From Fimbriosthenelais zetlandica (Eukaryota): a stretch of 64,000 nt of DNA. The notes below the pieces were generated by a model. That model was not told the DNA's origin. It worked only from the letters and a program-made list of their open reading frames with translations, and did no database searches. Numbering within the stretch: position 1 is the stretch's first letter; the number at the start of each line of letters is the position of its first letter. A program made the position numbers and the translations under genes. The stretch covers positions 51,770,001-51,834,000 of the forward strand of contig OZ365110.1 in the NCBI GenBank assembly GCA_977030845.1, read 5' to 3'. Below are positions 1 through 64,000 of this stretch, one piece after another.

Positions 1-40
1 ATTCACTGATTATAATACAGTACACCACTACTATACTAAC

Positions 41-2995
41 TCTGTCCCTGTCGCCTCTCCTGTCCTCATCATCCGAGTCTCGCTGCCTCCTTCTATAACC
101 ATATTCATCATCGTCCTCGTCTCGGTCTTTTGATGTCTTTCTTCCATCTTCTCTGTCCCATGGTTTGGGTCGCCGGCCATGTTTTAACCCCCGTTCATCC
201 TCCTCATTGTACCTCTCATCCCTCTCTTTCCTCCCCCGGTATCCTGGTCTTTCATATCTCTCATCCTCATCATCACTGTCTCTGTCTTGGCCCTTTCTGC
301 CGGCTTTCCCACGACCGTACTTATCATCAGAATCTCTTTTCCCACGACCGTACTTATCATCAGAATCTCTTTTCCCACGACCGTACTTATCATCAGAATC
401 TCTTTTCCCACGACTGTACTTATCATCAGAATCATCATCAGATTTCCATGATTTGTCGTATGGGCTTTTCCTATCATCTCTTCTGGAGAATGGACCTTTT
501 TTATCCTCCTCTTTCCTTGAGAAAGGACTTTTCCTATCATCTTTCTTTGAGAATGGGCTTTTTCTGTCATTCTCTTTCTTTGAGAATGGACTTTTCCTAT
601 CATCTTCCCTTTTGGAGAAAGGGCTTTTTCTGTCATTCTCTTTCTTTGAGAATGGACTTTTCCTATCGTCTTCCCTTTTGGAGAAAGGGCTTTTTCTATT
701 TTCCTCTTTCCTAGAGAAAGGACTTTTGCGGCCATCATCTTTCTTAGAATACGGGCTCTTTCTGTCATTTTCTCTTTTTGAATAAGGACTTTTCCTGTCT
801 TCATCCCGACGCGAGAAGGAATACTTTCCATCATCATCTTCGTCGTCGTAATCTCGTTTAGAGTAGGAACCCCGCCTCCTATCATCTTCCCTTTTAGAAA
901 AGGGACTTTTCCTGTCATCATCCCCCCTGGAGTATGGGTTTTTAGTATCCCTCTCGTCTTTTGAAAATGGACTTTTCCGACTATCCTCCTTCTTTGAAAA
1001 AGGACTTTTCCTTTCTTGTTCTTTCCTTGAGAAGGGGCTTTTTCTGTTATTTTCCCTTTCATCTCTCATTGAATAAGGACTGTTCCTATCATTTTCATTT
1101 TTTGAGTATGGGCTTTTCCTATCGTGATCCTTTCTGCCAAATGGACTTCCTTTGTCATGATAAGGACTCTTCCTGTCCTGTGAGTATTGCTTGCGACCTT
1201 CAGTAAATCTTTTGACCTCTTCATCAGAATCTTCCACACTTCGGGAGTTCTTACGGTTCCTACGGTATATATCTCTTCCGAACTGATTATCATCAGAATC
1301 TTTATTACCAAACTGCTTGCCTCTTTGTTTTGGTACAGGTTTATAGGCATTTCCCTCATCATCAGAATCTGACGCAAGCAGACCCCTTCTCTTTGCTTTG
1401 GGTTTCTGTGACTCTTCCTTGCCACCGTCCATATAGTCAAAAATAGATTTCCGTCTTTCCGATGGGGAAGGTTGTTCCTCATTTTTAGATTTGGCGGTTT
1501 TATTTCTGCCAAAGAATATGTATAAGAGCGATTAAAATTAAATTTCACTGTAGAATAATGTTTTCACCAGATTTATATGTTAATAATGTACCGAGTAATA
1601 CAAAAATCTAATCTCATATTAAGATTATGCTTCAATTATATTAATATGGGGTACACATAGTAGATGAAAGAATAGGCTGTATTTTCTTGCTAATAAGGAT
1701 GTCAAACAGCCTTCTTTTCTCGAAATTGCCAACAAAGTTAAATTTCTATAAGGCAAAACACTCACGTTCTTGATCTTGGTGTAGGTCGAGGCCGATCGTC
1801 TTCCTCATCTCTTGAGTAAGGATCTTGTAATGATTTCTTACTCCGAAAACCTACAAATCATTTTCATGACACCAATTAGACAAAACCTGGCTGATGGCTA
1901 AAAATGAATTAATGCAATACAGCAGAGCATTTTCTACTGATATGTATTTATATAAGACTGTTTAAACTAACCTGGAGATGTAGAATGTTCTCGGTTATCC
2001 CTGTTATAACCACGGTGATTTTCACGCTCATAGGATGATCGTTCTCTGTCCTTCTTATACGATCCTCCATAATCATCACTGTCTCGCTCATAGTCCCTGG
2101 AGTAACTCCTTATCAAAGGGAAAGAAAAATACTTAATACAAAAATCATCAAGATTATTTCTAATTATGGACATATCTTCGGAGAAAAACAATAAGATTAG
2201 AATTAAAAATTAAACTATATCTACCTTTCTTTAGGAGAAACAGGCGACTTAGTTCGAGTGCCAGGTGGTTGCCAGGGACCCTCCTTCTTTTTTTCTTTTT
2301 TCCCATCCTTTGATTCCTTTTTTCCGTCTTTATTTCCGTCTCTATTACCAAAAATAACATCAAGAGGCGAGCCTTTCTCGGGCCCGGGAGATTTTCTCAA
2401 TTGGCTTCTGTCGTCAGATGAATAACGATTGTCGTGTTTCCTCGAGTAAGAATTAGACAGCGGTGAAGGGCTTCTGGTTGGATGTCTGGTGGTCCGATTA
2501 AAATCTCCCATAAACTCTGTCATGGAAAAACGTCAGATTGAGCAAAGCTAATAGCAAATCAAATATATTTTTTATAATATTATTTGTACAGAGCATGAAT
2601 ATTTCATATGAACCTTTTTATACCAGTAATTTCTTTAATTTCAAGCAAAATTGTCGGTTTCATTTAAGAGACATGTTAGACATACATGTATAACGGTCCC
2701 ATTCTTACAGTTAAATTTATAACTGGCAATGAATAATTTCAATAACTGACAATTAATAATTTCAATTAATCTATATTCAAAATATAAAAAGTATAGGAAT
2801 AATATGAGGGGAAATGTTACCATTATCACTGTCCAGTGCCTCATCACTATGGTCATCTGAGGTGATATCAGTGGTCAGTCCCCGGGCCCTCCTGTCCTTC
2901 ATGACTGAGGCGAGTTCTTGTTGAAGTGTAGAACCAGTAGGTTTCGCCCCAGTCCGGTGTGTGGTCCGTGAATACGGATCTACCATGTACGACAT
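41..2995 (-). CDS. Large charged low-complexity protein, tentatively MAP9/ASAP-like (5' part; gene continues beyond the left edge)
   Basis: Coding exons 2995-2821, 2516-2225, 2108-1972, 1850-1766 and 1505-41, all with AG/GT boundaries and consistent phases (2154 nt, 718 codons, no stop). A probable 5'UTR exon ends at the donor at 3771. The N-terminus MSYMVDPYSRTTHRTGAKPTGSTLQQELASVMKDRRARGLTTDITSDDHSDE resembles my recollection of the MAP9 N-terminus (TTFQDEL..AI.ARSARQ..SEYSDDFDSDE). The gene model is solid; the family assignment is weak. Confidence 0.7.
305..433 (-). repeat. 33-bp coding tandem repeat, about 3.9 copies, encoding DSDDKY(G/S)RGKR
   Basis: Plus-strand unit tttcccacgaccgtacttatcatcagaatctct starts at 305, 338, 371 and 404 (last copy partial, one substitution). 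Confidence 0.95.
440..1180 (-). repeat. Degenerate 30-33 bp coding repeat array encoding about 16 RKSP(F/Y) motifs
   Basis: Manual translation of the large exon gives repeated units such as DDRKSPFSKRE, NDRKSPFSKK and EDRKSPYSKRE. Confidence 0.9.
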
Positions 2996-3770
2996 GCTGT
3001 AAAAATAAAGTAGAAACCTGAATATTAGTAGATGCTAAACAGATTATTATTCACATGTGTACAACTTCTAGGGCACTTTTGTATCATAATACAGTTGATA
3101 TTGACAGCAAGGACCCTCTTTTTAAAAAGGAGAAAATTCAAATTTGGAATGATAGAAATGTAGCCTAATAAGTTTTCTAAGGATGGGGCCTTTGACAGTT
3201 GTCAAAAAGGTGTGGCAGGATGACAGAAGCGAGTGAAGGACAGCAAAATTACCAATAATCACAAATATATTTTTAACCTTTATGTGATAATTAAACGGTC
3301 TAAAGTTGTTATGTCAACTTAAGGAAAATAAGTGATATAGATCCATGTTAGGGCCTATTAAAGGGCCTATATATATATATGATGCCCTGTCCCATTAGTC
3401 ATTAGGCATTACGTTTTGACACGTCTAGCATTGTAAATTTACCCTATATCGCACCTATGACATAGGCCTATGCCTATTAGGCTAGGCCGATGTACAGTGC
3501 TATACTAGAAAACAGAATTAATATTCTTCTGGGCCTAGCAATAATTAAAAATACACTAGTTAGGCATATGCCTACACTCCGTCATGTCTGAACAAGTCAG
3601 TCAAATAACAAGCAAGGGCCAGATACACTGTGGTCATTTTCAGCCCCCTTTTCTATTATTGCAACCCAAAAACCCTCCCAATTTTTCACGGCATCATCTA
3701 AAGCAAATAATAACAAATCGTTTGATATATTGTGCTCGAATAATATCACATATTTATAAGGAAAACTTAC

Positions 3771-4005
3771 GTTTCAGCGGTGTTGAACCACCTGTCAAGA
3801 CGAACGCACGCTGGAATGTTTGGGTATGTTGCCAGCCGCTTTGTGATTGCCTTCTCTGATTGGTCATTATTAGGTCACCGCACTAATCTAGGTTGCAGCT
3901 TCCGGTCTGAGCGCTTCACAAGTGTTAGTTCCTCCATCGACCGTCACTTTCCGGTGGTGGCGGTAGCGTAGGGCCAGCCACCCGAAATGGAGCCGCCATT
4001 TTCTT
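3771..4005. promoter_or_regulatory. Divergent promoter / 5' region with ETS-like and YY1-like motifs
   Basis: GC-richer patch between the minus-strand 5'UTR exon (donor at 3771) and downstream plus-strand sequence. Contains cacttccgg (ETS/GABP-like, about 3946) and gccgccatttt (YY1-like, about 3993) followed by a pyrimidine tract. Confidence 0.5.
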
Positions 4006-4123
4006 TTTAGCCTTAGTTCTTCTGCCCGCCGCTGCATCTCCTCACCGAAGCTTGCTCTAAAGCCCCATTTCCATGTACTACTTTAGCCCACACAATCAGA
4101 TTTCTGTGCGCCTTTAATGGTCT

Positions 4124-4319
4124 TTAGTCTGATCAACGAGATTAAAATTATTTTACTCTCGTTGGTCTGATCTAGTCAAGTTCCTTTCTATGCCTAGCCT
4201 AGGCCTACAGACCTTCTATGGTCTCGGCCCTCATTCTCGGCATGGACCTTTTATTGTCCGAACCATTTTGACCACTATATAAAAGTCTTTTATATTTGAC
4301 CAAATATAAAAGACTTTTA
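4124..4319. repeat. Two long inverted repeats (hairpin or cruciform candidates)
   Basis: 4128-4140 tctgatcaacgag pairs with 4158-4170 ctcgttggtctga (one mismatch, one G-U), with an inner taaaa/tttta stem. 4280-4298 and 4301-4319 form a perfect 19-bp inverted repeat with a 2-nt spacer. Confidence 0.9.
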
Positions 4320-5776
4320 GGCCTATAGGTTATATTTTGGCATACATGTAGCACTCTGTGATTTTTAAAATTTAATTTTCTTTCAAGCTGTAGGCCTAGC
4401 TTTAACCCTACCCGCCTTAGCCATACACACCCAGCCTCGGGGTATGACTCATCACCTGCATTGGAGTGGAGGATGATGATGAGGGAGGGGAGGGACAAGC
4501 TCCCGGTGATCAGGGGGGTTGCTCTGTTTTTCTGATCATATTATATTAATAGTCCTACCCTGCACTACAACCATCAAGATATTTTCATGTAATCTCCTTT
4601 TCCGTATTCAAAAGTAGCCTAATTTTGTTTTCCTTTTTACAGAAAAATACATTGTAGCTGGTTCTTGTATGACAGATGGGAAACTTAGAATTCCAATATA
4701 GACTCGGGGTGGCCTCCATTTGTTTTCCCGGTGCCGGCCATTCATTCATGCGGGCTTGCTGCAGCAAAGCTGCTTCCATCCTTTCCAGGAACCCGCTTTA
4801 TTATCCTGCCTGCACTCGGCTCCCCACAAACCCCGAAAGCATTCGACAACATATGGATTTATATTGCAAGGATAGAAAATAATCTTCGTCGTCCTAGAAT
4901 TCGTCGTGGAATTACGCGTCTTAAGCCTTGTATCATTAGGCGACTAAAATAAGGATTTTTCCCCGTAACATAGCTGGGTCCATTCAGTATTTTGAGAGTG
5001 AATTTCATCAGAAACGCTGGATGGGACGCTGCATGGTTTTGTAGACTACTTCCGGTTGCCTTAAGATCGCGAGTTGCTCACGGTGCGGATGCCGAGCAAT
5101 TGCAAGTAAGTAGCATATCTGAATGTTTTTCGATATCACTGAAAACAATAGCAATTCTGCCTTTATAATTGATGCAGTGAATTTAACATAGTTATGCCCG
5201 AATATTGTGAGCGTTTTTTATTTGTATTAAAGGCCCACTGACCAGGCAATGACCTCAGGTACTTTGTTCTGACGCTTTGCAGTTGAGGTCATATTACGTG
5301 ACTCAGTGATGTGGCTCTATGAATATTCCAACTTTCTCCAGGTCTAATAAGCATTGATTTGTCCTTCTGTCATCCCACTGACACCATCTGACGATGATTC
5401 ATTCAGCATTACAAACCGATGATGCGAGTAGGCCTTGTGGATTCACTTATACCCTAAATGTAGGCTTCAGTTATGTCTATGGCGCTGCTTCTACATGCCC
5501 TATATTTCAGGCTATAAGCATATAGGACTGCTAGTATTGCTTTATTTTAAATACATGTACCTTGTTTTGAATTAATTTTATTCTCATTGAAGCATTTTCT
5601 CCATATTTCAGATATAGCCTACTCGGAGATATTGGAGATATAGGGTTTCACAACATAAGAAAATGAACTGCAGGGTATAGCCCGTCTTCGGACTTTAAAT
5701 ATCATATCTCAAATGTCTACAACGATAATTCGGTGGCAATTCATATTTATCGTTCTATAAAGGGGAAATATCCATA

Positions 5777-8700
5777 ATGGAGGGCGATAACTCATTTCTG
5801 CCTTCCTGTCGCTGGAATATGCTTCAGTTCTTCCTGATATGCACATACTCTATGGGTGTATCTGCTGTATGGAAATTTCCTCATCTCGTGTATGTTCACT
5901 CAGGTAGGTGACTTTTAGTCTATTTCCCCATCAAATATTCCTAAATTCACCCAGATTTTCCCTGTGTATGTAATGGAACAATATTATGTATTATTCCCAA
6001 ATTAACTGTCCCATATTTTTTCTAACAGGGTTATTCCTCGTGGCTTATTACATACTTCTCGTCATCATATGCGTTCCTGTTACATTCCTCCAACTAAAAC
6101 TTGGTGGAATCTTTGGTTGTGGTATTCTACGACTCTTCACTCATTATACACCAGCACTCAAAGGTCCATTCATCAATAATATCAACTTATATTTTCATAG
6201 AATTACTAAAGAGCTAAATGTTGCCGAGGTTTTGTCTTTTTTGTGCATAACAATGTGATTTTTAAATAATATAGATAGTTATAACTCAAATGTATGAATT
6301 CTTGTTCCCTTTTTAGGTGTTGCTATAGCAATGCTCGCCTATAGCTTTATTGAGTGTATCTACAACAACGTGTATTTGGCCTATGCATTCTACTACATGT
6401 TTGCTGCTTTAAAACAGCCTTATGTTTGGACTCAAACCAGTAATGCAACCCAAAGGTATAACACTTTAACATCTCGGTTGTTTTTCACATTTTAAAATAG
6501 ACATTTCACTGAGCTTTAATGAAATTATAAAAGTATGTTAATAAAATCGAGATTAGAAAAGAATTGCTTGCTGGAAAATAATTTCTGTCATGTATTCCAT
6601 TTCATTTGTAGGGTTTCTTCTACATATTTGTTCTTTGGAAAGACACCGTCAGAAAACTACTTCTTGTAAGTCCACTTAGCTAAAACAAAAATTAGTTCAT
6701 AAGGAAAAAAAGTATATTGTTATCAGTTATTGTAGAAAAAGAACCAACCATACATACATTCTTTAATTATATTTCTAATAAATTTGACTTTTACGGAATC
6801 GAATGGAATAATAAAGTTGATGATTGTATCTTTCAGTAATGACGTATTACAGAGGAGTGGGTCGGTGAGTGAGGGAGGTATAGTGCCGTGGCATCTGGCA
6901 CTGTCTCTACTCGCCATATGGCTCATCATGTTCCTACTTTGTTGCCGAGGACCTCAGTGGTTTGGCAAGGTAAGTTTCCCCATGCCGGAAGTAATTTTGT
7001 AAAGAAGAAATTATACATTTTTAGAAAATATTCCCATCCTGTACGAGTGTTCGATAGAAGTTTAATGAATTAAATAACTTTTATGAATTAAATTTTTTTT
7101 TTCAGGTTGTGTATGTAACAAGTCCCCTAGCCTACATTCTCCTATTCGTGATGTTGATCTACAGCCATACTGCCATACCATCCGCCTACCAATCACTCAG
7201 GCATTTCTTCTCAGACCAGCAGTCTCCCTCGACCAACGGACATGCTGACAATGGCCATGACAAGAATGGTATACTAAAGTCCCAGTTGGCTTCACCCCTG
7301 GTAAGTTCCTCCATTTCCTTTGGCTTTTTAAGAAATAGAATTGATTTAGATTTTATATTAATTTTGTTATTAAATTCTAGTCGTCAGTTACATATGAATA
7401 AATATGTATATTATTCGTATCTTTCAGACCTGGGTCCGCGCCTTAGAACAGCATATATTTAACATTGGACTATGGGCAGGGCTCCTTCCCACTCTAGGTG
7501 CTCATGTGGGAAAAAAGAAACCGGCAAATAATTTGTAAGTTAATTATTAATCCCTTTAGAATAACGGCTTAGCTTTTTTGACGGTAGTGTTAATTGACAC
7601 TGTCACAAAATATCCAAGTTTAAATCAGTGGAAGTTGTGACCATCATTGAGTTGAATACTGTCCATCATTCTGATCTCCGCTTAATGATCATTTCCCTCT
7701 GTAGGACATGTATACTGCTACTACTGATTCACTCCATATTACCACATCTTGCCACCATCACCATCGCTCCATTCATACATGCTCTGGCTGTGAAGAAACA
7801 CCAGTCTTTTGAGAGCTTAATATCGGAAGGTCTGTAGTCAATTTTCCTACTAATGGAAATTGTTGACATCAATTTCATGGTAAATCTCATAGGAATATTT
7901 ATATCACCAAGAAATATTTATCACCACCCAAACTGTACTAATCATTTGTAGGCACTCGGTTGATGTTCATCACTCTCCCAGAAGCCTTTGCCTTAACAAA
8001 AGTTCATCCTTTCTGGGTTTTCCTGTTCTACCTCTTCTTCATTCTCTTCACACTGCATCGGCAGGTAAAAACATAACCATTATTTAAGGATTTCAAGGCC
8101 GTCACTCCCACATTGTGGGAAAGAGAGATCAGTATTAATTCTTTTGATTTTATCTTCCCTCAGGCACTGCTGTTGATAGTAATTATGGAAAACATTGTGG
8201 AAAACTGTACAAAATACACGGTGATAATATTTAGAAGAAAGGAAATACTAGTAGCAACCCTCTGTGTTGTTGCTTATTTGCTGGGTTTGCCTCACATCTC
8301 TCAGGTGAGTAAAACTAAGGGGTTATAATTATTTAAATGGCATCCTTCTGAAATGTCCATATATTTTGTAAAAGCATTTTATAAAATTAGGCATGGACGT
8401 TTACCTTTTTACACCCGGTGTAACTCGATGTATACTCTGGATATCTTCCACTTGTATTAATTGTTAATTAATAAATTACCGATTACAGGGAGGTTATTAC
8501 TTCACAACTTTAGTCAAAGTCTACTTACTGAGGCTCTCCTGGATCATTGTCATCCTGAGTATTCCACCAATAGTTTATGCCTATGGTCAGTAAAAGTTTA
8601 TTCAACATTCTCACTTTCCAGCTTCTCAAGCATTGCATAACTTCAGTAACTTTATACTTATGACGGAGTTCTAGTCCGGATTAGATTATTTCCAATTAAT

Positions 8701-9697
8701 TTTATTCTTCAGCCAAACTTGACTCTCTCCATGTCCCTGTGAGTACGCTGTGCATTTGCATCTGGTTTACATTTGCTACTGTGGCTGTAGGGGTAAGTAT
8801 GTCATATGAATTTCCTCCATGTGGAAGATTGACTCTAATTAGATGAGCAATATTCATGATCAAAATATTGTCATTTGAATAATCAATCCTGTAGCTTTCA
8901 TTGCCACCTCATTGTATGTAACTACCTTTTACCCTGTAGGTTCTGCTCATCTTCAACAATGTGACCTTTGTTGGGGATTACATCGAGCAGCTGAAATACC
9001 CAACCTGGTCAGCTGGGTTAGGCTGGTGTTTAGCCGTGTTTGTTCCATTGGCAGCCTGTGTGGCTGGCTTAGCTCACTCTCTCTATGTTATCAAAGGAGA
9101 TTGGAGACAGGTAAGTAAAAATCCAGTCCTTTACAGACGATTTTTTCGAAGAAACGTTTCACATAATTAGAGACTAGTATATTTGAGTCAGAAAGTAGAA
9201 TTTAGAACAACAGGCGCGGATTTTTTTGATTTTTTTTCGCCCCCCCCCCCCCCCCCCCCCCTTTGAAAAATCCTGGATCCGCCCCTGAACAATACCATTT
9301 GAATTCGAAAAACCAGAAATGTTTAGGTAAATAGTCAATGAATGGGATACCACTACATTCATCATCGAATTAAATGGCCGTATTTTTAAAATGCATTGAC
9401 ATACAGCTTCAAAATGATTATATTTGACAGAAACTGAAATCGGTGATCAGGCCATACCCTACACCCTTACCCCGGATGGACCAGGAGGATCAGGGCGGTC
9501 AGTTAGCTGACTATACTGGTGGTGTGGAAGGAGGCACATTGAGAAGGCGACAACAGAACAGGCTGGAGTTACAAGAGAGAAAGAAGCGACAAGAAAACAG
9601 TAGAAACAACACATTAAATACCAGCAACTCACAAGACTTGGCTGAATCAGAGGTCTGCCTGGCTCCCACACAAAATGGAAGCATCACTTCATTATAA
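5777..9697 (+). CDS. Highly divergent SLC6 (neurotransmitter:sodium symporter fold) membrane protein, 627 aa
   Basis: 14 coding exons: 5777-5903, 6029-6163, 6317-6455, 6612-6665, 6837-6969, 7106-7300, 7428-7534, 7705-7829, 7952-8064, 8164-8304, 8489-8585, 8713-8792, 8940-9110, 9431-9697 (1884 nt, in frame). SLC6-like segments include MGVSAVWKFPHLVY (TM1, cf. GLGNVWRFPYLCY), GLFLVAYYILLVIICVPVTFLQLKLG (TM2), TPSENYF, GIVPWHLALSLLAIW..RGPQWFGKVVY (TM4-5), TWVRALEQHIF (TM6), FITLPEAF..FWVFLFY (TM8) and YPTWSAGLGW (TM12). Confidence 0.88.
9211..9287. mobile_element. Short non-autonomous DNA element (MITE-like) in the last SLC6 intron
   Basis: Imperfect terminal inverted repeats caggcgcggatt / ggatccgcccctg around poly-T and poly-C tracts; flanked on both sides by aacaa. 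A related left end, cagggccggatccag, occurs at 62018. Confidence 0.6.
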
Positions 9698-12379
9698 TGT
9701 TCTAATGAAATTGATTCAAATTATGGCGAAACATGGTCTAAGTATTGTAATGCACTGTGGTCTTATTGTATTTTTGAAGAATAAATAATAGCATTCAATA
9801 ACAGTTAACGAGATAAATTCTGAGTCTACAATAATTACACTTCACAGGAAACTTTGGCTTAAGTGTTTGAGAAATTGTGTTTATCTTTTTTTTTCTTGTA
9901 AAATTCTCAGACAATATTACACAAAAATGTACTTACCTTTTAATACTTACTGACAGAAATGTAATTGATTAGTTCAGAAAATTTAAATTCCATGTATAGA
10001 GTCAACTAAAAGTAGTTTCTCTTTTTTGTATAAAAACGTCATATCGTATGGTAGTATTGTACATGTAATTGTGTAAGTGTTACTGGAATTTATGTGAATA
10101 TGGCAAATCTGTGAACGCTGTGATACATGTAGATTCATTGCTATTAACTCATGTGTGTACAGTAATATATAAATTCTATATACAATGGTCATACTCTATT
10201 TATTCCACCTCAAAACTAAACTGACGTATTTAATACATATTATGTTTAAACACATGAAATAAATCACGCATCGTCATATGCATATACCCGTCATTGACTT
10301 TACAGTAATTTGTCCAATGATTAACCAGTTATGTCTGTCCAAACCACCATACATTTGTATTTTGTTATTATACCTACATAAATAAATAAAACTAACAAAA
10401 TACACCTGATCACTTTGCCAATACATCTAATTGTATCCATTAAGTGTTTCCAACATTTCATAGACCTTACCAACCTCCCTAAGCTACACTCGGAAAGGTA
10501 ACTATGGGGTTACTCCATTATCCTACTATGACATCACGGATGTCAAGGTGAGGACAGGTGGAATTCTTTGTTTTGGTCTGGATCAGCTGATCCAGCCAGT
10601 TGTGGTAGCGCTTCCAAGGCGTCAATACGTCTTATATTCTCACCATACATTTGTACTGTAGTTTCGGATCAACTTAGTTTGGACAGACTATAATAGTAGA
10701 ATCTTTGCATAAAGGCCTAAAGCTCGGGTAAGTCGAGTTGCACATGTATATTGCACGGACCAATGGTTTAATATTACTGTTATTCGTGTTAAGGCGCAGA
10801 TTTAAAATGCAATTTTGGTCTGATATTTGAAAGATACGAAAAATAATGTTACACTGAATATGCGCTGCCCCCTCCCACACTGGGGTTGCAGACGAAAGTT
10901 ACTCTCTGATGGTTATCCCGAGTCTGAATCCCTGTGTGGTTCTACCCCAACCAACCCCCACACACATACAACAATACAAGGATTTGAAGTCTAGACGAAC
11001 CTTCACATAGTGTTTATTCACCACTTTTCTCACAGGCTATGACCACTAAGGCCACTTTCTATCTTACAATCCCAATAGTTTCAAATTCAAATATGGCATA
11101 TTTTTATTAATTTATCAATGCAATATGTATATTGACACAGAACCTAATGATGGGAGAGTAATTTTGTTTCCTATTTCTGGGTCCTTGAACTAACTCCTCT
11201 ACTAAATGCACACATAATCTTACACCATAGTAATACACAACAGAAAAGATCTCTATCCATGATGTGGTTTTAGAAAAATCCTGCAAAAATGAAAGGTATC
11301 ACAAAATTTTGGAATGTATTATTATTCGGTCAAAGAGTAGATACTTATTCGATTTAAATATTAGTGTGACAAGAGGAAGGAATGAACGAAACCCTTCCCA
11401 ATAATATGGAGTACTGTAGGCCTAATTACATAGTGAATTTGTATCTGAAATATTAGGGATAACTATGGGGCAAGCACTATGGGCATAATTGCCATACAGA
11501 TTATCTTTAACAATCAAACTGGCGGTATTAGTCAGTGATCGTCTGATTTAGTGATTATGCAAGACATTAATTTAATATTCGAGAAAGTGGTACTGGCTGA
11601 GTAAGTACCGCAGCACTACTCAAGTGTGTGGTGATCCCGATTATTCACCTTTGTCATATCTAGACCAGTTATAATCATACGAAATGGACGGACATGAAAC
11701 AATTATTAACCTACAATCATGTGGGGTATCTTTATATTATGAGAAATAGATAAAGAAATTTCAACATGCATATCTATAGAAAACGGCACTAAATCCCCCT
11801 TCTACTGATATTGCCGAATGAAATTCCTATAGGCATTGAAACGATATTTTCGTGATTCTGCCATCGTCTTATAATTTGGGACACATTTTATCTAAAACTT
11901 TACCATAGCATCTTTCCGTCGAATCCAATGAATGAGGTAATTATTATCTAGTTTATTCCTCTAAAACATCTTAAAAAATAAACTTCACCCAATGGTACAT
12001 AAATCACATGGACACAAAATAAACCAAGTTGTGTTTGATTAAATAAAACTATCAGGGAACAATCCAAAGACGGTGTTTTAACCTCATCAGATGTAGGGCA
12101 TTGTGCCCGACAAACCTCATTATTATTCAAATAAATACACTAAGTACATATTACATCGTTGTCAACAGAAGATTGTATACACTTATACGTGCAAAAATAT
12201 TCTCCCCTGACAAGCTGTGAATAGAACCTAACTTTAACTGAATACACATACTGTTTTAGTTCATAGCGCTGGCCTTAAATCTATGGAGAAACGACGGACG
12301 GTGGTTGCTGGACGGAGTAGACAGACTGTCTTGTGCCAACTTTCTCTACTTGATAATAATCACTTGTCCAACATAACAG

Positions 12380-14997
12380 CTACTTTTTGCATTGATGACC
12401 TTGTCCACGAGACTGACTGTTTATATTCTTCAACACCCAGGAAATGCCATCCTGTAAATGAAATAAAAAAATTGTTAACCGTCTTGCAAAAAGTGGTATA
12501 GTTTACATAGTGCTTAAGGAAGATAGAAAGAAAATAGATATTAGTTAGGTGGTAGCTGACCCTCCGTCGGAGACGGGGTAAATTTTGTGAAGTAGGGCTA
12601 GTGAGAAATTTCACAATGAAATTGGATATTGGCTGATTGAAAATAGGCCTAGGGTCTAATTATATTTTGAAATTCGGCCGAAGGAAATAGGGTCTCGTAG
12701 ACACACACTTCCTTCTGTGACCGATTAACCCTCAACTCTACTAATATTTCTACAAAACTTGGCTCATTTTCCCATCTATAAATAGTTGATTAGTAATTCA
12801 AGTATACAGAAAATGAGATACCTACATCTACACCCTCTCCCGTCAACGCAGAACACGGTTGGATCTGCCAAACTCTATCTCTGATCTTTATTAGCTTTAG
12901 ACCCTCGGCGATTTCTGAGGCGCAGGAAGCACCATCCAAGTCCTGCTTGTTAGCGAAGATTAGCACAGGTACTCCCAACAGTTTTTCTTCATCTAGCAGC
13001 TCAAACAACTCCTGTATTCAATTATAAAATTCCTTCATTCACCGATTGCAGGAATTAATTCGATGCATACAAATTGCAAGAATCTTTCAACCATACATGT
13101 AGAATTTACAGCAGCAAAGAAAACTGAAGAGAATAAATTATATTTGGTTCTTACCTCACTGGTTTCATCAAAACGTTTGCGGTCGCCACAATCGATGACA
13201 TAAATCTACAAAAAGAACATTCCAGTACAGTCATAATGAATTAAATAAAATTCTGAAACAAAACTCTGTTTAACTTAATAAGGACCGATCAAGAGATTGA
13301 GATCACGGCATATTGCGGGGATACGCCAACTAACAGCGAACAATAGGCTATGTATAATTATTATATGGTTACTTTTTACAGAGCATAAAGTCTCAGAGAT
13401 CAATATAACTGTCAATGGAGATCCGTTCAGGGGTAAATCTACTCACCAGTACATCAGTGTTTTCATAGTAGTTTCTCCAATAAGGTCTAATCTTTCGTTG
13501 GCCACCAATATCCCATACATTTAACTTGAAGTTTTTGGATTGTACACTCTTTATATTGAAACCCTGAAATATGAAAGAGAGAATTGCATTATTGAAGGTG
13601 TACACACAATTTAGGAACAAAATCAATTTGGGATAAAATCCCCAGCTAAATTTCTTGTTAAATAAGTTGATCTATGCTTCCTTCTAAGTGCTTATTTGTC
13701 TCATTTCACCCTCAGGGGTAAAACTCATGACTTGTAGGACTATCTAATAAAATATTTTATGTGACCAGGAAGGGGAAGGAAGACCAGGCTTGCCCGACTC
13801 GGAGTCCTCTTACTACATTTATATATGAATGGTGAATGACTGTGTTGTACCACCTGTGAAGATATAGATTAATTAGAAAAAAAGAGAAGGCTACTGGAGG
13901 GGTAGATAGAGTATCCATCCCTATTCCAGGAACAGGCTACTGGAGGGGTAAAACCACGAGTGACTAAGACTAAGGAGACTTGGTTGTTACCTGTGTAGGC
14001 GTGATATGACTGATGTCCTCATACGCCAACTTTTTAAGCAACGTTGTCTTCCCTGCATTGTCAAGTCCGAGCAGTAGAATTCTCAACTCTCTCTCGGGTT
14101 GAGATTTGAGCTTCCTTAGCATAGCAAGCAAACCCTGAAAAGGTACATAAGGAAGAAAAATTTAGTTAAATAAACTAGAATCTAGACTGAGTTGCACAAC
14201 TAGATTCATTGCACAACAATTTTACAGAAGCAAGTCAGAAGGATGACCAGGAACTAAGTCTAAGGGAGTCATGGGGCTAAAATTGGGACTAATTACGACT
14301 TTATCTTTTATCTTTTAATAAAGGTATTCCCAACACCCTGCATTATCTCGATCAATACCCCTCACAACTCCAGGACAGAATACTACAAATAATTAATGGG
14401 CAGCTGCAGTTGGACCTGCCATCTGAGCCAGGCTGCCTAGGCTAAATTCTCAGGTAAAAATGTAATTTTGGTTTAGACAAGTGATTTATTTAGACGACTT
14501 TACTCTCTAGAGTAGTACTACTAGGCCTACTAGTACTACTAGTTACAGTAGGCCTCTACTAGTCTACTACTACTCTACTCTAGAAAAAAAAAATAATTAA
14601 AAAGCTCACCATGTTACGTTTTTGTTAGGGATTTTACCGACGTTTTTTCTTATTATCCCTTATTTGCAGTTCTACACCATTAAATTTTATCATTAATTAT
14701 ATAAGACAGTGAAGAAATTCCCTGACAGCAAGCGTAATGTGTGTGCAGCACTTGTTTTGACGTGTGACGACTGACGGCCGTCAGTGCACTACTAAACGTA
14801 CAGTTGCTGCCAGTACACTACAGTAGTACCACCGTCAAACTTCAGTGAGGATTTTCTGTCCTCTCCAGACAGTAAATGAAAATTAAAACGTGTGGATTCT
14901 ATCAAAGGACGTCCACTACACTTGAAATCACAAATATAACAGAAACAAATCTCGAAAGCAGACTATTCACACGATGTTAAATGTTTTCACTCACCAT
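12380..14997 (-). CDS. ARL3: ADP-ribosylation factor-like protein 3 (ciliary small GTPase), 190 aa
   Basis: Exons: ATG at 14997-14995, then 14134-13991, 13563-13447, 13205-13155, 13011-12826 and 12451-12380. Protein [94 protein letters not shown]. Exon sizes 3/144/117/51/186 match my recollection of the vertebrate ARL3 structure. Confidence 0.97.
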
Positions 14998-15120
14998 TTT
15001 GCTTGGTCTGGAGCCGCTGAGGTAACTATGCCGTGATGTCACTTCCTGTGTGAAATAACGCATGCGCGCGGCAAACTTGACCTCAACATCCGGTTAGTCT
15101 GCTTTCTGCTCTCAGTCTCA
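14995..15120. promoter_or_regulatory. ARL3/SFXN2 bidirectional promoter
   Basis: Short GC-richer segment between oppositely oriented genes, with cacttcctg (ETS-like, 15040) and acgcatgcgcgcg (NRF1-like, 15058). Confidence 0.6.
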
Positions 15121-15823
15121 GGGTCCTTCAGCAAAGTCCGCAGTCGATATTATTGCTTTTAATATAAAAACTTCATCTGCGATGTAACAAGTCAAGGCTC
15201 TAATGGGAACAACGTAAAGAGTAAGGACATTTTCCTAAATCGTTTATTATTTGATCCTTTTTTTAGCGTTCATGACCCAGGTTTGCCTGTTAAGTGGGCG
15301 ATAATATGTGTATTTTGTAATTGTAACTTCGTCTTCAACGAGATTCTAGGTTAAACTGGACTGAACCAGATGGCACAGTCCTTATCTCATTATCCTGCAT
15401 ATCAGGGACTATTATCAAAGCAATACCTTTTGTTACAAGTTATTGTCATGATGAATTTTCCATATTATCTGAACTAAAGTTGTTTTTTTCTGGATTGAAC
15501 AATCAAACCGAGGGGGCGTGGTCGTGACGTGGTGAATGAGCAGTGTGTGAATTATTGACGATGAATATTTAAGGCTAGATGGTAGGCTTTGATCGGCCTA
15601 CACGGCTACAGGCCTAGGCCTTCTTGAATCTTGTCAGTTTCGGCATATATATAATTCAGATCAGATAATACCTACCGTACCGGTACATTTGGATCTGTAA
15701 CTACAGGTACTTCAACCTTCATATTTATCCCTGAACCCTTCACAGAAAATATTATTGATTTATAATTTATAATTTTTCCGTAAAGGATTGGACGCAGGTT
15801 TGCCAAACACCCGTCAGTCAGAT

Positions 15824-18186
15824 ATGGCTTTGTCCAAAGAGAACCGAGTAGACATCGATGCCCCAAGATGGGATCGGAGCACCTTCATGGGGCGTCTTAA
15901 ATACTTCTTCTGGGTCACTGATTACAGAACATGTGTTGTTCCCACCTCTAAGCTTCTAGCCGCCAGAGATCTGTTAGATGATTACAGGTAAGTGAAATAA
16001 TTGAAATAGTAAAAAAAATAATGTTTTAATTCACATGCCTATTTAGTTTTCTTCTAATCTATTAACATTGATATTTAGTGAGCTTTTATATTTTATTGAT
16101 ATCTAGAGCAGGGAAGGAGCTTGAAGGGTTGACTGAAGACCAGCTGTGGTATGCTAGGAAGCTCTGCTACTCTGCTTTTCACCCTGACTCTGGAGAACTT
16201 CAAAACTTCATAGGACGCATGTCCTTCCAGGTGCCTGGTGGTATGATCATAACTGCTGGCATGCTGCAATTCTACAGGTCAGTAAGCTCCAGTAATTATC
16301 AATCGTTAAGAGAATCAGTTCAAAGTATAACCTGTAAACGCCTAATAGCAAAGGAAATATTTAAAGGTAGTTGTCATGATTTAATAATATTTTTTTCAGA
16401 TCGAACGGAGCCGTGGTTCTTTGGCAATGGATAAACCAGTCTTTTAATGCATTAGTGAATTATACAAATAGGAATGCTGCCTCACCGTTAACGACTAAGT
16501 AAGTCATTCATCATGAGTTAGAATTATGATTTTGTTACTTATTAGAACGAATTTACAGACATCACGATCTCTATCCGATTTTTTTTCTTCAGACAAATGG
16601 GTGTAGCCTATGTGAGTGCTACTACTAGCGCTGTCGTTACAGCACTCGGTCTTAAAGCAATTTTGGCCAAGGTAAGTAAGCCCCAGTGCCTTTCAAACAT
16701 ATGAATCTTATAAAAAAAATCATTGTATGTAATGATTTAAATTCGAGATCTATTTATTCCTAATATTATAACAATCGTTGCAGCGAAGCTGAAGCTGTGC
16801 TTGAGGTAAATCAGATTCAGAAGTCTCTCTAAAGTTGTGCCATAAGTGATGTGAAACAGTTTTCATACTGACACCCTAACATTAATGTTTTTGCTAACGT
16901 TTTTTTTCAGTGCTAATCATTGATTAATAATACGTTTACGTTGACCTTAAGATAAACCAAGTTTCCGTCTTCAGAAAACTCTATTATACTGTATACATTC
17001 CCAATAATGCAGTGCATTAATATTCCCTCATTAATTTCGGAGTTTTGGATCCAAATATTAATATCCACACGTAAGTAAATTAGATTGTGTTTTTTCTTTT
17101 CAGAGAGCCTCCCCCTTGATGCAGAGGTTTGTGCCATTCGTTGCTGTTGCCGCTGCTAATATGGTCAACATACCACTGACGAGAAGAAGGTATTAAAAAC
17201 ATTTTATCCAACACTAGTAATTAAGGGACGATGGCTGACGGATCACTAGGTGGGAAGGGAATGGGTCCTCTACTATTCCAGCTCCTATATTTCTATATTC
17301 ATTGATAACCCGTTTGCTTTTCTCTCATTTGTAGTGAACTAGTTGAAGGGGTCCGCGTAGAAGATGACCAAGGAAGGAAAATGACAACCTCAAAGGTACG
17401 TTCCTTGCGTTAATTTTATATTGTAAACATTAAACCACTGTGATAATTAAATATAGGAAAAGTTGTAAAAATGTTTATATTTTACTTTGCAGCTAGCTGC
17501 TACCAAAGGAATTTCTCAAGTGGTATTCTCAAGAATAACAATTGCTGCTCCAGGCATGAGTACGGACTTTTTCTTTTAATTTAATTAGTGGCTAAACGAA
17601 AAGAATGCCTGTAGAGAACAAGGTTGAAAATATAACCTGTATACATAGCAGTAGTGCCATTTAAATTTAATTCGCCTCAAATCAATTTATCCGAATTCCT
17701 TTCAGTGCTATTACCTGTTGTTATGGAAATAATGGAGAAAAAAGCGTGGTTCAGGAGAGCAAGAGTTTGGCACCTGGCATTCCAGACACTCATGCTCGGC
17801 GTTTTGTAAGTAGCTAAAGTATTGGAATAATTTTAAATAAATATATTCGGGATGGATGCATGGTATAGTAGCCATTCTTCACAAACATCTTTTTCTAATT
17901 TTTCAGCCTGACATTCATGGTTCCTGTTGGATGTGCTTTGTTTCCCCAAAGGAGGTGAGCTTACATCACTACTGTCATTATCTATGGTTACTAAAATATA
18001 AAACAATATCTATTTATGCTGTTTAAGATTTCTATTTTCAGCAATTTGTATTATTATTTACTTCCGATTTACAGCTCTATACACACAAACCAACTTAAAT
18101 CGTGGGAACCAGAAAAGTACCAAGAACTTCTAGCCGCTAGTCAGTCTGGCGAACCCCAAGTACTTTACTTCAACAAAGGCCTATGA
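15824..18186 (+). CDS. SFXN2: Sideroflexin-2 (mitochondrial inner membrane transporter), 328 aa
   Basis: Exons 15824-15987, 16107-16277, 16400-16498, 16593-16671, 17104-17189, 17335-17395, 17493-17559, 17706-17805, 17907-17954, 18075-18186 (987 nt, in frame). Motifs [80 protein letters not shown] and C-terminal YFNKGL. Confidence 0.93.
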
Positions 18187-19211
18187 TTATTACTCCGGTA
18201 ACCGTATATAGTAGGATGGGAATTTTGTTAAGTTTTCTTAATTCAGTGTACCAAAATTTTTGGCCAAAGGAGTAAATGGAATTTGTAGTATTTATAAACT
18301 GTGAAATTATGTAACCGAAAAATTGACTGATATGAGGATTTTTGACCTTATAGTATTTTCTTGCCCGGTCTTATTTTTTGATACAGAGGCGGGACCGCAA
18401 TAGACACAATGTAAAAGTTATTCTTTTATCATTATTGTTAAAAGAAATTCAGACGAATTATTACTCTTCAGTACTGAGAGTATGTTGAGCAAGATTATAT
18501 AAATTGTTTATCGCTAAGAAAATAAAATGTGTTGCACACAGAAATGTATTTGGATATAGACACCGTAATTGTTTGTCTTATAAGTTATTGGATAAAATAA
18601 AATCTTAATTCCTAGTCAATTTCTAGTTTAAATCTTCGCATCACTCAAGATATGATATACCAAAGAAGTTCTTTAAAATTTCCGATCAGGGAAACTCGAA
18701 GCTCTCATGTAATTGTAAAATAGTTTAATTACCTTAGGGATCGGTGTACCCTACATAAAATTTCAAATGCACATTACCTGGTATTTAAAGAAAGAAAATC
18801 GAAGTTTCCGCTATATTTCAGATTATATATTTCATAACCAATATATTAAAAAGAATAATTACTATAACTGTAAATTCTTTCTAATTTATTTAGCTGTGAA
18901 AAGATTTCTAAGCAGCTACAAGTTCTTTTTAAAAACATGTCATATATGTAATAGTCAATATCATGATATCCATATCCTGTTGATCATGAGATAAAATTAA
19001 AGAAAATAATTACATAATAGAATTTTAACTTAACAATTGGATCCCCTATTTGCATTCCACAGTTTTCTTATCAGTTTACATTTCAATTTGAATTCCCTAT
19101 CAAAACCTTAGCATAACATATCATTGGTGTACTCACTGACGTGTACACAATGAATAACATTGTTATAGGAATGAACAGATCATATCTTGCACCTTTTGGA
19201 AACAATCCACT

Positions 19212-22200
19212 TTAGGAATGTATATGGACTGTTTGGAGTTCCACGTTGGGTACAGCCACTTCTACTGGATTAGTAACATTCAAATTCCGCCGCTCTACAA
19301 CCCCATTACGTTGATGGCCGTATTCAAACTTGATCCTTAACTCGCCGATATGTGACTTGGGTAGAATATCAGGTATCCATTCTATAATGAACGGTGTGGG
19401 TTCCTTTTGGTCAGGTGCAGTGTTACCTGTTAAAACAAAAATAGGTTGTGAAAATATGGCCGTTTCTAATTTTCCACTTATGCCACTTCAAGAACATGCA
19501 AAGTTATTTACAATATTTATTCCCCAGTTGACTTAAATTTACTTACCAACTTTTAGATAAGTTTTCAGTTCGAAGGGACGTATTGGAGTCATGTTGGCAT
19601 TCTCAACCTCAACTTTAGGAACCTCGTAAAGGTCGTACGTGTTGTCACGATTCTCAACAAAACTGCGCGTCACCTCCAGTGGCATCTGTAATTAATAGCA
19701 AAATAAAATTTATATTTCTTGAATACTGCTAACGTTAAACAATAATGTTTTGAAAAAAAATGTTCCTCCTTATATTCCCGGTTAGAATAAAAGAATTAAT
19801 TGAAATTTTTTGTGTGAATTAATTGACAAAAATTTTTTTTGTTAAACAATAATGTATTTGTTCACATGGCTCTGAGAGACTATAGAAGTTGAATCTGACG
19901 TACCTCTGGAGTGTCAAATATCTGTTTGACGTGGAGTATGTTAGTTATATGCCAGGTGTATTTAATGAATGTTCCCAGTGGTAGAGCATCCTTACGAATG
20001 AAGCCTGTGGTTGAGTTAGGGAGTCGCTTCTTACGGAGCCCAGCTGAGATCCTCTGTTGTATACAGTCAAAGAACATCTGTGGTGCATGGAATACCAGTG
20101 GGTCTGGGTTACCTAAAGTCAAACAAAATGTAGAGACATTTTTTTTATTCTTTTCCCTAATACCAGCGGTAAAGTACTCGAGAAGGAAAGATAAATTTTT
20201 TTTTTAATTTTTATATTTATATTATTTTTTTTTAATACAAAATGTATATATTGAAGTATTAAAAGCTTTCAATCCAGAATATCAATAAAATCATATCCCA
20301 ATATCTAATTAAATCACATCACAAAAAAAAATACAGAATATCTAATTTAAAGAATGACCGATTCATATGAGAGACGAAAATGGAGGCAAGTTTCCTATGA
20401 GCTGATGAGTAATAATTACCATCAAATTGGTAATGCATGGTTTGGTTGACTCTCTCTGTCACGCTGGCTAACCACTGACGGAAGGAAAGTGAGCACTTGG
20501 TCTCATCAACTACAGGCTGGGTAGCTGTGGAAAAAAATCACACTAATTATTGTTAGTGTACCACACAAACATTACCAAGTTATAGACAGGAATTGTGGTG
20601 ACATAATCTTTGGTGCATTTCTCAATGTTTGATTACCTTTCTTTGGTGTGCTTGTCGTTCTGTGCACCGTTTTAGTGGGCGCAGTGACTTTAGGTTGAGG
20701 TGTATCAGCTTCTTGGAGCGTAAGCAAGGCGTCACTCGCTTGAACTAAAAAAAACACAATGAAATGAAGGGTATATTATGGCATGCATACATATTTAATT
20801 CAAATTTTCTCTTTAATATCTCATCCCCCTTGGAAGAATGTATTTTACAGAATCTCAATATGAATTATAATATATAAAATAAATAGATATTCAAGAAAAG
20901 TAGGAAATTGACAAATCCTACTTTATATGAAAATATGTGAAATGGGTTTATAATTTAACCTTCCACTATGGCTTCATCTTTCTTGGCACGCTTGGGTTCG
21001 CTGGGTTCTAGTATTGAATCCTCATCTATAACCACCTCTACACTAGCACTCTCTGTGATCTGATTGATCACATCGTGAGCCGCCGCCTCTTCCTGGTCCT
21101 CAGAGTAGGATAAGTTGACAAGTCCACCGGCGGGTGAGACTGAAATACCAAAGAGGCCTAGTAAAATTAATTAAAGCCATTGGCAACTTGTAATAATAAC
21201 CAATACACTCATCGAACCACGAAATTTCACAGAAAACCTTTTTGAAATATTAGTCAATGAACTTTATAGTTGTCTTTGGAAATACATAGGTAGAGATAGG
21301 TAGAAACTTACCATCATCCATGCCTTGAGTTTTGACATCGAGATTGATGTAATATGAGAATTCATCAGCCAGCTTCTCATCACTTGCAAAAGCGCAAAGG
21401 CAGGCATAGAAATGGACACATCGTTTCTTCGATTCTTCTATGGGCTTGACCGACTGGGAGAGAATATATAGACAATGAGCATTAGATAACCTTAACCGTA
21501 ACAGATAAAATATTACATTAATAAATAATGTGTTCTATTACATTCATAATACCAATTACATTTACGTACATTTCCAGTTTTAACGGTAGGATACAATTAC
21601 GTAATTATTCTCAAATTCGCAAAAGAAAAAGAGGGTTTTGCATATTTAGTTTAAAAAAAAGTAAAATTGAAAAATCTGAACCAGGCAAACGTACTTTAAA
21701 GGCTCTACAACTGCACTGGTACTTGTGTTCTGGTGAACTTCGGTTCCTGCTTGTTTCAAAGAAAGCAAAATGGAGGAAACCAAGAGGTTGTTTGGAACTA
21801 GGCTTGCACTTGACCACCATTATATTTTTGGTCACTCTCTGAACAAGTGGGCCAGTGGTCTCAGTGGCCAGTAGCCAGATGGCTTGAGTAGTCTCTGTGG
21901 ACACCTTTAAGGAGTTAAGGACAGAGTTCTTCAATGTTAAAGGTTGCGCCTCATGTCGACAGTTTATTGCTGCACGGATGTGCACACAAGCTTCTTGCTG
22001 AACGCTGAGGTCATTATTCCTCGAGCATGTGTCTACATAGCACCTTGCAGCTTGTGCAAGTACGGATGGATCAACCGATTCAGCAGGATTCCCATCTAAA
22101 TCCTGGACAAGCGGAAGTTGAACGAAGCCCCGGTAATCCGGCCCACGGTCACGAAGCCTGACTGAGAAAACCTGAACATTGGATCCAGTGATGATCTTAA

Positions 22201-22387
22201 CAGCTTCAGCACTATGTCCTCTTCTCTTGTCTTTTTCTTTAAAGACAACATCACAGGATTTGTTCTTACAACTGATACCACGGGTGCCATTATAGGTGCC
22301 ACATTTGGGACATTTCCTCACGCCCCTGAGTGTTGGTTTTCCAAGATCTTCAAAGAGTGCTTTGAGTTTATCTGGTGTGAGAGACAT
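19212..22387 (-). CDS. C2orf42: C2orf42 homolog (uncharacterised zinc-finger protein), 596 aa
   Basis: Exons 22387-21695, 21453-21312, 21139-20960, 20744-20637, 20524-20420, 20112-19904, 19685-19547, 19426-19212 (1791 nt, in frame). Recognisable segments [80 protein letters not shown] and [26 protein letters not shown]. Confidence 0.93.
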
Positions 22388-23029
22388 GATGCCAAGGGTA
22401 GACCACAATGTAGTCACTGAAAAAGAAATGAATTGTAAGATATTAAATTAAACTTCAATGATACAATACTACTCCATTTAAAACCCGACAGTCTAGTGAC
22501 AGGATTGAGGAAATCTAAGCCCTAGCCTGCGTGGCCCATGGCATGGGTCTACACTACAGTACTGACACAGACATTACTGTAGTCTGTACGAATGAAATTA
22601 TGCATGAAGCCATGATTTTCTCAACCCAATCCTCAAAGGTAGAACACATCATCAGATTTGACAGGTAAGCAAATGAATGTTAATAATGATACGGCTACTA
22701 TACAATTGCTCAACTACAGCATCTTGGATAAACTACTACTACTCATACTAGGATAAACATTGTTATCAACAGGGATGAGTCTCATCCAAACCTAAATAGT
22801 GGCAGTGCGCTCCACTGAAATGATGGACCTGCGCTGCGGCTGCAGGACTCAAGAAAGAACTGAAGTCACATCCTAAATTAAGAACTTGTGTGGGTTGAAT
22901 GCAGACAAATAAGAGCCAACTTACCCCTGTGAGTATTATTCAATGTATTCTTGGTGAATTCACTTCTTCTTATCAGCAGATAGGGCTTTATTTCAACCGT
23001 CTGCACACTAATCTGTTTGACGCGGCTAT

Positions 23030-23445
23030 GTTAGGCCGCCATCTTTGTTGCATGGCTTCCAACGTACAAAGAAGAAAGCCAGCCATTGGACGGCGACGCA
23101 TGCGGCCTGCGTTTACTAACTCTCCACTGATTGGCTCGCGGCGTCCCGCATAACTGCAGTTGTGAATTGAAATGTGTAGAAAGTGGTCTTCGGCATCCGC
23201 CATATGCCGATAGTTTTCGTTCTCGTTGTTCGATTTGATCACATTAAGTCACTGCAAATCTATTTTAAAATGTCTGTAACTGGTTTATTTTCTGGAAATA
23301 CCTTGATGATTATAAAACAGGCTATCTTAATGTTTTCATTGGTTCCATTCTTGGCAGGGGGCAGGTGGTGACTCCAGAGCGCAAACCATGTCAAATTCGC
23401 AACACGCGACTCGTGGGAAAACAGTAATGGCGGCCGGAAACAGGA
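23030..23445. promoter_or_regulatory. C2orf42/MFSD13A bidirectional promoter
   Basis: CpG-rich patch with oppositely oriented YY1-like motifs (ggccgccatct about 23034; aatggcggcc 23426), NRF1-like gacgcatgcg (about 23095), reverse CCAAT (ctgattgg, about 23127) and cgtgggaa (CSL-like, 23412). A 5'UTR donor gtaagt lies near 23463. Confidence 0.55.
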
Positions 23446-24337
23446 GGGAGGTGGCACAAGAGTAAGTATTTACATTTGTCCTCACGTAGAGTTGTAGTAT
23501 TTGATCTTTGTTCAAACACGATAACTTAAATCTTTGTGAGCACATCACTTGTCTTACGTGGACAGGCATTGTCTGCGGAATAATATTACTTTCATCTCAT
23601 TGACTCAAATACTTTCTGTAGTGATCATGGACATGGTTGGGAATGGTGGGTGTGGCTGGGCATGCCCGTCGTTCATTCATTCAATCATTGTCTTGTTTTT
23701 CCCCAGGGCCTATGCTATGCCTATGCTATGGTCATGTGCAATGCCAATGTATGTGTAATTAGAAAACGCCCCGCAGCCCCCAACAAAACTTTTTCCTTTG
23801 AGGTTTTTGATTTGAGCCTGAGCCGAGGGATTGACAGTAATACTGACTAGTGTCAGGTAGATGTTTAATATTTATAATATAAATTCATATACCGGATCCT
23901 GGTAAGGTAACTAATAGTAAATACTAATAGACTAATGTTTATTAGTCTATGCCTATGGATATATTAAATTAATCTGAATCACATAAATTTATAATAATAT
24001 TATTATCATCTATTATTAATTAATGAGTTATTACTTCATCAATCATTCATGATCACGACCCAAGGCCATGCCATGTTATGTTAATTGGTACTTGCTATAA
24101 TATTCCTATAGAATCGGCCCACGTGTACCTCCTAGTTCATTCTACGGTACATTTAGTACGGCACCGTGTATTTAATATTTTTACTTAATCTCCTTGTTTT
24201 GTTCCATTTCTAGGTGAAGCTGCCGGATTGCTAATCATTTTCATCCAAGAGATATCATGCCTCTTTAATCAAGCAACATGCATTGATTAAGTTAAGACAC
24301 CTATAGTTGTTGGAGTCTGACTGATAACACTCCAACC

Positions 24338-26668
24338 ATGGATAGGAAACTTGGTGTATATTACGGCTCCTTTGGCCTATTCAGTGCCGTTTTACACAAT
24401 GTCTTTCTACTCTACCATGTGGAAACTTTTATATCCATCTACAAAATAGACAAGTACTCCTTCTGGATTGGGGAAACAATATTCCTCTTCTGGAACTCAT
24501 TCAATGATCCTTTATTTGGATGGATAAGTGATAAGCAATATTTACTATACGGTGAGGGAGGAATAGGTGTCATCCATAAACGAATTCAAGCTCTTAGCTT
24601 CAATGGACCCCTCTTATGCATTAGTTTTCTTGCCTTCTGGATTTCATGGACTTATCCCCTCTTACAACTTGTCATATGTCTGTGCCTGTACGATGGTTTT
24701 CTAACCATGATTGACCTACATCATTCCTCCCTTCTGGCTGATATAGCTGTATCAGCTGAGACTAGGACAGATCTGAATTATTACTGTTCAATATTTAACT
24801 GTATAGGATCTGTGTCTGTGTTTGTGTCCTATCTTGTTTGGAACAAGAACAATTTGATACATTTTAGAACGTTCTGTTTAATCATCTCCCTGATATCCCT
24901 AGTCGGATTTTACTTTTGTGCCAAAGGACTCCGAGAGCATTTTTCTAACGGAAAAGACTTTGCACGAAGTCCTGCTTTAAAAAAGTAAGTTCATGCTCGA
25001 ATTAAGATAATTAATATATTCATATATTTAATTGAAAACGATATCAGTTTCATCTACATCGGTTCCGCATGACATATTTTAATGCTATCTGATACTTTCG
25101 TTTTCAGGCAGAAATCGATGGTAGAAAAGTACTCTGGATTTGATTTAAAAAAGGAGAAAGCAGCCCTCAAAATCTTTCTGAGGCAGCTCTCACATCACCA
25201 GAATTTTGTCTGGTTTTCAGCAATGAATTTGATACAAGTAAGTTGAGTATTTAACGGGACTTGTTTAAGAAAGAGATAAGAATGCACCGATAAACTAAAG
25301 GGAAACTTATAGAACACTCTGTCTTATCTAACCTATGATCCGGTTACATATATTTCATATTATTTGACCACAATATAAATGAGACTCATTTCCTATTCTA
25401 GGTTTTCCATTGCCATTTCAACAGCAATTTCTTCCCACTTTTTGTGGAGAGTTTACTCGTGGGTTCCATCACACCTGCTACTGCCTCATTCCTCTTAGGT
25501 AGGTCAGACAGAGTCACAAACCTTTGATTGACATTAAGTAGGCTATATGAAATGCTTGATTTTTTATCATGGTGTCTATTTGTCTATTTTCAGGTATATC
25601 CTTCGTGGCACCTCACATTAATAACCTTTATTTTCTGAGCCTGTGTAAGCGGTACTCGTTATACACAGTCATCCGCTGGCTCTTCATAATTAAACTCACT
25701 CTAACCATCATCATGTTCTCGCTGGGACCTGACCATATTTTTATGCTCTGTATCTTCATTGCGAGGTAAATATTTTGTTTTTATAATCCATCTCAAACAT
25801 TCTCTATTGTATGATATGAAAAGTATACAAAGAAATCCATCTCTTTGTGAAAAGAAAGTAATTCTATTTGTGAATTAAATATTTGTTGTTTAATTCATTT
25901 CTTAATTGTATTGTTTAATGTATTTTCCTGCAGTAATCGAGTGTTTACCGAGGGAACATGTAAGCTGCTCAACCTTGTGATAAGTGACCTGGTAGATGAA
26001 GATTATGTCATCCATGGTAGGCATCAGGCTGTTTCTGCCTTACTCTATGGTACTGCAGCATTTGTGGCTAAACCAGGACAAACATTTGCCCCTCTCCTAG
26101 GCTACTGGCTACTCTCAGTTCAAACAGGTAAGTCAACAAAAATGAATGAATTTTTAATAAAAAAGCGCTTTAGAACTTATGGAATATCAACTTGGGTATT
26201 CTTAGTAACTTATTTATAATCGACAATCAAATTTCTTTCTTTTTTCAGTTAGAATTTTTATAGAGCCTGTTATGGGTAAATGCCAGTTCACTCTCTTGAT
26301 TACTCAAGTTTTTCGTATGATTTTCAGGTGGGGGCTCTTTCTATGTGCATTACTACATTGCCTTCTGTGCAATGGATATTTCTAGGTGCATGTGCTCTAG
26401 AACATACATTCTTATACGCCAAAACCTTTTTTCAGGTCATGACGTGTTTGAATCTGGGAACTCGCTGGGGTCACTGAAGATTGACACGGACAGTTTAAAA
26501 TCTAGTGAGATCTCAGCATACCGTGTTGGTGTCTTTCGTCTCCTTATATCTGTACCAATAGTCTGTGCCGTGCTGCAGCTACTGGCCTGGTCCAGGTACA
26601 CATTACGGGGAAAACGATTACTATGGATAAAGGATATGAGAGCAGGATCACAGTATACTTCTGTTTAA
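24338..26668 (+). CDS. MFSD13A: MFS domain-containing protein 13A (TMEM180), 490 aa
   Basis: Exons 24338-24984, 25108-25237, 25402-25498, 25594-25765, 25934-26127, 26436-26668 (1473 nt, in frame). Motifs [82 protein letters not shown] and [23 protein letters not shown]. Confidence 0.95.
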
Positions 26669-26737
26669 TTACCTCAAACATTTACCATAATTAAATTTTT
26701 GTGGGGCCAAAAGTTATATGTTCTCGTCTTTTTGGTG

Positions 26738-26791
26738 AAAACCATACTAATGAAGGTACAAATCAAAACCATACTAATGAAGGTATCAATC
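26738..26791. repeat. 27-bp tandem duplication in the MFSD13A 3'UTR
   Basis: aaaaccatactaatgaaggtacaaatc followed by aaaaccatactaatgaaggtatcaatc. Confidence 0.85.
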
Positions 26792-29700
26792 ACATTTCAT
26801 CTAATCGTATTATATTTAGTAAGAAGCTTTCACACGCTATGAATGGAAGGCTATGCTTAACAATTTGTTTAGCAATTGGGCCCTTTGACTTGTTTGTGCT
26901 TGACCATTTATATATAAATATCAAGCTGATAATTTGTACAATACATGTACCAGGTAAATATATTTAAATTTTAAAACATCATGTTATGTGCAGTGTATAT
27001 GATGTTAGATCCATAGTACGGATTATTGTATAATTCATAAAACTTATAATTAGAGTGGACCAATTAACTGTTGCCAAAATTAACGTGTTCGGGAGAACTA
27101 GGTAAGATTCTAAAAGTGGAATCTGACCAAAACCTTTCCTGCGTATATCTACCAAAACTAATCAATGAGAACCAAAATACTATCGGTACCTGTGCTGGTG
27201 CCCTACCAGTTTTAAACAGGTGCACTGTCCCCACACTCATTCTCTTTTATACCAAAGTACTGCCCGCTTTGTTTATTGTGTGTCAACTATATGAATGAAC
27301 ATCGATTATTTCATTTGTATATTTCCAGAGGGAAATGCTACATTAACCATGACAATATTTTAATTATAGTTGTATTTATATATAGCCCATTATGCATATT
27401 ATTTTAATTTGACTATTTTTTATGTAAATGATAAGAAAAATGGAGTACCGGTAGTTCGGCCTCGTGCCGAAGTCAGTCAGGCGTTGAAGGTATATATACG
27501 GAATTTTTATGCAGCTATCGCTAACTTAATATTCACACTCTGATAACACAATGTGCTTAAATAAATACGTTTGTAAGTTATCATTCGAACACAAAATCAC
27601 AAAATTTGTTAAATGTAAAATGATTGTAATTGAAATAGTTCACTTATATATCACCAGGTGGCATGGTAAATCTTTCATGTTGAATTGTGAAACTGGCAGG
27701 ATGAATGTTAGATTAAAGATCCTCCTCAAATGTTAACAATATCTATAATATATTTAATAAGATTAATATGACGCCCTGGTGGCGTTTTAATACAGACTTA
27801 ACAGATTTGAAGTAAAAATATTAATATATTGTATGTTGATGCTGTGATAATTAATTCATACATATGTCACCTTTTATTGATTTAATTTCGTCTGGGATGA
27901 TTTTTTACAAAAAGTGGTGCAAATGAGGTGTTTCACATCACAACTGGTCCTCGTGAAGAATTTGTGGAAAAAAGTGCATGTTGTCAAATAGGGTGTCATC
28001 AGTAAGGACTCAGTGTGCAATACTAAGTTGTGAAATTATCTTCTTTTATTTAGTCATTTTCTTTATTTTTATGTTTTCCTCTCCGTTCTCAGTGGATTCA
28101 TATCCATGAATATAGGTGTCTGCACCAAAACTGATAACTTGAATTGTGTTTGTCTCATATTGCACTGGGAATTAAGGGGAGCTGGTAAGCCAGTACTACA
28201 GCATGAGCGCGAACTGTTTGCTCCTTGGTTAGTCGCATATAATATTCACGGGTAATCCCAGTAGTATAACCAAATGATCATTTGCAGCTGGGTCTAAATT
28301 CTGTGTTTACATTCGGATTATAAAAGATACAGAAAAAGTGGAGGTATGTTTTGTATTGTGACAATGACCTGTACAATCTGTGGAACTTTCCCATTAGGAA
28401 AAAACATACGTTGACAAAAATTGGATGTGTCAGTTATTTGCCTGATGTGACAATATGGTAGATTAGTGAATGCTTTATAGAGTAGAGTGAATGCGGGACA
28501 GGTCCAGCCTGGGCTGGTAAAGTTAATGACTGGAATTACGATGGTCTGTGATGAATGCCAGATGAGGTAGAGACACTAGAGCAGCCATTAGTACTGTCCT
28601 GTCTGTTTTACCTCACCAAGCCTGGTGTAGAATGTTTTATCTCTTCTATACTCACCATGCAGCCTTTAACAGCTGTGGAAGATGTAGCAGAGATGAACAC
28701 ACTTTGGGGCTATTTTTTATGCGGTTTCTTATATAGTTGTATCTAAGAAATCATGCAAGCTTCTCGATGCTATCTGGGTAAGATATAGACAAAGTGGCTG
28801 ATAGATATTGAAAGAGTAGACCGAATTTACTATGTTAATCTAATGTTTCGTTCGCATGTGAAAATTTCATTAATTCCTAAAAAAAAGAATTGGACATTTA
28901 TAGTTTCAAGGAGCATTCCCCCATCACCTCCAATCAAGGTCTTAGCCATCTTTTTATCTTTGGGTTATTTGGAACAGAATAATTCTTCTATATAGGCCTA
29001 AAATAATAATGGGTCCAAGGTAGCTTCATCATGTGAGATCTACAGACATGTGTACATGTTTCAACTCCGCATGAGTTGTATCATGCACTCAGAATAGCGC
29101 CAGCCTTTCAGTCAAAAGCTTTCTCGGTGAATTGATAATGAAATACATCTTAAATATTGGATGACAGATACGTCTTTTATAGAGGCCTTGCACATCCCAA
29201 CGTTTCGTGCATGCAACCCAGGGGGTGCACGGGCATTCCGAAGCAAAGCGGGTAGCTCTTCCGACTTTGGTTTTAAGTGCCAGGCCCGGGGCAGGCAATT
29301 CACCTCCACCTTAACTTCTAGGTTTATATTCTACTTTAGGGACACTTTTTGATGCATACAGCTGAAAATTCCTTGACTCAAAATATAAATAAGTAGGATG
29401 TGTGTAAGCAAACGAGGTACCCTATACCATGTACATGTACCTTCCAAACTGAAATTTAATGGAGCGAAATATAACAGCTGTTTTACTCTTTAATATTCTA
29501 TCAATTGTGATCGAGAGACATCAGCTGTGTGTATGATTGATTCAAACTGCAGAGCAAAGTCTCCAGGTCAATGAAATATTCGATAATGCCAAACATTTCG
29601 AGTTTGCACTGTCGTTGCTAGCCAAGTGCTTTATAGGAAAGCGATTACGAATAACAGGTCAATGCGAGGCCCCTATGTAAGGCAAGATTCTGTTCTTCAT

Positions 29701-32479
29701 AACTTGAGGCAATTTTACAATTTTGAAAAGGATATTCAACATAAATTAAAAATTGAATACCAAAGGAAAAGAAATCTATCATAAGTATATAAATAAGTTA
29801 CATGATTCTATTGTAACTTGACCAGTCTAAAACAATTGGCTCAGTTCCCAGCTGCGTTTGTGATTTGAATCATGTTACCCCTATATCCAAAAATACATAT
29901 AATTTCTGGGGGAACTTTGTTGTTCTAATATCAGTAGAACTAATCACCTTAGGGCATGGAATGGCTCAGCAAGCACAGTGTTCTGCTTCTCATAGACAAT
30001 CTATGGGAGTAGATCACCTGTTGGCTTGATTCCCGAGCTGCTCGCACGCCATACTCACAGTGGTGGATGGTTGTATTGCTGGTGATGCATTGGGCGAGTG
30101 ACTCATACCACAGTAGGTTTTTTTAATCCCATGTTCAGGTAAAAGTCCAATAAATGTAATAATAGATTCTGCTGCTGCTCTCTGAAATGAATGATGCGTT
30201 TTATATTGTTTATCGTTCATGTTTCTTTGTCTGCAGCATGCAAGGGCAATTAGTAAGTCATATAGTTGCAAATAACAATCCTTAGATCTTGAGAAATTGC
30301 TGATTGGCCAATAGATAATGAATGAGCAATTGCAAGAGGCAATGCGCAATTTTCAACGCCTTTACTTTGTTCCGTCAGTCCTGCCTTTACTTTGAAAAAC
30401 CAATAAATATCCTGCCCCTTTAAACATGATGGAACAGCTCGGACTGGTCTAGCACTGGTTCAGAAACAAGTGGTCCAATCAATGAGTAGAAGGAGCTTGG
30501 TATGCCGCAGTTACTTAAAGAGACACATTCCTTATAGCCTTTGGCAATGGAAGGATGGCTTTGCCAACCAGTCCACTGTGTGAGAATAGAGTAAAACCTA
30601 CACACGAAATCTTTTCTCTCTTTGCATAAATCTTTTTGTCATTTGTTTGGTAGCTGAGACTGACGATTGATTTCCTGACGGGATAAGGCAGTTGTAGCAA
30701 GGGAATTGATAATGCAGTTGCCTCATATAAATGTGTAGATAGCTCTGATATGGGTTAATCCTATATCTGAGAGTGATGTGTGCTTATATAGAGAAAAAGC
30801 GATTGATATATTTCTTCAGACGAAAAACTATTCATGATGGATTTACCAAAATAAATGCATGTATAAACGATCAGAAAGATATAAATCTATCAGTCTCGCT
30901 GTATAATTCTGGCCTTTTTTCCTTCCACATGGATGTCCTTTGCTTTTAACTCCCATCACAAAAGGCTGACTGGCAGACTTAGTTATACACTAGACCATTT
31001 AGCTTGGGTCAGTCGAATATTCCACGGGCTATCTTTGTAACCAGCAATGGCCCTCTGAGCTGCTGCCAATGTCCCTATCAGTAGTTCCCCCTTCTCCTCC
31101 TCCAGCTAGGATTAGTGGTAAGCAAAACCAGCCTGTTGGTAGTCAGAACCAGGGCTTCAGAGGGGCCCGGAATGCCCTCAGGCAAAAATACCTCAGCCAA
31201 TATAGTACACTTACAGAGAAAACCAATTATCACCGTAAGAGCATTTTTTGTGGGTTATTTTAATATCAATGGAAGCAGGAAGTGACTGAAATAGAGAAGT
31301 CACTACCGCATCTACCCCTGTTATGCCATATACATGTATAATCTTTTATGAGTGTGAGTAGTATATGGATAGGCAGGCCAGATGGGGGCTATCTAGCTTG
31401 GTCATCTCAAATGGGTCCCTTGGAGGTTGGGCAGTTAGGACACGTAACCGATAGTGTTAATTAAACCATACGGACGACATGGCTTCTAAAACCATGACAA
31501 TGTTCATACAGTTTGACAAGGACTCGGGGGTGAAGCTCTTAGATTGACAAAAAACATCTCAGTGACAGGTTTAAGCTTGAGGAGTGAAATCAATGTGGGG
31601 AAGCCCCGGCTTGGATACCACATATACACGCCATTTGCATGCGGGGCCACTGCTGCATATCAGTCTCCCCTCCCTCCTCTTCGGAAAACGCGCAGCATCA
31701 GCATCAGAAGCTGGCGCCATCAGCATCCTCCTCCAAAAGAGAGGAGAGGGAGAAGAGGAGGAGGAGTAGAGGGAGGGAGAACGTACGGTCGTGCCAGGGT
31801 GGCCACTCTTACTAGTCTCAACTACTGCTGCTGCGGATCCTTCCCACATTGCTTCGATCATACCATATACTCTGAGGCTAGCAGTGGCCCACAACTCGCA
31901 TATATAAATGATCCAGTGTGCAGCGTGCATTATTTTAAGGCTGCCTGGCAGTGCTGCTGGTACAACCACCAATACAACCCTACCACCCGTCTGGCCAACC
32001 CAACAATCGTCCTACATGGAAGCATTTCAGGGCCAGGACAGTACACGCAACAACTGTGATAGTCAACTGGACATAATATGCAGCAGTCGGTAGAATTATT
32101 GTGGGTGTACTCCGGCTCATCCGGGGGTGGTTGAAGATATTATATAAACGGATCTTCGAGAAAAGGGTGGAAGAGGAGGAAGAAAGAGGAGGAGGGAGGA
32201 GTGTGGGAGGAGGAGGAGCAGGCAAGATAAAAAGAAAGACAGCTGAATCCATATATTTGGATGGCAGTTCAGTTCCTATCACATAGTCTCTGGTGTATCT
32301 GTTAAAATTGGAAGATACTACCCTGACATGAATACCTTGACAATGTAAATCGACACAGAAGTAACATTGAAACATTGAGAGAAACGTTGGGATGTAAGCT
32401 ATAAAAACGTTGGAATATCTCTACTAGCCCCACTGAGCCGTCCAAAGCCCAAGAGAGTAGATATGTGGCTTAGCAATTC

Positions 32480-33900
32480 CCTCCCATCCGAGGACGCTGA
32501 GAGAGTCTAGCACTTGCAAATATTGATAGAGGGAAAGGGCATTTCGCCGGTGGTGTGTTCATACGAGTATCACTTACAAAACCTGGAAAGGGTTTGTTCA
32601 GTCCACTGAGACAATAGGTTCCTCAAAGAATAGTAAAGCAACGAACAAACTCATTGTAACAGTAAGAAGATATCGGTACCCAAACGGATAATTTGCTTTG
32701 TGCCTTACATTTTGCTGAGAAAACAGCATCATCGAACTATTTCTGAAGTGGGTTAATTTTCACAGAAAGGTAGTTTCTTCCACCCTGAAAATAAGTTGGC
32801 AAGAACCATACGGTTGTCTCATTTTTCTTCCTTCCTCTTGTCGATGTCTAACTTTGAGATATATTTTCTTGTGACTGTACTAGATGGAGTAGGCCTACTA
32901 CTCAATCCACTCTTAACCAAGTGTGTATCGATGGTAACCACAGAATTATTTCCTTCTGAAGCAGAGAACATCATGTGACCTGGACTCTTAAGTGACCACG
33001 TGTTGAAGTCACATGTCAAGGATATAAGCAACGAAGAGTATCTCCTCAGATGCTGGTTGTCAAGGGCAAGGGAAGCGTTAGTTGTCAAGGGCTCTAACGA
33101 CAAAACTACATCCGGTTCCTCATCACTGATCCCAGTTCTTCCATCTACTATCTCTCCTTTTCTATTCTCTCGACACTTCTGGTCTCTTCATCGTGGTCAA
33201 AGTGTCATTGTTAATTCTGATTTTTGCGTTGCATATACCTCGGCTTTGTATTGGTCAAGCACCTCGCTCTACTTCTGATTACGTTTGATTGATTGGTTTG
33301 ATTGATTGATTGATCATCATGTCGGCCGATCAGCGACAGCAGCCAAGTGGCGGCCCGATGAAAAAAACTGGAGAAGTAAGTGAACTCCAATTATTATTGT
33401 CAATAATCTGTCTGTATATAAAGAAGAGAAAACATATCTCGAGGTGAATAGTTGGTGGTCTTCGATTGGCTAATATTATTTTAAATGAAATATCTACTAC
33501 TGTCTTCATCCCTTTTAGCTGTGTCCAATGCGAACATTTTTTCATACAAGTTATCAAGATTCTTGCAGCTTTTTCATGAAAAGTATAAGAGTAAGGGTAA
33601 CTTTATGATCCTTGATAGCTTATTCAATACCACCGCTAGGTACCATGCCTTCACCAATTGGATTATCCGAAAGTTACCCAGAATAAAATCCATTAGTAAA
33701 TTGACCTAAGCCCAGTGGCAGATAATATCTTTTCTGACTTCTCACCTCAGGTGATCATAGAGGTGATCGTGTACTTTATAGTCTGTGGGAAGGGGAGGGG
33801 GTGATGTATTGCCTTGCCCTGGTAACGTAAAGGCGGGATCCAATTGTTACCCAAAGGCATACAGAACATGGATATCATGATATATTCATCGGAGCCTAAA
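32480..33900 (+). mobile_element. Possible heavily decayed retroelement RT/RNase H remnant (DIRS-like?)
   Basis: Only fragmentary, frameshifted resemblances seen by eye: GLFSPL..VP(K)N, a decayed YLDD-like stretch near 32865, SWWSS near 33450, VIVYF..GKGG near 33770 and PGNVKAG near 33820. No intact ORF. Confidence 0.2.
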
Positions 33901-34389
33901 GCTGTCATTGTCTGTAGCACAACCCTCTGAACTGGTAAAACTGTTTCCATTCACTATAGGAAATGCCATTCTTGGAGAACTATTATCCTTTACAAATATT
34001 AGTGCAATTCAAAATGAACAGTTTTCAATACAGCTTTCTTTTTACAGGATGGCACAATATTTCGCTAGTCAACATTACCAACCTTTAAAAAAAATGCATG
34101 GAATTTCCGAACCAATTCCATCTGATATCAGAAAAGATACAAAATTGATTGCCACCATATTCGGCCTGTGAACAACCCTGCAGCAACTGTAGATACTTGT
34201 ATTTATTTGATCAATTCAATGAGTTCAAGTAGAATCAAAGAATAGGCAATCAGGGTCATGGAACGTAAAAAGAAATCCCACAGAGACAGTCAGAGAGTAG
34301 GTCAAGAACTGCCTGACCTGGGTCATGCACCCACTCTTTAGATCTTGGTGAAGAGCTAGCACTCAGTTCATTAGCTCTTAATTATTCCC

Positions 34390-36060
34390 CTCTTTTTCAA
34401 GACCACCTCTGACAGATTCAAGACTGGATCAAACATCTTGCTCAATAAATGAATTTGTCAGTTTCAGTTTAATCCTACATTGCCTATAATTGTGGTTGAA
34501 GCTGAGCTATTAATAGGGAAACGAAGGTCAAAATCTTGTGAGCGTACAGCCATGTTCAATTGCAGCTCGCAAGGTTTGCTTCTATAGTTCGATTCTTAAA
34601 GGGGTGCCATTCAAATAATCGTGGATTCTAGCACTATCGATGGACCATTTTTCTGCTCAACAATGGTAATAGTATATACTGGAAATGGTATGTACTATGC
34701 CATATTATTATTGTGAATGAACCTCCAAAAGCTCATGATGAAAGTCCTATATCCTGAATACAGAGTGAAGGCACTTGTTACGGGAGATCAATCTCTGAGA
34801 GTAAGAATTGGCGAGGCAGTTCTGACATCTGTGCCATGCTCCTGACACTGTGCTCACTTAGATCTTGCTAATCGCCTAACGAGCTGTTATAACTGGCTCT
34901 TAATTATCCTCCCTCATGCACTGCCTCTGTCCTGGCTATCAGGCTCGCATCAGGTTTTATTCTATTGCTGTCCAGCTTGTAGTGTGGGCCTATGTGTAAA
35001 TAGCTCATTTCAGGAACATATTTAGACCAATATCCACGATATTCTAGTAGGTTTGGTGGCCCGAATAAAGATTGTTTCACGCCTGTAACCTGAAAGAATA
35101 CATTCATATCACAGCTAGGGAACATATGTGATACTTTCCAGTGAGTCACAATTGCAACCAAATCTAAAGTCTCTTATATACTGGTCCATATAATGTGATT
35201 TCTTGCGAGAACTGTCTTATTTGTATTAAAGCTTGCTTGAATCAATTGGAAATTTCATTTTAAAAATAACAATGTGCTCGGGATATAGACATAGGCCTAA
35301 ATGTAGGTCTAATTCCCCAGTTGTATAGCACATTCATAGGGGAAATTGTGTTGATGCTGCTTGGAGTCGGCACAAATTTTATGCATGGCTTATGCTGAAC
35401 ACACATAGGATGCTTCAAATAACTTATTCATCATGTTATCTGATCAGCAATCCCGTACTGAACAATAAAATAGGTGAATGGATTGTAAGGAGTTCATTCA
35501 GGTCCGAAATATACAGCATTTTAACGAGCAATTGCAGAGCCTCCACATGGGCATGCAGGAATGCATATGATATGGATTAAATTGATAAACCTCGTCGAGT
35601 TCAATCTGTCTGCGACAAATAGATGAGTTTGTGCCAATACAGATAGTTTCACCAGACACAAAATTCTTTCCTCTTACCATGGCACGTTTGATCTATAACA
35701 TAATACAGGAAATTCGCTGGAGCCTGCCACACCATGGGGTGTGCATGCACATGGCTAAAGAATAGTAGACAGGACGATGAGGTAAAGACCGTGAATAATT
35801 GACTGAAACCTCGGTGGCACAAAACAGCAGCTTCTGTACATATTGCTAGTCGTATCGATATTCTGGCTGCAAAGGCATCAAATGGAAATGGCAGGGCTGC
35901 GAGGCAGGGGTGTGGGTGGGAGGGGACATATAGTGATATAAAACGGACGGGAGGGTCAGACATCAAGTAGCAAAAAGGCACCAGGCCAAACAATGTTCCA
36001 GTTTCTTGTAACGGTTGAACAAAATCATCTGACAAGTACATCTACAATATTTTTAAGGAT
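34390..36060 (+). mobile_element. Decayed non-LTR retrotransposon (L2/Rex-Babar/CR1-like) endonuclease to RT-start fragment
   Basis: Motif remnants in the expected order, with stops and frameshifts: RPPL (34400), GAIQIIV (about 34600), IIIVNEPP, LVTGD (34774), VPIQIVSP (about 35630) and KAPG..NVPV (35975). Confidence 0.35.
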
Positions 36061-36835
36061 AAATACATTTTAAAAGCTTTCATAACATTTGCTATATATG
36101 CCTCTTTGCTCAGAAAGGCAAGTCATCCCTTTAGACAATAGGCCAATAGACAAATAGGGAACGTCAGCTGAACTTTCCCTATAGGCTATAGTGAATGCAA
36201 TAACCTTGCAGGCAATGTCTTTTGATATATGTTTTCGCATATATGGCCTGGCCACTGTGAAGGGCCATACACAGATATAACTAATAAAACACGATGGCTG
36301 GCACCTGTCTCCTTGTGTCACCCTGGTTACTACGATGCTGCCTCTCCTCCTTGTCAGGGCTCTCAAATCCTCCACAATGGTCATTTTTTATGAGTGCCAA
36401 CTTATCCTGAAGGTCTTGACCATATGGCTCCTAGGCTCTTAAATATTAGCATTATCATATATTTTTAGAATTCTTTTAATATAGGTCTATATTATCCAGT
36501 ATATGTTCCTGGATGCATGCACCATTTTCTGTAGGAACCTAAGTGCAGCTTAATTAGTACCAGCATAGCTGGTGATTAAAATTGTTTATCACAAGCATTT
36601 ACATCAAGTCGCGACTATAATTTTCTAGGACATGGGAACAGGTGTACATTGTCATAACATATTAATAATTTAAAATTTAATTCTTAGTTCCAGGCATGAA
36701 TACTGCGCATGACAATACGATGCATGTTATATAGAGAGAATAGATTATTTAGATATAGAATATTATAGTATAGTATACAGTAAGCATAATTTTATGTCAG
36801 TTTCAAACATGTGTTCTGTATTGCAGGTCTTCCAG

Positions 36836-39800
36836 GTAGAAAAATTGACAGATGAACAAATTGCAGGTAAGAATTATTGCTTGCACTGTAATTATTGCTT
36901 GTACTGTAATTATTGCTTGTACTGTAATTATTGCTTGTACTGTAATTATTGCTTGTACTGTATAAGACAGGTTGATGCTAACTGCGTAAAATGGATCGGT
37001 GTTAATGAAATTATGACATAACTAATTCTGTCTGTTGGTCATCTTTTAGAGTTTCGAGATGCTTTTCAACTGTTTGACAAAGATGGAAATGGGTATATTT
37101 CAACCAAAGAACTCGGCATGGTCATGCGCTCTTTGGGCCAGAACCCGACCGAAGCCGAACTCATGGAGATGATCAATGAAGTAGATATTGACGGTATGTT
37201 GATGTATAATTATTCATCATTGAAATAAATTAACATGGTTATGTTATCTTAGCAGCATATCCACAATTACTCTGTACAGAAATAGAGGCAACCATCTTGA
37301 GATCTTTTTTGGATTAACAAGCACTTAAATTCACATAAATTAAGGCACTTGCTTTTGAGCCACTAATTAATAGCAAAATTTTGCCCAGGTCCCTGTTTGT
37401 TGATGGTAAGATAACAGGCATTAATTTAGATTTTCGGCAGATTCGTGGTCCCCTTAATTTGGGCAATCTCTGATGCCACCAATTTTGGATATCTGTCATT
37501 TTATTGTGGGAAAGACGCAGGTAATAACATGGGAGAGGCATCATATCAGAAAAAGTCAGTTTGGTCTGTGAACAAAATCCCACTTAAATGATTGCTTTTG
37601 AACTACAGAAACGAGCATGGGGGAGCCAACTTACTAAAGGGACCCTCAAGGGGATAGATTTAATGCTTGTAAAAAGCCCACTGGCTGCATTCACATTATT
37701 AGTACTTAAGACTGGTCTGTGAAGCGAGTGACATTTTCTGAGACCTCTTCCTTGAAAGTAGGCCTTACACAGCTATAAATATTACTGGGGACTTCACAGT
37801 TATTGGTGCATTAGTCTCTATATTAGATTGACCTTTTAAAATAAAGCCATAGTGTTACATGGCTGATACCAACTCCACATGCATTCTTATATCAGACTGG
37901 TAAATCCAACGGTTTTTAATGAAAGATTTTTCACGAAATAATCCACAAAATAGCTATATTGTATTGATATTGTACTGGTACCTCGATGAGACAATTGTCC
38001 TTCTATAGTATAGCCCCCGGCATAGCCTATACACAGTATGTATTTTGACAAAATACATGTCCTGTGGAAGCAAGAGGCTGAACTTACTGTACTGGGCTGT
38101 TGTGTTAGTATAGTGTCCAAGGACGGGCTGTTGTGTTAGTATAGTGTCCAAGGACGGGCTGTTGTGTTAGTATAGTGTCCAAGGACGGGCTGTTGTGTTA
38201 GTAGAGTGTCCAAGGACGGGCTGTTGTGTTAGTATAGTGTTCAAGGACGGGCTGTTGTGTTAGTATAGTGTCCAAGGACGGGCTGTTGTGTAAGTATAGT
38301 GTCCAAGGACGGGCTGTTGTGTTAGTAGAGTGTCCAAGGACGGGCTGTTGTGTTAGTATAGTGTCCAAGGACGGGCTGTTGTGTTAGTATAGTGTCCAAG
38401 GACGGGCTGTTGTGTTAGTATAGTGTCCAAGGACGGGCTGTTGTGTTAGTAGAGTGTCCAAGGACGGGCTGTTGTGTTAGTATAGTGTTCAAGGACGGGC
38501 TGTTGTGTTAGTATAGTGTCCAAGGACGGGCTGTTGTGTAAGTATAGTGTCCAAGGACGGGCTGTTGTGTTAGTAGAGTGTCCAAGGACGGGCTGTTGTG
38601 TTAGTATAGTGTCCAAGGACGGGCTGTTGTGTTAGTATAGTGTCCAAGGACGGGCTGTTGTGTTAGTAGAGTGTCCAAGGACGGGCTGTTGTGTTAGTAT
38701 AGTGTCCAAGGACGGGCTGTTGTGTAAGTATAGTGTCCAAGGACGGGCTGTTGTGTTAGTATAGTGTTCAAGGACGGGCTGTTGTGTTAGTATAGTGTCC
38801 AAGGACGGGCTGTTGTGTTAGTATAGTGTCCAAGGACGGGCTGTTGTGTAAGTATAGTGTCCAAGGACGGGCTGTTGTGTTAGTATAGTGTCCAAGGACG
38901 GGCTGTTGTGTTAGTATAGTGTCCAAGGACGGGCTGTTGTGTTAGTAGAGTGTCCAAGGACGGGCTGTTGTGTTAGTATAGTGTTCAAGGACGGGCTGTT
39001 GTGTTAGTATAGTGTCCAAGGACGGGCTGTTGTGTTAGTATAGTGTCCAAGGACGGGCTGTTGTGTTAGTAGAGTGTCCAAGGACGGGCTGTTGTGTTAG
39101 TAGAGTGTCCAAGGACGGGCTGTTGTGTTAGTATAGTGTCCAAGGACGGGCTGTTGTGTTAGTATAGTGTCCAAGGACGGGCTGTTGTGTAAGTATAGTG
39201 TCCAAGGACGGGCTGTTGTGTTAGTAGAGTGTCCAAGGACGGGCTGTTGTGTTAGTAGAGTGTCCAAGGACGGGCTGTTGTGTTAGTATAGTGTCCAAGG
39301 ACGGGTTGTTGTGTTAGTATAGTGTCCAAGGACGGGCTGTTGTGTTAGTATAGTGTCCAAGGACGGGCTGTTGTGTTAGTAGAGTGTCCAAGGACGGGCT
39401 GTTGTGTTAGTATAGTGTCCAAGGACGGGCTTTTATGTTAGTATAGTGTCCAAGGACGGGCTTTTGTGACTAGTATAGTGTCCCAAGTACTGTTGTTCAT
39501 ATTAGGTTAGTTCTTACTCCATTATTTAATCATTTGTAGGCAGCGGTACGGTGGATTTTGCCGAGTTCTTAAACATGATGGCGAAGAAGATGGAAAGTAC
39601 GGATTCTGAAGAGGAAATACGCGAGGCGTTTAGGGTTTTTGATAAGGAAAATAATGGTTACATCAGCACAGATGAGATGCGTTTTGTCATGAGTCACCTC
39701 GGTGACAAACTGACCGTGGATGAGATAGAGGAGATGATCACTGAGGCTGACGAGGACAACGATGGACGCATTAGTTATGATGGTAAATTCTAAATTAAAG

Positions 39801-40024
39801 CTCATATAATTCATACAATATCTGCCCAGTGACAGGTATACACTAGCTGTACACTCTCCTTGAAGTTGAAAGTTATTATGCTCAAATGTTGTTGGTTTGC
39901 CCATAATTATAACATCACACAAACATTCTTCTCATTACGTCTAGCTAAAACATAATTGAACTAAATTGAACTATTTCTTTTCTTTTCAGAATTCGCTGGT
40001 ATGATGATGGTTAACAAAGTATGA
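36836..40024 (+). CDS. Calmodulin-like protein 1 (four EF-hands, about 151 aa; ATG exon not located)
   Basis: Exons 36836-36866 (31 nt), 37050-37193 (144 nt), 39540-39782 (243 nt) and 39990-40024. Protein (M)[150 protein letters not shown]. It is clearly diverged from canonical CaM. Confidence 0.93.
36872..36961. repeat. 18-bp intronic tandem repeat, 5 copies
   Basis: Unit aattattgcttgtactgt begins immediately after the splice donor of the 31-nt exon. Confidence 0.95.
38094..39488. repeat. 31-bp intronic minisatellite, about 45 copies
   Basis: Unit gggctgttgtgttagtatagtgtccaaggac is arranged head-to-tail with no spacers. It has three recurrent single-base variants and degenerate terminal copies. 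Confidence 0.98.
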
Positions 40025-43000
40025 GTATGGAGTCCAACTCCCAAGAAACATAGAATTCATCACGTTGCCATTTTGTAAAATCTTGTTAAGATTTTTTGAT
40101 CTTTCATGCTTTTTTACCGTGATATTTGCTCATATTTGCTCATCTGACATAATGCGCTGCTCAATATTAGAGCACGCATTGATATTTTTACTATTTTATA
40201 GATTTTGTCACTAGCAATCTGCATTACTCTTTTCTATACATTACCAGGCATCGAATGTTATTTAACCATTTATGCTTCACCTATGCAAATTTTGAACGAT
40301 GGCTCATTATTACTTTTAAGGGTGATGGATAGTGTACCATAATTAAAATTCATAATTACACTTAATGAATACATGCACTGTGGAGCACTTGTTATAAATA
40401 GGTGACTTGTCCCTGTCTGTGTTACTGTACAAATTTGTAAGACGTTTTATAAATGGGTGTAATTTCTATAATGATGCATGGATGTGTTTAAATTATTAAT
40501 TATCATAAGTGTAATGGACAAGGGAACTTTTATGGAGTGTCCCCACCGAACTGGTTGTCTAATAGAATTCTAATATGGGATTGATATATGTCACTTTCAG
40601 TGGAGAGTGCTGTCACATCAATGTCTGACCGCTGTCACTATAGTCTCTATGAGAATCTATTGGATGTGACACCAGTCTTTTGGGATTAGTCTTAATCCTG
40701 CAATGGACTGGGCTAGTCCTTTTGATGTGAACACCTTTATTAGCTTACTTCTTCAAGAAAATATTAATATTATAACTCTAGATAGACCTATATCTAAGTG
40801 ATGTAAATATCACTCCACGTTTTCCTTATAATGATAATTGTCACAATACTCGTATATATATTTGACTTTAAATTTTAAGCTTTCATGAATCTATTAATAA
40901 CACACACTTATGCCATGGATGGGATCCACAAAATCATCATTAATTTATCCATATTATAGGAAAGTAACACCATAAGTCACATTAGTATGAGCCTCTAAGA
41001 GGTTCTGCAGCCAAGCTTATTATGGATATTTGGACACATAGAATGCCACATCAGACACAAACTTATATCTAAGTCCCTTGAGCTCTAATGATGTGATACC
41101 TGAATATATTATTTTCAGGTGTCATAACACTAAGTACAGTTTCCAGTTCGACTGAAAAGGAATGAAACACTTAGAAATTAAATTTCAAAATAAATAAATA
41201 ATAAACAATGGCTCATGTGGAGTAGGCAAAAATGTAAATTAGGATTTTAAAGTATACACTTTGTAAAGGTGTAGAGTAGCATTGAATAGCATTGCATGAA
41301 TATCATACGTGGCATATTAACCACAGTTGAGGTCTCTTTCTGATAAAAAATATGTGGAAGCCCCTATCCAGGATGTCCACATTTCAACTTTATATGAATT
41401 GTGCACGAATTAGATCTTTTATCATCTATCGATCTTGCCGAGTATGATGATTTGCATTAGCATGGTAGGCCTAGTTAAATCTGGGCAGCACTCAAAGTAA
41501 CCAAGGTTCAACCAATGAAAAATACAAAAGTGGGAAATGTAAATAATTTGCCTTAATTGTAAGGCCTAGGAATCGAGACAATGATATTTGTGATTACGTT
41601 TGATTTTTTGTACTGATTAGTTCTCATGGGAAACATGAAAACTGTTGATCCCTCTTCCCTGGAAATACACGATTCTCTGTCATCGAAAAAAGAACAAAAT
41701 GCAAAACCATTATTGGAAGCTGATATAGCTAATCCAAAAAGGATAATTGACAATGTAGTCATTTAGCTCGTATATTTCATTAATATGTCTTCACGTCCAT
41801 TTAGCTTTGCTATTGAAGACATTGACCTGTTGCACTTTCATTGCTTGTTAGAAAAAGGTTTTATATATTTTCTGGTAATATTTTTTTATTGCAATCAATG
41901 TGACTAAGTTCGTTATTCGGACAGTATTGCTCACGCTATGCATTCCAGCGCTTTCACATTTTTTTTTTTTTGCTTTAATAAGATAAGTACACAACATTGT
42001 GTCATTATATCACAAGCTCATGCCTGCCACATATATCTATTCTTCCATTTTAACATGTATACTGTTGCTCAATAATCAATATTATATTTATTGGTAATGC
42101 ATTCGATAATTTCTCTTTTCATTCAGTGCTATATTATGCTGGGATTTCGCTGTGATTATGTGGGGTTCATCATAAATATTCATTGATATATCTATGAGGA
42201 TTTGTGATAATGCACTATGATTTCACTGCAAAAATCATTGACTAATTAACGTAAGCCATTACGTTTTCATAAATCTAAGGCAAATCGAAGGAGAATAATA
42301 ATTTTGTACAATACTTATCGATCAGTTATAAACTGATGCTGAAGATTTCTGCTGAATCACCACAAAATAACAACAGAATTCCAGACAAAAAGGGTGTACA
42401 GGTGCACAACTGAGTTGTGTTTTTGTATATAGTTGTCTTCGCCATTTGGCCATTATCATTGCATTTTACTCAAACGTCATATTGATATGATATTGATATT
42501 TTCACTATACATTTGTATATCTCTTCTAAATATTTTTTTTCCATTCAATATCTCTGTCTTGTGTCTACAGACTTGGCATCTTATCTGAAGACTAGATTAC
42601 TTATTATGGGGCGAATTTGTTGGTACCTACATCACTAGACAATATATAGCCGCCGTTCTTTGATAAGGTTAGAAATTAGTTCCTGCCTCACTCACTAATT
42701 TCTTTGAAATTCAGCTTAGAATCAGTTTAGGATTGGGGATAAATAAATAATGAGTAGAGGGTAATTTTATCATTTCTGTAAACATTAAATTCTGCATTTG
42801 AAGGCCCGTCCTCAAATAGACTTATTTGTTAAAACCATTAAAAACAACGAGTCTCGCTGTCCAGTTAAACCCGTACGGAATATTGCATTACGGAATTGAA
42901 TATGAACCCATCACCTGTCATGGGAATTTATGAATTTACTCCAAATTATTCCTTATCTGACGTTTATGTTTGAGCAGTAAGTACTATCATACACATTATA

Positions 43001-44786
43001 TCTGTGGGTCTTGAATGTGAAAGCAAGTTTTAGACAAGTTGGCTCAGCTCAGGATATATGTTCTGTCCAATAATGAATGTTAATTTTTGTAGGAAAGTTA
43101 TAAGAATCTAAATCATCAGATGTGCAGTGCATGACAGCATAGAGTTTACATGTATCGATGGTCAACGATGAACATTTGGCTGGGCTTTCTATGAACTCAG
43201 ATATTTGTTAATATTTAAATTGAATTCAGGGATGTTTTAATTGTTTGCAGTGCAGTCCTTATTATTATGTTAATTATAGCAGTTAATTTTAGTGATAATG
43301 GTATCAGACACCGTCAAGAACAAAGGTTCATTCAATTCTGTTTTCAAGACCCTCAAGTAACTGCTGGGAATTTTTGGCCATTCCTCATGCAACCCATGCT
43401 TGATTCTGAAATACATTACATTATATCTTTTATTTCCAGTGTTGTTCATGATAATCAAGAAGCGCACTTATAAATCTTAGAATTTGGAGAAAAGTAGAAC
43501 AGTTAACCACCAGATAATCTAGTTATGTAAGGAACAATACGAAAAGTGATTACCAGCATTGACTGGATTGATTACACTAATTTTAGAGAACGAAATATTC
43601 TACAGCGATAGTTATATAGAAGGTTCTAATAACTAGCGACCAGAATTGGATTTATATATACCGGTAGATTAATGACATCTGTAGGGTATAGACTGATGCC
43701 ATGAAAGATGGGGAATCTCGGTGAATCACAAGATGCATCTTTAAATCTTTATAACATCTAGTCACTAACATTATTAGTTAATAACACAGGTTTGAGGGTC
43801 ACTCATGTTGACGGGTTTTTGAATGGCATCTCTTTGTCATCTCTCCGTGCTTAATCGTCCACTATATTATATATTTTCACTTCATACTTCCACTATTTAA
43901 ATGTGCATTTGTGTCATCCACGTATTTTAAATAAACAGATTCATAATCATAGTCTCCGGCATTTGTTCATTTCCATTTGCAAGGCGAGGGCGGAGATCAA
44001 TTAGGCGGAATTGACATGCAGGCCTCCACCTGTCATTGTGTCAACTAGAAACGTAACTTTTTGAAATATGCGTTTAAATCAAAAATCATGAGAAATGGAA
44101 ATAAATCCCCGCATCCAGGGGCCTGTTTCAGCGTAAAAATTTCCCATAGACTTAGCATTGCTATAGTAGTTGTATTGAAACAGGCCTTGTCCGACTCCTT
44201 CCCAACCCCGCACTCCACTCCATTTCCTGGCCAGGCCACTTTTTATCTCCTCGCTCCCATGTCCTTACCCCATCAGGCTGCCCAGATCTCCTGGAATTAT
44301 CTGGGGATACCATTGCCTGTTTTCCAAAAGCAATTATACCAATCATAATTTCACAATGATTGTAATTCTGATGTAAATTTATTTAGGCAGCATGGGGGGA
44401 AATTAATGATTTATAAGTTCAATAAATTCAGGCCAATGCCCGCATGTCACATATTATAACATGATCCATGACCAGCAATCATATACACTGCAATCTTTGT
44501 ATAATAGTACATTATTTAGAATTTGTTTTGGAAGACTAACATACTCAAGGCTCATGAGTAGCATGTATAGCCATGGAATATCTAATCTGATAGTCTGTAG
44601 TTCACGGTGATGCTAAAGAATTTCCCAAAGAAACTCTCAGGAAGTAAGGCATGAAGGCCCAACAAACCAAAGTCCAAAGGGAATTATTGGTTCAGCTTCT
44701 ATGGTCCTGTGAGAAAGGCATCACCTTATTGATGTAAAGATGTTGGCACTTATGCAGGAATATATTTCTCACGTGAATATATAAGA

Positions 44787-44926
44787 TTATTTTCCAAGTA
44801 GACAAGCCACAAATTCTGGAAAAAAAACCCCAAAGATTATGTGGAAATTGTCGGACAAATGACACACAATAAAGATGAAGCTGGTAAGGAATTTAGTGTT
44901 CCGGCTTCCTCAAAACTGATATCATC

Positions 44927-44962
<36 letters not shown>

Positions 44963-46455
44963 ATCCATTTACCTTCAAATGAGATTTTGCCATCACCATC
45001 CATATCAGCTTGTTGTATCATTTCCTCCACTTCTTTTTCAGACAGATCCCCGTCTAGGTTAATCATGACGCTGTGTAATTCCTGTGCACTAATGTAACCA
45101 TTGCCATCAGAGTCAAACACCTACACAAGCAATAAGGGTATAGTTTTATAAAGAAGAAGTGGTCAAACCTTTTTCTGAACAATCAATTTATTACACAAGG
45201 GCCTCCTTACCTTGAATGCTTCGACAAGTTCTTCCTCGTTGTCAATTTTGTTCATTCGTTGACTCATCATGTACAGGAACTCTGGAAAGTCTATTTGGCC
45301 ATCACCTGTGGGAAACAGAATTTATCAATATCCTTAGCCTGAGAAATCATGCCATTCACGAAGACGAATTTCAATAGTATTTAGGGGGAAATAGATACAA
45401 AAGAATTTGTAAAAAGGAAGATATACATGTATGTATAAGGAATGATAGAAAGTGAGACTTCCTGAAGAGATAAGCGTAATGGAGAATGTTATTGAAAAGA
45501 CCAGAGAAATGAAAGGGGAGAGAAGGCTAGGATCTGTATGAAATGAATGAATGGATGCACAAAGGGACCTAAATGAATGACAGGAAATAAAGGAAGAATC
45601 CTACCATTTTTATCAACAGCACTAATCATACTGGTGATGTCATGTTGTGTTGGGTTCTGTCCTAGTAACCGGAAAAGTGTTCCCAACTCTGATGCATCAA
45701 TACAGCCATCATCATTCTTATCAAACATGGAAAATGCTTCTCTGTATTCTGAAATGAAAAAAAAACATAAATAAACCGATTTCAACCTTTCAGCTAACAA
45801 ATGTATTCTCCCTATTATAGGATATTTTCTTTTACAAATCTCTAAATGTTAAAAGTTAAAGCCATGTATGAGATTAGCATTAACTCAATTACTGGTCCAA
45901 CAAATCTTACCCGCTATAGTTTCTTCATCGAAATCAGCACACTGGAAAAAAGAATTACATAATGTAAATCCGATCAGGTAAACAGATTAGAGTAGATCCT
46001 GTAAAAACCAATACCAGAGGAGGCATACGCATAATAGTCCTTATATACATGCAAGAACAATGGAACTGCCAATCATAACAGGACCTCTCATGTAAGGAGT
46101 GGTTTGAATGGATTTGTTTTAACATGTACTTTCCAAAGACGAGTAGTTTACATACCACATTAATAATAAATCCACACTACTGCTCATTATGGAACATAAA
46201 TAAAATATTTTTGAGTTATTAAATTTTAATATACAGCTCTGGGATATAAGATATGACATACAACAAGACCAAAAGAATGTCCTATATCAATAGAAATTGA
46301 GTGCACCTAACTGCAAGGTTCACCTTGGCCCTATGATATGATATATATCAGAAGAATACTCGGGAAATTTATATATTTTTTGTGTACAAAACATTTAAAC
46401 GTTAACTCACCTGAGAGACTATGGGTCCCAATTTCTCGTAAGCAATTCCTTCCAT
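44787..46455 (-). CDS. Calmodulin-like protein 2 (four EF-hands, 163 aa, short N-terminal extension)
   Basis: Exons 46455-46411, 45941-45911, 45748-45605, 45305-45211, 45120-44973, 44815-44787 (492 nt, in frame). Protein [163 protein letters not shown]. The first exon is the least certain. Confidence 0.9.
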
Positions 46456-46979
46456 GTTTAACTGTTGCTGTGTTGATGTTTAATGAAGTCAATCACTGCT
46501 GCTACAAGAGGCTCATTATAACCCATGGCTTATCAGACGCCTTATATAAGTGTTTCAGGCTTTAGTTTGTAGCCACTTGTCAGGCAGTCCGAGCTAAGTC
46601 ACAATGACTAATAACAATGGTATTATAGTAGTCGGCACAATGCCATTGCCTGATTGGATTGTGCTGGTGGAAGGGGAGAAGGAAGTTTGGAGAGGGAAAA
46701 GCCACACTGCTGGAAGGAATTGGAAGAAGGGACTGAGGAGGAGGAAATTAGCTATACCCGTAATACCTATAATGATATTTTTGGTAAAACCAATTATACC
46801 TTGTATGGTAAAACAGTTCCCAGGAACCGCATAATCTATTTACTGACTATTAGTTTATTACATAAATCATTATTGATCCAATATTATATTGCATAAAAGG
46901 ATTTAACATATGAAGAAGCGCCAAGACGTCCCAGTATATGAACTAAGAGTGTGAGAATACTGGTCATAAGGGGCCTGTT

Positions 46980-47500
46980 TAAGAGAAAATGGGTCTACAT
47001 CATGATGTCCCTCATGCAGTACATTAATTTGACAGAACAGATCATGTTCGATAGTGTAAAATCTATAGAAAAACAAGCTTTCAATCACCAGGGAAACATA
47101 AAAGTCTTCAGGATAACATCGAGTCATTTACTCGGTATGGGTAAGATTTTGTTGAAATGTTCAGATGGTAATTCATAGTACATGTATGCCCGATGTACGC
47201 CGTTTGCATCTCAACTTTTCAGCTTTTGAAGCACTTTTTCATCTTTTCGGAACATGAACCATGATAGTGAATGTTGGTTGAGGCCATTATATCCTATAGG
47301 AGACATTAATAGAGTTCTCACTGAATGGTTATACATTATACCAATATGTACAGTCTCTATTCTCTCCATGCCTGCTTGACTGACAGACTCTGAACCTTTC
47401 AGGACAAACTACACAGAATGTGCTTCAATGTGCCACATGAAGCAGAATCGGGCGTTGTATTTGTGTCTAGGGACTTGGGGGATCTAATTACCAGCATGGA
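46980..47500 (+). mobile_element. Decayed LINE (CR1-like) reverse transcriptase C-terminal remnant
   Basis: Remnants in the expected order: LMQYIN (47011, cf. LFLIYIND), MFDSVKSIE, SLQDNIESF (47103, cf. LQ.DLD.L) and RDLGDLI (47469, cf. KDLGV.I). Interrupted by stops. Confidence 0.35.
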
Positions 47501-50000
47501 AACAGTCGGGGTGTACTATCTATAGGCAAAAGCACATTTCATGTTGCATAATAATTACTGACGAAGTTAGTATTAGAGCTGTAGACATCTCAGATTTATG
47601 TAGAATATTATATATCGATGATCTGGAAACCTCTCATGCAATATATCTGTAACATAAATCTTTTTTTTTGGAAAATTGCAGAATATAAAGGTGAGAAAAA
47701 ACCTCATGTAGGCATAATATAGTCGCCAATATGGTATTGTTGATCGACCTAAATACTAGGATAGTACTCCCAATAATATTACCGCTATTAATCATAGAAG
47801 GCATACATGGCTCAATACCTTTGCGATTTAAGTTCATACCTTGCAACCAAGGATCTGCAACCTTTAGTCGCAAACCTATAGTCAGTCATGCGTGTCTGCT
47901 ATTTACGTACGGAGATGGAAAATAATACCAAGAGACACGAAAAAACACAATATTTCCGTATCGTTACACCCAATCATCAGAGATATAAAAGTGTAATAGG
48001 AGCATTAAATATATAATTACAGATGCACCCGGGTGGAACTTACATTGTTTTATCCTGGGCGAGGTGGGACTGTAAGAATCATGAGGGTTATAGTTGATAT
48101 GGTTCATGGTTGTGTTGTGTCAAGGTACAATGTCTCCCAGGTGTGTAACCAGACCTCAAGTTCAAGACGAACATAACTCACAGTCTCCTGTTTACTTAAC
48201 TTTTAAAGTTATTCGAGCACGTTTCACAATTTTTTTCTATCTTTAAGAAACCAATGGCAGGAGCCAAACACCTGTAAGTGGTTCCCTAATTGTCACGTAT
48301 TAGAAGTCACACTCTAGAAATTCGACATTTAAGGTTTTAGAATTGCACTAATGTTTTCCTATAGATCTCAAGGTTCATTATCCTAACCCGGAAGGTTCCA
48401 ATTTGAGTTTCTTTAATTTAATCTTCTGATTAGCATCTTGTATTGTAGATATTAGTCGTTATGCTTACAGATACTATCTTTATTCCTTTTACAAATTCAT
48501 AAACCAAAACGTGATAATGAATGCTTTTACCATATGGCCTGGTATAGTGTAACGATCAGGGTCACTGAATCTCTCCATTTTATAGAGTTTCCCAAATGAA
48601 ATCAGGAATAGTGTACTTTATCCACAAAATATAAAAGATGCCTCACTTGATTAATTTACGGTCGTAATTCATTGACACTAAAGCTTAGTTGGGATGAAAA
48701 AAATCAGAAATCTACAAATGGAAGGTCCATTTACATTTAATGCATATACACACAATGATTTATAAATAAGAAATAAAAAAATAAATTAAATGAATAAATT
48801 ATCACCCTTTCTTACATTAATTATAACAGGTTTCTCCACATGATTCTCTAATGAGGAATGAAAAATGTCAACATCTCTGTCTCCGAAGTATATTTTTAAG
48901 CTATATCCTCACATATATGTAGTTTATGTTTACGTATTTTAAACTTATTGTACACAAATATACATTTCTGTACACCCCTGTGCACTCATGGCATTACAAC
49001 AATACTCTCTCAATGGATGACAGAATTTGAGGGGAGCAAAGATTCAGACCCCCTGAACTTTTAATGTATGAGTAACGACAAGATGTTGGCGAGGCCTCCC
49101 TGGGAGAGAGATATCTTTCACATCACAATAGTCAGACACATGAGAAGCTACCAGACTTATATCAAACATTCAGCCTTCACCATTACTTCATTTTGGAATT
49201 GGTTGCTGAGAAAGGTTGTAACACAGTCTGTCATTTGTGTTTCCATGGATATTTTTGGGATGTTGTCACATGGATTATCCCTCAAATACCCTGACAATCA
49301 GCCACTACCATGACTGACCTCATGTTCAGCCTGTGCATTCAAGTGGACTTAAAGGAAGAAGAAATCTAAGGCCCGAGATATACTGTTCGAAAAAAAGATA
49401 TATATACAGGAGTATCACCTCATAGAATGAACTAGTAAACTTTCAAGAACAAGGAAATTATCATCCAACATGGAGAACCCTGTCACTTATGTTGAAAGGT
49501 CAAAAGGACACTTTGAATATCCAGCCAACATCGATGGATAGCTGTTTTCAATCGGGGGTCAAATCATCGAAGATGTTTGTATATATATTCTCTTGTTCCA
49601 TTTAACATTTCTAGTAAACCTAATAACAGAGACCTGTCCTTTCAGTATCATACATATACCTTGGATCTCCAACCATATGATTAAAAACATATATAACATA
49701 TATCAAAGAGTCACATAAGGTATGTTTTCACGAATCCTTGAGGTGTAACCAATGACACGGACAATACCAGTCACCTATGTATACTGTAGGCCAATGCCTT
49801 CGGCAGAACTTACAACCCCATTGTAGGGTGTTTAATCGGGCACCTAGTACAAATATGATATATACAGTGGAAAGAACAGAAAGCACCTGTATAAATGAGC
49901 AACCAACAGTGGCAATGACTGTGCTCCATTTCTCACAGAAGGAATTATCAGATGACATTTGCCCTCTCATATCCGTGATTTAATAAGGATAACCGTCACC

Positions 50001-53000
50001 ATGTTTAACCTCTATAAACTATGGATATTTTGCCTCTTGGTCAAAACCTGGTGGAGTGAATTAGAGGGCCAAATAATTGAAGACTGTCCAGTTTCGATTG
50101 ACCAATGCTTTTGTCAGAGGAAGTACAGGGCGTTCAACTATATTTATTGTGATAATATAGGGTATCGACCTCAGATACCTTCTTTTAATGTCACAGGAAT
50201 AGAGTTTAGAACCTATGAGGACGTTGCATTTCGATATAATTCATCAGTGGACTATGTGCAAGCCTATGCTTTCTTTGGAGTCATCACTAAATCGCTGAGA
50301 TTAAATTCAATGAACATTACATCAATCAGTGAGGATGCCTTTAGAGGCTTGGAAAACCAGCTATTGGAACTCTATTTAGATGATAACCTGTTGGCAATCA
50401 TACCTCCGGGACTTTTATCTATTCTAGCCAAGCTGGAATATGTAAGCCTACAAAACAACAAAATTGCCAGCCAAATTGCATACCCATCAGAGATGCGATA
50501 TATTTCTGTGTTTAACAACAGATTAGGTTCATTGGAAGCATCATCTTTTGCAGGCCTTGCCTACCTCTCGGGGGTATACATCGGTAATAATGGAATAAAG
50601 ACACTCCAAAATGATGTATTCACTGGGCTGGAACATTTATTTGAACTTGAGATTAATAATAACCTTCTGACGCATTTAAGCCCTGACATATTCCATCCAT
50701 TAACTCGATTGGAAAGGCTGGATCTCTCGCATAATAAACTCTCTGATTTAAGTGAAGGTCTCTTTGCTACAATGCCTTCCATTCGTTACCTCGATGTATC
50801 CTCCAACAACATAAGCATACTCAATAATAACTTATTTCATAATAATTCCAGATTGCATCATTTGGATTTATCAAACAACAGCATGACTGCGATCAAAAGC
50901 AACGCGTTTGCCTCTCTGAAGAACCTAGGAATTCTTTACGTCCAAAATAACCGATTATTTGTGTTAAGTGGGATCCATCTTCTTTCTCTCAAATACTTGA
51001 CTCTTTTAGACGTATCACATAACCACCTGAATCAAATGCCAACCACGAATATTTCCCATACTTCTCTATTCACCTTACAGGTATCTAACAATAATATCAG
51101 TGCGATAGCTTTCTCCGCTTTGGATAAATTCCCATGGGTCACGAACCTTGATTTGAGTCACAATCAAATTGAAAGGATAGTATCTGGAGCCTTTCAGAAA
51201 GCCAAATACCTCAATACACTCAGGCTGAATAATAACAAATTACGTCAAATGACTGGGGAAAAGTTTGCCAATATGTCTAACTTAGAACTCCTTTATCTTG
51301 ATCACAATCAAGTCAATGATTTAGGAGACACCGCTTTGGAAGGCATGGAGAGACTGTGGCATCTTGGATTAGCCCATAATAAAATCCCTTCCATTGTAGA
51401 CAATTATTTTGAAAGCTGTGCAGATTTGGTTTCTTTACAAATAAATGACAATAAAATCCACAATATCAACGAGGACACCTTTAAAGGTTTATCTAGTCTT
51501 AGAGCACTGTATCTAGAAAGTAATGGCATTGGGTACATCCCAGGACATACTTTCAGTTTTGTACCTAAGGTAGAACGTTTGGCCCTCAAACGTAACATAT
51601 TATCCAGACTAGACATTGACGCCTTTAAGAAATTGAAAGCTTTAGCAACCCTAGACATGTCTTATAACAAATTACAAGGCTTTGACACTAAATTACTGCT
51701 TGACTCGGAAGTACTCCAATTTTTAAACTTGAGTTACAATCTTTTAGCTTCTGGGCGCAGCACTAGATTGGATCTGTCAGACACAATGAAATTGGCTGAA
51801 TTGGATTTATCTTATAACCAACTTAAAAGGGTGGTACTTCATGGTCTAGACAAGACTAATGCATTGAGGGAATTATGGCTGGATGGAAATCCATTTGATT
51901 GCAACTCCTGTGAAATGTTATGGATTTATGCTCTTCCCCCAGCAACAATTCCTAAAATAGATGATATCCTGTGCGATTCACCTCCTTCTTACAAACAGAA
52001 ACCCATGCTCTGCTTCTTTGATGACAGATGCCAGAGTCTTTATGGGAACAGAGGTAGGGAACCAAGGAATTGCACAAGGCGTGTCCAAAAAACGACAACC
52101 ACGACAACAACAACAAAACAACCCACAACTACAGCTGCATTAACAACAATGACAACAGGAGCCTCTACAACGACACCATTTATGAGCACAGAAACGTTAG
52201 GATACACCAACACTGCCTCCAGCATATCGCTTAGAGATACCTCTACCGTGTCCATTGGAAGTACACAAGAAGATACAATATCCAGGACTATTACAATAGA
52301 AAAGGAAAAGGAATTGACGCGGAGATCTTATACTTCCCCAACAACAAAAACTTCATCAATAGGAGCAGATTCCACATCTGCAACATTTTACTCTTCAGCA
52401 TCCATAATGCCAGCGACAATAGCCACATCGACAATAGGTGTTCCAGCTACAACAACAGAAACACGATATAGTAGCCTTGTGCTAACATCAGAAAAGGATT
52501 CTGTCTCATTGACTCCACAAACAACTGTACCAGATACTGGTTTAGAAGAAACAACAGTTGAAACAGTTACTGTGATGACCAAAACAACAGAATCTAGATC
52601 TGAAGCTTCTACAGAAATAAATGACGGTTCAGTGACATCAGCTGTAGATGAAAGCCCATCAGGAGATATAACATCTACCACTGCTCAACACCAGATACTC
52701 AGTACCTCTGACGTGACAAGTGGAGAAACCTCATCAACAGCAACCCTTACTGTTCAGGAATCTGAGACGACACCAAATCCAAAAACATCAAGGGAGGTCA
52801 CGACTCCCATGTCTCAGTCTACATCAGAGTCTACGATATTGGTGGATGATACCACATCTCCCTCTCAAATTTCAGAACAGGCAACTGTATCTGTTGGAAG
52901 GAAAGATCCATCAGAGCCAACTACACTTTCCACAATTCTTTCAACAAGCAGTCAAATGCTTCAGAGTACTACTGATAATTTGGATGAGCCTACAAGTGAC

Positions 53001-53942
53001 TACACAGAGACTTCAGAAATTCCAACTGACATGACAACTGACACAACAGGAAATAATACTAATATACTAACATCGACCATACCATCTGCCAGAAAGGAGG
53101 AACCAAAAAGTACAGTAACAGAAGACGTGCCTTCGGATTCCACCATCCAAGAAAGTACTCAGGGTGTATCTATCTCAACAGACAAGACTTCAACAATATT
53201 ACCAGAATTCAGTATTACCCAAGCATTATCAACTAGAAGAACATCCGAGTCGCCTACTACTTTCAAGGAGACAGATGATACATTACAACTACTTACATCA
53301 ACTACTGGAGTTATTGGAAAAGAAGACAGAACTAATGGTTTAGGGAATACGAAAGAAGTCACAGGTAGGGAAACAATGGACCTGACAGTGACATCCACAT
53401 CAGTAATGCCAGAGATGGAAACTAAATCGACCGATGCTTTAACCACTGGAAAGGAAGATACAACAGAAAAATCTGAGGAAACAACAGCTCGGCAGATACA
53501 TAGAGGACCCTCGTTTCAAATTGTCACTGCAGGAAGGGACATTCAAGATGGCCGCCACGTTGACAATAAAGTTGTCACCTCAGCTAGCATCACAGAAAGT
53601 ACAAGGCCACAAAATGAAATGACCATGGCCCAAACATTCGGCAATTTCTTCAGAGTAGTCAAACTGACTACGGCTCAATCAAAAACAAATGACAAGGAGA
53701 TAACAACTGCAACAACAGCAGACAGTGTACAACCGGAAATGACGACATCTGTTCAGCTAAAGGTCATGACCCCAGCCCAATTCTTCTTCCGGGTTGTTAC
53801 CAGGTCAAGACATTCAGACTCGAGTACCAAAGTACCTAATGGGGAAGATAGTACAAGTCCTGAGCCAATAATAAGACGACAACCATTTCATCCTGTAGGA
53901 TTCAGACTTGTAACTCAAACAAAGAACAAAGGCAGGGGTTAG
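50001..53942 (+). CDS. Single-exon extracellular leucine-rich-repeat protein with mucin-like Ser/Thr stalk (1313 aa from the first ATG)
   Basis: Signal-peptide-like start MFNLYKLWIFCLLVKTWWSELEG; LRRNT-like CPVSIDQCFC..YIYC; about 23 LxxLxLxxN repeats; LRRCT GNPFDCNSC..W..ILCDSPP..LC; then about 620 aa rich in Thr/Ser/Glu. No transmembrane helix in the ORF. The ORF track start at 49959 is a TTG; the ATG is at 50001. Confidence 0.92.
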   Translation: MFNLYKLWIFCLLVKTWWSELEGQIIEDCPVSIDQCFCQRKYRAFNYIYCDNIGYRPQIPSFNVTGIEFRTYEDVAFRYNSSVDYVQAYAFFGVITKSLRLNSMNITSISEDAFRGLENQLLELYLDDNLLAIIPPGLLSILAKLEYVSLQNNKIASQIAYPSEMRYISVFNNRLGSLEASSFAGLAYLSGVYIGNNGIKTLQNDVFTGLEHLFELEINNNLLTHLSPDIFHPLTRLERLDLSHNKLSDLSEGLFATMPSIRYLDVSSNNISILNNNLFHNNSRLHHLDLSNNSMTAIKSNAFASLKNLGILYVQNNRLFVLSGIHLLSLKYLTLLDVSHNHLNQMPTTNISHTSLFTLQVSNNNISAIAFSALDKFPWVTNLDLSHNQIERIVSGAFQKAKYLNTLRLNNNKLRQMTGEKFANMSNLELLYLDHNQVNDLGDTALEGMERLWHLGLAHNKIPSIVDNYFESCADLVSLQINDNKIHNINEDTFKGLSSLRALYLESNGIGYIPGHTFSFVPKVERLALKRNILSRLDIDAFKKLKALATLDMSYNKLQGFDTKLLLDSEVLQFLNLSYNLLASGRSTRLDLSDTMKLAELDLSYNQLKRVVLHGLDKTNALRELWLDGNPFDCNSCEMLWIYALPPATIPKIDDILCDSPPSYKQKPMLCFFDDRCQSLYGNRGREPRNCTRRVQKTTTTTTTTKQPTTTAALTTMTTGASTTTPFMSTETLGYTNTASSISLRDTSTVSIGSTQEDTISRTITIEKEKELTRRSYTSPTTKTSSIGADSTSATFYSSASIMPATIATSTIGVPATTTETRYSSLVLTSEKDSVSLTPQTTVPDTGLEETTVETVTVMTKTTESRSEASTEINDGSVTSAVDESPSGDITSTTAQHQILSTSDVTSGETSSTATLTVQESETTPNPKTSREVTTPMSQSTSESTILVDDTTSPSQISEQATVSVGRKDPSEPTTLSTILSTSSQMLQSTTDNLDEPTSDYTETSEIPTDMTTDTTGNNTNILTSTIPSARKEEPKSTVTEDVPSDSTIQESTQGVSISTDKTSTILPEFSITQALSTRRTSESPTTFKETDDTLQLLTSTTGVIGKEDRTNGLGNTKEVTGRETMDLTVTSTSVMPEMETKSTDALTTGKEDTTEKSEETTARQIHRGPSFQIVTAGRDIQDGRHVDNKVVTSASITESTRPQNEMTMAQTFGNFFRVVKLTTAQSKTNDKEITTATTADSVQPEMTTSVQLKVMTPAQFFFRVVTRSRHSDSSTKVPNGEDSTSPEPIIRRQPFHPVGFRLVTQTKNKGRG

Positions 53943-55789
53943 GGTTTATTTTAAATAATCCAGGTAGAACTCGTAAATAACCTTTCATTGTTTGTCTTTA
54001 AAATTTAAGGTATTTAAACAGTGTATATATAATTGATGGAGATTGATGATTGATACATGATCTTAGTATGAAAAAGCGTAACAAAACATAAAAAGATAGT
54101 ATATGGTAGAGATGGGATCCAATTTCATAGACCAATGCAATTTTATTCCATGAGAAAAATGTATTCTGCCGTTTTATAAAGTTCATGTGGACAGTGTTGT
54201 CGTTGTTCACATTCACATACACCTACACAGATCTAGTCTATGTGCAGCCAAGCCTTACCTCACCGAGACACAATATATATTATGTAGCTGACATGTGTAA
54301 TCGATATTATAGAACTTCTCTGTGTATCAATTGGTATGTATAAAGTCAATAGACAGGGGAAACACTCAAATAGAGCCCATGATCATTTCGTTTCGTATAA
54401 TACAGGGCCAGAGAACGATTAATGTTAGGGTTCGGGCATATTTCATCATTTATCAAACTGAAAGGATATAATCTAACTTTGGATGTATGAAGAACTGATA
54501 TAAATAAATAAAACCAAATTACAAAGGTGCATTGATTGGAACGCTTCAGCAGCAATTTTTACCTGCACGGATGTTTGACTTTTTGCATTGGTTCTTAGGC
54601 ATATATTGGCCTACTACTATCAGGTGTGATTTAAAATAGATATTCTTCTTTCAGGCCATATAGGACTAATTATGAGTCTTTAGTACATTACAGTAATGGA
54701 TATTACAACTTATCCTCTTTGTGGATGGTTGCTGGTGAAAAATATTCTGACCACATTTCTCGAATATTTCATTTGCTCTTGTCATGTATAGTTACATGTA
54801 TGTAGGCCATGATGGAAACATCTTATTATAAAGAGATTTATTACCAGATTTTGACATATCGGAGTATACACAGTACTCCCAGGGTAATGTATGGAACTTT
54901 TTATGCCCGACCTCTTTTTTATAATCATCTTCAAACCCTTTAACGATTTCTTTTAAAATTAGTATTTTCGAGCACAATGAAAAGGTATATGTGACAAAGT
55001 CTTGCCATACAATGGAATGTGTCTGTATTATTAAGTATAGCCTGGTATGAATATTACAGATGGTATGCCAGGATACCACTCAGGTGTCCCTGTCTTTTGG
55101 GCACGTGCCTAATTAGTGATATTAGAAAGTAATAGCCTCGTCCCATTATACCAAGAGTGGTAAACACAAACTCATCACACTATATTAGACATCATTATTG
55201 CACTGAACCTCCACAGAAACGTATAAGAGAGATCTCCATATGATGATATGAAAAGAAGTGTTCACTTGATTACCTTTCTATGACAGTTTGCCATGGGAAT
55301 GTAAATTATATATTACATGGCCTTCCACCGAAAATTATGTGTTGTGTATATATGAACTGATCTAAATTAAAATTACATGTATGTTGTGTGTTAGTTTTTG
55401 TTATCCTCCACCCAATAACCCACTGTGAATATAGATCTATAGGTAAAATTCTAATTTAAATTCTGATTCATGGATTAGTAGAGAAAACAAGGTAATAATA
55501 TGCATGACCATGCATCTCCATGTCAGGGATTGAAATATATATGCTGCCCCCTGAAGCAAGGCAGGTAAACTATAATAGTTGTACATCGTGCGGTGATGGA
55601 TATTCGACGTAAGCCTATAATTCCCAATCCCAGACGACAACCCTAGGTCCTATCTTAAAGTATGACAAACAGTGGCTGAAATCATGCTTGTAATAATAAC
55701 TTGTAATACCATAGAACTTGATAGATGGAGAGCCTCCCCCGGGGACAGGGGTTGGTTCCCGGGGCGGAGGTAGATCAGCTACCGGGATC

Positions 55790-55960
55790 CGGGGAGGGGA
55801 GGGGCCGACACCCATGGAGGTATGGGGAGGAGGGAAGGGAAGAGGGGAGGGGCCGACACCCATGGAGGTATGGGGAGGAGGGAAGGGGAGCGGATCGGGG
55901 AAGAGGGGAGGGGCCGACACCCATGGAGGTATGGGAGGAGGGAAGGGGAGGAGATCGGGA
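55790..55960. repeat. Purine/G-rich tandem repeat (3 copies, 48-61 bp period)
   Basis: Core ggggccgacacccatggaggtatgg at 55801, 55849 and 55910, embedded in gggagggga runs. Confidence 0.9.
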
Positions 55961-56899
55961 GAGAGAACCGCAGTGACAAATGTGCAAATAAATAAATATT
56001 TCACAATTAGGGCCTATGTCGGGAAGCTTGTGAAACATGGGGATTAAAGTAGGCCTACGGTTAGTTTAACTTGCGGTGTGGCTATAACTAGGGACTCTAT
56101 GTGGCTGGATGTGGGGCGGAATTAGACAAAACTTTTTAAATGGAGTGAATATCTTTATCCGTTCAGAAGTTATCGGGGATTGAACGGCCAAAAAATGGAC
56201 AAGATTTCTCACTTTTTTACTATAGGCCAGCGGAGAAGGAATTGGCCACGTCACTGTGTAATGAACGTCTGTTTTTTATTCTGTCACACAAACTTTACTT
56301 TCCAACCAATTTATGTCAAATCTTCAACATATATTCAAATTATCTGGTGCTAAATGATTATGCAAGACTATTTGACCTTTGACCTTGGCGTCCCCTCGTA
56401 ATATGTAGGTTAAAAGTCAGTTGTTCTAGAGAATCAATGCTAAAGGACTGCTGTTGAATCAGAAATCTAATAACGGCTTTTACTCTTTCATCTTAAAGCT
56501 CCATATTCTACATATCTTAAGCTACGTATAGGTTTTTGTTTCATCGAGATCGACCCGGTAATTGCTTCAGAATTTAAACTTAAATTAACGCTGTTCTCGG
56601 ACTAAAATTGTTTTGCCTTGTGGTGGTCTCACAGTGCAGCGGTCATTCACTTTCTGAGTAAGGCCAGAAAGTTGTATTGTTTGTTTCTGGTTCAACGACT
56701 GACCATCATAAAATCGCCCATAGAATCGCCGACGTCATCGCCATTCTTTACGGGTTTTAGCCAAAAATAAAAAATCTAAAGTCCTGACTCTCCTCTGAAA
56801 AAATGAAATCTACGTTGGCCTTAAAAATGTTATGTGACCTGAAACAGTACTTTTTTATTTGGCCTAACTGTAGTAAGCTGGGCCGGTGGTAGAAAAATA

Positions 56900-57270
56900 C
56901 ATAAAGAATCTATTTGGATATTACACAGACTGCGCCGGTCCTAATACAATCAAAACCGACATAGACATGGAGTAGAAATGTCGAAAAAGGTGTCTAAACC
57001 ATCAAAACGAACGGCCCGCTTATATTTACAGAGATTTCGGCGATTAATTCTCGGCTCGGAGCAGAAGCTCGGCTTGCCTATGGCAGTTTAGTGTATTAGC
57101 TTTACAGGTCGGGAAACGTCAATGTAGAATCTTGCGTTCCATATTTAACGGACTGCGCCGGTCCTAATAGCAATAAAAGTTTCTGATTATGGGGTAAAAA
57201 TGTCTGAAAAAGCCGCCTAGATCATCAAATTGAGCGGCCCGAATAGAATTCTTGAAGATATTTGCGATTG
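56900..57270. repeat. Diverged direct repeat of about 223 bp, probably subterminal sequence of a non-autonomous DNA transposon
   Basis: gactgcgccggtcctaata at 56928 and 57151, followed in both copies by similar aaatgtc..aaaaag..catcaaa..cggccc sequence. Confidence 0.6.
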
Positions 57271-57530
57271 TAAGTTACCCCGTTTTCTCTTGGACAATAG
57301 ATATAGGAAGGACCTGTCGTATTATTATGAAAAAACGACCATCATGTACGTCTATTCGTGTTCTTTCAAATGCGGTAAAATAGAAGTTGATCAGATATGT
57401 TGGGACTGAACAATGCCTCAAAACGTGAACACTACCAAATCAGTACTGTCAAGTCGCGAGCCAATTTTCACATGCCCAGCTGGGTGAGAATTTGAGCGGT
57501 GGATTGCACGCGTTACTAGAGTCCCTACTA

Positions 57531-58604
57531 CAGTCAGACCTCGTGAATCCGGACCTCATTAGTCCGGATTACTCGACATCCGGACGGTTTTCCTTGGGAA
57601 CGGAATTAATCAACTCATTTTGTATACTTGAATCCGGATTTTCGGTTTCCGGATCCGGACAGCCCAAATGGGGGACAAATCTACTATTTAGCATTGAAAA
57701 TGTCTCATTAATCTGGACAGTGCCAGCTGGTAGGTCAGAAGCTTTTTTCAGTCTGGCTTCATTTCACACATTTCTACTAACCCCACCTTTGAGATAGACC
57801 TGTCAAGTCTGACTGTAATAAGCTTTGTTATGGGGAGTAATGTTTGGGAAGGAAAACAATGGGAATCGTTCCGGATTCCTGCTGTTCTGAGATGCTAGAA
57901 TTTGAAACTTTTTGTAAAGATTTTCTGACAATGAATAGTTGGCAAAATCGCCAGATAAAAATGATCAGAAAATCTTCCGTAGAATCGTCGGCAATGACGT
58001 CAACAAATTTAAGACCTTTTAAAGACCTTTTTAAAGACCTTTAAAAGGCCGAAATTTAATACTTTTGTAAGGCCTTAAATTTTTCTGAACAAATTCAAAA
58101 CTTTTAAGGACTTTTTAATGACACACGGGAATCTTGTCTTTGTTTTTGTTCCTTGGGCGGCGGGGGTGGGTGGGTGGGTGTAGAGACCAGTCGGTTTGAC
58201 TTCAAAGGACCTGGTGTGTAGCAGGAGGTGTAGGGGACTGGCTTCCTTGGTTGGAAGGTGTTGTAGCGTGCGGACGGGGTGGGGCGGAAATAAAGCTATG
58301 GCGGCACAAACTGTGAATTCATATTAAAACTATATTTTCATCTCACAAAACTCTGGTCTTAGCTTTAAATGACATTAGTCTTACTCAATTTAAATCCGGA
58401 TTAAACCTGTGTGTTTAAATAGGTTTCTTTTGAGGCAAATAATTTTCGCTACTCTTAATGTCTTAATTGTAAGGTTCCAGTAGAATACTTTTTTCTTAGT
58501 CAATTTTAATTGGACGATAATAGGTTATTCATCAATCCGGATGTTTCGACATCCGGACGGAATTTGCTGGGAACCAATGCGTCCGGATTAACGAGGTCTG
58601 ACTG
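57531..58604. mobile_element. Tc1/mariner-pogo-type non-autonomous element (MITE), 1074 bp
   Basis: 24-bp terminal inverted repeats (cagtcagacctcgtgaatccggac, and the reverse complement of gtccggattaacgaggtctgactg; one mismatch), flanked by TA at 57529-30 and 58605-06. Internal repeat cgacatccggacgg occurs near both ends. No transposase ORF. Confidence 0.88.
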
Positions 58605-58741
58605 TATAACATAACATGTAGGCCTAATGAGTGTGGCTCCAATAAAGGTTACATATTTTTTTAGAAAACTCTATTTTTTTTACTGCTGGACCCAAGCGGG
58701 GTTACAGACACCCTGTAACCCCCCAGAATACGGCACTGGTA

Positions 58742-58990
58742 AACCACCAGGTGCCAGCTCTGTTTCTAGTCGCCACCATCAGCTAAGTGCCCAAGGCCAA
58801 GCCGGTTAATACTAGTCAGTTCGTGCCTGACTCTGCACAACATGATACAGTGCTGCCACCTAGTGTTTAACTTGTGCATCGAGAGTGAACTGAGCTCCGC
58901 CGCGCCTTTACTTCAGCGGTCAACCACCAGGTGCCAGCACTGTTTCTAGTCGCTACCATCAGCTATAGAAGTAGAGGGCCAAGCCGGCTA
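58742..58990. promoter_or_regulatory. 180-bp-period direct repeat carrying CTCF-like motifs
   Basis: aaccaccaggtgccagc(t/a)ctgtttctagtcgc(c/t)accatcagcta at 58742 and 58922, with an opposite-strand acactaggtggcagcactg at 58866-58848 between them. Confidence 0.45.
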
Positions 58991-61900
58991 CTGCCGGCGT
59001 CGCTAGGAATTTTCAGACGGCGTTTGTAGATCTATTAAAGCACCTAAATCAGCCAGAATTGAAATCAGTTGTTAAATTTACATGGACAATCTATTGCATC
59101 GAAAGGAACAGAGCTACGCTGCCTGTAAACCTGTAAACAGCGAGAGAAATTAGAAGTGAGCGATAATAGGGGTTTTGGCAGATCCCGGCCCAGAACGAGC
59201 ATTGACCGTCCAGTGGCTCCCTCGCCACCTATACGGCAAACGAAAGAACTAAGATAAGAGGACTTTCTGCCCCATGCGACTACCCCACCACCGACAACAG
59301 CGGGAACTAATGCTCAATGCTAAATGAATGGTAGCCATTGATATAGCATTGAGCGTTAGTTCCCCCTCTTGCCGTATAGCTGCGCAAGGGCGCTGCCCCT
59401 ATAATTGCTCACAACACTGCTTCCATTCACTTTCCATTTATTTTGGGCGGCAGGGTGCTCGCCATTCAGTCGTAAATTCTTTGGGGATGGATAAGCCTAC
59501 GTTTTTAGAGGATGCACTCTATCTTTCAGAGCGCCCGCCTTATATGATGGCATTGACATTAGGCCTACACAAAACTTTGGGGATGCTCTGAAAAAGTTTG
59601 CAGGGCGCTCGCCTTTGCAGGGTGGTGAAAATGAGAAAAGTTGACCATATTAGACCCAATTTTGATAGGCTTCAAATTATATACGTCGGATTTAAACGTC
59701 TTTATTTAAATATTAACCTTTTTAACCCTGGCCCGATAGGCCGGGGGTTTTCTGCCCCAGCACCCAAATTTGCTGGTGCAGAATTAGTGAAAAGGCATCG
59801 GTCAGATTTGGGGTCAGATTTTCTGGGGCAAAATTAGTGAAAAAGCATTTCGGGTCTGGATCCGGGCCTGAAAGTGCATGGCCAATAATCCACCGGCAAT
59901 AGCCAATATTGGTCAACTGAAACGACCAAATCAGTGTTTTAAACGATCTTCGAGGAACGTCATGGTTATCATTAATACAAAATCACTACCCCCATTTGTT
60001 TCTTTCTTCTCCATTTGGCTTATAGGGAGCACCAAAATGGCGACAAAAATGGCTCCTTTGAGGTCTATAGCTGGAGACCTGATATAAGTGTCATAATATG
60101 CATTCTTCATATTCACGGAAATACAAATCCTTCGTCGTGAAATACACAGTGCACAGACCCATATTAAACATACTTGTTCTTCATGTATTCACAACCTGAA
60201 TCAAACATGCATGGACAATGCACGCTCTCCACCCTCCAACCTGTTCACTTAGGCAGTCTATGACCTTATGAATGTAAGGACAGTCACGATTTTCTCCGTC
60301 AGATCTTAATTCACCAGCCGCATCCACCACCAGCTAAAGCTTATCCTACATGCCCCTTACCATCCACCCATGAAGGGCGCACGGTTATAAATAATATTGA
60401 ACTCACTTTTGACCCCCAATGTCCAATGAAAAAATGTATTTTTTCTGTTTTAATTAACCTGGATGGAAATGTATTTTAAAAATTAAGATTCTACACAAAA
60501 GTTGTCATATTAAATATAGTAGCATAAAAAATAGGTGTACATGTACTTAAAGGTTTGGAAGTACCTGTATATATATATACAACACCTTCTTGACACTATA
60601 CCTCTACACCTGTCTTGCGCCCACTGTGTACCTGCGGATTCATCAGTTGTCATGGGGACGGTACCAGATACCAAAATCCGGCTAGAGTTCATGACACGTG
60701 GTGGGGGTTGGGGGTTGAGGTGGCGGAACATTGGGGCTTCCTCTCAGAGGTAGAAGTCAGAGGTAGAAGTTTGTGGGCTTATGTGAGATTATGGGGGCTT
60801 TGGATTCTTTTTTCTTGATCACTCTGTCTCATAAAACACGGATGTGAATTGAGCTTACGAATCGCCTTTTTTATCGACCTCTCTCCACTAGAGTATACAG
60901 GAAACCCTTATAATAGTGTGTATAATGCTCATAGACAGTATATAATCATTATTTCTGAGTCGTGACTCCAACCGTTAGCACCTATTCACACTAGGCATAC
61001 TCATGATCCTTTTATCAATATAATTATTAACCGCAAAATTAAATGTACCTATGTATAAAATGCCCCATTCCTACATACAGTATTTGTAGGAAATCGCAAA
61101 GTAAATGTGCTATACAATATGATTGCAGTTACACATAGCCTTATGACAATCTACCTTTTTATGAATGCAATTATTCTAGTGCCCCTACATAGGGCTTAAC
61201 ACTAAGTCCTGCACCGCATTAGAAATGGTTGAAAATAGCAAACTCTGGGCGATATGAATGAACTAACAAATTCGAACCAAATTTGTCAGAATATTTTATC
61301 GAAATCAGGTGCTTTAAAAATAAAATTAAAAACATTTAAAATTGAGGCATTTTCTCCGGTTCTTCAGGTGAAACAGAGTGGAACCGACCGCGGGTTGTAT
61401 AAAAGGACCATTTGTTAACCGTTAATGACGGTTCTGTGGACTACATTGTCAGCCAAGGAAGAAAATAATACTGCACTTCCAAAGTAGCACAATGGGGTAT
61501 AAATTAATCTGGAGAACCTACCTATAAAGTCAAGTATCAGGGACAAATTAACCTAGATAGCCTATAGCCCCTTAGACATTTAGTTATATTTTTTATATAA
61601 ATATGATGAAATGAGGTATTAGTTAATAGATATAACGTAATGGAGACTAGTTTGTATAAAATACGTTGATCATCTTTTCAGGTTATTACTAAAGAACAGT
61701 CAGTCATTCCTGACCAAGTATGAAAGATGTCTCTTATAATTGGCAGCATGCCAAATGACCATTATATGATCGATCCATCACTTTGATGTATGGTGGTTCC
61801 TAGAGCTTGAACGCTTGAATATCTATAGGTATATTCATTAAATTTACAACAACATCAAGACAATGTATATCATCAATGATAACCTATACTTCACTCAACC

Positions 61901-64000
61901 TAGTAATTAAGTTGCTCTATATGCAATCAGTTAGTACCATTGCATCTTTCTTTGAAAAGAGTGCAACTAAAATGGCAGAAAGAACGACATGTATGGCAGC
62001 ATTTCTTCAGTGGAAAGCAGGGCCGGATCCAGTCGGAGGGGGCCTTCAAATCCAAAAAAAAAAGGAAAAGGGAAAGGAAATAAAAAGGTTAAAAAGTTGT
62101 CTACCATTGCTGCTTGCTTGTCCCAGACAAAACATGTCATTAATGTGACATCTATTTTTATGTCACGGTACTCATTATTTTCTGCAAGAAAATATCTGTA
62201 CTTATAAAAGATATATAAAACAGATTTAGGATAGAATATCCTTTTCCCATAATGATTTTAGGCAACAATTGCAATAAAAAATGCATTTAACGTGTTTAAT
62301 TGGTAAAAGATTTTTTTTAAATGCCAACGACAAAAACTTAATGACATTATTATAGGGAGCACCCCTCCTGATCAACAATATAAAGCAACCATACCGTGAC
62401 CCCACCACTACAACAACAAAAACAGTAATATGTCAAACAAAAATGCCTCCTTTCCATAATGACGTGTCATTCTCCCTCTGCTACTCCTGAAAGGTGGACA
62501 TTACCTTTCAGTTTTTCAATCCTTATCCAAGAAAAGGCGTGAATATCAAGAAATGTTCAATGATAATCGACCCCAATGCATCCTCCCCATCCTGCCACAT
62601 GCCCGCCCTCCCCCACATGCACCATTTAAAATATAGCCAAGAGAAGGTGAAAACTCGTCCAATATTCTTTTTCAAATTTCCACATTTTCCATCTATACTC
62701 CCACGTGTACTACTGTGCCATATACCTGTGTGCCCAATTATATTTCTTCCTGGATGGCTGTAAGATTTCCTGTCTGTTTTTTAACTGTCTTCTAACGAAA
62801 TTAGTCTTTTTGGCACATTTAAGGAAGTTCACTGGTAAAGTTTTTAATATAAATTCATGATCTTCTGCTTAATAACATTGAATATCATGCCCAGAGTAGC
62901 ATACATATTATCAGTAACTGCTCATTCCCTCCCTCTGTTATGCAGTTCCAATATTTTTGGGGTGGATCCAATGTGTGTTGAGCTATTGGGTATTCCAGTA
63001 TGTGTATATAGCACGGGTCATTAACATTACTTTGTAAGGTTCTACTGGTGCTCTATGCCATATTCTAAACGCTAACCTCATCAAAAGACCAAAGACCAAC
63101 TCTGGGACTGGTACCTCATTATTGCCAACCATGGCCAGAAGGAGACTAAGATAAAAAGCTTCATGAGTCATCTTTTAACACAATATTAATAGCTTCAGGC
63201 AAACCAATGTATGCACTGAAAACAGGGTCAAAACGTCCTAGAACTGTTTTAGAAGGCACGCAACAACAGTGGTGAACTTATATATATATTCTCAGAAAGG
63301 TAAGTTCAATTCAATAATTTATTTTACTTTTTCAGATTTCTTTTCTAGAAATTACTTGAATTCCTCAGTTTTAATTACACTTCGGTAGATTTCAGTTATT
63401 TGGGTTTCGATAACGGTCGCCATATTCGTGTAAATGATTTAGTGTTTAACGTTAGAAGTGTGCGCAGAGGTGTGAATAAGTGGATATGTGCAAACCATTA
63501 TCTTATGTCAAACGTGTTTCATTTAGCCTTTCGTAAAGTTATCCATTGTAAGACTGGGCCAATTATATACATACAGATATGTCCATAATAGAGACAGAAA
63601 GGGATGCACATGGGAGAGAGAAGATACATCACAAACACAAAAGATATATGATGAATAGAAAGGATAAAGTTTTCACTACGTGTGAAGTTCACGTATTCGT
63701 TATAAAAGGCATCATTATACAGTTTCTACAGACCATATAAAGCTGTCTTGTACATCGAGAAAGTGTATACAAAATGGGAACTTTGTCAAGGGGTCCCTTC
63801 TATGTGCACCAAGGGAGCTTTCTGCATGGATTACATCTTCCATAAAAAAAAACTTCCAGTCTTGTGCCTACCTAACCTTGTCTCACTGATTTGCCTAGAA
63901 AAAATGCCTGTCTGTGTTGTTTTTTCTTGATTTTTTCCTGGGGGAAGACATCCTTGAGCTAGTCTCTCCTTGGGCAGCAAATCTTGAACCCCCACCCCCA

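Follow-up and report, generated by a model that had tools for sequence, protein, structure and literature searches.

The SLC6 family is the textbook case of Na+/Cl−-coupled transport and includes major drug targets, and its ion sites are treated as family-defining. Carriers of the LeuT fold that work without Na+ have been described in other families, where a basic residue stands at Na2, R262 in CaiT and K158 in ApcT (PMC6925253). Within SLC6 itself, the Caenorhabditis elegans protein SNF-12 acts in epidermal immune signalling (PMC7043892), a precedent for a signalling role of the fold rather than neurotransmitter or nutrient uptake. Literature searches on Bedraggled, orphan SLC6 proteins, and NTT5 yielded nothing usable on the loss of ion sites.

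The gene compared here with these systems lies in a window of 64,000 nucleotides from Fimbriosthenelais zetlandica (contig OZ365110.1, positions 51,770,001 to 51,834,000 of the forward strand). Its open frame counts 627 codons and ends in a stop codon; it is divided into 14 exons on the plus strand (5777–9697), and every intron has the form GT..AG (Table 1). A possible splice acceptor at 5761–5762 would allow for a further 5' exon upstream. An earlier note on this DNA had described an intact 14-exon frame of 627 amino acids, which stands, but had given it the span 5777–8064, which comprises exons 1–9 only; the true end is at 9697.

Table 1. Exons of the SLC6-like gene and positions of the residues discussed in the text (numbering is that of the window; residues are numbered on the predicted protein).
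Feature	Position	Strand	Content
Exon 1	5777..5903	+	Start codon, short N-terminus, TM1; TYSMGVSAVWKFPH replaces G(Y)AVGLGNVWRFPY
Exon 1 codons	A30 5864-5866, K33 5873-5875	+	
Exon 2	6029..6163	+	TM1b-TM2; QLKLGG replaces canonical E(L)xxGQ; Q64, K66 (6091-6099)
Exon 3	6317..6455	+	TM3; IYNNV replaces IYYNV; N104 6364-6366
Exon 3, start of EL2	6317..6455	+	Without the canonical Cys pair
Exon 4	6612..6665	+	EL2, 54 nt
Exon 5	6837..6969	+	End of EL2 and TM4; well-kept WFGK motif at exon end
Exon 6	7106..7300	+	TM5 (VVYVTSP...); EL3 with ~20-aa His/Asn/Gly-rich insertion
Exon 7	7428..7534	+	TM6; TWVRALEQHIFNIG replaces VWxDAAxQIF(F/Y)S; N273 7461-7463
Exon 7, SYN motif	7428..7534	+	Reads AHV
Exon 8	7705..7829	+	TM7; H306 (7730-7732) at the Asn position; P310 (7742-7744) in place of the chloride-site Ser
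Exon 9	7952..8064	+	EL4b-TM8; ends ...FTLHRQ, paralogues ...GLDSQ; H374/R375 8056-8061
Exon 10	8164..8304	+	Cytoplasmic end of TM8 and TM9; E389 at the inner-gate Asp position; clade motif LLGLP
Exon 11	8489..8585	+	TM10; GGYYFTTLVK replaces GGxYxxxLxD; K433 8516-8518
Exon 12	8713..8792	+	TM11, 80 nt; equal in size to the homologous exon of metagenome fragment L031
Exon 13	8940..9110	+	TM11-TM12, 171 nt; homologous exon of L031 has the same size; YPxW....GW kept
Exon 14	9431..9697	+	Charged C-terminal tail, 88 aa; TAA stop 9695-9697
AATAAA	9780..9785	+	83 nt past the stop codon; possible polyadenylation signal, from sequence only

When the exons were scanned one by one with the Pfam SNF profile (PF00209), six of them matched in collinear order (profile positions 39–81, 88–125, 162–204, 205–241, 329–361, and 476–517), each with 12.5–17.3 bits and with ~88 bits summed over this exon-by-exon scan, the cut-off for a whole protein being 27. 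Residues 12–519 of the spliced protein matched L059, an intronless NSS gene from the metagenome scan that was used as reference and outgroup, with a tblastn E value of 8e-31, and the best phmmer matches of the single exons in the PDB were GlyT1, GlyT2, PROT, SIT1, and B0AT1. These three lines of evidence bear out the SLC6 fold assigned in the earlier note. Homology extended across essentially the whole 12-helix core, and the hydropathy profile followed the canonical mean (r 0.56 raw, 0.78 smoothed). Identity to the canonical paralogues was 22–27%, compared with 35–47% among those paralogues themselves. Of the family-invariant columns, however, 42 of 82 (51%) were kept, about half as against the 22–27% overall, and the kept columns are scaffold positions occupied by Gly, Pro, or Trp. 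The scaffold motifs present include G27, WxFP, P59, GK(V)VY, W263, Q269, and both TM6 glycines, together with GxxLxF..P, GGxY, and YPxW....GW. Thus, the predicted gene product is a very divergent SLC6/NSS homologue that retains the signature of the 12-helix scaffold, and the gene retains its ancestral division into exons.

The register of the alignment was examined with several methods. In phmmer searches against solved structures, TM1 TYSMGVSAVWKFPHL paired with GlyT1 GYAVGLGNVWRFPYL and TM3 IYNNV paired with IYYNV of GlyT2, and the alignment of TM8 with GlyT1 was gap-free through ...TL|HRQ and ...GL|GTQ. The TM6 and TM7 exons alone gave no match in the PDB or Pfam, and for this reason their register was set by exon anchoring. 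The introns lie at identical places in the canonical paralogues of the same genome, and the exons of TM6 (35 residues plus a split codon), TM7 (41 residues), and TM8 (38 residues, ending ...GLDSQ|gt) have the same lengths as their canonical counterparts; the shared intron positions and equal exon lengths therefore leave the alignment ungapped. A full MAFFT alignment with six canonical paralogues, modelled with a purpose-written spliced aligner and rough in EL2 and TM11, gave the same columns. The earlier note had considered that a proper alignment might restore the canonical ligands, but under the intron-anchored register they were not restored.

The anchored register reproduced the replacements that had been read by hand in TM1 (N27>A30 and R30>K33), TM3 (Y108>N104), TM6 (T254/S336>N273), and TM8 (GLDSQ>TLHRQ, giving H374 and R375). 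The replacement of N286 by H306 in TM7 also holds, but it is not remarkable, since Asn is found at this position in only 6 of 11 paralogues. Four further changes were observed: K433 takes the place of the outer-gate Asp, Q64 (close to K66) that of the TM2 Glu, and P310 that of a chloride-site Ser, and the pair of disulfide cysteines of EL2 is gone. Viewed site by site, the side-chain ligands of Na1 (N27, T254, and N286 of LeuT) read A30, N273, and H306, and those of Na2 (T354 and S355 of LeuT; D437 and S438 of SERT) read H374 and R375, neither being the canonical set. Three of the four chloride-site residues are replaced, Y121, Q332, S336, and S372 of SERT reading F62, Q269, N273, and P310 with the Gln alone kept; the assignment of these columns to SERT numbers follows established knowledge of the motifs. 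The substrate-lid Tyr (Y108 of LeuT) is N104, and the outer-gate salt bridge R30–D404 reads K33 and K433. In the sampled exons of canonical paralogues, the ligands were kept in TM1 (GLGN..R, 8/8), TM3 (Tyr/Phe, 9/9), TM6 (Ser, 20/20), TM8 (Ser/Thr, 27/27), and TM10 (Asp, 19/19), whereas the gene under study departs at all five of these positions. Irrespective of the side chains, Na1 and Na2 also have backbone carbonyl ligands, and an oxygen could still come from N273.

Two divergent SLC6-like genes on the minus strand of C13 in the same genome (G000:C13, ~25.258–25.264 Mb and ~39.25–39.262 Mb) grouped with the gene under study with a tree support of 100/99. They share with it derived motifs in TM1, TM2, TM6, TM7, and TM9, the motifs common to the clade being QLK(L/V)G, FPH, WV(R/K), LP(H/N)L..AP(F/Y), and LLGLP, and the ligand sites lost here are missing from them too. 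They differ from it in that identity is only ~25–45% per exon and in that they keep the EL2 Cys pair; at the TM1 positions they carry Q/N or unrelated residues. Their TM8 exons end in GLIYA and GLTFT, compared with TLHRQ here, so that the two positions occupied by His and Arg read I-Y and T-F and bulk at the Ser position is the only feature in common. Since Tyr and Phe stand where the gene under study has Arg, the His/Arg pair is not clade-wide. The differing residues at the former ligand positions of the three genes fit unconstrained sites as well as they fit three separate functions. The model of the 39 Mb copy is poor, and this copy may be broken.

The clade has very long branches and a long stem, and its grouping may for this reason reflect long-branch attraction; the tip branch of the gene under study is 1.07, canonical tips being 0.3–1.0. 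Four weak loci (C13:8.47 Mb, C38:13.8 Mb, C39:0.37 Mb, and C10:33.7 Mb) turned out to be canonical, and searches of the genome with exons 2, 10, and 13 showed no close paralogue. Judged from these comparisons, this is a small divergent clade with three genes in the genome and a homologous fragment in at least one other organism.

That fragment, L031, comes from a metagenome and contains exons of 80 and 171 nt, as here; searched against this genome, it matched the gene under study best, with 42% amino-acid identity. Comparison with exons 12–13 gave identities of 57/65/33% at the three codon positions and a dN of 0.56, with dS saturated. As read from its codon positions, L031 shows constraint on exons 12–13 at the protein level. 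An exhaustive phmmer search of 1.84 billion representatives with exon 13 returned only a 104-residue metagenome fragment (P0002), borne on contigs of less than 0.9 kb, and a repetitive false match (P0001), which was rejected as a homologue. Word-based searches with P0002 and exon 13 yielded nothing further, a profile of three sequences run against metagenomes found canonical SLC6/NSS loci only, and no orthologue spanning TM1–TM8 (or TM1–TM10) was found in the protein-collection and metagenome searches. The earlier suggestion that the gene has been retained under selection agrees with the kept structural invariants and hydropathy and with L031, in which third codon positions are saturated and first and second positions conserved.

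The gene product is probably a functional, Na+-independent SLC6-fold protein, the mechanism of which we infer from the aligned residues. The best explanation overall, which we regard as reasonably probable, is an intact divergent SLC6-fold gene in which the canonical coupling residues have been replaced and a side chain of the protein itself fills Na2. Given the replaced Na1, Na2, and S1 residues on the anchored alignment, canonical Na+-coupled symport by this protein is unlikely, as had been proposed, and coupling to Na+ and Cl− in the manner of its relatives would be impossible. The hydroxyl of LeuT S355 binds Na2, and on the strength of this known role R375 is predicted to lie in the Na2 pocket. 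Since the residue in the Na2 Ser column is bulky throughout the clade, being Arg in the gene under study and Tyr and Phe in its two paralogues, the most likely mechanism would be that the TM8 side chain fills the protein's own Na2 pocket and holds TM1 and TM8 together in an ion-free state.

As to what such a protein does, a Na+-independent carrier or exchanger has somewhat less than an even chance; its solute may be anionic or polar, because the core is lined with His, Lys, and Arg. A non-transporting sensor or scaffold is possible though less probable. SNF-12 is comparable to the latter by its described role alone, and nothing ties the present gene to immunity. More tentatively still, it may be R375 itself that, from the Na2 pocket, makes the SLC6-fold protein independent of Na+ and Cl−, convergently with CaiT and ApcT, with K33, K66, H270, H306, H374, and K433 lining the former ion/substrate cavity of a uniporter, exchanger, anion-selective carrier, or ligand sensor. 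The likeness to CaiT and ApcT would consist in a basic side chain at Na2, at the TM1–TM8 interface, where R375 falls in the Na2 Ser column. They belong, however, to the BCCT and APC families and supply the basic residue from a different helix, whereas here it is on TM8 with a predicted spatial position. The comparison thus concerns how the proteins may work, not membership.

Several other explanations have to be weighed. It is extremely improbable that the replacements are an artefact and that a correct alignment would bring the canonical ligands back. The absence of Pfam or PDB matches for the TM6 and TM7 exons could be taken in its favour, but the shared intron positions and phases together with the identical exon lengths force an ungapped register, and MAFFT, phmmer, and tblastn agree with it. 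The gene could also be a relic, a copy from an SLC6 duplication whose function disappeared long ago, which is neither expressed nor needed any more and simply has not yet been hit by a stop codon or frameshift. This would account for the lack of a close relative in two protein collections, the low identity to the paralogues, the long stem branch, and the differences between the three clade genes at the former ligand positions. Neutral drift to such a divergence would, however, be expected to disrupt the 1,884-nt frame and part of its 26 splice sites, yet frame and sites are all intact. The exons of TM6–TM8 also match their canonical counterparts in length exactly, structural invariants survive at twice the rate of an average position, the hydropathy is kept, the tip branch is comparable to canonical tips, and L031 is conserved at first and second codon positions with the third saturated. 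We therefore consider a relic unlikely.

Another possibility is that coupling to Na+ persists, with the ion bound by backbone carbonyls and by substitute side chains (for example N273, S25, and T23). Backbone oxygens are three of the five ligands at each Na+ site of LeuT, and N273 and S25 could supply further oxygens. On the other hand, a cation would be repelled by a guanidinium group in the column of the Na2 serine. The protein has also lost N27, the hydroxyl of the TM6 Ser/Thr, and the two side-chain ligands of TM8, along with the gate pair and the lid Tyr, which are normally under the control of ion binding, and none of the changes is tolerated in any sampled canonical paralogue. Retained coupling is thus very unlikely. 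According to the mechanism put forward in the earlier note, H374 and R375 (with H306) replace Na+ or sense pH as a conserved, selected feature of the family. R375 does occupy the column that holds Ser/Thr in 27 of 27 paralogue exons, the core also contains the basic residues H270, H306, K33, K66, and K433, and basic residues act in this way in CaiT and ApcT (PMC6925253). The two clade paralogues nevertheless have I-Y and T-F, which makes bulk and not charge the feature of the clade, and the TM7 position varies in canonical paralogues (Asn in 6/11). A role of His/Arg as Na+ stand-in or pH sensor is unsupported in this form, because the clade does not share these basic residues, and as a family feature it is rather doubtful.

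For annotation, the results are a warning against naming genes such as this one and its two paralogues sodium-dependent transporters on homology alone. A family member under selection, with the scaffold kept, every coupling residue exchanged, and a bulky or basic side chain in place of the Na2 serine, would be a natural experiment on the LeuT fold run or repurposed without ions, and it would offer a concrete protein for testing whether, within SLC6, Na2 can be replaced by a tethered charge. If the reading of R375 at Na2 is true, the gene would head an SLC6 subfamily not described before, which at least one other organism also carries.

Splicing of the region 5400-12500, by hand and then by script, gave a plus-strand model of 14 exons for the divergent SLC6-like gene (window 5777-9697), and a purpose-written spliced aligner returned the identical model. 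All 13 introns have GT..AG borders, the 627-codon frame is open up to a TAA at 9695-9697, and an AATAAA lies 83 nt 3' of the stop. The clean 14-exon, 627-aa ORF described in the earlier note was thus borne out by both manual and scripted splicing; of its coordinates, 5777-8064, the start stands and the end does not, since 8064 closes exon 9 only. The true 5' end is uncertain: just 12 residues precede W13, an in-frame stop occurs upstream of the start codon (5726-5728), and the AG at 5761-5762 is a possible acceptor for an upstream exon. The largest intron, intron 13, contains a run of >20 C beside a T-run (9231-9262), probably part of a repeat element.

Replaced residues of the gene product, exons of the gene (window positions) and the two related genes on contig C13
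Feature	Position	Strand	Correspondence
TM1	T23		LeuT G20
TM1	S25		LeuT A22
TM1	S29		LeuT G26
TM1	A30		LeuT N27
TM1	K33		LeuT R30
TM3	N104		LeuT Y108
TM6	Q269-H-I-F-N273		Asn at LeuT T254 / SERT S336
TM7	H306		LeuT N286
TM8	F371-T-L-H374-R375-Q		SERT D437 to His, S438 to Arg
Exons 1-5	5777-5903, 6029-6163, 6317-6455, 6612-6665, 6837-6969	+
Exons 6-10	7106-7300, 7428-7534, 7705-7829, 7952-8064, 8164-8304	+
Exons 11-14	8489-8585, 8713-8792, 8940-9110, 9431-9697	+
Second divergent gene (L055)	C13:25,258,300-25,264,000	minus
Third divergent gene (L054 + L040)	C13:39,250,000-39,261,867	minus

The chief risk in reading such replacements is the alignment register, which was tested by phmmer to structures, by exon anchoring and with MAFFT. 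Phmmer aligned TM1 of the gene product, TYSMGVSAVWKFPHL, with GYAVGLGNVWRFPYL of GlyT1 and IYNNV of TM3 with IYYNV of GlyT2, and TM8 ran without gaps to GlyT1 as far as GL/GTQ, which stands against TL/HRQ in the gene product. In the canonical paralogues (the ordinary SLC6 genes of the same genome), introns lie immediately 5' of VWxDAAxQIF(F/Y)S, (D)xxxxxxxN and GPGLAF and immediately 3' of GLDSQ, and the TM6, TM7 and TM8 exons are as long as those of the gene (35 aa plus a split codon, 41 aa and 38 aa). Because intron positions and exon lengths agree, the TM6-TM8 alignment is ungapped and its columns are fixed. MAFFT, applied to the full spliced protein and six canonical models, gave identical columns. 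The column correspondences rest on these three concurring tests, none of which restored the canonical ligands; the LeuT and SERT residue numbers follow established knowledge of the motifs.

On this anchored alignment, every replacement of a sodium- or substrate-site residue claimed in the earlier note holds, and further changes were found. K433 occupies the position of the TM10 outer-gate Asp (LeuT D404), so that the Arg-Asp pair has become Lys/Lys; Q64 stands at the conserved TM2 Glu, with K66 two residues further; and at the chloride site P310 and F62 replace the TM7 Ser and the TM2 Tyr. The IL3 motif SYN has become AHV, the Cys pair of EL2 is missing, and E389 is a conservative change at the inner-gate Asp. 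Among sampled exons of the canonical paralogues, TM1 GLGNVWRFP was intact in 8/8 (and in four of four additional modelled genes), and the TM3 Tyr/Phe (9/9), TM6 Ser (20/20), TM8 Ser/Thr (27/27) and TM10 Asp (19/19) were always present. The Asn-to-His change in TM7 means little, because Asn is found there in just 6 of 11 paralogues.

The window spans 51,770,001-51,834,000 of contig C10 in a 447-Mb animal genome whose SLC6 family is large, at least 139 exon matches to SNF having been counted. Six exons of the gene match Pfam SNF weakly and in strict collinearity (profile positions 39-81, 88-125, 162-204, 205-241, 329-361 and 476-517; ~88 bits summed), and individual exons match the solved structures of GlyT1, GlyT2, PROT, SIT1 and B0AT1. 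Residues 12-519 of the spliced protein matched an intronless metagenome NSS by tblastn (E 8e-31). This 495-aa protein (L059:8618-10105, contig Ga0233431_1000380), used here as reference and outgroup only, has fully canonical ion sites and resembles animal SLC6 unusually closely, with a score of 386 bits against dDAT. Identity of the gene product to six modelled canonical paralogues was 22-27%, and that of the six among themselves 35-47%.

No paralogue of the gene was found across the rest of the 64-kb window. Its other contents include an unbroken plus-strand ORF of 1,327 aa with leucine-rich repeats throughout (49959-53942; LRR_8, E 6e-79, 12 stretches), probably an intronless LRR receptor-type gene; a plus-strand open frame of 216 aa that aligns with MFS_2 in the N-terminal half of that domain (24338-24988; E 1.6e-12) and is probably the first large exon of a further transporter gene; and a zf-tcix treble-clef zinc finger in a minus-strand 268-aa ORF (21611-22417; E 5.8e-23). 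GC skew spikes strongly in the 38-40 kb bin (+0.385) owing to a minisatellite at 38094-39483 (31-bp unit, ~45 copies, 96% match). The region 305-807 consists of nested tandem repeats (periods 33, 66 and 99 bp) and shares sequence with long ORFs of either strand (130-1062); the 292-aa minus-strand ORF there had no Pfam match.

Tracing of weak exon matches revealed two additional SLC6-like genes on C13, at ~25.26 Mb and ~39.26 Mb, which likewise lack the canonical ligands. The three genes have in common the derived motifs TM1 ..FPH or GVSA, TM2 QLK(L/V)G, TM6 WV(R/K), TM7 (L/F)P(H/N)L....(I/L)AP(F/Y) and TM9 LLGLP, which place our gene in a small divergent clade rather than as a singleton. A tree that included ten canonical paralogues, with the metagenome NSS as outgroup, joined the three in one group (support 100/99; stem 2.8 substitutions per site), in which the tip of our gene was the shortest (1.07); given the caveat of long-branch attraction, the grouping is better evidenced by the shared motifs than by the tree. 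The L055 gene reads ..IGFQWLNFPHW in TM1, VQLKVGG in TM2 and IWVKACNQIAVAL in TM6; its exons 12 and 13 are fused, its core exons are open, and the model is without exon 4. The L054/L040 gene is more divergent still (TM1 RWSMVSMVTGNHGVSARQSCPLVY, TM2 VQLKLGA), with IFYS retained in TM6, a very long branch (4.26) and a stop within one doubtful exon of the model, and it may be a pseudogene. TM8 ends in TLHRQ in our gene and in GLIYA and GLTFT in the C13 genes, respectively; at the column of the Na2-binding Ser, each gene thus has a bulky residue (Arg, Tyr and Phe, in that order), of which only the Arg of our gene is basic.

The loss of ligands could reflect decay of the gene, and four observations favour retention instead. 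The frame and 26/26 splice sites are unbroken at ~75% divergence from any paralogue, and the exon lengths of the helical core equal the canonical ones to the residue. Of the columns invariant in the canonical set, 42/82 (51%) are retained, twice the overall identity; these include the scaffold positions G27, W32, F34, P35, P59, G68, W125, W170, G195, K196, W263, Q269, G279, G339, P348, W360, G425, Y427, P503, W505, G510 and W511, and the ligand and gate columns are among those lost. Against the canonical mean, the hydropathy of the product gives a correlation of r 0.56 (raw) or 0.78 (smoothed), as compared with 0.69-0.78 (raw) between canonical genes. Finally, an 895-bp metagenome contig (L031), the sole extra-genomic relative found with exon-sized queries, carries two exons whose sizes, 80 and 171 nt, are exactly those of exons 12 and 13. 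Within this genome it matches our gene best (E 5.6e-8; runner-up 8.8e-5), with 42% protein identity, codon-position identities of 57/65/33%, a dN of 0.56 and saturated dS, showing protein-level constraint across a deep split, which covers TM11-12 and not the ion-site columns. No full orthologue was found with exon-sized queries in the collections reachable that way.

The well-anchored alignment shows that the residues needed at Na1, Na2 and the chloride site, for the substrate lid and for the outer gate are missing, and we infer that canonical Na+/Cl- coupling has been lost. At Na2, which lies between TM1 and TM8 and is the fold's conserved site of coupling, members that are independent of Na+ have a basic side chain, R262 in CaiT and K158 in ApcT (PMC6925253); in our gene, R375 stands at the column of the Na2-binding Ser. 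The simplest reading, resting on these parallels, is that the Na2 pocket would be filled by this TM8 side chain. The earlier note, confirmed and extended as regards the replacements and partly supported in its interpretation, had also proposed that His/Arg, under selection, could stand in for Na+ or sense pH; that these columns are not conserved from one paralogue to another within the trio speaks against this, but such a role might still apply to our gene alone. With R375 in the Na2 pocket, the core would be lined by K33, K66, H270, H306, H374, R375 and K433, which suggests that the ligand, if any, is anionic or polar. The product may be a cycling carrier or a sensor/scaffold, a role for which C. 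elegans SNF-12 is a precedent (PMC7043892). In sum, it is an SLC6-fold protein without the coupling machinery of the family, within a small divergent clade.
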